Of a DNA stretch of 28,107 nt, positions 1-28,107 are shown piece by piece. A program made the position numbers and the translations under genes. The stretch is from an uncultured Candidatus Saccharibacteria bacterium (lineage in GTDB: Bacteria; Patescibacteriota; Saccharimonadia; Saccharimonadales; UBA4665), in the NCBI GenBank assembly GCA_964595295.1, contig CAZQPT010000005.1, positions 1 to 28,107 on the forward strand, given 5' to 3'. The notes under the pieces were generated by a model. That model was not told where the DNA came from and made no database searches. It was given only the letters and a program-made list of their open reading frames with translations. Within the stretch, counting starts at the first letter, position 1, and every line of letters begins with the position of its first letter.

Positions 1-41
1 AGAAAACAGGCTATCGGTCCAGAGTTTAACACCTGTAATAG

Positions 42-70
42 TTGTTTATAGTACCAATATAAGCTAAAAT
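42..70 (+). promoter_or_regulatory. Candidate sigma70 promoter for tRNA-Gln
   Basis: TTGTTT (42-47), 17 bp spacer, TAAAAT (65-70), 22 bp upstream of the tRNA. Confidence 0.4.
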
Positions 71-77
71 CAATCTG

Positions 78-1607
78 TTAACGACGCGTTAATGGGGCGT
101 GGCCAAGTGGTAAGGCACCAGTTTTTGGTACTGGCATTCGGGGGTTCGAATCCCTCCGCCCCAGCCAATTTCCATTTTCGTTACATTCGGCTATTTTATT
201 GAACGGAAAACGTAATGTTGACCGAAGTAATTTACCACTAAGCTCTAAGTTCGAATGTATGAGTTTTAGCAAAGCTCGTTTTTTATCAATTCCGCCTTTT
301 TCGAATAGTTTGGGCGCATGTTTTGAGAGTTTTAACAGATGAGCTATGGTGCTTAAATTATCTTTCGCCATAAGTTCGATTTTATTTCTACGCTTGGTTA
401 AAGTTTCGATTTTGCTGGCATATTCTTGGCGCTTTTTCTCGTAAAATTCGGGGCTTATGTTGCCGTCTACTTTGTCGTCATACATGTTTTCAATTCTAAG
501 CTCGTACTTTTTGATCTCGGCGTTTAGTGTAGCCAGCCTATCGGCATGTTTACTACTGTCTTGTTTTTTGAGTGCTTTGACCTTCTGGCTGACTTCAATA
601 TAGGCCTGTTCGGGAATGGCAATTTTTCGTATGGTTTCTTTGAGTTGTTTGGTGAGGGCTTTTTCATTCACATACGACGCACCATGCTTGCCGCCAGTCT
701 GTGTGCAATGGCCATAGATGTACTTGCCGTCTTTCTTTTGTTCAAAGGTTATGCGGCGTCCACAGTCGGCGCAGGTGATCAGGCCTCGATAAGGGTACGG
801 CAGACCGGCATAAATAGCTGGTTTGACATTATAGCCCTCTCGCACCGCTTCAACTTTGGCAAATAGCTTTTCACTAATAATGCGCTCGTACTTGTGCGGA
901 TAGAGCTTGCCCTCAACGCACATCTCGCCTTTGTAAAAGGTGTTGGTTAGAATGCGGTAAATCTGGGCAGTGGCTAACTTCACACCGAACTCGCTTTTTA
1001 GATGTTTGCGGATTAGCTTCATGGAACTGACGCCGGTGGCATAATGCTTGTAAATCGCTTCGACTACTTGAGCTTCAAACTTATCTATTTCGATCCACTT
1101 TTTGCCGTCCACTTGTGTGACATTTTTATAGCCATATGGTGCTTCACCAGTCCATAGGCCGTCTCGACGCATTTGCTCAAACCGACGCCTGACGTTATCG
1201 CTAACGATTCTAGAGTAGTGTTCAGCGGTTGTTTCACCGATACCAAGCATAAACCACTCGTTGGCCGAACTTCTAGCGTTTAATTTTAGGTGGTCAGAAA
1301 TGAAATGTATCTCTATTTTGCCAGCATGACAGAGCTTTCGTAGTGCTCGTGTTTCGTCGGCGCTGCTATCTCTAGAAAAGCGGTCAATTTTGTCAAAGAC
1401 TACGGCAACTATATCTAGCTCTGCCTGAATACGGGTAATGATCTCGGCGAATTGTTTACGACCCTCTTTGAAAGCACTTTCTTGGAACTGGCATAGCAGA
1501 GAGCTGGTAAACTCTTTGTCGGCATAGTCTTGCAGCCGGTAGATTTGCGCTGGCAGGGCGTCCTTTTGGTCGTCGGTGGAAACTCTGGCTATGAGATATG
1601 CTTTCAT
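78..1607 (-). CDS. Large serine recombinase (resolvase catalytic domain, recombinase domain, zinc ribbon, coiled coil)
   Basis: Catalytic ARVSTDDQ, DKIDRFSR, GEAPYGY, CADCG...HC zinc ribbon, coiled coil. Start moved from GTG 1622 to ATG 1607 because AGAGGG sits just upstream and MKAYLIARVS is a typical N-terminus. The C-terminal WLGRRDSNPRMPVPKTGALPLGHAP is the antisense tRNA. Confidence 0.93.
   Translation of the reverse strand: MKAYLIARVSTDDQKDALPAQIYRLQDYADKEFTSSLLCQFQESAFKEGRKQFAEIITRIQAELDIVAVVFDKIDRFSRDSSADETRALRKLCHAGKIEIHFISDHLKLNARSSANEWFMLGIGETTAEHYSRIVSDNVRRRFEQMRRDGLWTGEAPYGYKNVTQVDGKKWIEIDKFEAQVVEAIYKHYATGVSSMKLIRKHLKSEFGVKLATAQIYRILTNTFYKGEMCVEGKLYPHKYERIISEKLFAKVEAVREGYNVKPAIYAGLPYPYRGLITCADCGRRITFEQKKDGKYIYGHCTQTGGKHGASYVNEKALTKQLKETIRKIAIPEQAYIEVSQKVKALKKQDSSKHADRLATLNAEIKKYELRIENMYDDKVDGNISPEFYEKKRQEYASKIETLTKRRNKIELMAKDNLSTIAHLLKLSKHAPKLFEKGGIDKKRALLKLIHSNLELSGKLLRSTLRFPFNKIAECNENGNWLGRRDSNPRMPVPKTGALPLGHAPLTRR
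93..167 (+). tRNA. tRNA-Gln (anticodon TTG), CCA encoded
   Basis: Acceptor stem TGGGGCG (93-99)/CGCCCCA (157-163); D arm GCCAAGTGGTAAGGC; anticodon arm CCAGT-TTTTGGT-ACTGG; T arm GGGG-TTCGAAT-CCC; ends GCCA at 164-167; 75 nt. Confidence 0.97.
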
Positions 1608-1646
1608 GTACCCTCTGCCCACCAGTTAGTTATGTTTATTATACCG

Positions 1647-1742
1647 TTAATCATCGTCATCTAGGCCTACTTCGTTGGCAATTTCTTGCAGTATCTGGAA
1701 ATACGCCAACCACGCGTCTAATTCGTCGGCTGGCATACCCAT
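1647..1742 (-). CDS. Unannotated 31-aa acidic ORF MGMPADELDAWLAYFQILQEIANEVGLDDDD
   Basis: Translated by hand. ATG 2 nt after the Rep stop, AGGTG SD-like motif upstream, TAA at 1647-1649. It fills the Rep-recombinase gap. Below the ORF-track length cutoff. Confidence 0.5.
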   Translation of the reverse strand: MGMPADELDAWLAYFQILQEIANEVGLDDDD

Positions 1743-1744
1743 TG

Positions 1745-2587
1745 CTACACCTGTTGCTGCTCTCTGGTTTGTTTGATGTTTTCTACCTGCTCACGAGTAA
1801 AGATGAGGGTTTTGCCCCACTCGTTGCGCCGTTCCCAGACAGGACTAAGGAACGTATACCAGTCGTCAGGGTTATATTCTTTGACTGGTCGGTTTAGCCC
1901 CGTTGATACCCAGTAACGTTTACGGCCACGAAATAGTGGCATTTCTTTGATTAGGTATTTTGTGAGGTAATTGGTGAGCTTTTGACGGTCTTGCGGCGTA
2001 TCTGTAATTTTGTAGACTTCATCGTATCCGAGCGTGTAGCTTGGTAGGTCGTAAACTAGGCGACCCTTCTTTCTAAGGTGTTTGTTGGTTTTTGGATTTA
2101 TTGCTGGCATAACTTTGCCTTTGTAGCCCTTGAATAGGGCGTGAAAGTGGAGTGCGCCGTCACCTTGTAGTTCAGCGACTATGACGTACTCAAAGCTGCC
2201 TTTACGCTTTTTCTCGTTATCGAACCACGTTTCCATTTGTTTGCGGCATTTTTCAATGTCATCTCGGTGCTTTGCAAATGTAAAGGTGACGTATAGCTCA
2301 AAGGTGTTGCAATGAATATAGCCAGTGAGCTGTTTTTTAGCCCGTCTGCGTGATCGCTCTATCGTGGTCTCACTACTTTCGTTTTGTTTAGCCTGCTTTT
2401 TGAGTTTTTTAATTTTCTTGGCTTCACCAATTAGTTCCATGCCAGTTAGCTTTTTATCTTTGGGGTAGTCGGGTACGTAGACTTTGACGTTGAAGTCGTC
2501 GTAGGTGGCTATAGCATGGATTCGATTAGTAGCGTCAACGTGATGTGTCTTGCCTAAAACTTGCCATAACTTGGTCAGGTTATTCAT
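1745..2587 (-). CDS. HUH rolling-circle replication initiator (Rep), two-tyrosine type
   Basis: Motif I YVTFTF, motif II HFHAL (HUH), motif III YLTKYLIK with two Tyr, C-terminal RKRYWVS; AGAGGG upstream of ATG. Confidence 0.82.
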   Translation of the reverse strand: MNNLTKLWQVLGKTHHVDATNRIHAIATYDDFNVKVYVPDYPKDKKLTGMELIGEAKKIKKLKKQAKQNESSETTIERSRRRAKKQLTGYIHCNTFELYVTFTFAKHRDDIEKCRKQMETWFDNEKKRKGSFEYVIVAELQGDGALHFHALFKGYKGKVMPAINPKTNKHLRKKGRLVYDLPSYTLGYDEVYKITDTPQDRQKLTNYLTKYLIKEMPLFRGRKRYWVSTGLNRPVKEYNPDDWYTFLSPVWERRNEWGKTLIFTREQVENIKQTREQQQV

Positions 2588-2605
2588 GACAATGACCCTC
2601 TATGT

Positions 2606-2677
2606 GTCCCGTTAATCAAGTTAAACGGGACTGCGGGCATACGCCCGCGCGGGTGCAGCGAGATTCGCTTAGCACCC
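2606..2677. other. Three back-to-back GC-rich hairpins upstream of rep (candidate replication origin or control structure)
   Basis: GTCCCGTT/AACGGGAC (2606-2631); GCGGGC/GCCCGC (2633-2648); GGGTGC-AGCGA/TCGCT-GCACCC (2651-2677). The hairpins are seen; the function is inferred. Confidence 0.55.
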
Positions 2678-2760
2678 ACGAGTTGCGGATTTCGGTTATT
2701 CCTTAATCCTAAATGCATTTTAAGTTCACTCAATTTCAATTCCCCCTTTCTTTTGGCAGT

Positions 2761-2785
2761 AAAAAACCACCTCATGTTTGGGTGG
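2761..2785 (-). terminator. Intrinsic terminator upstream of rep
   Basis: On the minus strand, a CCACC/GGTGG stem with a 9-nt loop is followed by six T. Confidence 0.65.
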
Positions 2786-2811
2786 CTTCATGCACGAAAA
2801 GAGGTTTCGTC

Positions 2812-2838
2812 TTAGATCATTAGTACGAGTTTGATCAT
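2812..2838 (-). CDS. Candidate 8-aa leader peptide MIKLVLMI
   Basis: Strong SD AAAGGAG (2850-2844), 5-nt spacer, ATG 2838, TAA 2814-2812. Too short to confirm from sequence. Confidence 0.3.
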   Translation of the reverse strand: MIKLVLMI

Positions 2839-3006
2839 TGGCGCTCCTTTGGTTCCATTAAAAAACAGACACCCAAACAGTTTAGTTTGTAGTGTCCGTC
2901 ACGTAGCGGCGCTCTTTTCTCTCCCGTCAGTTGCCTTATCGTACAACTGCTAATAGGTGACGCTCTTTCGTTTCTGGCATTAGTTTTGCATGCCGGACTG
3001 TAGCAT

Positions 3007-3035
3007 ATTGTACGACACCATGCTTATGGTTGCAA
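3007..3035 (-). promoter_or_regulatory. Leftward sigma70 promoter with a palindromic operator in its spacer
   Basis: TTGCAA-17 bp-TACAAT on the minus strand. The spacer contains ACCAT-GCTT-ATGGT (3017-3030). Confidence 0.55.
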
Positions 3036-3078
3036 GCAAAATCTGTGGTGAGGTGTAAGTCTATTGTGTTTGCCCTAC

Positions 3079-3148
3079 AATCCCCGCAGCAGCGGAATTG
3101 TAACACACGCCTAGCGGCGCGTGTTGTTGGGCTGTTTAAGCGGGGATT
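3079..3148. repeat. Long imperfect inverted repeat / nested hairpin
   Basis: AATCCCCGC (3079-3087)/GCGGGGATT (3140-3148) enclosing AACACACGCC-TAGC-GGCGCGTGTT (3102-3125). Confidence 0.6.
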
Positions 3149-3176
3149 TATAACGTCAGAACAGATGAAGGTCTAC

Positions 3177-3205
3177 TTGCATAATTTGCGAAAATGCTGT
3201 ATCAT
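3177..3205 (+). promoter_or_regulatory. Candidate sigma70 promoter for the sugar-enzyme cluster
   Basis: TTGCAT-17 bp-TATCAT, followed by SD TAAGGAG and ATG 3226. Confidence 0.55.
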
Positions 3206-3225
3206 ATTAAGATTAAGGAGTTAGT

Positions 3226-3774
3226 ATGCCCCCACTGAGAGAAACGCCTATTGTTGTAGATCGCCGCTTAGACGGTGAAACTTTGCATGAGTTGAGAGAT
3301 GTAGGGCATGGCCACCGAGTTAACGTTGTTGACGCAAGTTACGATATTCCTCGTGGAGCAAGGGTCGTAAAGTTCCCCGGTACTTCGGCTCAGGCACTTG
3401 AAGCCGTAGTGCGCATTATTCCTATTGAGGGTGAAAATAATGAATTGGGCTGTTCGCCTATTGTAGTTATGGACGCAGACGCTGAGCTTGAGAGCCAGTT
3501 TACTGACGACGGAACTATCAACTATGAGCATATAGCAAAACGGGCTGCGGCTACATTCTTTAAGGTTGGCACACAACTTAATGAACTAGAGATCGGCACA
3601 GAGGTTGACTGGCAAGACTTGCAATACCGATACCGCCAAGATAGCAGCGAGGGAGAGGGTTTCTATAGCATGGCAAATGGCTCACCTGAGACATCATTGT
3701 TTATTCGCACAATTGATGAGCTGCCTTTTGCGTGCGCCAGCGTAGTTGTTGGTCATTCTCAGCGTACAGCGTAG
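3226..3774 (+). CDS. RbsD/FucU-family protein (pyranase/mutarotase-like), divergent
   Basis: GHGHRVNVVDASY resembles the family GHGD-x5-DA motif; FYSMA...FIRTIDELPF resembles FY...IRTGE; SD AAGGAG. Confidence 0.65.
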   Translation: MPPLRETPIVVDRRLDGETLHELRDVGHGHRVNVVDASYDIPRGARVVKFPGTSAQALEAVVRIIPIEGENNELGCSPIVVMDADAELESQFTDDGTINYEHIAKRAAATFFKVGTQLNELEIGTEVDWQDLQYRYRQDSSEGEGFYSMANGSPETSLFIRTIDELPFACASVVVGHSQRTA

Positions 3775-3786
3775 TATACTCAAAAC

Positions 3787-4218
3787 ATGAAGTTCGCAGT
3801 TGCAGGAGACCATTACACCGTAGACCTAATGGAGACAGTGGTTAAATTCTTGAAACCAAAGAATATCGCTATACAGAATCTTGGCACTACCGACCCCAAT
3901 ACAAAGATCAGTCTACAAGAAATAATTCCAGCAGTTGCTAGTAAAGTGCAGTCGGGTGAAGTAGATTTCGGTATTCTTGCCTGTGGTACTGGTGTCGGGG
4001 TCGAGATCGGGGCTAATCGTTTTAAGGGTGTCAGGGCTTCACTTTGTAGGGACGCAGAGCAAGCAAAGAACGCACGTGTTTATGATGACGCAAATGTTTT
4101 ATGTCTAGGCTCGTGGTATAAAGATGATTTTAAGCAAATACTTAGCGCTTGGCTGGACAATAATTTCGACGGTAACGAAAAACGCATAAAAATGCTGAAG
4201 GATTTTGATAATTTATGA
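3787..4218 (+). CDS. RpiB/LacA/LacB-family sugar isomerase with an atypical active site
   Basis: GDH, LGT, GILACGTGVG, ANRFKGVRA, DANVLCLG. Several canonical RpiB residues are substituted, so no gene symbol is given. Confidence 0.88.
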   Translation: MKFAVAGDHYTVDLMETVVKFLKPKNIAIQNLGTTDPNTKISLQEIIPAVASKVQSGEVDFGILACGTGVGVEIGANRFKGVRASLCRDAEQAKNARVYDDANVLCLGSWYKDDFKQILSAWLDNNFDGNEKRIKMLKDFDNL

Positions 4219-4844
4219 GCGAAATTATAGATATATCCCTACCGATTAGCACCAACATGCCCATATATCCTGGCACTGGAGAAACTAAAATTACGCCTGT
4301 TATAAGTGCCAGTGGGAGTTCTGTACTATCAGAAATATCTATGACTTCACATGCTGGTACGCATATTGACGCCCCGAATCATGCACTCGATAGTGATCAG
4401 GGCATTGATAGCCTAGACCTTGAACTATTTTTTGGTAAGTGCCGCGTACTAGATTTAACCAAGTGCGAAATAGCAATTACCCAAGCTGATTTAGAAGCCT
4501 ACGCCGTTCAAGCAAACGAACGTTTGTTGTTTAAGACCAGCAATTCCGCACGTGGCTTTGAAACATTTTATGACGACTATATTTACCTAGACGGCCAAGC
4601 TGCACGATACTTAGGCAAGATTGGCGTTAAGCTCGTAGGTATAGATAGCCTATCTATCAAGCAACGGGGGTCAAAGGACAATACTGCCCATACAGCTTTG
4701 CTATCAAATGGCATACCAATTATTGAGGGGTTGAATCTGGCTCATGTTGAAGCAGGAGAATATACGCTTTGCGCACTACCACTGGCGTTTCAGGGTATTG
4801 ACGGTTCGCCAACTAGAGCCGTACTAATGCCAGTATCAGGTTGA
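4215..4844 (+). CDS. Cyclase-family metal-dependent hydrolase (kynurenine formamidase-like)
   Basis: HAGTHIDAPNH (HxGTHxDxPxH), GIDSLS, H...LL...IIEGL, DGSPTRAV; ATGA overlap with the upstream gene. Confidence 0.9.
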   Translation: MSEIIDISLPISTNMPIYPGTGETKITPVISASGSSVLSEISMTSHAGTHIDAPNHALDSDQGIDSLDLELFFGKCRVLDLTKCEIAITQADLEAYAVQANERLLFKTSNSARGFETFYDDYIYLDGQAARYLGKIGVKLVGIDSLSIKQRGSKDNTAHTALLSNGIPIIEGLNLAHVEAGEYTLCALPLAFQGIDGSPTRAVLMPVSG

Positions 4845-4870
4845 CAAAACAGAGGTGTGTGCGCTAAAAT
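4841..4870 (+). promoter_or_regulatory. Near-consensus promoter firing antisense into the NYN gene 3' end
   Basis: TTGACA (4841-4846), 18 bp, TAAAAT (4865-4870); no plus-strand ORF follows. Confidence 0.55.
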
Positions 4871-4876
4871 AACAAG

Positions 4877-4933
4877 TATCACCATGACCAGGCAGGCCTA
4901 AGGTTTCGACCGACCGCTACTCCTGGTCTTTTT
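4877..4933 (+). ncRNA. Candidate ~57-nt structured RNA antisense to the NYN gene end
   Basis: Outer stem GACCAGG (4886-4892)/CCTGGTC (4922-4928) plus TTTTT; inner GGT-TTCG-ACC tetraloop hairpin; upstream promoter. The start is estimated. Confidence 0.4.
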
Positions 4934-5440
4934 AGTTGGCGTATATTCTAGTTTTAGCCTTAACTGGTTGATCCTGACGATATCTTTGGTAAACCGACGC
5001 AATAACTTCGAGAAGTGATCATTTGGCACCATGACATGCAGCAGTTTGTCTTTTTCTTTCAGGTACTCGACCAAGCAGTGAAAATCACCGTCACCAGTAA
5101 CAATAATCGCTTGATCGTAGTTGTCGATAACCTTTGCGGCAGCATATAGCACTAACTCAGCGTCTACATTACCTTTAACCACTGTTTTGCCGTTCACTTT
5201 GTATTCTGTTGTGGGCTTAAATATGAGGTGATAGCCCATGTTTTGTAGCCTGTCATACAGTGATTCTTGTCCGGCCATTTGCCCGATAAACAAATAGGCC
5301 TTTTCTACGCCATACTTATTTTTGAGATACAGGCGAAACTTACGAAAATCCAGTGTCCAACCAGCACTTTTAACACCTAGGTTTAGGTTTTGGCTGTCAA
5401 TAAACGCATAGACAGTCTGGGGCTTATTTTTGTCACTCAT
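4898..5440 (-). CDS. NYN-domain (LabA/DUF88, PIN-like) putative ribonuclease
   Basis: FIDSQNL, KGNVDAEL and VTGDGDF acidic motifs. Confidence 0.9.
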   Translation of the reverse strand: MSDKNKPQTVYAFIDSQNLNLGVKSAGWTLDFRKFRLYLKNKYGVEKAYLFIGQMAGQESLYDRLQNMGYHLIFKPTTEYKVNGKTVVKGNVDAELVLYAAAKVIDNYDQAIIVTGDGDFHCLVEYLKEKDKLLHVMVPNDHFSKLLRRFTKDIVRINQLRLKLEYTPTKKTRSSGRSKP

Positions 5441-5526
5441 CTGCGCTCTATTATCTCACTGACGTTATCTTTAGGCCAGTCCGATCTGCACTATGCAACT
5501 ACCGTAAATAATGATAGCTTTAGTCT

Positions 5527-5805
5527 ATGGCTATAGATCACGAACAAGGACAAACACCCGAAGTTATCATAGGCGGCACATACGATCATTTCGAGGGTAC
5601 AAGCTACCGAGTGGACGCAGTTGTTACTCGTGCCGAAGATTACGAGCGAACACACCAGCTATCAGAGGACGTTATATACACCCAGCTAAATGACGGTGAA
5701 GTTAATCCAGCTGGCACTCAATATACTCGCTCAAAGACTCAATTCCTTTTCGGCACTGTCGAGGTCGAGGGCAACGAAGTTCCAATCTTCACTTTGCGAG
5801 CTTAG
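5527..5805 (+). CDS. DUF1653-like small protein
   Basis: GGTYDHFEGTSYRV...VIYTQL...YTRSKTQF...VEGNEVPIF matches the family pattern YxHFKGxxYxV...VVY...W.RP..MF...VPRF as recalled. Confidence 0.6.
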   Translation: MAIDHEQGQTPEVIIGGTYDHFEGTSYRVDAVVTRAEDYERTHQLSEDVIYTQLNDGEVNPAGTQYTRSKTQFLFGTVEVEGNEVPIFTLRA

Positions 5806-5831
5806 TTCAAAGTTGCGAAGCTCATCTACTA

Positions 5832-5842
5832 GCCCCAGCCAA
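5832..5842 (+). repeat. tRNA-Gln 3'-end copy GCCCCAGCCAA (att-like)
   Basis: Identical to 158-168; directly followed by a strong hairpin. Confidence 0.65.
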
Positions 5843-5885
5843 AGTAAAAGCACCATGTCCGTAAGGATTTGGTGCTTTTACTTTG
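5840..5885. terminator. Perfect 16-bp inverted repeat (terminator-like)
   Basis: CAAAGTAAAAGCACCA/TGGTGCTTTTACTTTG with an internal TCC-GTAA-GGA loop. Confidence 0.75.
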
Positions 5886-5904
5886 CATGAGTGGGTTAAC
5901 AGAA

Positions 5905-5994
5905 GGTTCGGTGGAGCGAGGACGCGCGCAGGAATGTATTCCGAGCACGCCGCAGTGGAAAAGCACGGAGTGCGCTACCCCTAATCCCCAGTCA
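5905..5994 (+). repeat. Miniature element A inside T-arm-like sequence, ending in a degenerate tRNA 3' end
   Basis: GGTTCG-GTGGAGCGAGGACGCGCGCAGGAATGTATTCCGAGCACGCCGCAG...GCGCT-ACCCCT. The following CCCTAATCCCCAGTCA (5979-5994) matches tRNA 152-167 at 12/16. Confidence 0.7.
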
Positions 5995-6044
5995 TTACGA
6001 ACTACATCTGTAGAACTTAGCCAGACTAAGTGAGAGTTAGAACC

Positions 6045-6070
6045 AAAGACTTCCTAGGAAGTCTTTTTTA
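6045..6070. terminator. Perfect palindrome plus T-tract
   Basis: AAAGACTTCCTAGGAAGTCTTT (6045-6066) followed by further T. Confidence 0.7.
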
Positions 6071-6086
6071 TTGCTACAATTAACAA

Positions 6087-6779
6087 ATGAGAAGACAGCA
6101 AGAGATCTGGCTGAAAGAGCATACGGATAAGGGCACCCTACCAACAATGGCAAACATAGAGCCAGCAAGCGGTGTCATCCTATTTAGCGATTGGCTCGTT
6201 AAAAATGGCACTCTCTTTTCTGGAAAAGCAGTTGATATCGGTTGCGGCAAGGGACGCAACAGTGTTTATTTGGCAACATTAGGGTTTGAAGTATGGGCGC
6301 TTGAGTATATTGAACCAGCTATTGAAGCCTCAAAGGAGCTTGCATGTAGCAGAAAGGTGACTAATGAGATCCATTTTGAGCTTACTGAAATAGATAAGCC
6401 TTGGAAAATTGAAGACAACTTTTTTGATGTAGCAGTTGACTCTTTTTCAAGTATCGATATCGAGACAAAGCAAGGTCGTGAAATTTGCAGAGATGAGATG
6501 CTAAGAACTCTTAAGCCCGGGGGATACGCTCTCGTTACCGCATGTTCCGCGGAGGATGAATGGGAAAAAGAACTAATTGCAAATCATCCAGGCTCAGAAC
6601 CGAACAGTACTGTTTGGCCACAGAATGGTAAATTTCAAAAAGACTATACAGAGTCAGAGCTGCGCAAATTCTACAGTGTATTTGAAGTAGTTGAGCTTAA
6701 GTCCATCAACAAACCAGCATTTAAGCTAGGTCGAGGCGGAACTGCTACCAATTTGTGGATGGTTTTGCGAAAGAAATAA
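6087..6779 (+). CDS. Class I SAM-dependent methyltransferase (TehB-like motif I)
   Basis: VDIGCGKGRNSVYLA, FDVAVD and LKPGG motifs. Confidence 0.9.
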   Translation: MRRQQEIWLKEHTDKGTLPTMANIEPASGVILFSDWLVKNGTLFSGKAVDIGCGKGRNSVYLATLGFEVWALEYIEPAIEASKELACSRKVTNEIHFELTEIDKPWKIEDNFFDVAVDSFSSIDIETKQGREICRDEMLRTLKPGGYALVTACSAEDEWEKELIANHPGSEPNSTVWPQNGKFQKDYTESELRKFYSVFEVVELKSINKPAFKLGRGGTATNLWMVLRKK

Positions 6780-6807
6780 GTTCTAACCTGGTACATTATA
6801 CTCAGCC

Positions 6808-6845
6808 ATACAAAAAAGACCTGCTTTATGTAGGTCTTTTTGTAT
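6808..6845. terminator. Bidirectional terminator hairpin
   Basis: ATACAAAAAAGACCT...AGGTCTTTTTGTAT, preceded by CTCAGCCA. Confidence 0.75.
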
Positions 6846-6859
6846 TGATTGAACAGAAC

Positions 6860-6933
6860 GGTTCGGCGTAGCGGCCGCAGAGAGCGTAGAAGCGACGAGG
6901 CAAAGCCGAGGGAAGCGCTATCCCTCCGCCCCA
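6860..6933 (+). repeat. Miniature element B splitting a tRNA-Gln T-arm copy; best attR candidate
   Basis: GGTTCG + 54-nt insert + ATCCCTCCGCCCCA, compared with the tRNA GGTTCG-A-ATCCCTCCGCCCCA. Confidence 0.7.
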
Positions 6934-6941
6934 AATATTGG

Positions 6942-7037
6942 GGTACAGTGAAGCAAGACTCGCACAGGAGTGTACATATAATTATATGTACACTACGAGC
7001 ACGCCGCAGCGCAAAAGCGCGAAGCACGCCATCCCCT
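6942..7037 (+). repeat. Miniature element C, homolog of A, with a 26-bp perfect palindrome
   Basis: Aligns by eye with 5905-5982 along its length (CAGGA.TGTA, CGAGCACGCCGCAG, AAAAGC.CG.AG). Palindrome AGTGTACATATAATTATATGTACACT at 6969-6994. Confidence 0.8.
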
Positions 7038-7105
7038 TATTTACGACTTTGCTAGCTTTTGTCTTTATTGCTATCGTCATAGCCATGATAGCCACAAGGT
7101 TGCTT

Positions 7106-7414
7106 TTAAAGACGTTTTGAGCGACGAGCGTTAAGTATGCTTGCGGTCAGATCTGATGACCAGCGGAGTATTCTATCTCCGTAATCCGGACTTGCTTTGC
7201 CACATGGAGTAGTCATTGACATTGCTGTTTCACCTATGGATTCCAGGCGCTCTGTAGAACAGTACGAGCCATTGTTGGCATCGACTAGCTCTTGTGGTAC
7301 CCCCTCTAGTTCCGGTAATGCTTGGAGTTCCATGACCTGTTTTCGCTCGTTACAATAGTCCGCGTACGAACACGGTTGTTGAGAAAATGGACATATTAAA
7401 ACTGATTCGGCCAT
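7106..7414 (-). CDS. Hypothetical protein, 102 aa, five Cys (CPFSQQPCSYADYC)
   Basis: Strong SD TAAGGAG and an upstream TATAAT; no family recognised. Confidence 0.65.
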   Translation of the reverse strand: MAESVLICPFSQQPCSYADYCNERKQVMELQALPELEGVPQELVDANNGSYCSTERLESIGETAMSMTTPCGKASPDYGDRILRWSSDLTASILNARRSKRL

Positions 7415-7479
7415 TTTACTCCTTAATTAATATTTATTATACTATGTAATATGATTTTGCGCGAAGATCGTAACGTAAA

Positions 7480-8931
7480 TTAGATAATCGGCGACGGAGC
7501 ATAAGCGACAGCCTCAGGGTGTTTGTTAACGATGATCTGCACTTTATCCACGAAAGTAGTCACCTGGGAACGAGCGAGGCCGGTCAGCTCGAGCGGATCA
7601 GCAATGGCGTCCGTGAGGGTTTTTTTATCGACAGGCAAGTCAGGATCATTAGCTAGTCTATCAAACAGATCATTCTCGGCAGTGCCTTTTTCGCGCATTT
7701 CTAAGGCCACTGCAACAGCGTGTTTCTTAATAAGCGCGTGAGCTTCTTCTCGCCCCATACCGGCTTTAATACAGGACATTAAGACCATGGTAGTCATCAA
7801 GAAGGGGAGGAAGCGTTGTAGCTCTTTGTCGATAACCGCTGGGTAAGCGCCGAAATTATCCAGAATAGTTAACGTGGTCAGGAAAATGCCATCGGTAGCA
7901 AAAAACGCGTCAGGAATAATAACCCTACGGGCGGCCGAGCAGCTAACATCGCCCTCATTTGACTGATTAGACGCCAGCTCACCGGCCGTGGTGACATGCC
8001 CCGACAAAATAGCGCTCAGGCTACGAACCCGCTCGGATTTAGCGGCATTCATTTTATGAGGCATAGCGTTGGAGCCGACCTGACCAGGTTTAAAGCCTTC
8101 GGTTGCCAGTTCACGACCAGCCATATCTCTCAAGCAGTTCGTAAAGTTAACCGGACCAGTCACCGACTGTTTTAGGGCGGTAACTACATCAAAGTCCATG
8201 GAGCGAGGATAAACCTGTCCAACGCTACCCAAAATATTAGAAAAACCCAGCGCTTTAGCGATACGAGCTTCAAGCTCCGCGACCTTAACTGGGTCGCCTT
8301 CAAATAAATCGAGCATATCTTGTTGTGTACCGACCGGGCCTTTTATTCCTCGCAAAGCATATGAATCTCGCAGAGCAGATATTCTTTGGTATCCACCAAG
8401 CAATTCTTCGCCGTAGTTCGCGAAGCGCTTACCCAAAGTAATCGTTTGAGCTGCCACGTTATGAGTTCGCCCAACCATGGCCAGGCCACTGTATTGAATG
8501 GCCCTGGCGGCAAAACGATCAAGTGTCGCCACCGCGCGATCACGAATAATATCCAGGCCGCTTAATATCTGGTACTGCTCGATGTTTTCGGTTAGATCAC
8601 GGGAGGTCATGCCTTGCTGTATATACTGGTGCCCGGCCATCATGTTAAACTCTTCAATCCTCGAATTTACGTCGTGATGACTAACTTTTTCGCGTGCCCT
8701 AATGGACGCCAGGTCGATGTCCGACTGAGCTGTTACGTAATCGTTTATCGCGGCTTTCGGTATGTTTAAGCCCAGGTCGGCCTGAGCCCGCATGATCTCG
8801 ATCCACAAACCGCGTTCCATATAAATTTTGGCTTCGTCGGAGAAGACCGCGACCATCTGCTTGCTAGGGTAGCGACTAGCCAGAACATTTACCGGTGGCT
8901 GTACGTCACCGGCATAATCAAACTTAGTCAT
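7480..8931 (-). CDS. purB: Adenylosuccinate lyase
   Basis: LASRY N-terminus, GRTHNVAAQTITLGKR, signature GSNAMPHKMN; SD GGAGG. Confidence 0.93.
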   Translation of the reverse strand: MTKFDYAGDVQPPVNVLASRYPSKQMVAVFSDEAKIYMERGLWIEIMRAQADLGLNIPKAAINDYVTAQSDIDLASIRAREKVSHHDVNSRIEEFNMMAGHQYIQQGMTSRDLTENIEQYQILSGLDIIRDRAVATLDRFAARAIQYSGLAMVGRTHNVAAQTITLGKRFANYGEELLGGYQRISALRDSYALRGIKGPVGTQQDMLDLFEGDPVKVAELEARIAKALGFSNILGSVGQVYPRSMDFDVVTALKQSVTGPVNFTNCLRDMAGRELATEGFKPGQVGSNAMPHKMNAAKSERVRSLSAILSGHVTTAGELASNQSNEGDVSCSAARRVIIPDAFFATDGIFLTTLTILDNFGAYPAVIDKELQRFLPFLMTTMVLMSCIKAGMGREEAHALIKKHAVAVALEMREKGTAENDLFDRLANDPDLPVDKKTLTDAIADPLELTGLARSQVTTFVDKVQIIVNKHPEAVAYAPSPII

Positions 8932-8984
8932 GATTACTGGCCTCCAAGGTTATTAACTATCATTATGTCTTTAATCTGATCAAA

Positions 8985-10874
8985 CTACAACTTCAGCAAA
9001 GATCTCAGTTCGATGGTGCGATCAATCGGCAGTTTGTAATAGTCGCTGGAACTGAGAGCGTTGCGAGCCATTATTATATAAAGTGATTTGCGCCACCTGG
9101 CCAGATTATGACGCTTTGTCGGAACTACCTTTGTCTGGGATATAAAGTAGGCCACCTCACTTTGATCGAAATCTAGTTCAGGGCTGACGCCGCGCATTGA
9201 TTCAAGGGTTTTAGGGATATTCGGTATGTCGTGATAACCGTACGAAAGACTAACATGGCTGATGCCGTCATCGTATTCGAGCCCATCGAACACGTAGCGT
9301 TTATTTTCTGGTATATGCGGATGGGTCGTTATGTTTACGGATAGTACGACAACTTTTTCGTGCAATTCATGCAATTCTTCTACCGCGGCATGAAGCGCCA
9401 GTGGCGCTAGATCATCGTGATGTCCGATATATACGGCTTGTCCTGGCACCCTCGTAATTGGCGGCCGCCTCAAGCGAACTTTATCTATGAATAATTGAAG
9501 TGGGCCTTCCATGGCCCGACGCTCGCTGGTTACTATCCGTTGACCCCTCATCCAGGTATCTATAATCAGATAAATTATTAACGCGATAACGATTGGTAAC
9601 CAGCCGCGGTGAAAAATCTTAGGCAAGTTAGATGCCACAAAAAGCAAGTCAACAGATACAAACAAGGCAACCGCTAAAGCCATTAAATTAACCGTCTGGC
9701 GCTTGATGCCATAAATGACAACTATAAACAACAGGCTGTCTATAGCCAGGGTACCGCTAACCGCGATACCGTAGGCTGTCGCCAGTTTTTGCGCCGAGCC
9801 AAATAGTATCACGAACAGAGCAACAACAGCGTACAAAAGCATATTGGTGAGCGGAATATAGATCTGGCCTTTTTCGTGGTCGGACGTGTGACGGATTAGC
9901 ATTTTAGGCAGGAAACCTAACTGCACGGCCTGACGAGTTAATGAAAAGGCACCAGAAATAACGGATTGAGAAGCTATTAACGTAGCGACCGCCGCCAGCA
10001 AAACTACCAACAGGCGCGTGCTTTCCGGGAACAGCAAGAAAAAGGGACTGCTCGAACTAGATGGATGCGCCAGCATTAGCGCGCCTTGCCCCATATAACA
10101 GGCTATTAACGCGGGAAAGACTAGCATAAACCAGGCTCTGGCAATTGGAGCGCGCCCGAAGTGCCCCATATCCGCGTAGAGCGCCTCGGCACCAGTTACC
10201 GCCAGCACTACCGCGCCCATGGCGACGAAAGCCACAACCGGTTGGCTAGCAAAAAACTGAATCGCGGTTAAAGGCGAGAGCGACTGTAGTATTCCGGGGT
10301 GCTGAATAATTTGCCCGATGCCGCCGGCACCAATCATCACGAACCAAACCAACATTACCGGACCAAATAAACGACCAATAAGGTTAGTGCCGTATTTTTG
10401 AATCGCGAACAACGATGTCAATATCACTAGTGTTAAAGGCACGACAAATTGATGAAGACTCGGCGCCACGACGTGTAATCCCTCGACAGCGGATAGTACC
10501 GAGATCGCCGGAGTAATAGCGCTATCACCATAGAACAAAGACACTCCGACGATGCCGAGAAGTATAAAAAACCATTTCGAGTGAGGACGCAGTTTACTCC
10601 TTTTAATAATAGCTACCAAGGCCATGATGCCGCCCTCGCCCTTATTATCAACTTTCATGATAAAGCTCAGGTATTTTATAGCGACAACAATAGTGACTGC
10701 CCAAACAACTAACGAAATAATGCCGTAAACGTTAGTCTGGTTAACTTTTAGGTGCTGTCCGTTAGGCCCGAATATAGCCTGTATCGCGTAGAGTGGGCTG
10801 GTACCGATGTCACCGAACACGACGCCTAAAGCGCCTAGGGCCAAGCCGGCGATACCTTTTTTTGTTTTACTCAT
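8985..10874 (-). CDS. kup: KUP/HAK/KT potassium transporter
   Basis: GVVFGDIGTSPLY, DNKGEGG, GAEALYADMGHFG, TLIASQSVISG, GQIYIP, AYGIAV. Confidence 0.96.
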   Translation of the reverse strand: MSKTKKGIAGLALGALGVVFGDIGTSPLYAIQAIFGPNGQHLKVNQTNVYGIISLVVWAVTIVVAIKYLSFIMKVDNKGEGGIMALVAIIKRSKLRPHSKWFFILLGIVGVSLFYGDSAITPAISVLSAVEGLHVVAPSLHQFVVPLTLVILTSLFAIQKYGTNLIGRLFGPVMLVWFVMIGAGGIGQIIQHPGILQSLSPLTAIQFFASQPVVAFVAMGAVVLAVTGAEALYADMGHFGRAPIARAWFMLVFPALIACYMGQGALMLAHPSSSSSPFFLLFPESTRLLVVLLAAVATLIASQSVISGAFSLTRQAVQLGFLPKMLIRHTSDHEKGQIYIPLTNMLLYAVVALFVILFGSAQKLATAYGIAVSGTLAIDSLLFIVVIYGIKRQTVNLMALAVALFVSVDLLFVASNLPKIFHRGWLPIVIALIIYLIIDTWMRGQRIVTSERRAMEGPLQLFIDKVRLRRPPITRVPGQAVYIGHHDDLAPLALHAAVEELHELHEKVVVLSVNITTHPHIPENKRYVFDGLEYDDGISHVSLSYGYHDIPNIPKTLESMRGVSPELDFDQSEVAYFISQTKVVPTKRHNLARWRKSLYIIMARNALSSSDYYKLPIDRTIELRSLLKL

Positions 10875-10892
10875 AAAATCAGTATATACGAT

Positions 10893-11396
10893 TTACAACG
10901 ACGCCGGGTCGACAACCTCAAAATCCGCGTAGGGCAGGGAACTGTAGGAATCAACGTAAGCGACAATTCGATACTTACCGGCAGTAGAGAATAGATTCTT
11001 CCAGTTACCGTAGCTACCCGACACCGTAGCGTTGGGAGCAATACCTATCTGTCTGGATTCGTCGGGACAGTTTTGCGCGGAGGCGGTGTCATGAATCCTA
11101 ACCCAGGCTGAGCCATTTTTTTTATAAACGCTTAACGGCTCGGCCGGGCATTTATTTGTTAGAAATATGGTACTGTTAAAATCGTTTTTTAGGCTAAATG
11201 TCACCTCTTCGCCAACTACGTATTTAGTATAGGGGGTAGTTAATTCCATGTGGCCGACTGGTTGATCACGAGTTCTTATATGAGAAGCTACGCGGTACAT
11301 ACCTATAGATATAGCCGTTAGTAGCACCAGGTAGAAAATAATTAGCTTCACGTAAGTGTGGTGCGGCTTTAGGGCATATCTAAGTTCACCCCTCAT
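10893..11396 (-). CDS. Membrane-anchored beta-rich (Ig-like) hypothetical protein
   Basis: N-terminal TM helix, beta-strand pattern, GKYRIV, two Cys. Start set at 11396 (ATGA overlap with the upstream stop, GGAGG upstream); track start is 11414. Confidence 0.6.
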   Translation of the reverse strand: MRGELRYALKPHHTYVKLIIFYLVLLTAISIGMYRVASHIRTRDQPVGHMELTTPYTKYVVGEEVTFSLKNDFNSTIFLTNKCPAEPLSVYKKNGSAWVRIHDTASAQNCPDESRQIGIAPNATVSGSYGNWKNLFSTAGKYRIVAYVDSYSSLPYADFEVVDPASL

Positions 11397-12106
11397 ACTG
11401 TTCTTGCCCTCCATAGCCTATGAGCTGTCAGCCCGCAAATAACCGCCCCAAAAGCAAACCACAGCCAACGCCATACGCCATGAGCTAAATCTGACCCGAG
11501 ATACAAAGCGTGTATAAACACCAACAGTATTATCACGTAAGAAATGAGATGTATAAACTTCCATAAATAGGGCTTTTTCTCGACCCAAAACAAGGAGGTA
11601 ATGATTACCAAACATACAAGATAAAAGGCAATTACGCCCAAGGCAACCCACAGCGATCCCACATGCTGACCGAATACGACCGCCCGTCTGTAATCTGATA
11701 GCCAGGGAATAAAGATCTGCAAGATATTAAATGGAATGAATTTATCGAATAACAGGCTGAACATGTGGATTAAGACACTTATGCCAAACGTAATGCCGAG
11801 TGCCCGATGCGATGCCCAAGAGGTTAAAGGGTCCAAAAAGCGGTATGTGTAGCCTGTAACCTGTCCGATACCGGATATCATCAATATTATTAAAGCCCCG
11901 GCCGCCACCAAGCCTGACCCTCTGGTAACATACCAGGGCCAAGTGGTTTTGGTGCGGGCCGTAATTTTTTCTGTTACCGTTTGTCCGGGAACGCTTTGGA
12001 CAACAATATCACTGGAGCTGCTTTGGGCAGCATAGGCCGGTATGACACTATTTATGGCCATAATCGTACCTAACAATACCATCGATAATAATAAGTACTT
12101 ACGCAA
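11393..12106 (-). CDS. Ferric-reductase-like (MsrQ-like) di-heme b membrane protein
   Basis: WYVTRGSG plus four TM His: WASHRALG, VLIHMF, WKFIHLISY, VFIHAL; N-terminal signal-like segment. Confidence 0.85.
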   Translation of the reverse strand: MRKYLLLSMVLLGTIMAINSVIPAYAAQSSSSDIVVQSVPGQTVTEKITARTKTTWPWYVTRGSGLVAAGALIILMISGIGQVTGYTYRFLDPLTSWASHRALGITFGISVLIHMFSLLFDKFIPFNILQIFIPWLSDYRRAVVFGQHVGSLWVALGVIAFYLVCLVIITSLFWVEKKPYLWKFIHLISYVIILLVFIHALYLGSDLAHGVWRWLWFAFGAVICGLTAHRLWRARTV

Positions 12107-13103
12107 AATTTGGTGTCCCCTTAGTAGTTACAAGTTCTTTACCAAAACTATAGCCTACCCGAGCGCCCGTCACGTCGATACCTTGCAGTAGCGCGGCCCT
12201 GACCCCAGACTGCTTTTTCAAAAAGGGTAGTGCTTTTGTGGACCCTAGTATTATGGCGCACGACGCCAAAACGTCGGCCTGAGTTGCCGAATTACCGTAA
12301 ACTGTCGCCATGGTTATATCTGTTTTAGCAGGTTTTTGTGTCCTCGGATCAAGTATATGATGCCACTTCTTACCGGAATGAACTCCTTGACGAACATTTG
12401 TCCCGGAAGTTGCCACCGCGAAATCTTTGCCAGTTGTTCTTAGCCGTAAATCACTATCCGTGGAGCTATCATTGGCATCAGAGATATTAACTTTCCATTG
12501 CTGGCCGTCGACATCATTGCCACCACCCACGATATCACCACCTAACGATAGCCAATAGCCTCTGATCCAATCAGTTTTTACCAGCTGCCTTAGCTGATCG
12601 GCGAGATAACCTTTGCCGCAGCCGCCCATGTCCAAGGCCGATCCATACGGTATACAAGCCCGATTATCGCTCAATTTAAGTTCTGATATATCGGCAACAG
12701 CTAGCCGCGAATAATCAATCTGCGTATCGTCGGTGTAACCGGGTGCTAATGATTGCTTGTAGCCGATCCGGTGCAGAGCGGGCAATATAAAAGGGTTGAA
12801 TAGGCCGCCGGTCGATGCGCCGTAGTATTTAGCGACTTTTAGAAGTTCGTGAAACTCCTGACTTACTAAGGTGTTTTGTCCGGCTGACTGATTAAATCTG
12901 GACAATTCGCTATTAGGCAAAAAACGACTAAACTGTTTTTCGAATCGAAATATTGCTTTCCATAAATCCGAAAGCAGTTCATCTATTTGTGGTTTCTGGT
13001 CCTGCTCGGCTACGAGGACTAGCGTGACGTCACTGCCCAAGGCCATTCGTGTCTCAAAAAATGTTCTTAACACGTCGTTACTCCGCTTGGGCTGGTCTTG
13101 CAT
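12099..13103 (-). CDS. apbE: FAD:protein FMN transferase, no evident signal peptide
   Basis: MALGS, FSRFLPNSELSRFN, DMGGCGKGYLAD, LGGDI, ATSGT, HHILDPRT, ADVLAS. Confidence 0.92.
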   Translation of the reverse strand: MQDQPKRSNDVLRTFFETRMALGSDVTLVLVAEQDQKPQIDELLSDLWKAIFRFEKQFSRFLPNSELSRFNQSAGQNTLVSQEFHELLKVAKYYGASTGGLFNPFILPALHRIGYKQSLAPGYTDDTQIDYSRLAVADISELKLSDNRACIPYGSALDMGGCGKGYLADQLRQLVKTDWIRGYWLSLGGDIVGGGNDVDGQQWKVNISDANDSSTDSDLRLRTTGKDFAVATSGTNVRQGVHSGKKWHHILDPRTQKPAKTDITMATVYGNSATQADVLASCAIILGSTKALPFLKKQSGVRAALLQGIDVTGARVGYSFGKELVTTKGTPNFA

Positions 13104-14308
13104 GTCGGCGGAGGTGGAGGGGTGGGAGTAGGCTTAGGCGTGGGTGTCGGAGTCGGAGTTGGGGTAGGCGTAGTGGTTGATGTCGTTCCTCCGGAAGGCG
13201 TGCTTGAGCCCGGAGCTGACGAAGTTACCGGCGTGCCTGAAGACCTAACCGGAGCAGACCCGCTAGACGGCGTAACGCTTGAGGGCGTAGCTGTACCCGC
13301 GGGCTGGGTTTGCGTAGTGGCAACTCGCGACAGCGCGTTGACTCCAGTGCTAGGCCTGGCGCTATAGTCTGTTTCAGGAAAACCGTTAACTAGTTTGTCT
13401 AGGTCCAGTTCGCGCTTGTTGGTGAGAACGCTAGGGGCGGTACTTTTGGAGCCAACGACTGATGATGGTGGCAAAGTCTTAAAAAGATCACTTACCATAA
13501 CTATAAAGCTCGCTAGTACTAAGCCACTGCCGGTCAATAAATACATACTAAGTGGCCAACTTATAACTTTACCTGTCTGCTTGTTCAGGCCCTGGCCAAA
13601 AGCTTCGGTTTTTATATGTTTTTTGGGTACTCCCTCTTTTCTAAGCTCGTTTAACATACCGTTCATAAACGGCGGTGGTCCGCATATAAAAAATGTCGTG
13701 CCTTTCCAGTTACTATCGCAAAAAGTTCTGATAGCATCAGGCGATATGCGACCAGTTGCCCCATTAAGGCCCGTCATTTTATCGGTAGGACCTTTACTGA
13801 TCATAAATACGACTTTAAAGTTTGGGTTTTGCCGTTCGAGCTGTTTAAGTTCTTCAAAAAACGCGATGTTATCCTGATCCCGGCAGCTGTATATAAGTGT
13901 TACTTTGTTGGAAAGGTGTATGCTGGCCGCGAACCTAATCATGCTCATAAAAGGCGTAACGCCAATTCCTCCGGCCAAAAATACGACGTCACCATCTGAA
14001 AGGCTGTCAAATACGAAGCCGCCAAATGGTCCGCGAACATTCACGTTGTCGCCGGCTTTTAGATTTGTCAGCGCGTTCGTAAAGTGACCTCTCGTCTGCA
14101 TGCTAAATTGCAGGATGCCTTGTTCTGTCGGTGAACTTGTTATCGAAAAACACCTAGCGGGCGTTGGTCGTTTATTATTTCTAAAACTAATCGCCGCGTA
14201 CTGACCGGGCTGAAAAGTAAAGGTTTTCTCCGGCTCGGCGTCCCGAAGTGTCAACAATATAGTCCCTGGTGTATTACGCTGCGTGCTCAACACTTTATAT
14301 TTGTGCAT
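13067..14308 (-). CDS. FNR-family FAD/NAD(P)H oxidoreductase + single TM helix + long Ser/Thr/Pro tail
   Basis: FQPGQY, RCFSITSSP, VRGPFGGF, LAGGIGVTPFMSM, FICGPPPFM, EAF. Start set at 14308 because an extended -10 TGTTATAAT lies between it and the track start 14338. Confidence 0.9.
   Translation of the reverse strand: MHKYKVLSTQRNTPGTILLTLRDAEPEKTFTFQPGQYAAISFRNNKRPTPARCFSITSSPTEQGILQFSMQTRGHFTNALTNLKAGDNVNVRGPFGGFVFDSLSDGDVVFLAGGIGVTPFMSMIRFAASIHLSNKVTLIYSCRDQDNIAFFEELKQLERQNPNFKVVFMISKGPTDKMTGLNGATGRISPDAIRTFCDSNWKGTTFFICGPPPFMNGMLNELRKEGVPKKHIKTEAFGQGLNKQTGKVISWPLSMYLLTGSGLVLASFIVMVSDLFKTLPPSSVVGSKSTAPSVLTNKRELDLDKLVNGFPETDYSARPSTGVNALSRVATTQTQPAGTATPSSVTPSSGSAPVRSSGTPVTSSAPGSSTPSGGTTSTTTPTPTPTPTPTPKPTPTPPPPPTCKTSPSGVTTC
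13103..13171 (-). repeat. (TP)n / poly-Pro low-complexity coding repeat
   Basis: TPTPTPTPTPTPKPTPTPPPPPT with varied codons. Confidence 0.9.
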
Positions 14309-14318
14309 ATTATCAGTA

Positions 14319-14327
14319 ATTATAACA
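14319..14327 (-). promoter_or_regulatory. Extended -10 promoter of the leftward redox operon
   Basis: TGTTATAAT, perfect TGn-TATAAT, 10 nt before ATG 14308. Confidence 0.6.
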
Positions 14328-14395
14328 GCAAGCCGCATATGCTTGAACCTCTATGAGATTAGTTGAGCGACAATAACCGTATGGATTCGTAAAAA

Positions 14396-14425
14396 TGCTA
14401 TAGTAAGTAAAGCATGAGTGCTTTA
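14396..14425 (+). promoter_or_regulatory. Extended -10 promoter of cyo with a downstream inverted repeat
   Basis: TGCTATAGT (14396-14404) with no good -35; TAAAGCA-TGAG-TGCTTTA (14408-14425). Confidence 0.45.
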
Positions 14426-14443
14426 AATTAAGAGGTTGGAAGC

Positions 14444-15352
14444 TTGAACAAAAAATTCAAAATAGCCATTGGTGTCATAGCGCTGGCCATAGCCATGGCG
14501 GTCAGCGTCAGGTACGTGCTAAATACAGATATAGCAGTCTTGAACCCCGGGGGCATTGTCGCTCAAAAAGAACGAGATCTGATAGTCTTTACGACATTGC
14601 TTGGACTGCTTATTGTCTTGCCAGTATTCGCGTTAACTTTTGGAATCGCCTGGAAATATCGCGAAAGCAACAAAAAAGCTAAATACACGCCCGAGTGGGA
14701 CCGTAATTTGCTGGCCGAAACGATTTGGTGGGGAATTCCTACGGTTATCATTGGTATTTTATCTGTCGTTACCTGGAACAGCAGCCATCAACTTGACCCT
14801 TTTAAGCCTCTAGCGTCAACTGTTAAGCCACTAAATGTTCAGGTTGTGGCCCTGGAGTCAAAATGGCTATTCATTTATCCTGAACAGCATATAGCGACCA
14901 CTAACTACGTGCAGTTTCCCGAAAATACGCCCCTGGCTTTTCAGGTAACAGCTGATGCTCCCATGAATTCATTCTGGATACCAAAGCTGGGCGGTCAGAT
15001 TTACGCCATGGCGGGGATGTCGACTCAGCTTCACTTAATGGCTTCTGGTCCGGGTACGTACATGGGATCTTCGGCCAATTTAAGCGGTCCTCAATTTTCG
15101 GGTATGAACTTCGTCGCCAGATCGACCACACAGTCTGACTTTCGTAACTGGGTTAACAGCGTCAAGCAGTCGCCGAAGCAGCTTGATATGAATCAATACC
15201 ACGCGCTTGCTAAGAGTAGCGACAAAAATCCTGTCACCTATTATTCAGGCAATGAGCATAAGCTATATGATAAAATAATCGAGAAATACAGCGGTCCGGA
15301 TAACGGAATGCTCGGAATGAATATGCGCGGAATGGACCATTATGCTAGGTAA
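14444..15352 (+). CDS. cyoA: Cytochrome bo3 ubiquinol oxidase subunit II
   Basis: [46 protein letters not shown]; no CuA ligands; TTG start with AAGAGG. Confidence 0.95.
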
Positions 15353-17312
15353 GTTAAGCTGGGCGGCAGTGCACCACGACAAAATTGTCATGGGTGGCGT
15401 GTCTATGATGGTACTTTCACTGGTCGGTCTGGTCGCGCTTATTACCTATGCCAAACGCTGGAAATGGCTATATAAAAACTGGCTGACATCACTTGACCCA
15501 AAAAAGATTGGTGTCATGTACATTATTATAGGGTTAGTCATGTTATTAAGAGGCGTCGCTGATACGATTTTACTTCGAGCTCAGCAGGCGACATCTGTTG
15601 GTAATTCTCACGGCATCTTAACTTCGGATCATTTTCAGCAAATATTTTCGGCCCACGGCACTATTATGATCTTCTTCGTGGCCATGGGTCTAATGTTTGG
15701 GCTGATCAACTTGATAGTGCCACTACAAATCGGTGCCCGGGACGTAGCCTTTCCATTTCTGAATTCCATTAGTTTCTGGCTTTTCGCGGCAGGCATGGCA
15801 CTGGTTAACTTATCACTGATGGTTGGTGAGTTCTCAGCCGCCGGCTGGCTAGCCTATCCACCGTTGTCCGGTCTACACTATAGTCCGGGAGTCGGGGTCG
15901 ATTACTGGATATGGAGCTTGCAAATAGCCGGAGTCGGCAGCTTGTTATCTGGCATCAACTTCCTAGTCACCATACTCAAAATGCGCGCCCCGGGAATGAC
16001 ATTGATGAAAATGCCGATGTTCGTTTGGAGCGTGCTGTGCAGCATGATAATGGTAATTTTTGCTTTCCCAATCCTAACAGCCACACTAGCAATGCTATCT
16101 CTGGACCGAACGATCGGCACCCACTTCTTCACGTCGGACTTTGGCGGCAATCCTATGATGTACATTAATCTTATCTGGGCCTGGGGACATCCGGAGGTGT
16201 ATATTCTGGTGCTTCCGGCTTTTGGTATCTTCTCCGAAGTAGTGGCAACATTCTCACGTAAGCGCTTGTTCGGCTACGTTTCGATGGTTTGGGCGTTGAG
16301 CTCAATTTCGTTTCTGTCGTTTTTAGTCTGGCTTCACCACTTTTTTACCATGGGGGCAGGGGCCGACGTTAATGCCTTCTTTGGCATAATGACAGGTGTT
16401 ATTGCCATTCCTACCGGTGTTAAAATCTTTAACTGGCTCTTTACGATGTTTCGAGGCCGGATCAAGTTCGCCACGCCAATGTTATGGTTCTTGGGCTTCG
16501 TGGTTATCTTTACGATCGGCGGCCTGGCAGGCGTACTGATGTCTGTTCCCGCCATTGATTTCCAGGTACATAACAGTCTGTTCCTGGTGGCCCACTTTCA
16601 TATGATGATCGTAGGCGGAGTGTTGTTCGGTTACTTCGCTGGCATAACTTACTGGTTCCCGAAAATTTTTGGCTTTAATCTCAACGAACGGCTGGGCAAG
16701 TACGCTTTTTGGAGCTGGATAGTCGGTTTCACTCTGGCGTTCACGCCTTTGTATATACTAGGCCTAATGGGTGCCACCCGACGGCTTGATCACTACGACA
16801 AATCGTTAGGCTGGCAGGGCTTGTTCGTTGTTGCCGGCGTCGGAGTAATGATTATCCTGCTAGGGCTTGGCTTTCAGATTTTACAGTTTATCGTTAGTTT
16901 TTGGCAGCGTGACAAAAACCTCGACAAAACGGGCGACCCCTGGAATGGTCGGACCTTGGAATGGTCTACGGTATCGCCTGCTCCTTTTTATAATTATGCC
17001 GTAACCCCGGTTGTCACCGATCGCGATCAATTTTGGGTGAACAAACAGTCTAAGACCCATGTCATTAAACATCGTTACGAGGACATAGAAATGCCAAAAA
17101 ACACCGGCATGGGTATACTAATCGCCTTTTTTGCTTTTGTCTTTGGCTTTGCTGTTATTTGGCACATTATCTGGTTAATACCGATGGGCCTGTTTGGCAT
17201 TATTATCAGTGTTATTGTCCGCTCAACCAATGATGACACGGAATATACCATTACGGCCAACGAGCTGGCTAAGCTTGATAGAGAAAGCAAAACAGCGGGG
17301 CAGTCATTATGA
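15342..17312 (+). CDS. cyoB: Cytochrome bo3 ubiquinol oxidase subunit I
   Basis: [40 protein letters not shown]; quinol-site R..D (RGVAD) and H..Q (HFQQ). Confidence 0.98.
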
Positions 17313-17908
17313 TCACGTCTGCGGCGACCCAAGCTGTTGAACAGCAAAACAATCATTCTAAGACCATCTTTGGTTTCTGGGTATATATTATGACCGACTG
17401 CGTGTTGTTTGCCAGCCTGTTCGCCACCTACGCCGTGCTACACAACAATACCTACGGTGGCCCGTCAGGCAGTGATCTATTCAAACTACCCTCAATACTG
17501 GCCGAGACGCTCATTCTGCTGACAAGCAGCTTCACGTGCGGCTTGGCGATGCTAGCCGCTCACCGTGGTGATCGGCAAAAGACTATTAATTGGTTTGCCG
17601 TGACGTTTTGTTTGGGCGTCGCGTTCTTATCAATGGAATTGATTGAGTTTAGCAGCCTGGCTAATGAAGGCAATAGCTGGACACGTAGCGGCTTTTTAAC
17701 CTCTTTCTTTACGTTGGTTGGCACGCACGGCCTGCACATCGCGACCGGCTTACTCTGGACAATCGTTTTAATGGTTCAGGTAACGCGCAAAGGCCTGACT
17801 CCGTCAACGGTTAAGCGCTTGACTATGCTTAGCTTATTTTGGCACTTCCTGGACATCGTCTGGATCTTTATATTCACAATTGTTTATCTTATGGGGGCAA
17901 CGGTATGA
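17309..17908 (+). CDS. cyoC: Cytochrome bo3 subunit III
   Basis: [41 protein letters not shown]. Confidence 0.96.
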
Positions 17909-18264
17909 GAGACGCCGCGCCAGGCAGTTTTAAGTCATACACAATTGGCTTTATATTGTCAGTCGTTCTGACACTTGGGGCTTACTCGCTAGTGGTTAAT
18001 CATGTACTGACGGGTTGGAATTTAGCCTTTGGACTGATAGCCTTGGCCATACTGCAACTGTTGGTTCAGTTGATATTTTTCTTACACCTTAGTAATGAAT
18101 CTAGCCCTCGATGGAACCTGATCGCGTTCACCTTTATGCTTACGGTGGTTCTGATCGTAGCTATCGGCACTTTATGGATAATGAACAATCTGGACTACAA
18201 TCATGGTCACACACCCAGTGAAACCGATCAAACAATAATTCAGGACGAGTTAATCAAGCGCTAA
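17905..18264 (+). CDS. cyoD: Cytochrome bo3 subunit IV
   Basis: YTIGFILSVVLT, QLLVQLIFFLHL, GTLWIMNNL. Start set at the ATGA overlap 17905. Confidence 0.93.
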   Translation: MRDAAPGSFKSYTIGFILSVVLTLGAYSLVVNHVLTGWNLAFGLIALAILQLLVQLIFFLHLSNESSPRWNLIAFTFMLTVVLIVAIGTLWIMNNLDYNHGHTPSETDQTIIQDELIKR

Positions 18265-18266
18265 CC

Positions 18267-19121
18267 GTGATCAAAAAATACTATCAACTTACCAAACCGG
18301 GTATCATACGCGGTAACTTAATAACCGCCGCGGCCGGATTTTTTTTAGCTTCTCAGGGCACAGTTAAACTAGATTTACTTTTGTACACCTTGGCAGGGAT
18401 ATCACTTGTCATCGCTTCGGCCTGTGTTTTTAATAATTATTTGGACCGTGATATTGATCAGCTAATGGAACGTACTCGTAAGCGGGCTCTTGTGAGCGGA
18501 TCTATATCTGGAAAAAATGCCCTGATATTCGCATCAACCTTAGGTACTCTGGGTGTTCTACTCTTAGCTATATTTACCAATTTGATCACCGTATATATCG
18601 GGCTGTCTGGCTTTGTTGCATATGTGATCCTCTATGGATATTACAAACGCCGAACCGTGCACGGAACACTAATTGGCACTATATCGGGAGCCATGCCCCC
18701 AGTTGCCGGATATACGGCAGTGACTAATAGACTTGATTCAGCCGCGCTAGTACTTTTTATAATCTTAATCTTCTGGCAAATGCCTCATTTTTACGCTATT
18801 GCCATGTACCGCTTTAAAGATTACTCTGCCGCGAAAATACCAGTATTACCGGTGGTGAAAAGTATGTCAGCAACTAAAATTCAGACACTAATATATATAC
18901 TTGGATTTACCGTGGCGTCAGCAATGTTAACTTTTTTGGGTTACTGTGGTTATGGTTACTTTGCCGTGACTCTCATGTTGGGAGCTACGTGGTTCGGTTA
19001 TGGTGTCCGCGAGTTTAATAAGGCTGGGGATATTTTATGGGGTCGTAAGATGTTTTTATTCTCCTTAATCGTGATTTTGCTGCTATGTCTGTCTATCTCG
19101 CTGGATTCGTTCATAAGCTGA
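18267..19121 (+). CDS. cyoE: Heme o synthase (protoheme IX farnesyltransferase)
   Basis: LTKPGII, NNYLDRDIDQLMERTRKR, GAMPP, WQMPHFYAI. Confidence 0.96.
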   Translation: MIKKYYQLTKPGIIRGNLITAAAGFFLASQGTVKLDLLLYTLAGISLVIASACVFNNYLDRDIDQLMERTRKRALVSGSISGKNALIFASTLGTLGVLLLAIFTNLITVYIGLSGFVAYVILYGYYKRRTVHGTLIGTISGAMPPVAGYTAVTNRLDSAALVLFIILIFWQMPHFYAIAMYRFKDYSAAKIPVLPVVKSMSATKIQTLIYILGFTVASAMLTFLGYCGYGYFAVTLMLGATWFGYGVREFNKAGDILWGRKMFLFSLIVILLLCLSISLDSFIS

Positions 19122-19145
19122 GGGGTGCTGTGGTACTGTAGTTAA

Positions 19146-19478
19146 ATGCTGCTTAAAAAATACCGCTGGTCACGAGACTACGAATCAGCCGAAGAAGAGC
19201 TATTACAAATGTTCGGGGCAAAGAACATCAATGCCCAGCGCTGGACAGCCCATGGCGATGAAGAACTGGCCTCAAGAGTACACGCTCTTGATAGAAAACT
19301 ATGGTGCGCTGAAGGCTCAATTATTTTCACCTTTGAGGGTAAAAAAATCTCGCTGCAGGCTGGCGACGCGCTGGACATTCCAGCCTATACCGTACATTCC
19401 GCGCTAGGCGGTTTTAGTGGTTGCGCTATCTATGAATCGCCTACGGTTGCGGAAAATCCAGCGATTTTACAGGTTTAG
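19146..19478 (+). CDS. Cupin-fold protein
   Basis: EGSIIF...LQAGDALDIPAYTVH cupin motif 2; motif 1 has only one His. Confidence 0.7.
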   Translation: MLLKKYRWSRDYESAEEELLQMFGAKNINAQRWTAHGDEELASRVHALDRKLWCAEGSIIFTFEGKKISLQAGDALDIPAYTVHSALGGFSGCAIYESPTVAENPAILQV

Positions 19479-19560
19479 TGTAAGAATTCCCATAGTACTT
19501 ATGTTGAGCGGGGAATAAGATGAAATTAGTGTTGACCTGCGACATCAGTCGCGAACACAG

Positions 19561-19586
19561 AAAAACATCCCAGTAGGGATGTTTTT
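19561..19586. terminator. Bidirectional terminator after cyo-cupin
   Basis: AAAAACATCCC-AGTA-GGGATGTTTTT. Confidence 0.8.
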
Positions 19587-19656
19587 AAATTAATCAAAAC
19601 TTATCAAAATGATCGTATACAAAGTATAGCAATGGATGTATACTTAAAACCAATAT

Positions 19657-20466
19657 ATGCGAAGTACTATAATCTCAGCTACAAACGTCGTTAAGAAGTT
19701 CGGAGATATCACGGCGGTCGACGGTATATCTTTCGAGGTTAAAAAGGGCGAAATATTTGCCTTTTTAGGGCCAAATGGCGCGGGCAAGAGCACGACTATC
19801 AAGATGTTAACTACCATGTTACGTCCTACCGAGGGCGTGCTCAAACTCGCCGGGCACGACGTGACCAAAGAGCGTGATAGCGCGCGTAAAGCTTTTGGTA
19901 TCGTTTTCCAAGATCCCAGCCTAGACGAAGAGCTGTCAGCTTTTGAGAATATGGAACTTCACGGTATTTTATATGGTATTCCAAAAACCGAACGCCAGGC
20001 ACGTATCCAGGAGCTATTGGAATTAGTTGAGCTATGGGGTCGTAAAGATTCAATGATCAAAACTTTTTCCGGCGGTATGCGTCGTCGCCTCGAGATTGCC
20101 AGAGGCCTACTTCACGAACCACGCGTATTATTTTTGGACGAGCCGACACTTGGGCTAGACACTCAAACCCGTAATTTAATGTGGGACTACGTCAAAAAGC
20201 TCAGCGACGAAAAGGGAATGACTATCTTCTTTACCACTCATTATCTGGACGAGGCTGAAGATGTAGCCGGCCGGATCGCGATTATCGATCATGGCAAAAT
20301 CGTCGCTACAGGCACGACAGCGGAGCTGTGCGCGCAGACTAAAACTAAGAATTTAGAAGATGCCTACTTATCATTAACCGGCAAGGCAACCCGCGATGAA
20401 GCCAATAGCGGCAACAATAACGGGCTTAACTTTAAAACTGCCATGCGTAACAAGAACTTAAGGTAG
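19657..20466 (+). CDS. ABC-2 exporter ATP-binding protein (DrrA/NodI-like)
   Basis: GPNGAGKST, FSGGMRRRLEIA, LFLDEPTLGLD, TTHYLDEA. Confidence 0.95.
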   Translation: MRSTIISATNVVKKFGDITAVDGISFEVKKGEIFAFLGPNGAGKSTTIKMLTTMLRPTEGVLKLAGHDVTKERDSARKAFGIVFQDPSLDEELSAFENMELHGILYGIPKTERQARIQELLELVELWGRKDSMIKTFSGGMRRRLEIARGLLHEPRVLFLDEPTLGLDTQTRNLMWDYVKKLSDEKGMTIFFTTHYLDEAEDVAGRIAIIDHGKIVATGTTAELCAQTKTKNLEDAYLSLTGKATRDEANSGNNNGLNFKTAMRNKNLR

Positions 20467-20474
20467 GTATTACT

Positions 20475-21221
20475 ATGGAAATTATTTACGCTCTATGGCT
20501 CCGCCAAGTACGCAGATACTATCGTAGTGGCTCTAGAATTATCGGAACTCTCGGCCAGCCAGTCTTGCTATTGCTAGCGCTGGGCTACGGGATTGGCGCT
20601 ATCTACCAAAAAGCCGGGCAGGGTAATTACCTACAATTTCTAGTACCGGGAATTATCACTCAAACAGTTTTACTTTCGGCTATTTTTTGGGGCATTATTA
20701 TTCTCCAGGATAAACGCTTTGGCTTTTTATCGGAGTTACTGGTGTCGCCGGTGTCACGGATAAAGATACTTTTTGGTAGCGCTCTTGGAGGCGCGACAAT
20801 TTCCATCGCTCAAGGACTTATAGTCTTTGTCATATCAATAGCTTTTGGCTTCCGCCCATATGATTGGCTGCTGGTTATACCGGCCTTCGGTATACTTGTC
20901 TTAACAAGCCTGGCGCTAACCAGTTTCGGGGCCGGCATAGCCTCAATGGTGGATGACTTTCAAGGCTTCCAAAGCATCAATAACCTACTAATAATGCCTT
21001 TGTTTTTTCTATCCAGCGCCCTGTATCCGTTAGATAGCGTTCCGACAGCCTTACGAATAATTAGCACCCTTAATCCGGTTAGCTATATGGTCGATGCTCT
21101 ACGTTTACTGCTTACCAACCAGACACATTTTGGCCTAGGGCTTGATTTAGCAGTGATTGGCGTTACCTTAACCTTAGCTATGCTCTTCGCTGTCAACCGC
21201 TTTAACCGTATTCAAATATAG
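20475..21221 (+). CDS. ABC-2 exporter permease
   Basis: Six TM segments; YLQFLVPGI, GFLSELLVSP, LSSALYP, NPVSYMVDALR. Confidence 0.92.
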   Translation: MEIIYALWLRQVRRYYRSGSRIIGTLGQPVLLLLALGYGIGAIYQKAGQGNYLQFLVPGIITQTVLLSAIFWGIIILQDKRFGFLSELLVSPVSRIKILFGSALGGATISIAQGLIVFVISIAFGFRPYDWLLVIPAFGILVLTSLALTSFGAGIASMVDDFQGFQSINNLLIMPLFFLSSALYPLDSVPTALRIISTLNPVSYMVDALRLLLTNQTHFGLGLDLAVIGVTLTLAMLFAVNRFNRIQI

Positions 21222-21222
21222 T

Positions 21223-22176
21223 CTAGGCTAAGCCAAAGTAGTTATGCCTTTGGCAGTATATAAACGCCACGGCTCCGATAAGTAATGTTAACCAGTAGCT
21301 TATTAACCGATACAAAATAACAGCAGCCAGAGCTGTAGTTCCGGGGACACCGTAAGCGATAAGACCCGCCGCCATGCCTGCCTCCAGCCCGCCCAGGCCC
21401 CCAGGCGTTGGCGTAGCCGTGCCGACGCCTATACCGATGGTAAAGACTACTACTATGGCTACGAAGGACAAGTGGCCGCCTAGTGCCAGCAGACAGATAT
21501 ATAGGCTCAGCATGTTAAATAAAGTTAGTGATATGGAGCTGGTTAGCGCCGCGGCTAGACGGAGTGGTCGTTGGCTATATTGACCGAACTGTTTAACTAT
21601 ATCGCCGAGCGCGCCTGACAACTTATGACGTGATTTTGGGAAAATAAGTAAAAACGCGCAGCAAGCCAGTATTAAGATAAATCCAAGCCAAATATTAACG
21701 CCAGTAATACCGGGCAATCGGAATGGCGGCGCGCTGGCGTGGAAAAAAGCCATGGCTATACCGAAAACTATGCCATGCCCAATAAACCCAAAAAGGTTAT
21801 TTACCCCGACCACAGCCGCCGCCTGTGCCGAAGTATGTCGATTTTTTCGCAAGTAAGCGTAGTTAACTCCAAGAGCTCCCACCCCACCGGGCAGTAGACG
21901 ATTAACAAACATGGCCGCGAACTGTGTTACCGCGGTTTTATAATACGAGAGCGTTTTAAACGCTAAAAAGTAATAGGTAGCCGCCGCCGAAAGATAGGTT
22001 AGCGTCACTAATAGCGTAGCGAGCAAGGCATACGACCAGTTAAGCGTACCAAGTAAATTTACGCTTTCACCAAAACCATCAAGTTGAGGCAGTAACACTA
22101 AGATCACGAGTACTACAGCTAGAAAGCCTAGCAGTTTACCTCTGTTAGGACGTAAGTTTCGTTTTTCATCGGTCAT
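21223..22176 (-). CDS. Lysylphosphatidylglycerol-synthase TM domain / UPF0104 flippase-like protein
   Basis: NRLLPGGVG, PTPGGLGGLE, YRLISYW. Probable start MTDEK at 22176 (track start 22236). Confidence 0.85.
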   Translation of the reverse strand: MTDEKRNLRPNRGKLLGFLAVVLVILVLLPQLDGFGESVNLLGTLNWSYALLATLLVTLTYLSAAATYYFLAFKTLSYYKTAVTQFAAMFVNRLLPGGVGALGVNYAYLRKNRHTSAQAAAVVGVNNLFGFIGHGIVFGIAMAFFHASAPPFRLPGITGVNIWLGFILILACCAFLLIFPKSRHKLSGALGDIVKQFGQYSQRPLRLAAALTSSISLTLFNMLSLYICLLALGGHLSFVAIVVVFTIGIGVGTATPTPGGLGGLEAGMAAGLIAYGVPGTTALAAVILYRLISYWLTLLIGAVAFIYCQRHNYFGLA

Positions 22177-22343
22177 ATCTAGTATTATTACCGAGCCGAC
22201 GCTTATGTACAAGTTTATAACATGATATAACACCACATAATGTTGAAGTGTTGAAATTCTTACGCATGCAATTAGGGGTGGTGTGCTTTACTATAACTAT
22301 AAGCGTACGCTGGTTACGCTCAAACATTTTCAACAAGGAGATC

Positions 22344-23282
22344 ATGAAAGTCAAAAAAAGTACCTCTGATATTACTAGTCGTGTCATTCAACGCTACGTT
22401 ATGGTGGCCAGCTTGTACGTACTACTTATATTTATTCTGCCGACCAATGTCAGCGTAATGCGAGAACACTCACTTTCTGATCTGCAGTATCGGGTACTGC
22501 TTTTTGCTATCGCTCTGCCTTCGCTCATGGCCTGGCTGGCTGCTTTTATTGGTTACGCGCGTCTCCACCAGTACGCCAAATCAGTAGCGGGCACGCCGGA
22601 AGGTCCAAGCTATAAACGATTAGCCAAAGGCTGCACTTGGCTAGCTTGGAGTTTACCCGCGCCTTTACTTTTGTCGTTTGTATTGCTTGCTTATGCTCAA
22701 AGTCATTCGCAATTTCGCCCGACTGCTATCGTTATAAGTAATTACCTATATCTTATTTTTCCGCTTGTAGCGTTAACGTTGGTTGGCATGGCTTCCCGCG
22801 GCTTGACATCCAGCGCCAGGCTAACATTTAGCGTTGCCAGGGCACGCGGTATTATAGTGGCATTTATCATAGCCGGGTTATTGTACTGTTACTTCACTTT
22901 TCAGAGATTTGATCTTACTAGCTTCACGTCTACTAACAATCCATACTATCTTCCTCTATGGTTAATGGTCATTAGCGTTATTATTCCATACCTATATTCG
23001 TGGTTCATTGGGCTGCTCGCGGCTTTTGAGATCGCGTTATTTAGTAAAAACGTTAAAGGCGTCTTGTACAGACAGTCGCTACGTATGCTCGTATATGGTC
23101 TGACTGCCGTTGTCATTAGCTCGATAGCCCTTCAATATATTAATACTATCTCACCACGCGTAGGCTACGTTGTTCTCGACTCTAAACTAATACTTATATC
23201 TATCTTTAGAATTTTGACCGGACTTGGATTTGTCTTGATCGCTATCGGTGCTAATCGATTAAAAAAGATCGAGGAAGTATAG
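22344..23282 (+). CDS. Polytopic membrane protein (~8 TM), possible stand-alone sensor
   Basis: Hydrophobic segments throughout, no soluble domain; AAGGAG before ATG 22344; first gene of a tight cluster with the kinase. Confidence 0.7.
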   Translation: MKVKKSTSDITSRVIQRYVMVASLYVLLIFILPTNVSVMREHSLSDLQYRVLLFAIALPSLMAWLAAFIGYARLHQYAKSVAGTPEGPSYKRLAKGCTWLAWSLPAPLLLSFVLLAYAQSHSQFRPTAIVISNYLYLIFPLVALTLVGMASRGLTSSARLTFSVARARGIIVAFIIAGLLYCYFTFQRFDLTSFTSTNNPYYLPLWLMVISVIIPYLYSWFIGLLAAFEIALFSKNVKGVLYRQSLRMLVYGLTAVVISSIALQYINTISPRVGYVVLDSKLILISIFRILTGLGFVLIAIGANRLKKIEEV

Positions 23283-23284
23283 TC

Positions 23285-23560
23285 ATGAAAAAGACCAATA
23301 CTCCGCTACTATACACCGAGGTGGTGAACGTCACGCATGTTTATCTCGGACCGGCCGCCGATCGATTTATTTCCCGTCAGGTAGAGAATCATCTTAACAA
23401 ATTGCCCGAAGACATGTCACGCAAAGACTTACTTCAACTTATTGATTGGATAAAAGTCGCCGTTTCGTTGCTAACTGATGATAGCGAAATAGTAGAAGAA
23501 TACGCCGCTCAACTACGCAAACTCGCGTTGCCCCCCAAAACTACAGCGAAGCGCCATTAA
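23285..23560 (+). CDS. Small helical protein with a YLGPAA motif
   Basis: 91 aa, 2 nt after the upstream stop and 12 nt before the kinase; no family named with confidence. Confidence 0.7.
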   Translation: MKKTNTPLLYTEVVNVTHVYLGPAADRFISRQVENHLNKLPEDMSRKDLLQLIDWIKVAVSLLTDDSEIVEEYAAQLRKLALPPKTTAKRH

Positions 23561-23572
23561 GTTAGTATTGTT

Positions 23573-24730
23573 ATGCCGAGATTAACTGAACCACAAGACC
23601 AATCTGACCGCTCAACTGTCGAGCAACAAGCCGAGGCCGAGGCATTATTCACCAGTATTGGTGACGGTGCTATTTCAACTGATGAATTTGGGCGAATTAC
23701 AAGGGTTAATCCCGTCGCTCAAGAGATTCTTGGTTATAGCGAAGAAGAACTGATTGGCGAATGGTTTCCTAAAAAAGTTATAGCTATTACCAGTAACGAT
23801 GCCGTGGTAAACCTAATTGATAGACCAATTACCAAAGCTTTTTTAACCGGCCGATCCGTTTCAGAAAAAATGCACTACCGACGCGCGAACGGTCAAAAAG
23901 TACCGGTAGCGATTAGCGTGTCACCGATATTGCTTGAGGGCAGGCCGCTTGGGGCCGTTGAAGTTTTCCGTGACATTACATTCGAACAAGAAGTCGACAG
24001 AATGAAAAGCGAGTTTATTTCGCTGGCGTCGCATCAACTTAGAACGCCATTGTCGGCAATTAAGACCTATTCTCATATGTTGGTGGATGGCTATATGGGC
24101 GAGCTTACTCAAACTCAAAAGAAGTCATTACGTACCATCATTAGTGGCGCCAATCGTATGAACGAGCTCATAAGTACCCTGCTTAATGTTACTCGCATAG
24201 AGAGTGGCTCAATAGCCGTGACGCCTAAAGTCATTCAAATTGAACGAACAATTGACGACGTCATTAAAGAAGTATCAATGATGGCCGCGGACAAAGCGAT
24301 AAGCTTAAACGTCACCAATTTGAGTAACAAAAATATATCTGTCAAAACCGACGCCTTAATATTAAAAGAAATAATAACCAACCTGGTATCCAACGCTATA
24401 AAATACACCCCAGAGAACGGCAATGTCAGCATAACGACTCTTCAACGTCCCAAAGATATCCTTATTACGGTTACCGATACCGGCTGGGGGATTCCATTAC
24501 AATCAAAGGATCAGATTTTTAGTAAGTTTTTTAGGGCACCAAATATTGTCAGGCGCGAAACAACGGGTACCGGGCTTGGATTATATCTGGTTAAAGGGCT
24601 GGTAGATACTATTGGTGGTAGCATTAATTTCGAGAGCGTGGAGGGAGAAGGCACTAGCTTTTTCCTCACCCTACCTCGTGGTCGTAAAAAATCAGCTAAA
24701 AAGATTAACCCGAAGACGTCTACAGTTTGA
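23573..24730 (+). CDS. Soluble PAS-HisKA-HATPase histidine kinase
   Basis: PAS (IGDGAISTD...VNPVA...LGYSEEELIG...FRDIT), H-box ASHQLRTPL, N-box NLVSNAIKY, DTGWGI, GTGLGL; no TM helix. Confidence 0.95.
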   Translation: MPRLTEPQDQSDRSTVEQQAEAEALFTSIGDGAISTDEFGRITRVNPVAQEILGYSEEELIGEWFPKKVIAITSNDAVVNLIDRPITKAFLTGRSVSEKMHYRRANGQKVPVAISVSPILLEGRPLGAVEVFRDITFEQEVDRMKSEFISLASHQLRTPLSAIKTYSHMLVDGYMGELTQTQKKSLRTIISGANRMNELISTLLNVTRIESGSIAVTPKVIQIERTIDDVIKEVSMMAADKAISLNVTNLSNKNISVKTDALILKEIITNLVSNAIKYTPENGNVSITTLQRPKDILITVTDTGWGIPLQSKDQIFSKFFRAPNIVRRETTGTGLGLYLVKGLVDTIGGSINFESVEGEGTSFFLTLPRGRKKSAKKINPKTSTV

Positions 24731-24743
24731 GTGTGTAAAATAT

Positions 24744-24772
24744 TTGATACTGGGGCAGTAGTCTTATATGAT
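24744..24772 (+). promoter_or_regulatory. Candidate promoter for the response regulator
   Basis: TTGATA-17 bp-TATGAT. Confidence 0.5.
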
Positions 24773-24812
24773 ATAAATGAAGCTATAAATTAGAAAAAAA
24801 GGATGTAAAGTT

Positions 24813-25223
24813 TTGGCACGTATTTTAATTGTTGAAGACGATCGCGACCTAAATAATGCTTATTCAATCATCCTCAAAAATGAAGGCCATGAGGTCGTTG
24901 AAGCCTACGACGGCCAAGAAGCCTTATCTAAGGTTAAAGATTTTTCACCAGATCTGATTCTTTTAGATCTTTTAATGCCTATAATGGGCGGTTTGGAATT
25001 CTTGCAGCATTACGATCTCCTCAAGGCTCACTCTAACGTTAAGGTTTTGATTTTTACTAACATGGAAAACTCTCCTGAAGTGACCGAAGCCTACAAGCTT
25101 GGCGCTCATCGTTGCATAATCAAATCCTGGACTGCTCCGCACAACTTAGCCCGTGTTATAAGCGACGCCCTAACGACAAAATCAGCCAAAACCCCCAAAA
25201 CAGTTAAAGCGCCTAAAGCTTAG
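24813..25223 (+). CDS. Single-domain response regulator (REC only)
   Basis: ILIVEDD, LLDLLMP (phospho-Asp), FTN, IIKS; TTG start; no output domain. Confidence 0.92.
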   Translation: MARILIVEDDRDLNNAYSIILKNEGHEVVEAYDGQEALSKVKDFSPDLILLDLLMPIMGGLEFLQHYDLLKAHSNVKVLIFTNMENSPEVTEAYKLGAHRCIIKSWTAPHNLARVISDALTTKSAKTPKTVKAPKA

Positions 25224-25902
25224 CTGGCAAGTCAGCAATATATTGATCGTTTAGCAGCTGCATCAATTTTTTGAGGTATAATCGATAGGGTGTGCCCTTG
25301 CCGTAGGCTATTACGCCGGTATGCTTGAGTTTATTTAGTTCTGTGGCCGCGGTTTCGCGGGTTAAGCCGGTTAAGTTAGCGAAGTCCTGGTGCGTAAGGT
25401 CTAGAGCTATCTCTATTTCCTGAGGTGCCACGGTGTGTCCGTGACTGAGCGATAAGTAGTGGAGAGTGTAAAGTAGCTTATCGCTGGCCCTAGAGTGTTG
25501 CAAAGCGTTCAAGCGCATGGACATGCCGAGCTGATCCGTTAAATAGCGCTCAAGCTCCTGATAGACCAATTCAGGCCGTTTTTTTATAAAAGCGGTGAGT
25601 TCCTCACGATTTACCGTGTATAGCGTCACTTCGGAGCTGAAAGCTTCGTAGTAATAAATAGCGCTGGACATGGTTCCATAAACCCATGGTCCGGGGAATA
25701 TCGCGTCCGCGGAGTAGAAAGCCACGGGTTTCTCGTCGCCGCCAACGCTTAGATTGTAGGCCTTGACGGTGCCGCTCTTAACCACGAAAGCGCTGCGAGG
25801 CGCTTCGCCTTGAAATATTATGATTTCGCCTTTTTTGAAAGTCCGAGTAGGGTGACGGTCGAGAAAAGCATGAAGGTAGTTGACTGCGACTTGGTTTGAC
25901 AT
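25213..25902 (-). CDS. Crp/Fnr-family transcription regulator
   Basis: FKKGEIIIFQGE, VKSGTVK, HTH LTHQDFANLTGLTRETA; 11-nt convergent overlap with REC. Confidence 0.92.
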   Translation of the reverse strand: MSNQVAVNYLHAFLDRHPTRTFKKGEIIIFQGEAPRSAFVVKSGTVKAYNLSVGGDEKPVAFYSADAIFPGPWVYGTMSSAIYYYEAFSSEVTLYTVNREELTAFIKKRPELVYQELERYLTDQLGMSMRLNALQHSRASDKLLYTLHYLSLSHGHTVAPQEIEIALDLTHQDFANLTGLTRETAATELNKLKHTGVIAYGKGTPYRLYLKKLMQLLNDQYIADLPAKL

Positions 25903-25943
25903 AGTGTAACTATAATAGCATCGGATTAGTGCGATGAACAGGC

Positions 25944-27512
25944 CTATTGGCCGGATGTGCTGGAGGTGGTGGTAGGTTTTGGTATCTGATCAGCGCCAAT
26001 GACTACGATAAAGTCGGTATTATAGATGCCGGCATAGGGATTAGTGGTTGTTAAGTGATTCCCGTAAATTTGAGTAAGCAGCTTGCTGGTAGCCGGTTTT
26101 TTGCCTTCGGACTGGTCGATAATACTAGTAACAGCCAGGTCGGTCTTGGCATCGCCAACCTTATCAACGATTAAGTTCTTTTGTTTTAGTCTGGTTTTTT
26201 GTTTGCTAGCCAGTCCATTGGTGCTAGTGCCGTTAAGCACGACCACTGAAGCACCTTCTTGGATTATAGGGTTAGAAGATGTTTGTCTTAAAATAAAGCT
26301 CTGAATATCGCTAAAGTCGTTAAGCCCTGCTGCCGGAGCCAGAGCTGATTGTCCTGAAGGCGTGGCATAGCTGGCTAATAAGTTTTTACCGTTCGCGCTA
26401 TTAAGGCTAAGTGACTGAATATTGCCACCGGTGATGCCCTTGGTTATGTCATATAAACGACGTACCTGGCTAATATCAAAATCCGTTTTAACGTTGTTGC
26501 CCAGAACATCAGATAGGGCGGTCAATTTGGTCGGATTAGCGATAACGCCGCTTGACGCCACTTTGGCCTTAAGTGCCACAAGCAACTGGCGTTGGTGTTC
26601 GGTGCGATCAAAGTCGCTGGCCGGGAAGCCGTAAGATCGACCTGAATCACCACGGGCACGACTTAGGTTTAGAGCCTGTTGTCCATTAAGATGGTGCACT
26701 CCATTGGTCAGCTTAACTAATGGCTTATTAGTTGAGTAATCGATGTTCGGGTCGTATAGGCCTCTCGGGTCTTTACTTTTAACCGTAAAATCGACGCCGC
26801 CTACGGCGTCAACAGCCTGCTTGAGAGCATTATAGTTAACCAGGGCGTAGTAATTCATCTTCATGCCAAGACTATCTTCTATAACTTGTTCTAATTGACC
26901 CATACCACCGTTGGGATAACCACTTTCGCTAAATTTTGTGGCTTCGCCATCTACATAGGCTTCGTTAATCTTTCCGTGCCCGCTGGAACCAATGTCGACA
27001 TATAAGTCGCGGGGAATACTTAACAGGAACGCTTTGTTATTTTTGGTATCAATACTAATAACCATTATCGAGTCCGTGAGCTGACCGCCGTTATGCCCGA
27101 TGTCGTCAGCTGAGTTTCCGGCTAACAGAATATTAACCCGTCCATCTTCTTCGCCTCTGAGTTTGGTCGTTTTGAGTACGCTCAAGATGTTACCGCCAAA
27201 GACTTTATGAGTATTATAGGCAAATTTCCCGCCAACCCAACCTCCGATAACTAAAATAATCAAGGCCAGGGTAACTACGGTTCGCTTAAGAGTAATTTTA
27301 CTCGTGATACGGCCAAAACGGCTTTTTTTGACAACTGTTGGCTTAGCGTTTACGCCCTTATGGTGATCGCGGGGATCGTATTTATAGCTACGTAGCGTCA
27401 TTCCAAGTCCCGGGAACTGATCAGCCTGCTGCTTAACAGTGACCGCGTCTTGACGGGGCCTGCTTAGACCGTTAACGGGTATCTTGGTAGGGCGGATCGG
27501 TTTTTGGGGCAT
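25944..27512 (-). CDS. LCP (LytR-CpsA-Psr) family protein with C-terminal LytR_C-like domain
   Basis: NILLAG, TDSIMVISID, LSIPRDLYV, KINEAY, ALNLSRAR, DFDRTEHQR, VVVLNGT. Probable start MPQKP at 27512. Confidence 0.92.
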   Translation of the reverse strand: MPQKPIRPTKIPVNGLSRPRQDAVTVKQQADQFPGLGMTLRSYKYDPRDHHKGVNAKPTVVKKSRFGRITSKITLKRTVVTLALIILVIGGWVGGKFAYNTHKVFGGNILSVLKTTKLRGEEDGRVNILLAGNSADDIGHNGGQLTDSIMVISIDTKNNKAFLLSIPRDLYVDIGSSGHGKINEAYVDGEATKFSESGYPNGGMGQLEQVIEDSLGMKMNYYALVNYNALKQAVDAVGGVDFTVKSKDPRGLYDPNIDYSTNKPLVKLTNGVHHLNGQQALNLSRARGDSGRSYGFPASDFDRTEHQRQLLVALKAKVASSGVIANPTKLTALSDVLGNNVKTDFDISQVRRLYDITKGITGGNIQSLSLNSANGKNLLASYATPSGQSALAPAAGLNDFSDIQSFILRQTSSNPIIQEGASVVVLNGTSTNGLASKQKTRLKQKNLIVDKVGDAKTDLAVTSIIDQSEGKKPATSKLLTQIYGNHLTTTNPYAGIYNTDFIVVIGADQIPKPTTTSSTSGQ

Positions 27513-27613
27513 TGAAGTTATGACTATTATAGCTATTTTAACCATCGGAAGCCACCCTTTTACGGGATACGCCCTATCTGTCGTATCTGTTATCAGGTAT
27601 ACTGTAACTAATT

Positions 27614-28107
27614 ATGAAGCTCGTCGTTCAAATTCCGTGCCTGAATGAAGAGGCAACTTTGCCGCTCGTTCTACAGAGCATACCTAAAAAAGTGGCTGGT
27701 ATCGACCAGATTATCGTTTTGGTTATCGATGATGGCTCAACGGATAATACGGTTGCCGTGGCCCGCGAACACGGTGTTACGCACTTTGTTCGTCATAACC
27801 AAAATCAAGGCTTAGGCCGATCGTTCCACGATGGGATCCAGAGAGCCTTGGAGCTTGGTGCCGATATAGTAGTTAACACCGACGGCGACAATCAATATCC
27901 CCAAAACCGGATTGGTGATCTAGTACAGCCAATCTTAAAGCGTCAAGCCGACATAGTTATAGCCGACAGACAAACCGATACCATCGCCCACTTTTCACCA
28001 TTTAAGAAGTTTTTGCAGAGATTTGGCAGCGCCGTGGTTAACAAGGCCGCAGGCACGGATTTGCCAGACGCCGTAAGTGGTTTTCGAGCCTACAGCCGTG
28101 AATCACT
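27614..28107 (+). CDS. Glycosyltransferase family 2 (DPM-synthase-like), truncated by the window edge
   Basis: Hand translation: MKLVVQIPCLNEE...VIDDGSTD...NTDGDNQY...SGFRAYSRE. Missing from the ORF track because there is no stop. Confidence 0.93.
   Translation, partial: MKLVVQIPCLNEEATLPLVLQSIPKKVAGIDQIIVLVIDDGSTDNTVAVAREHGVTHFVRHNQNQGLGRSFHDGIQRALELGADIVVNTDGDNQYPQNRIGDLVQPILKRQADIVIADRQTDTIAHFSPFKKFLQRFGSAVVNKAAGTDLPDAVSGFRAYSRES

What the first reader, a model, noticed from the sequence alone, without database searches (positions are those of the whole stretch)
78..200. Recombinase ORF reads antisense through the entire tRNA-Gln, with its stop in host DNA
Seen: the recombinase has no stop of its own before the tRNA. 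Its last ~29 residues come from the antisense tRNA and upstream sequence (TAA at 78-80). Established: an att site inside the integrase gene, with an altered C-terminus after recombination, is known for phage Mx8 and some actinophage and SSV tyrosine integrases. tRNA targeting is mostly a tyrosine-integrase trait. Inference: the integrated and excised forms encode different C-termini, which could act as a directionality or stability switch. Transcription also collides with the tRNA promoter.
Basis: partly seen in the sequence, partly recalled or inferred. Interest (0 to 1): 0.68.

Follow-up and report, generated by a model that had tools for sequence, protein, structure and literature searches.

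The report
Serine integrase gene spanning its attP
A 5.7-kb mobile element sits exactly at the CCA end of a tRNA-Gln gene in a Saccharibacteria-type genome, and because its recombination site lies inside its own integrase gene, insertion swaps the enzyme's conserved end helix for meaningless residues read off the tRNA's opposite strand, a layout shared by a large family of such elements.

Summary
Observation confirmed: the large serine recombinase ORF (1607 to 78, minus strand) has no stop before tRNA-Gln(TTG); its Trp481 codon is the exact antisense of the tRNA's CCA. This is a family trait, not a lost stop: 119 of 178 related hits show the same register at Gln, Asn, Trp, Arg, Gly, His and Asp tRNAs. 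The tRNA-derived tail (3-93 aa) is junk. The right end is 5832-5842; excision would give a 5,674-bp circle and a 516-aa integrase ending in a conserved amphipathic helix (WLGLVDELRNF) whose DNA doubles as the attP arm and shows coding-type constraint. Natural attP junctions exist in relatives, but no closed circle was found. Candidates 5979 and 6920 are not att arms; further arms at 6808 and (weak) 6023 bound cassettes. An overlooked 31-aa gene (1647-1742) is a candidate directionality factor (complex score 0.80, best control 0.00), so the tail swap is probably one control layer, not the only switch. Precedents: Dehalococcoides DsiB, rumA ICE integrases, Mx8. This scan noted the same family on other genomes before.

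The parts
93..167 (+). tRNA-Gln(TTG), the target; its 3' half is the B arm of attL
   Evidence: ARAGORN; only tRNA-Gln(TTG) found in this 77% complete assembly
158..168 (+). attL core (11-bp direct repeat with 5832-5842); family-wide shared core is the last 6 tRNA bases
   Evidence: (95-96% identity at positions 1-6, 40% at position 7, over 115 arms)
78..1607 (-). large serine integrase, integrated (attL) form, 509 aa; Ser10 nucleophile, Cys279/282/301 + His308 zinc site, Trp481 on the CCA; residues 482-509 from antisense tRNA and leader
   Evidence: tail pLDDT below 50
42..70 (+). possible tRNA promoter (TTGTTT, 17 nt, TAAAAT); the integrase stop at 78-80 lies near the expected start site
   Evidence: read from the sequence; below the scanner's cut-off; weak, inferred
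1647..1742 (-). 31-aa single-helix protein between rep and integrase; candidate recombination directionality factor
   Evidence: homologs in about 100 related loci; no Pfam family; predicted complex 0.80 vs best control 0.00
1745..2587 (-). replication protein (PF23343 REP_ORF2-G2P), co-oriented with the integrase
   Evidence: same rep-small gene-integrase order in L216, L217, L219, L221
2588..3150 (.). region upstream of rep, probable promoter/origin; 84% identical in relative L220
   Evidence: blastn 1862-3148; function inferred
3226..5805 (.). cargo: RbsD/FucU-like, RpiB, cyclase, NYN (minus strand), DUF1653; not found in any related locus
5809..5842 (-). attR: P arm plus core; encodes the attP-form end helix (WLGLVDELRNF) in frame from Trp481
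   Evidence: 36 bits; shuffled maximum 12.7; 89-94% identical arms at the far end of L216, L217, L221, which were not in the training set
5842..5883 (+). terminator-like hairpin, the displaced tRNA 3' flank (B' side)
   Evidence: z -7.3; same kind of hairpin follows several unoccupied tRNAs of this genome
5884..6023 (.). gene-less mini-unit with a repeat also found after other tRNAs, a tRNA-end-like repeat (5979-5994) and a weak P arm ending at 6023
   Evidence: 3.4 bits
6024..6808 (+). single-gene cassette: hairpin 6045-6066, methyltransferase 6087-6779, second P arm 6772-6808
   Evidence: 20 bits; arm 95% identical to one in L220
6809..6937 (+). second hairpin (6813-6841) and mini-element ending in a 14-bp tRNA-end repeat (6920-6933); not an attP arm

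Best explanation
A small integrative, probably plasmid-like element (rep, 31-aa gene, serine integrase, cargo; 168-5841) of a family that targets tRNA CCA ends. SHOWN in sequence: attP lies inside the integrase gene; the shared core is the last 6 tRNA bases, with CCA read as Trp481; in attP form the gene continues into an amphipathic helix encoded by the attP arm now parked at attR (516-aa protein); in the integrated form it continues into unconserved antisense tRNA sequence. The P arm resembles the tRNA T-arm with its distal motif shifted 5 bp, the attP/attB geometry known for serine integrases, so the enzyme appears to read the universal T-loop. INFERRED: both forms keep all canonical integrase domains; the helix-bearing form is the integration-competent or more stable form; the helix-less form, probably damped by convergent tRNA transcription since the terminator was moved 5.7 kb away, excises the element when bound by the 31-aa protein at the coiled-coil base. 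Integrase-less one-gene cassettes that end in the same P arm stack behind the tRNA; one placed between tRNA and integrase hands the helix back.
For: Register 0 in 119/178 hits at seven tRNA types; 101/120 database homologs end in tRNA-antisense tails, 8 in attP-type tails. P arms: 149 upstream on the integrase strand, 0 on the opposite strand; pattern in 34/121 family genomes, 0 with the reversed control. Coding-type constraint in the attP frame only: pN/pS 0.56 and 3 stops at codons 4-10 versus 0.73-1.44 and 19-85 stops in the other five frames; 0.38 at codons 12-30, beyond the binding site, in 22 DNA-selected pairs; Arg codon CGA changes to AGA 14 times, to TGA once. Natural attP junction: L219 is a head-to-tail 3,771-bp dimer whose inner integrase carries exactly the attR tail; L220 (79-84% DNA identity) also has an attP-type tail; 59 more attP-tailed proteins. 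5-bp shift: profile match 0.52 at shift 5, at most 0.33 elsewhere (rule from PMC3783163). AlphaFold: attP residues 481-489 form a helix at pLDDT about 86, tRNA tail below 50. Small protein: score 0.80, best of 3 controls 0.00; mark reached by 58 of 80 solved and 2 of 110 mismatched pairs; runs agree in at least 35% of contacts, partner pLDDT at least 43 (one of three runs scored 0.01); interface 331-343, 416-450, 466-469, the junction where known factors bind.
Against: No closed circular contig was found and no empty allele in a close relative (G001's contig ends inside this tRNA). L219's dimer is 100% identical and could be an assembly of circle plus integrated copy. In this window's subfamily the arm is conserved for only 33-39 bp and one relative stops right after residue 11; window codons 13 onward overlap the cargo gene's end. 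pN/pS pairs are not independent and the first 10 codons are also a binding site. The two AlphaFold runs used different alignments (95 and 46 rows). No activity, expression or stability data.
Confidence: 0.72

Rival explanations
1. The swap is real but functionally neutral: the arm is conserved as a DNA binding site, the peptide motif is a by-product, and directionality rests wholly on the small factor.
For: The arm mirrors the tRNA T-arm with a 5-bp shift; conservation falls off after codon 10-11; the Listeria integrase ends at about profile position 461, before Trp481, so the canonical fold is complete without the tail; integrated tails of 3-93 aa are tolerated.
Against: Synonymous excess and near absence of stops only in the attP frame, also in cassette arms (pN/pS 0.49) and beyond the binding site; first-attR tails have median 29 aa, 57 of 74 at least 25 aa; the extreme C-terminus of SPbeta SprA, the best fold match, is reported to control directionality (PMC11722253 citing Abe et al. 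2021).
Confidence: 0.2
2. The integrated form is essentially switched off (unstable protein or silenced message), as reported for reduced activity of the Mx8 prophage integrase; excision needs rare read-through protein or a helix-bearing integrase supplied in trans by a tandem element or cassette-fused copy.
For: Tail predicted disordered; no stable hairpin in 168-300 of this window (z 0.2) while the strong hairpin sits at 5842; tandem and cassette-fused copies with the helix exist (L156, L062, L143, L219, L220); Mx8 precedent (PMC4701971).
Against: The integrated ORF is intact over 480 codons with all invariant residues; about half of relatives have a structured 70 nt after the tRNA (median z -2.1), which could stop read-through; the small protein is predicted to bind the helix-less domain. 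This rival overlaps with the best explanation.
Confidence: 0.25
3. One-off loss of a stop codon in an ordinary recombinase next to a tRNA.
For: None beyond the junk nature of the tail.
Against: Invariant Trp on CCA across seven tRNA types in Patescibacteria, and also in a 30%-identical relative at tRNA-Leu; matching attR arm in this window.
Confidence: 0.01

Closest known systems
Dehalococcoides ssrA genomic islands, integrase DsiB (McMurdie et al. 2011, PMC3146451)
   Same: [quoted passage not shown]
   Different: Target is tmRNA, one host group, six-gene module with second recombinase DsiA; here tRNA CCA ends of seven types, fixed Trp-on-CCA register, rep plus 31-aa partner, and one-gene cassettes. 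No conserved attP tail was shown for DsiB.
Streptococcal ICEs integrated in rumA by a single serine integrase (PMC4701971)
   Same: att site inside the serine integrase gene; integration changes its C-terminus.
   Different: Target is a protein gene whose 3' end is swapped reciprocally; large conjugative elements; here the target is a tRNA read antisense and left intact.
Myxococcus phage Mx8 IntP/IntX (as described in PMC4701971)
   Same: attP inside the integrase gene; prophage form has a short replaced tail and is less active.
   Different: Tyrosine integrase of a tailed phage; 112 residues replaced by 13; here only residues after the complete serine-integrase fold change.
SPbeta SprA with SprB and other phage large serine integrases (PMC11722253, PMC3783163)
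   Same: Same fold (Foldseek E 2e-16 to 9dxd), 5-bp attP/attB shift, small helical partner predicted at the coiled-coil base.
   Different: Their attP lies outside the gene; about 15% sequence identity; here the host-side B' arm shows little family-wide conservation.
Integron cassette arrays and staphylococcal SCC composite islands (own knowledge)
   Same: Rows of small, co-oriented, recombinase-less units each ending in a recombination site; SCC uses serine recombinases at a gene's 3' end.
   Different: No IntI or attC; sites are attP arms of the serine integrase and code for its last helix; no ccr pair.

Membership tests
Large serine integrases | Catalytic, recombinase, zinc-ribbon and coiled-coil domains with Ser nucleophile | tested here: met
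Large serine integrases | Short shared core, attP and attB arms with distal motif shifted 5 bp | tested here: met
   6-bp core; shift 5 for P versus B. No symmetric motif detected in P' or B'.
Large serine integrases | Directionality factor binding the DBD2/coiled-coil junction | tested here: inconclusive
   Prediction only: 0.80 vs best control 0.00, 58/80 solved and 2/110 mismatched pairs reach the mark, one of three runs failed
Large serine integrases | Unidirectional attP x attB recombination | not testable with these tools
   needs an assay
Integrases with attP inside their gene (DsiB, rumA ICE, Mx8) | ORF crosses att; C-terminus differs between states | tested here: met
Integrases with attP inside their gene (DsiB, rumA ICE, Mx8) | Integrated form differs in activity | not testable with these tools
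   shown for Mx8 only
Dehalococcoides ssrA islands | tmRNA target and dsiA/recF/parB/mom module | tested here: not met
   target is tRNA-Gln; module is rep, 31-aa gene, integrase
Integrons | IntI tyrosine integrase and palindromic attC sites | tested here: not met
   recombinase is a serine enzyme; unit ends are attP arms with tRNA core
Integrons | Arrays of single co-oriented ORF units with variable content | tested here: met
   49 of 61 units under 1.6 kb hold one tRNA-sense ORF; content differs between related loci
SCC/Ccr | ccrAB or ccrC complex at rlmH | tested here: not met
   single integrase in the assembly, tRNA target
Prophage (inovirus-like) | Virion or assembly genes | tested here: not met
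   none among the element's ORFs; no relatives in the viral contig scan

The most novel reading that the evidence does not exclude
The attP arm is a dual-coding module, binding site and last helix of the integrase at once, and that helix works with or against the 31-aa factor at the coiled-coil base. The enzyme thereby senses whether its own gene is free, integrated or preceded by a cassette, and drives an integron-like cassette system at tRNA ends across Patescibacteria.
Probability: 0.35. Interest if true: 0.82.

Novelty: new variant of a known kind. Interest (0 to 1): 0.62.

Why it matters
It turns a question left open for DsiB in 2011 (is the integrase complete only on the circle?) into a direct test with a defined 11-residue helix, natural proteins of both forms and a candidate directionality factor. 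It shows a main route by which ultra-small Patescibacteria genomes gain and swap accessory genes. The family appears to read the universal tRNA T-loop plus CCA with little demand on the other host arm, which is unusual for serine integrases and of interest for integration tools. It also warns that annotated C-termini of these recombinases in databases are mostly antisense-tRNA read-through. I found no paper describing the family in the library searched, which lacks most subscription papers.

Tried and rejected
Right ends 5979 and 6920: joined in register they give an immediate TGA or a tRNA-like peptide and score under 5 bits as arms. The 11-bp core alone is not significant (about 0.2 expected by my estimate); the call rests on arm, hairpin and relatives. 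The window arm seeded the profile, so its 36 bits are inflated; the independent check is. Inverted spare attP reported by earlier scan notes: no opposite-strand arm in the window or in related loci. Symmetry between P and P' or B and B' arms: none detected. Replacement terminator inside the integrase 3' end: not in this window, present in about half of relatives. Circular contigs: none with terminal repeats. Viral contig scan empty; plasmid and phage collections hold only distant relatives. Empty site in G001 not resolved. Cassette genes are mostly not defence genes by PADLOC. The reconstructed 516-aa protein was not folded (not a natural sequence of this window); the natural attP form from L219 was used. 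Abe et al. 2021 could not be read; Durrant et al. 2023 does not mention tRNA targets.

Full report
Observation. The window begins with tRNA-Gln(TTG) at 93-167. A 509-aa ORF on the minus strand (1607 to 78) carries the three Pfam domains of a large serine recombinase. Its codon 481 (Trp) is the reverse complement of the tRNA's CCA; 25 codons run through the tRNA, four through the leader, and the stop is at 78-80. The leader is host DNA, conserved in a same-genus genome. Relatives are mostly from Saccharibacteria and other Patescibacteria.

Not a one-off. The Trp is invariant in 46 aligned homologs, and 101 of 120 database homologs continue into tRNA-antisense peptides. In 178 locus hits, 119 have the Trp codon exactly on a tRNA CCA, at Gln, Asn, Trp, Arg, Gly, His and Asp tRNAs; tails range from 3 to 93 residues. 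A 30%-identical relative from a gut sample does the same at tRNA-Leu. The integrated tail is therefore an accident of the target; the register is the conserved thing.

The right end. An 11-bp repeat of the tRNA end lies at 5832-5842, followed by a strong hairpin (z -7.3) of the kind that follows several unoccupied tRNAs in this genome. Read in frame from the Trp, the element side gives WLGLVDELRNF and a 36-aa tail. A DNA profile grown from this site found 102 such arms; at 15 bits or more there are 149 upstream of the integrase on its strand and none on the other strand, with a shuffled maximum of 12.7 bits. Relatives fetched later (L216, L217, L221) have 89-94% identical arms at the far end of elements with different cargo. 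Additional arms lie at 6808 and weakly at 6023. Excision at 5841 gives a 5,674-bp circle and a 516-aa integrase.

The attP junction occurs in nature. L219 holds a head-to-tail dimer of a 3,771-bp element at tRNA-Trp; the inner integrase ends in exactly the tail stored at attR, the outer one in tRNA antisense. L220, the closest relative, L156, L157, L168, L070 and L086 also carry attP-type tails, and a profile search returned 59 more. No closed circle was seen.

Is the tail functional? The arm is first a binding site: its inner part matches the tRNA arm at shift 0 and its distal motif matches the T-loop at shift 5, the attP/attB rule of serine integrases (PMC3783163); the shared core is six bases. 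But it also behaves as coding sequence in the attP frame only: pN/pS 0.56 with 3 stops against 0.73-1.44 with 19-85 stops in other frames, CGA to AGA 14 times against TGA once, and pN/pS 0.38 at codons 12-30 in 22 pairs chosen by DNA identity. These pairs are not independent. First attR tails have a median of 29 aa, cassette arms 20 aa, both with pN/pS near 0.5. In this window's subfamily only about 11 codons are conserved. AlphaFold places residues 481-489 of the natural L219 attP form as a helix at pLDDT about 86 and the rest low; the window's tRNA tail is coil below 50 (different alignment). Both forms keep the whole canonical fold, since the Listeria integrase aligns only to about position 461. 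The best structural match is SPbeta SprA, whose extreme C-terminus is reported to affect directionality (PMC11722253).

A missed part. Between rep (1745-2587) and the integrase is a 31-aa single-helix ORF (1647-1742) with homologs in about 100 related loci and no Pfam family. A complex prediction with the helix-less C-terminal domain scored 0.80 against a best control of 0.00 (mark reached by 58 of 80 solved and 2 of 110 mismatched pairs; runs agree in at least 35% of contacts; partner pLDDT at least 43; one run of three scored 0.01), at residues 331-343, 416-450 and 466-469. That is the junction where known directionality factors bind. This supports binding; it does not show it.

Cassettes. 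Many loci have several arms. Of 61 units under 1.6 kb, 49 hold one ORF in tRNA sense ending mostly 9-70 bp before the core; related elements at the same tRNA have different units; content is largely unknown, with NUDIX and small enzymes. Units also sit directly behind tRNA-Gln with no integrase nearby (L224, L225, L229-L231), or between tRNA and integrase, where they supply the helix (L062, L143). In this window the methyltransferase at 6087-6779 is such a unit.

Mechanism. Shown: att inside the gene, tail swap, arm geometry, coding signal, cassette layout. Inferred: the helix-bearing form integrates, the helix-less form is weaker or less stable and excises with the 31-aa factor, and convergent tRNA transcription damps the integrated gene because no stable hairpin follows this tRNA, although about half of the relatives have one.

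Comparison and verdict. An att site inside a serine integrase gene is known: DsiB at tmRNA (PMC3146451) and rumA ICEs, with Mx8 as tyrosine precedent (PMC4701971). The tRNA-CCA register, dual-coding arm, small partner and cassette rows were not found in the papers searched. This scan noted the family, the arrays and a small partner on other genomes; those notes are not independent evidence. New variant of a known kind; interest 0.62.

Noticed in passing
window 5884-5994 and 6845-7040; G000 C31, C47, C61, C10, C20, C6: A family of roughly 100-150-bp repeats follows several tRNAs of this genome after their terminator hairpin and often ends in a copy of that tRNA's 3' end; it does not fold better than shuffles. 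Origin unexplained.
   Followed up: partly
L220:4586-6775 (P0002): In the closest relative rep and integrase are joined in one 729-aa ORF and the small gene is gone; may be a natural deletion or an assembly error.
   Followed up: partly
G000 C4 15217-15545: tRNA-Gln(CTG) is followed by a 250-bp one-ORF unit that ends in a repeat of the tRNA end (15 bits on the arm profile), without an integrase.
   Followed up: no
G000 C23 near 174; G001 C2 7497 and 10175: Further arm-like sites away from this locus.
   Followed up: no
L057, L083, L090, L091, L107: Integrase tails look like antisense tRNA-Asn but ARAGORN called no tRNA there; possibly intron-containing tRNAs.
   Followed up: no
L119, L125, L173, L174, L198, L103: Many metagenome contigs begin at attR and end at attL, as expected if the element is present in only part of the population.
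   Followed up: no
window 3226-4844: Cargo operon of an RbsD/FucU-like protein, ribose-5-phosphate isomerase B and a cyclase-family protein, a sugar-related set unusual as cargo among the related loci.
   Followed up: no

Follow-up and report, generated by a model that had tools for sequence, protein, structure and literature searches.

A mobile element of 5.7 kb occupies the tip of a tRNA-Gln gene in an uncultured Candidatus Saccharibacteria bacterium (GCA_964595295.1 CAZQPT010000005.1:1-28107; the window is this whole analysed stretch of 28,107 nucleotides). We consider it quite probable that this element, located at approximately 169-5842 (5,674 bp), is an intact plasmid-like element of Saccharibacteria that integrates and replicates by the rolling-circle mechanism. 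Its layout is constant across a family of relatives: a core composed of a small ORF, an origin, rep, a 31-aa ORF and the gene of a large serine recombinase (LSR), with a variable cargo bay between attR and the core. No published description of this element family was found. The features are listed below.

78..1622, minus strand: LSR in its integrated form, 514 aa (Pfam Resolvase, Recombinase and Zn_ribbon_recom; phrog_95)
93..167, plus strand: tRNA-Gln(TTG), the host target, whose 3' end is the B arm of attB (ARAGORN; Rfam tRNA, 63.9 bits)
158..168, plus strand: attL core GCCCCAGCCAA, the last 10 nt of the tRNA and 1 nt more (exact repeat with 5832-5842)
1647..1742, minus strand: acidic, conserved 31-aa ORF between rep and the LSR gene (tblastn)
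1745..2587, minus strand: HUH rolling-circle initiator Rep with two catalytic tyrosines (YLTKY), 280 aa (PF23343, phrog_3419, motifs, fold)
2584..2775, minus strand: small ORF of 63 aa, which ends at the rep start and overlaps the origin hairpin (family fam5)
2606..2631, minus strand: double-strand origin hairpin, just upstream of rep (conserved motif and covarying stem)
2776..3225, no strand: non-coding spacer separating the replication module from the cargo (no ORF family)
3226..4844, plus strand: three-gene cargo operon (Pfam, NCBIfam)
in 3226..4844, plus strand: 182-aa protein (weak RbsD/FucU match)
3787-4218, plus strand: RpiB/LacAB-family sugar-phosphate isomerase (Pfam, NCBIfam)
4215-4844, plus strand: arylformamidase-like "cyclase" (Pfam, NCBIfam)
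4898..5440, minus strand: NYN-domain (LabA-like) nuclease (Pfam NYN, 2e-17; PADLOC NYN, 6e-9)
5527..5805, plus strand: DUF1653 protein, 92 aa (Pfam DUF1653, 25.9 bits; cutoff 23.5)
5731..5831, minus strand: 3' end of the LSR gene, cut off by integration, with the attP P arm at ~5805-5831 (reading frame and stop)
5832..5842, plus strand: attR core GCCCCAGCCAA (exact repeat with 158-168)
5840..5885, plus strand: hairpin with a T-rich tail, directly 3' of the attR core (inverted repeat I1, 21-nt arms, 90% complementarity)

Both ends of the element carry the 11-bp repeat GCCCCAGCCAA, which is the 3' end of tRNA-Gln(TTG) and has only these two exact copies in the window, at 158-168 and 5832-5842. 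The identity core of the attachment sites is only 11 bp, with no longer duplication of the tRNA at the element ends; short att sites are as found in large serine recombinases. The crossover point lies somewhere inside the 158-168 core, and the core also appears in the attP of circular relatives, as TTGGCTGGGG. The right-hand repeat is adjoined on its inner side by a P arm with homology to attP in free circles. Translated, this arm reads WLGLVDEL..., which agrees with the C-terminal ends of the LSRs in the circles L101 and L103 and with attR in 20 integrated relatives. The hairpin at 5840..5885 is probably the original terminator of the tRNA, marking the return of host DNA. At the other end, the contig starts 92 bp upstream of the tRNA, at a 55-nt assembly-graph overlap with contig C2. 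The left flank and the tRNA are shared with the same-genus genome G001, which lacks rep and the LSR gene; an empty attB was not recovered because the G001 contig ends inside the same tRNA.

The LSR gene, whose true start is likely the ATG at 1607, encodes a catalytic domain (PF00239, Resolvase, 2.2e-16, residues 9-155) with an RVSTDDQ motif, and the C-terminal domains PF07508 (Recombinase, 2.7e-8) and PF13408 (Zn_ribbon_recom, 9.5e-7), both above cutoffs. Among PHROGs it matches the integrase family phrog_95 (6.6e-60), and the closest NCBIfam models are XisF and Ccr. Its codons past ...NWLG, below ~169, are antisense tRNA. The native end of the gene lies at the far side of the element, where it is overlapped on the opposite strand by the DUF1653 gene; at the reconstructed circle junction the LSR would end ...NWLG-LVDELRNFELSSQSEDWNFVALDLDSAEKELSL. 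Homologous tails, of the form WLG[LI][VI]D.FQE, close the LSR in L101 and L103 and, in the 20 integrated relatives, lie at the far end of the element. An attP inside the integrase ORF is seen in both circles and in the reconstructed junction of the window. As attP lies within the 3' end of the LSR gene, integration exchanges the last ~37 residues for tRNA-antisense sequence, and every recognised LSR domain is left intact.

The ORFs of the element gave no match to a known recombination directionality factor (RDF) family in Pfam or PHROGs. The 31-aa ORF occurs at the same position in six relatives (L012, L019, L067, L070, L071 and L160; 41-77% identity by tblastn) and may be a directionality or regulatory factor. 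The 63-aa ORF has no Pfam or PHROG match; members of its family lie directly 5' of rep in L014, L018, L019 and L022 and in many loci from metagenomes. Both conserved small ORFs are candidate RDFs.

Rep scores 42 bits with PF23343 (REP_ORF2-G2P), whose cutoff is 27.8, and matches phrog_3419 with 2e-18. Three motifs are invariant across 21 homologues: T101-F102-T103 (motif I), H147-F148-H149 (motif II) and Y207/K210/Y211 (motif III). The AlphaFold model (pLDDT 85.5) resembles SIRV1 ORF119 (Z 8.6, rmsd 3.0 over 106 residues), the HUH domain of Helitron (Z 7.1) and the Rep domains of parvo-, circo- and nanoviruses (Z ~5), so that the predicted fold is that of an HUH endonuclease. The initial annotation had described the LSR, the 31-aa ORF and Rep as co-oriented and had pointed to the YLTKY motif; all three genes do lie on the minus strand, and the motif is real. 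It had also regarded Rep as a replicative initiator rather than a transposase-type enzyme, and this is supported by the grouping of Rep with the initiators of inovirus-like genomes and by the conserved origin hairpin.

The origin hairpin has an 8-bp stem, GTCCCGTT/AACGGGAC, and an invariant loop, ACTTGAT (2621->2615), which is the putative nick site. In 47 of 53 LSR-type loci and 28 of 52 inovirus-type loci, the motif lies between -400 and +100 relative to the start of rep. Watson-Crick stems of at least 7 bp surround it in 62 of 78 unique contexts, with 60 different stems, compared with 3 of 1560 shuffled controls. Covariation of the stem across relatives is strong. The DNA fold of the hairpin has an energy of -7.8 kcal/mol (z -2.9). 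In the spacer at 2776..3225, the displaced strand gives a single-stranded DNA fold with z -2.4, and this region might perhaps contain a promoter or single-strand origin.

Searches with Pfam, PHROGs, NCBIfam and PADLOC, and tblastn with inovirus gene families, detected no Zot, coat, relaxase or conjugation gene in the element, so the absence of such genes reported in the initial annotation holds. Neither tblastn with 40+ Zot sequences nor a Zot profile gave a match to a Zot/pI-like ATPase, in the element or elsewhere in the assembly. For a major coat or pIII-like protein, no homologue of families f9, f49, f3 and f10 was present, the other ORFs of the element all being accounted for, and no ORF of 169-5842 contains a relaxase/oriT or FtsK-like Tra domain. 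The Zot profile was positive in one of 15 genomes that carry LSR and Rep and in none of the contigs of this genome, which is 77% complete, a search in which episomal helpers would be missed.

The cargo amounts to ~2.6 kb and encodes the 182-aa protein, the RpiB-family isomerase, the arylformamidase-like cyclase, the NYN nuclease and the DUF1653 protein. The cargo RpiB shares 30-37% identity with the core RpiB present in 37 of 40 family genomes and, judged by sequence, is a divergent xenologue; of 40 other family genomes, only 3 have the 182-aa protein. The sole RpiB-like gene of the assembly (77% complete) lies in the element. This could instead mean that the sugar genes are chromosomal and the boundary a relic, a view that the 11-bp core and the homologous P arm speak against.

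Of 38 species-genome loci, 14 show the layout of Rep, LSR and antisense tRNA, in as many Saccharibacteria species genomes; so do ~40 of the 80 metagenome loci. Six types of tRNA serve as neighbours: Gln-CTG, Gln-TTG, Asn, Trp, Pro and Gly. The rep-LSR synteny is preserved in ~53 loci, and the lack of co-inheritance that the initial annotation had named as refuting its reading is not seen. Elements of the family range from 3.47 to 8.26 kb and differ in cargo. Circular forms exist: L101, a contig of 6,034 bp, repeats 127 bp at its ends and so closes to a circle of 5,907 bp; it has rep, defence-like cargo genes and an LSR gene spanning the contig junction. L103 lacks a terminal repeat, but its LSR gene opens the contig and its rep runs off the end, an arrangement that suggests a circularly permuted relative. 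In L088 the terminal repeat measures 41 bp and the serine recombinase is divergent. The family is apparently active. Among LSR-linked Reps, 49 of 53 fall in one clade (SH-aLRT 96) that is free of Zot-linked Reps. Congruence between the Rep tree and the LSR tree is only weak (rho 0.11; 35 of 999 permutations reached as high a value), and therefore the modules reassort within the family.

Taken together, a life cycle can be proposed. The free circle would replicate by a rolling-circle mechanism, with Rep nicking the hairpin loop at ACTTG|AT just 5' of its own gene, as the motif and structure suggest. The LSR would recombine attP, which falls in the final ~40 codons of the LSR gene, with the ~10 nt at the 3' tip of a tRNA gene, here tRNA-Gln(TTG), whose sequence would be left unaltered. 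Integration would sever the native LSR tail and strand it 5.6 kb away at attR, antisense-tRNA residues taking its place, and excision would restore the full gene. A further idea, which we regard as doubtful, is that this tail swap is a built-in directionality switch: the native WLG-LVD... tail would favour integration, the antisense-tRNA tail would disable the LSR or bias it to excision, and direction would be set by the att site instead of a separate RDF. On this same speculative footing, the family would be the main cargo shuttle among Saccharibacteria, possibly riding inovirus particles. If the switch is real, it would be a bacterial serine-recombinase counterpart of the archaeal "suicidal" integrases.

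The extent and nature of the element allow other readings. The initial annotation had placed the end near 3150 and read a minimal integrate-and-replicate module of ~3 kb. The pairing of an LSR with an HUH initiator of the ssDNA-phage type stands; the minimal size does not, the copy here having its right end at 5832-5842 and being 5.7 kb long with its cargo. An end near 3150 was rejected, since the one further exact copy of the final 11 tRNA bases in the window is that at 5832-5842. Cargo-free members of 3.47 kb, the shortest of the family, do occur in other genomes (L015 group), and the sugar genes look metabolic, not mobile, as would suit an element of 168-3150 followed from 3226 on by ordinary chromosome. 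We consider this very improbable, as there is no att core or P-arm-like sequence near 2800-3225, the exact core and homologous P arm are found at 5805-5842, RpiB is a divergent xenologue and few genomes of the family carry the 182-aa gene. Even less credible, and largely refuted, is a decayed inovirus prophage that lost its structural genes and lies beside an LSR and neighbours that are unrelated chromosomal or island genes. Its Rep family is one used by inovirus-like genomes, and att-site relics are present nearby and in G001; however, the five-part core is intact with open reading frames in ~53 loci and always adjoins a tRNA 3' end with matched att cores, the circular forms hold the LSR without virion genes, and LSR and Zot occur together at none of 122 loci.

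The element could also be, in the strongest of the rival readings, a satellite of Saccharibacteria filamentous phages, excising, making ssDNA through its inovirus-type Rep and origin, and being packaged and exported by the coat and Zot of a helper inovirus. RS1 and TLC of Vibrio are packaged and exported in this way via the helpers CTX-phi and fs2. Rolling-circle replication gives ssDNA, the substrate packaged by filamentous virions, and this counts for the satellite reading. So do the lack of transfer genes in the element and its Rep family and ACTTGAT hairpin origin, which also serve Zot- and coat-bearing inovirus-like genomes, including circles of 4.6-5.3 kb and Saccharibacteria prophages. 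On the other hand, the near absence of a helper-type Zot gene from the carrier genomes under a profile search that would miss episomal helpers, the separate clade of LSR-linked Reps and the defence cargo of free circles such as L101, typical of plasmids or islands, make a satellite unlikely. A reduced inovirus or satellite is therefore possible but less favoured than the integrative plasmid-like element.

Genomes are tiny in Saccharibacteria and the rest of the CPR bacteria, and to our knowledge few mobile elements have been described there. In compact form the family unites a replicon with a serine integrase that targets tRNAs and with a cargo bay, and it appears to move defence and metabolic genes among these bacteria. 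Its small origin with Rep, and its integrase with a conserved chromosomal target, offer genetics parts for hard-to-handle organisms. For serine-integrase biology, it adds recognisers of tRNA 3' ends and a natural case of an integrase C-terminus that varies with the integration state. For the evolution of mobile elements, one shared module of Rep and origin ties a plasmid-like element to filamentous phages.

RS1 and TLC-phi of Vibrio cholerae are chromosomally integrated, carry Rep and small ORFs without morphogenesis genes, integrate via the host XerCD at dif, and have a demonstrated helper dependence. The present element instead uses an LSR at a tRNA, and the search for a helper was negative in 14 of 15 carrier genomes. 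With inoviruses (Tubulavirales) it shares the Rep family and the ACTTGAT hairpin origin just 5' of rep, but it has an LSR in place of Zot/pI, coat, pIII-like and pVI-like genes, and its Rep forms a distinct clade with an extra N-terminal region. TM7 prophages have been screened with an "inovirus detector" (PMC7739484). The Saccharibacteria inovirus-like genomes found in this analysis are L023-L046, L049-L057 and L112-L146.

The SSV-type "suicidal" integrases of archaeal viruses and plasmids, tyrosine recombinases of a type so far restricted to archaea (PMC7253208), likewise have attP within the integrase ORF, an integrase gene altered by integration and a tRNA target. The recombinase described here is, in contrast, a bacterial serine recombinase in which only ~37 C-terminal codons are exchanged. 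Phage Mx8, with intP/intX, is presumably a further case of attP in an integrase gene.

The actinomycete AICEs pSAM2, SLP1 and pMEA300 are integrative and replicate by the rolling-circle mechanism (PMC2440964), and IMEs of Firmicutes combine a serine integrase with an RCR-type protein (PMC5704250, PMC5357655). Like the present element, they are small, integrate site-specifically and often at tRNA 3' ends, excise as circles, and have an HUH/RCR initiator and variable cargo. AICEs differ in their tyrosine integrases with Xis and in an FtsK-like Tra for conjugation, whereas IMEs hijack conjugation through a relaxase or oriT; the element has none of these. It is further distinguished from both by a Rep of the inovirus/ORF2-G2P type (PF23343) and by an LSR that targets tRNA tips with attP in its own gene. 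Tycheposons of Prochlorococcus, 910 of 937 of which use tyrosine recombinases (bioRxiv 10.1101/2020.12.28.424599), are also small, cargo-bearing integrative elements with replication genes at tRNA genes of streamlined genomes, and stack at the same tRNA, but their replication genes are primases, helicases and polymerases and not an HUH Rep.

The window is the whole of contig C5, which belongs to an assembly of 808 kb in 70 contigs that is 77% complete. The following features were recognised in the locus:

93-167, plus strand: tRNA-Gln(TTG)
78-1622, minus strand: large serine recombinase (LSR), 514 aa, with Resolvase, Recombinase and zinc-ribbon domains; phrog_95, 6.6e-60
1647-1742, minus strand: 31-aa ORF
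1745-2587, minus strand: Rep, 280 aa; PF23343 (ORF2/G2P) above cutoff, phrog_3419 'rolling circle DNA replication initiation'
2584-2775, minus strand: 63-aa ORF
2606-2631, minus strand: origin hairpin with an 8-bp stem, ACTTGAT running from 2621 to 2615; -7.8 kcal/mol, z -2.9
3226-3774: cargo protein of 182 aa with a weak RbsD/FucU match
3787-4218: cargo RpiB/LacAB-family isomerase
Cargo: arylformamidase-like 'cyclase'
Cargo: NYN nuclease, which also matches the PADLOC NYN model
Cargo: DUF1653 protein

The TFT, HFH and Y..KY residues of Rep were invariant across 21 homologues. HUH nucleases were the best structural matches of its AlphaFold model (pLDDT 85.5), with VIA-align Z scores of 8.6 against SIRV1 ORF119 and 7.1 against the Helitron HUH domain, and the Rep domains of parvo-, circo- and nanovirus came next. 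Sequence searches of solved structures with Rep and with the LSR found nothing, and every Foldseek E-value was above 0.01. The initial annotation had named the LSR, the 31-aa ORF and Rep and had proposed an HMM and structure search of Rep; its gene calls were right, because the domain and profile matches (PF23343 and phrog_3419 for Rep), the invariant HUH motifs and the HUH-like model, with HUH nucleases as the closest fold, agree with them.

The same annotation had described a minimal element of ~3 kb, and this size and label were wrong, as the att cores give a longer element. The right boundary was placed by comparison with circular relatives. Three contigs of class A, the LSR-bearing group of Rep loci described below, inform on the free form. 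A terminal repeat of 127 bp closes L101 into a circle of 5,907 bp whose LSR ORF crosses the contig junction, and L088, which encodes a divergent serine recombinase, shows a terminal repeat of 41 bp. In L103 the LSR opens the contig and rep is cut by the contig end, which gives it the look of a permuted circle, but it has no terminal repeat. The LSR gene in L101 and L103 ends in ...(S/T)WLG(I/L)V..., and the underlying DNA, TTGGCTGGGG-TAGTGG..., includes the reverse complement of the tRNA-Gln 3' end, so attP lies inside the LSR gene. In integrated relatives, this core recurs at the far end together with the LSR-tail coding (WLG[LI][VI]D.FQE...), and their att sites give element sizes from 3.47 to 8.26 kb.

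Exactly two copies of the 11-bp core, GCCCCAGCCAA, are present in the window, at 158-168 and 5832-5842, and the minus strand just left of the second copy encodes WLG-LVDELRNFEL..., with a stop at 5731. The element therefore spans about 169-5842, or 5,674 bp. The chromosomal LSR ends in ...NWLG-RRDSNPRMPVPKTGALPLGHAPLTRR, translated from the antisense tRNA; in the circular form, it would end with its native tail of 37 residues. The strong hairpin to the right of the second core (5840-5885), which ends in a T-rich tail, is plausibly the tRNA-Gln's own terminator. An inverted-repeat search for the P arm, the attP side carrying the native LSR tail coding, from tRNA-adjacent sequence gave chance-level matches. 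An empty site was sought in the same-genus genome G001, whose syntenic contig (C31) stops exactly in the T-loop of tRNA-Gln(TTG), with no continuing contig. Window positions 1-55 are identical to the end of another contig of the assembly, C2; this overlap marks a k=55 junction of the assembly graph, lying 38 bp upstream of the tRNA. The break of both assemblies at this tRNA may reflect population heterogeneity there.

A displaced tRNA fragment was rejected as the right boundary: none was longer than 14 nt, and the 14-nt match at 6920-6933 lies outside the element and is part of a GC-rich repeat or a relic. This intergenic repeat of ~85 nt, starting GAACAGAAGGTTCGG..., has copies at 5896-5985, 6853-6935 and 6995-7040; ARAGORN and Rfam made no tRNA call on it, and matching copies occur in at least six places in G001, one directly behind its tRNA-Gln(CTG). 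The second copy ends in the exact 3' part of the tRNA-Gln T-stem/acceptor, ATCCCTCCGCCCCA, possibly the remnant of an older att site or of a tRNA; if so, 5843-6933, which contains a methyltransferase-like ORF of 230 aa (6087-6779), would be a second, older cassette behind the same tRNA. G001 itself, which has no LSR or rep, carries an attR-like relic, TGGCTGGG-CTAGTAGACGAGCTTCGG, at position 696 of its contig C28 (locus L066), 805 bp from the tRNA-Gln(CTG) with its 3' end at 1501. The relic is near-identical to the window P arm, with one G fewer, and looks like what an element of this lineage left behind when it was lost. At locus L102 (metagenome contig Ga0209511_1000425), a single LSR-Rep element at tRNA-Gln(TTG) has three attR-like cores (2297, 3542 and 4195) upstream of it, of which the one at 3542 alone retains LSR-tail coding, suggesting that elements or relics have accumulated in tandem at a single tRNA.

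Rep occurs once in the window's genome and was not found in 60 relatives by single-protein search (this set, and the 40 family genomes used for the RpiB and 182-aa protein counts, include the unpublished G002 and G015, on neither of which any individual claim depends). A profile search found the family in 26 of the 401 genomes of the class, and the closest Rep, P0002 (78% identity), lies on a 51-kb contig. Species genomes, nearly all of them from Saccharibacteria, contributed 38 of the loci detected by pattern scans, alongside 9 IMG/VR contigs and 80 metagenome loci. The Rep-family loci split into two classes, A (n=53) and B (n=52). Class A has the order small ORF, Rep, tiny ORF, LSR and an antisense tRNA overlapping the 3' end of the LSR; the rep-small ORF-LSR layout, for which a search at other tRNAs had been suggested, is thereby found at 53 loci and six tRNA types (Gln-CTG, Gln-TTG, Asn, Trp, Pro and Gly). 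Class B consists of inovirus-like genomes with Rep, small coat-like proteins, a pIII-like protein and a Zot-like ATPase (PF05707, 8e-6; phrog_197), and its members include circular contigs of 4.6-5.3 kb and Saccharibacteria prophages, e.g. of Nanosynbacter TM7-008.

The loci L116, L117, L122, L124 and L127 are circular with 127-bp terminal repeats and, with L023-L046, represent complete inovirus-like genomes and prophages of this kind with the gene order coat, f49, pIII-like, f10, Zot, Rep (f49 and f10 are ORF families). A further family, f8 (~310 aa, no Pfam match), lies at the prophage border, and the genome of the window encodes a homologue (C3:143-1063). L029 contains two identical Rep matches, at 8001 and 12504, 4.5 kb apart, and is probably a tandem inovirus-like prophage.

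The LSR and Zot occurred together at none of 122 loci, and on a Rep tree 49 of the 53 class-A Reps grouped in a single clade (SH-aLRT 96) from which class-B Reps were absent. Rep and the LSR are therefore stably linked, in line with the co-inheritance expected in the initial annotation. Co-phylogeny of the two nonetheless proved weak: their pairwise distances correlate with a rho of 0.11, so the modules reassort inside the family.

A k-mer count over the rep-upstream regions of 31 non-redundant class-A loci picked out ACTTGAT, which is present between -400 and +100 of the rep start at 47/53 class-A loci, mostly within about 70 nt, and at 28/52 class-B loci. Complementary arms always flank the motif, and their sequence varies between elements. 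RNAalifold found no structure in the origin hairpins, since their 5' arms are shifted against each other in the alignment, and stems were counted directly against shuffled controls in its place. Fully paired stems of 7 bp or longer occurred in 62 of the 78 unique contexts, with 60 distinct stem sequences, compared with 3 of 1,560 controls. A conserved loop, covarying stems and an adjacent HUH gene together give the textbook appearance of a double-strand origin for rolling-circle replication. The gene-A nick site of phiX174 is CAACTTG|ATA, and the resemblance of ACTTGAT to it is offered as a lead by analogy.

Five genes span attR to the core. A core RpiB is carried by 37 of the 40 family genomes, and the element RpiB is 30-37% identical to these, the same-genus genome included; the 182-aa protein is found in only 3 of the 40 other family genomes. 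Given this divergence and rarity, the cargo genes look imported, with the caveat that no second RpiB was found in the 77%-complete assembly. The element RpiB scores 108.5 bits against an NCBIfam RpiB equivalog cutoff of 138.65. A paralogue of the 182-aa protein (~50% identity, similar upstream sequence) lies at C56:3009-3560, on a contig that follows C5, the window's contig, in the assembly graph. The cargo of other loci includes a ThsB-type TIR, a trypsin-like peptidase and a DpnII-like nuclease (L101), SocA/Panacea (L103), a reverse transcriptase and DUF5677 (L022), a NERD nuclease (L083), and ThiF with DUF6791 and a GDSL lipase (L082).

The window copy is a real, seemingly intact member of a widespread Saccharibacteria family that combines an LSR with an inovirus-type Rep, and is most likely an integrative rolling-circle plasmid-like element. 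Its circle would be replicated by Rep from the hairpin origin and inserted by the LSR at the tip of the tRNA gene, leaving the tRNA undamaged, and the attR-to-core stretch would serve as a swappable cargo bay. The data directly establish the gene identities, the boundaries, where attP lies, the conservation of the origin, the existence of circular forms and the distribution of the family; enzymatic activity, present-day mobility of this copy, a function for the tail exchange and the transfer route are at most inferred. The main rival, a satellite of class-B inoviruses, is attractive because Rep and the origin are common to both, but we do not favour it: helper co-residence was near-nil, with a helper-type gene (Zot profile) in only 1 of the 15 carrier genomes and none in the window's genome, and the class-A Reps are an old separate clade. 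Decay from a prophage is poorly supported, since the intact core keeps recurring, as is a 3-kb minimal element, since the att sites are placed elsewhere.

No description of this LSR-Rep family was found in the literature searched, and a TM7 study that screened for inoviruses and prophages makes no mention of such elements (PMC7739484). Like AICEs and IMEs (PMC2440964, PMC5704250), a plasmid-like element of this type would combine insertion at a tRNA with excision and rolling-circle replication, but it is without their tyrosine integrase, Xis, relaxase, oriT and Tra genes. With inoviruses it has Rep and the origin in common, whereas their defining Zot and coat proteins are missing. An attP inside the integrase gene is known for archaeal SSV-type tyrosine integrases and was described as 'so far restricted to archaea' (PMC7253208); here, in contrast, a bacterial serine recombinase is involved, and its tail alone is exchanged. 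Tycheposons, which mostly use tyrosine recombinases and carry primase or helicase replication genes (bioRxiv 10.1101/2020.12.28.424599), are an ecological analogue of the element in another streamlined genome.

What the first reader, a model, noticed from the sequence alone, without database searches (positions are those of the whole stretch)
5803..7037. Stack of tRNA-Gln 3'-end relics delimiting single-gene cassettes
Seen: the DUF1653-like gene and the methyltransferase are each followed by the same ordered unit. It runs: stop codon + GTTC(A/T)AA, a tRNA-like end (CCCCAGCCA at 5833, CTCAGCCA at 6801), a strong terminator hairpin, AACAGAA(C)GGTTCGG, a structured insert, then GCGCTA(T/C)CCCT..CCCCA. 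Both genes also carry their own leaderless-type promoter, so each unit is self-contained. Inference: repeated site-specific capture at tRNA-Gln has built an integron-like cassette array whose spacers derive from the tRNA T-arm/acceptor end, possibly serviced by the serine recombinase rather than an IntI. I know of no named system with this layout.
Basis: partly seen in the sequence, partly recalled or inferred. Interest (0 to 1): 0.82.

Follow-up and report, generated by a model that had tools for sequence, protein, structure and literature searches.

The report
Serine-recombinase island stack behind tRNA-Gln
The repeated 'tRNA-like ends' are the right-hand attachment sites of mobile DNA that a large serine recombinase inserted at the very tip of a glutamine tRNA gene. 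They are interleaved with copies of a separate small GC-rich element that normally sits just behind tRNA genes in this group of small-genome bacteria. Together they show a rarely described way of stacking accessory genes at a tRNA gene.

Summary

1. **Attachment-site arms.** The short tRNA-like ends at 5812-5841 and 6780-6808 are attR sites, each a P arm plus a 6-nt core CAGCCA. They belong to elements integrated at the CCA end of tRNA-Gln by the large serine recombinase (LSR) at 168-1622.
   - LSR orthologs abut a tRNA 3' end in 54 of 67 metagenome loci and 15 of 19 genome loci.
   - The same two arm motifs occur fused to the LSR-side arm, as attP-type junctions.
   - They also occur 4-9 kb beyond the LSR, and their last 6 nt match the target tRNA (Gln, Asn or Trp).
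   - At least 11 loci carry 2-4 arms spaced 0.6-1.9 kb apart, which makes short cassette arrays.
2. **GC-rich companion module.** 'Terminator + GGTTCG + GC-rich insert + tRNA tail' is a separate gene-less module.
   - In relatives it lies 67-93 nt behind many different tRNA genes.
   - It was found in 56 of 151 family genomes, at 1-27 copies each.
   - It is absent from about 50 LSR loci. This scan has met it before on other genomes.

Window 168-6808 is best read as one composite LSR element, or two stacked ones, pushed between tRNA-Gln and its native module B. Integron membership fails. A serine-recombinase cassette stack remains plausible. No excision junction was seen.

The parts
93..167 (+). 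tRNA-Gln(TTG). Its T-arm/acceptor forms the B arm, and its last 6 nt (CAGCCA, 162-167) are the shared core of attL.
   Evidence: ARAGORN and Rfam at 63.9 bits. The identical tRNA sits next to LSR genes in relatives.
168..1622 (-). Large serine recombinase (LSR). The open frame runs on through the antisense of the tRNA to a stop at 78. The P' arm of attL (ATTTCCATTTTCGTTACA...) lies inside its 3' end.
   Evidence: Pfam Resolvase, Recombinase and Zn_ribbon_recom domains. The R-V-S-T catalytic motif is invariant among 6 orthologs. The P' arm is conserved in orthologous loci. The last ~29 aa are the antisense of the tRNA.
1745..2775 (-). Rolling-circle type Rep (1745-2587) plus a 63-aa ORF (2584-2775), which is a possible Xis/RDF or regulator of unknown function.
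   Evidence: Pfam REP_ORF2-G2P at 1.2e-10, with a weak RepSA match. A Rep gene follows the LSR in G144, G150, G082, L113, L127 and L155.
3226..5805 (.). Cargo of element part E1: an RbsD-like gene, RpiB, a cyclase, a NYN-domain gene on the minus strand (4898-5440), and DUF1653 (5527-5805).
   Evidence: Pfam. None of these genes is syntenic with the same-genus genome G001.
5808..5841 (+). attR1: P arm 'motif A' (TTCAAAGTTGCGAAGCTCATCTACTAG, core part 5812-5832), then CCC, then the core CAGCCA (5836-5841).
   Evidence: The same motif followed by the tRNA-matching core lies 4-9 kb beyond LSR orthologs in 29 of 67 metagenome loci. G082 has 4 copies. In L144 it is fused to the LSR P' arm.
5840..5885 (+). 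Terminator hairpin A, which acts as the B'-type flank. Its homologs sit directly after tRNA-Gln in G012 and G028.
   Evidence: Inverted repeat I1. Blast matches at G012:C1:350825 and G028:C3:97316 lie immediately after the tRNA.
5899..5994 (+). Unit A, a type-1 GC-rich tRNA-companion module. It runs GGTTCG (5905-5910), conserved insert with two hairpins, then tail ACCCCTAATCCCCAGTCA (5977-5994).
   Evidence: Covariance model R1 scores it at 95.8 bits, E 9.5e-23. The tail matches the genome's own tRNA-Gln(CTG) at 15 of 18 positions and the resident tRNA-Gln(TTG) at 13 of 18 (by eye).
6036..6779 (+). Part E2: an inverted GTTAGAACC (6036-6044), hairpin 6045-6066, -10 box TACAAT 6073-6078, and a SAM methyltransferase (6087-6779).
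   Evidence: Homologs are patchy (8 of 151 genomes) and sit in other contexts.
6780..6808 (+). attR2, the outer right end: P arm 'motif B' (GTTCTAAC-N12-TATACT) plus the core CAGCCA (6803-6808).
   Evidence: Found in 9 of 151 genomes with 0 control hits, always downstream of a tRNA-Gln. In L127 it is fused to an LSR P' arm, an attP-type junction. A contig in run X3 diverges right after 6807.
6809..6933 (+). The native tRNA-Gln downstream region: terminator B (6813-6841) and unit B, a type-2 module with GGTTCG at 6860-6865 and a tail at 6920-6933 that is an exact 14-nt copy of the tRNA-Gln(TTG) 3' end.
   Evidence: Homologous terminators follow tRNA-Gln directly in G005 and G001. In G001 a type-2 unit follows as well; in G005 a different (type-3) unit does.
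6936..7039 (+). Unit C, a 5'-truncated type-1 module with a perfect 13-bp palindromic hairpin (6969-6994) and the tail ...GCCATCCCC.
   Evidence: R1 at E 1.1e-10. Palindrome I7. Fold z-score -2.75.

Best explanation
Two independent systems are superimposed here.

**A. The recombinase element (168-6808).** This is DNA integrated at the extreme 3' end of tRNA-Gln(TTG) by the large serine recombinase encoded at its left edge.
- The crossover lies within the last 6 nt of the tRNA gene (CAGCCA).
- attL is the tRNA (B arm) plus the recombinase-gene end (P' arm).
- The two short 'tRNA-like ends' are attR-type sites. Each is a conserved ~25-30-nt P arm (motif A at 5808-5835, motif B at 6780-6802) followed by the same 6-nt core.
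- The most economical history is as follows.
  1. An LSR-Rep-cargo element (E1, ending in motif A) once sat at a tRNA-Gln whose downstream region was terminator A, unit A and the methyltransferase, followed by an older motif-B site.
  2. Excision then used that outer site, so the flanking piece (E2) was picked up.
  3. The composite integrated here, pushing the native terminator B and unit B downstream.
- Two separate integrations give the same map and cannot be excluded.
- Because several attR-type sites follow one attL, the recombinase could in principle excise cargo sets of different length.

**B. The GC-rich companion module.** 'Terminator + split T-arm (GGTTCG | GC-rich insert | T-stem 3' strand and acceptor tail)' is a gene-less, lineage-specific selfish module.
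- Its normal place is 67-93 nt behind a tRNA gene.
- Units A, B and C are such modules that were displaced by the insertions.
- How this module spreads is unknown.

**Shown:** the sites, their conservation, their link to the LSR and to tRNA ends, and the independence of the two systems.
**Inferred:** recombinase activity, the crossover position, the order of events, and alternative excision.
For: **Recombinase and tRNA ends**
- The LSR domains and catalytic motif are intact.
- LSR orthologs abut a tRNA 3' end on the opposite strand in 15 of 19 family loci.
- The same holds in 54 of 67 metagenome loci: Asn 35, Gln 8, Arg 4, Gly 4, Trp 3.
- The closest orthologs (48-74% identity) are mostly at tRNA-Gln and also carry a Rep gene.
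- The P' arm is conserved immediately after CCA.

**Arm motifs**
- Motif A plus 3 nt plus the last 6 nt of the local tRNA occurs 4-9 kb on the element side in 29 of 67 loci and never on the other side. The 6 nt are GAGCCA for Asn, CAGCCA or TAGCCA for Gln, and CTGCCA for Trp.
- attP-type fusions exist: motif B + core + P' in L127, and motif A + core + P' in L144.
- Motif B always lies downstream of a tRNA-Gln.

**Flanks**
- Terminators A and B are homologs of the terminators that directly follow tRNA-Gln in G012/G028 and in G005/G001.
- The tail of unit B is an exact 14-nt copy of the resident tRNA. The tail of unit A fits a different tRNA-Gln better.
- A variant contig diverges immediately after 6807.

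**Module B is independent of the recombinase**
- 19-20 of 29 model hits lie 67-93 nt behind a same-strand tRNA of 12 or more identities.
- It occurs in 56 of 151 family genomes at 1-27 copies and is restricted to the order.
- There are no hits in about 50 LSR loci.
- Genomes with the LSR and genomes with the unit overlap in 23 cases against 28.6 expected.
- All five pairs of hairpin 1 covary.
Against: - No excised circle or restored attB junction was seen in four soil metagenome runs. Only assembler contigs were available, and these drop rare forms.
- The LSR has not been tested. The crossover dinucleotide is unknown.
- The P and P' arms show no clear inverted symmetry.
- By textbook LSR rules, attL and attR are not substrates for further integration. 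Tandem stacks and P-P' junctions inside chromosomes (L144, G082 copy 1) therefore need either concatemer integration, use of attR as a pseudo-attB, or homologous recombination.
- G001 has a six-cassette array but no detectable LSR homolog at E <= 1e-10 in a 92%-complete assembly.
- Terminator A homologs follow TTG-type tRNAs in other genera, so the 'foreign origin' of E2 rests on only 2 extra matches in an 18-nt tail.
- The mechanism of module B is unexplained.
Confidence: 0.65

Rival explanations
1. This is a true integron-like platform. Each 0.6-1.9 kb piece bounded by a P arm would be an independently mobile, recombinase-less cassette. The serine recombinase, acting in trans, would insert and excise these cassettes one at a time at the tRNA-Gln end or at existing P-arm sites.
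For: - Arrays of 2-6 short, mostly single-gene pieces end in near-identical P arms in G001 contig 28, G082 and 11 or more metagenome loci.
- P-P' type junctions occur inside arrays (G082 copy 1).
- The G001 array has no LSR of its own.
- Motif B places its TTCTAA 5 nt further from the core than the tRNA places TTCGAA. This is the offset expected between attP and attB half-sites of LSRs (from my own knowledge of LSR-DNA structures). An attR could therefore mimic an attB.
Against: - No circular single-cassette junction was seen.
- Methyltransferase homologs in 7 other genomes lack these boundaries.
- LSRs are directional and normally do not use attL or attR as targets.
- Decay of successive whole elements, or alternative excision, gives the same arrays.
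- There is no platform promoter or attI equivalent, and the cassettes face both ways, each with its own promoter.
Confidence: 0.2
2. The GC-rich units are the functional heart of the locus. On this reading they are structured RNAs or folded single-stranded DNA sites (attC-like) that the recombination machinery needs, rather than bystander selfish modules.
For: - Hairpin 1 covaries in all 5 pairs: covariation score 0.42 against 0.25 for shuffles and at most 0.11 for slid controls.
- GCGAAGC-type mini-hairpins recur, and the same heptamer sits in motif A.
- In the window and in G001 contig 2, a unit follows each attR.
Against: - No unit occurs in about 50 LSR loci, and there is no association between LSR and unit across 151 genomes.
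- G016 has an island with an LSR but 0 units.
- The usual position of a unit is directly behind an intact tRNA with no island present.
- Units decay and are truncated in this genome (contigs 31 and 32).
- There is no Rfam match, and units A and B fold no better than shuffles.
Confidence: 0.08
3. The relics were left by tyrosine-integrase genomic islands, the classical kind of tRNA-targeting integration with a crossover in the T-loop or anticodon loop. On this reading the serine recombinase is just a passenger.
For: - Classical tRNA islands leave 3' tRNA fragments.
- The unit tails begin in the T-loop, which is a known crossover sublocation for tyrosine integrases (from my own knowledge).
Against: - There is no tyrosine recombinase in the window, and only one in the whole assembly, on contig 9.
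- The short sites share only the last 6-10 nt with the tRNA, not a block running from the T-loop to the end.
- LSR genes abut the tRNA end with a 0-40 nt gap in dozens of loci.
- P arms are found fused to the LSR end.
Confidence: 0.04

Closest known systems
Tycheposons of Prochlorococcus (bioRxiv 10.1101/2020.12.28.424599)
   Same: - The elements carry an integrase module, a replication module and cargo.
- They integrate at a few tRNA genes.
- New arrivals push older elements outward.
- Remnants and partial tRNA sites are scattered through the resulting island, and adjacent host material is sometimes co-mobilised.
- A minority, 27 of 937, carry a large serine recombinase.
   Different: - Here the serine recombinase is the rule for a whole clade.
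- The site is the last 6 nt of the tRNA gene rather than a longer 3' tRNA segment.
- The right ends are conserved ~30-nt P arms, not partial tRNAs.
- Replication uses a rolling-circle Rep.
- The host is a 0.8-Mb soil bacterium. I infer it is Patescibacteria/CPR from genome size and relatives, but did not verify this.
Serine-recombinase elements that integrate into tRNA genes: filamentous phage phiRSM1 (tRNA-Ser 3' end) and Mycobacterium AICEs (tRNA-Leu), as cited in PMC3218068
   Same: - A serine recombinase targets a tRNA gene.
- It is combined with a rolling-circle type replication initiator (a gene-II-like or RepSA-like Rep).
- The paper calls such integration 'rare'.
   Different: - No filamentous-phage structural genes or FtsK-like transfer gene were detected among the element genes scanned with Pfam.
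- The cargo is metabolic.
- There are multiple attR-type sites per locus.
- The target range spans at least five tRNA types within one recombinase clade.
Mobile integrons (IntI, attI, attC cassette arrays)
   Same: It works somewhat like one: short, mostly single-gene pieces in a row, separated by a repeated recombination site, next to a recombinase gene.
   Different: - The recombinase is a serine recombinase, not a tyrosine IntI.
- There is no attI or Pc promoter.
- The sites are not hairpin-forming attC sites.
- The genes face both ways, each with its own promoter.
- Mobility of single cassettes is not shown.
Accretion and cis-mobilisable elements (CIMEs) at ICE attachment sites in streptococci; recalled from my own knowledge, not checked here
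   Same: - Tandem arrays of integrase-less pieces are flanked by att sites at one chromosomal site.
- They can be co-excised with a neighbouring element that supplies the recombinase.
   Different: Those systems use tyrosine integrases and much larger elements. Here the pieces are 0.6-1.9 kb and the recombinase is an LSR.
Gene-less GC-rich cassettes behind tRNA genes noted earlier in this scan (e1-991935, e1-732105, e1-2240573, e1-2032905)
   Same: The layout of units A, B and C is the same: tRNA, terminator, GC-rich hairpin block, then a duplicate of the tRNA's T-stem/acceptor tail with the T-loop split by the insert.
   Different: - Here the modules are displaced from the tRNA by island insertion.
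- Three of them are stacked at one locus.
- The type-1 insert family is confined to this order.

Membership tests
Large serine recombinase (phage-type serine integrase) | An N-terminal resolvase catalytic domain with the nucleophilic serine | tested here: met
   PF00239 at 2.2e-16, residues 9-155. R13-V14-S15-T16 is invariant in 6 orthologs.
Large serine recombinase (phage-type serine integrase) | A C-terminal recombinase domain plus a zinc-ribbon domain | tested here: met
   PF07508 at 2.7e-08 and PF13408 at 9.5e-07.
Large serine recombinase (phage-type serine integrase) | Catalyses attP x attB recombination at a central dinucleotide | not testable with these tools
   Only comparative evidence is available: attL, attR and attP-type junctions share a 6-nt core.
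Site-specific integrative element at a tRNA gene | A recombinase gene at one end, next to the intact tRNA | tested here: met
   The LSR ends at the tRNA 3' end here, in 15 of 19 genome loci and in 54 of 67 metagenome loci.
Site-specific integrative element at a tRNA gene | A direct repeat of the tRNA end at the far boundary | tested here: met
   CCCCAGCCAA (tRNA end plus one base) recurs at 5833-5842, and CAGCCA recurs at 6803-6808. In other loci the core tracks the tRNA type.
Site-specific integrative element at a tRNA gene | An excised circle or an empty site is observed | tested here: inconclusive
   No such joint appeared in Logan contigs of 4 runs. attP-type junctions exist in other contigs but are not shown to be circles.
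Mobile integron | An IntI-type tyrosine recombinase next to the array | tested here: not met
   There is no PF00589 match in the window. The single hit in the assembly is on contig 9.
Mobile integron | attC sites: imperfect palindromes that fold as hairpins, with R''-L''/L'-R' boxes | tested here: not met
   No local inverted repeat covers 5808-5841 or 6780-6808. The sites are conserved in sequence rather than in structure.
Mobile integron | Promoterless cassettes in one orientation, expressed from Pc | tested here: not met
   Genes in the G001 array face both ways. The methyltransferase has its own -10 box followed by 6 nt and ATG.
Tycheposon-like cargo element | An integrase module, a replication module and cargo, inserted at a tRNA, with older remnants distal to it | tested here: met
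   LSR, Rep and five cargo genes, followed by a second attR-bounded piece. Sequence relatedness to tycheposon genes was not tested.
Actinomycete integrative and conjugative element (AICE, pSAM2 type) | RepSA plus an FtsK/SpoIIIE-like Tra gene plus Int/Xis | tested here: not met
   RepSA scores only 19 bits, below the 34-bit cut-off, and no Tra domain is present.
tRNA-companion GC-rich module (a class internal to this scan, undescribed in the papers I searched) | Lies behind a tRNA plus terminator, has a split T-arm, and ends in a copy of that tRNA's tail | tested here: met
   19-20 of 29 model hits lie 67-93 nt behind a same-strand tRNA. The tails match the neighbouring tRNA. The tail of unit B matches the resident tRNA at 14 of 14 positions.

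The most novel reading that the evidence does not exclude
A clade of large serine recombinases in small-genome soil bacteria runs a cassette system at tRNA tips.
- The P arms mimic the tRNA half-site.
- Only the last ~6 nt need to be swapped to retarget the system among Gln, Asn, Trp, Arg and Gly tRNAs.
- Several attR-type sites behind one attL let the enzyme excise, reshuffle and re-insert cargo sets of different length.

This would be a serine-recombinase functional analogue of the integron, and a naturally 'core-programmable' integrase family.
Probability: 0.25. Interest if true: 0.8.

Novelty: new variant of a known kind. Interest (0 to 1): 0.62.

Why it matters
- **A rare mechanism may be common here.** Serine-recombinase integration into tRNA genes is described as rare (PMC3218068). 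Here it appears as the standard behaviour of a large recombinase clade: 77 of 151 family genomes carry homologs, and dozens of loci abut tRNAs.
- **A route to gene gain.** This gives small-genome bacteria, which have few other obvious routes to gene gain, a defined hot spot for accessory genes.
- **Testable sites.** The comparative data deliver candidate attP, attB, attL and attR sequences with a 6-nt core that changes with the target tRNA. These can be tested directly and are of interest for integrase engineering.
- **A caution for automated scans.** Displaced tRNA-companion modules can be mistaken for recombination spacers.

Tried and rejected
- **Rfam, E <= 1, whole window:** only the tRNA matched.
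- **Single-sequence folding of the units:** A and B fold no better than shuffles.
- **attR search by tRNA-end repeat or P' inverted repeat:** I looked for attR of orthologous elements as a 9-nt repeat of the tRNA end, or as an inverted repeat of P'. Nothing usable came out. The sites were found only after motif A was recognised.
- **Empty-site comparison between G144 and G082 (same genus):** at ~66% identity they are too diverged for exact boundaries.
- **LSR search in genome contigs and viral contigs:** no relatives passed.
- **Reads:** no excision or circle joints.
  - The joints 167/168 -> 6779/6780 and 167 -> 5809 have sides of only 23-30 nt in a region shared by many organisms. I could not interpret them.
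- **Terminal overlaps in small LSR contigs (a test for circles):** none.
- **Methyltransferase as a travelling cassette:** homologs elsewhere have no such flanks.
- **purB as a conserved anchor:** rejected.
- **Tail-duplicate scan behind all 18 tRNAs of this assembly:** no match at 3 or fewer mismatches in 14 nt. The relics decay, and many tRNAs sit at contig ends.
Full report
**What is in the sequence.** The window is contig 5 of an 808-kb, 70-contig assembly with 48.6% G+C. Genes and sites run in this order:

| Position | Feature |
|---|---|
| 93-167 (+) | tRNA-Gln(TTG) |
| 168-1622 (-) | Large serine recombinase (LSR); its open frame continues through the antisense of the tRNA to 78 |
| 1745-2587 (-) | Rolling-circle type Rep |
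| 2584-2775 (-) | 63-aa ORF |
| 3226-5805 | Five cargo genes, the last being DUF1653 |
| 6087-6779 (+) | SAM methyltransferase |
| 7106-7414 (-) | Unknown gene |
| 7480-8931 (-) | purB |

**The ordered unit is two things.** A blast of the window against 30 relatives gave two results that split it.

- **The GC-rich insert is dispersed.** The insert at 5904-5980 is a multi-copy sequence in many genera, at 77-91% identity.
- **The two terminators are ordinary tRNA-Gln terminators.** Homologs of the hairpins at 5833-5885 and 6813-6851 sit directly after tRNA-Gln in G012/G028 and in G005/G001.

The block 'terminator + GGTTCG + insert + tRNA tail' is therefore what normally follows a tRNA. The short pieces in front of it (5808-5841 and 6780-6808) are something else.

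**The short pieces are recombinase half-sites.**

- **The recombinase sits at tRNA ends.**
  - Homologs of the LSR occur in 77 of 151 family genomes.
  - In 15 of the 19 best loci, the LSR 3' end abuts the 3' end of a tRNA on the other strand. The closest orthologs are mostly at tRNA-Gln. More distant ones are at Asn, Asp, Trp, Arg or Gly.
  - Among 67 metagenome loci, 54 show the same arrangement: Asn 35, Gln 8, Arg 4, Gly 4, Trp 3.
- **One arm is conserved beside the recombinase.** The sequence right after CCA is conserved (ATTnnnnTTTTCGTTACAAA...). This is the P' arm, and it lies inside the end of the LSR gene.
- **Motif A marks the far end of the element.**
  - Motif A is the window's TTCAAAGTTGCGAAGCTCATCTACTAG. 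It recurs 4-9 kb on the element side in 29 of 67 metagenome loci and never on the other side.
  - It is followed by 3 nt and then the last 6 nt of the local tRNA: GAGCCA at Asn, CAGCCA at Gln, CTGCCA at Trp. In G082, whose tRNA-Gln ends in TAGCCA, the 6 nt are TAGCCA.
- **Motif B also marks island ends.**
  - Motif B is GTTCTAAC-N12-(G/T)ATACTCAGCCA (TATACT in the window, GATACT in most relatives). It occurs in 9 of 151 genomes with no hits for the reversed control.
  - It lies 1.2-12.8 kb downstream of a tRNA-Gln in G033, G007, G133 and G016. The G016 island begins with a distant LSR.
- **Both motifs occur fused to the P' arm.** These are attP-type junctions: motif B in L127 and motif A in L144.

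Motifs A and B are therefore P arms, and 5808-5841 and 6780-6808 are attR sites that share the core CAGCCA with attL.

One further detail fits LSR site geometry as I recall it from LSR-DNA structures, although I did not test it. TTCTAA in motif B lies 28 nt from the end of the core, and TTCGAA in the tRNA lies 23 nt from it. That 5-nt outward shift is the one expected between attP and attB half-sites. It would also explain why the P arm looks tRNA-like.

**How the stack was probably built.**

- The tail of unit B (6920-6933) is an exact 14-nt copy of the resident tRNA-Gln(TTG). Terminator B plus unit B is therefore the native downstream region, and everything from 168 to 6808 is inserted.
- Inside the insert, attR1 is followed by terminator A and unit A. 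The tail of unit A fits a tRNA-Gln with acceptor strand ATCCCCA better than it fits the resident tRNA. It matches the genome's own CTG isoacceptor at 15 of 18 positions, and G005's TTG gene has the same acceptor strand. It matches the resident tRNA at 13 of 18.
- The simplest reading runs as follows:
  1. An LSR-Rep-cargo element once sat at another tRNA-Gln.
  2. It excised using an outer motif-B site, taking terminator A, unit A and the methyltransferase with it.
  3. It integrated here as a 6.6-kb composite.
- Two successive integrations would give the same map.
- The L127 junction shows that circles or tandems with motif B next to an LSR end do exist.

**Cassette arrays.**

- In the same-genus genome G001, tRNA-Gln(CTG) is followed by a terminator and a type-2 unit. 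At least six mostly single-gene pieces then follow, including hydrolases, a kinase and a YdeI-like gene, in both orientations. Each ends in a motif-A-like or motif-B-like arm.
- G082 has four motif-A arms spaced 0.7-1.3 kb apart behind its LSR-Rep element.
- At least 11 metagenome loci carry 2-4 arms spaced 0.6-1.9 kb apart. Some of these loci are the same element sampled twice.
It does not show that single cassettes move:
  - Methyltransferase homologs in seven other genomes have no such flanks.
  - G001 lacks a detectable LSR.
  - Four metagenome runs gave no circle or empty-site joint. One contig does diverge right after 6807.

**The GC-rich units.**

- **Type-1 layout.** Fifteen type-1 copies align as follows:
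  - GGTTCG;
  - a near-invariant block (GGAGCGAGGACGCGCGCAGG);
  - a variable hairpin;
  - a second near-invariant block (CCGAGCACGCCRCAGYG);
  - a small hairpin, often C(GAA)G;
  - the T-stem 3' strand and acceptor tail of the neighbouring tRNA.
- **Structure.** Hairpin 1 is 98-100% paired, with double changes in all five pairs. The outer helix I proposed is not supported.
- **Copy number and position.** A covariance model finds 7 copies in this genome, 11 in G001, 10 in G012 and 0 in G016. Of 29 hits, 19-20 lie 67-93 nt behind a same-strand tRNA.
- **Neighbouring tRNAs.** The tRNAs involved include Ser, Leu, Tyr, Trp, Val, Ile, Glu, Asn, Met, Arg, Thr, Lys, His, Pro and Asp.
- **Upstream pairing.** An inverted copy of the T-stem 5' strand pairs with the GGTTCG region.
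- **Distribution.** The family is patchy: 56 of 151 genomes, 43 of 102 genera, 1-27 copies each. In a phylum-wide sample it was seen only in the window's own order.
- **Independence from the LSR.** It is absent from about 50 LSR loci and unrelated to LSR presence: 23 shared genomes against 28.6 expected.
- **Decay.** Copies are decayed or truncated on contigs 31 and 32 of this genome.
- **Other insert types in the same position.**
  - Type 2: unit B, contig 6, and G001 contigs 28 and 32.
  - Type 3: G012, G013, G005 and G028, with a covarying GCCAGTGGC hairpin.
- **Earlier notes.** Earlier notes of this scan describe the same kind of gene-less module on other genomes and also found no description in the literature. 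I treat them as leads and reached the same layout independently.
- **Open question.** How the module spreads, and why it copies the local tRNA tail, remains unexplained.

**Other claims.**

- 'Own leaderless promoter' is plausible for the methyltransferase.
  - The arrangement of a -10 box, 6 nt and ATG is a genome-wide feature: 65 of 614 long ORFs against about 18 at other spacings.
  - Methyltransferase homologs in unrelated contexts have it too.
- The interval up to purB is not a fixed frame.
  - purB was not found in G001, G007 or G118.
  - Synteny with G001 begins only at the cytochrome oxidase operon, at about 14392.

**Comparison with known systems.**

- Functionally the locus is closest to tycheposons. 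Those also carry integrase, replication and cargo modules, stack at tRNA genes and leave remnants. A minority (27 of 937) have large serine recombinases.
- It is also close to the few serine-recombinase elements known to enter tRNA genes. These are phiRSM1 at tRNA-Ser and Mycobacterium AICEs at tRNA-Leu. The paper that cites them calls such integration rare.
- It is not an integron:
  - there is no IntI;
  - there are no attC-type hairpin sites;
  - the genes face both ways with their own promoters.
- I rate it a new variant of a known kind.

**Verdict.**

The recombinase link and the exact junctions hold. The 'T-arm-derived spacer' and the integron analogy hold only loosely.
- The GC-rich block belongs to a different, still unexplained element.

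Noticed in passing
window 78-167: The LSR open frame continues about 29 codons through the antisense of tRNA-Gln, here and in orthologs (G144, G082, G135). The C-terminal tail of the integrated form is therefore encoded by the tRNA gene, and it would differ in the excised attP form.
   Followed up: partly
window 4874-4938: A ~60-nt stretch between the cyclase and NYN genes is 87% identical to sequences in two other genera (G015 contig 21, G002 contig 2). It includes a terminator-like hairpin at 4912-4928. It may be a conserved 3' element of the NYN gene.
   Followed up: no
window 168-14391: The whole interval from tRNA-Gln to the cytochrome oxidase operon has no synteny with the same-genus genome G001. 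It includes purB, Kup, ApbE, a ferric-reductase-like gene and an FAD/NAD oxidoreductase. purB was not found in G001, G007 or G118. The flexible region may therefore be about 14 kb.
   Followed up: partly
G000 contig 4, 15217-15600 (L004 718-1100): The genome's own tRNA-Gln(CTG) is followed by a ~270-nt piece with one small ORF. The piece ends in GGGGTTC-N14-ATCCCCAGCCA, another attR-like relic.
   Followed up: no
whole genome G000: A TANNNT box ends exactly 6 nt before ATG in 65 of 614 long ORFs, against a background of about 18. Only 145 of 614 ORFs have a Shine-Dalgarno-like motif. Leaderless mRNAs appear to be common in this organism.
   Followed up: partly
L032 (G016 contig 1, 314500-330500): A 12.8-kb island at an identical tRNA-Gln(TTG) starts with a distant LSR (20% identity). 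It carries two TrbC/VirB2-type pilin genes, a reverse transcriptase, an SMC-like ATPase and a PLD-like gene, and it ends in motif B.
   Followed up: partly
L016, L017, L018, L009 (G005, G012, G028, G013), about 60-200 nt after tRNA-Gln: A third insert type sits in the same split-T-arm position. It runs GGATTCGAAC, a hairpin GGGnnnGCCAGTGGCnnnCCC whose stem covaries between genera, a variable hairpin, and then an exact copy of the tRNA from CGAATCC to CCA.
   Followed up: no
window 5815-5821; units in L060, L064, L066, L070: The heptamer GCGAAGC recurs at hairpin tips in the units and inside motif A. As I recall, it forms an unusually stable DNA mini-hairpin. That hints at a single-stranded DNA stage, but this is untested.
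   Followed up: no
window 167/168 joined to 6779/6780 (runs X1, X3, X4): Assembler contigs join the tRNA-Gln end to the start of motif B, with sides of only 27-30 nt. They may come from other organisms, or from a form in which a P arm sits directly behind the tRNA. I could not explain them.
   Followed up: no
G000 contig ends (contigs 6, 26, 35, 47, 50, 61): Many contigs of this assembly begin or end at a tRNA gene or inside a GC-rich unit. The units therefore break the assembly, and their copy number here (7) is probably an underestimate.
   Followed up: no
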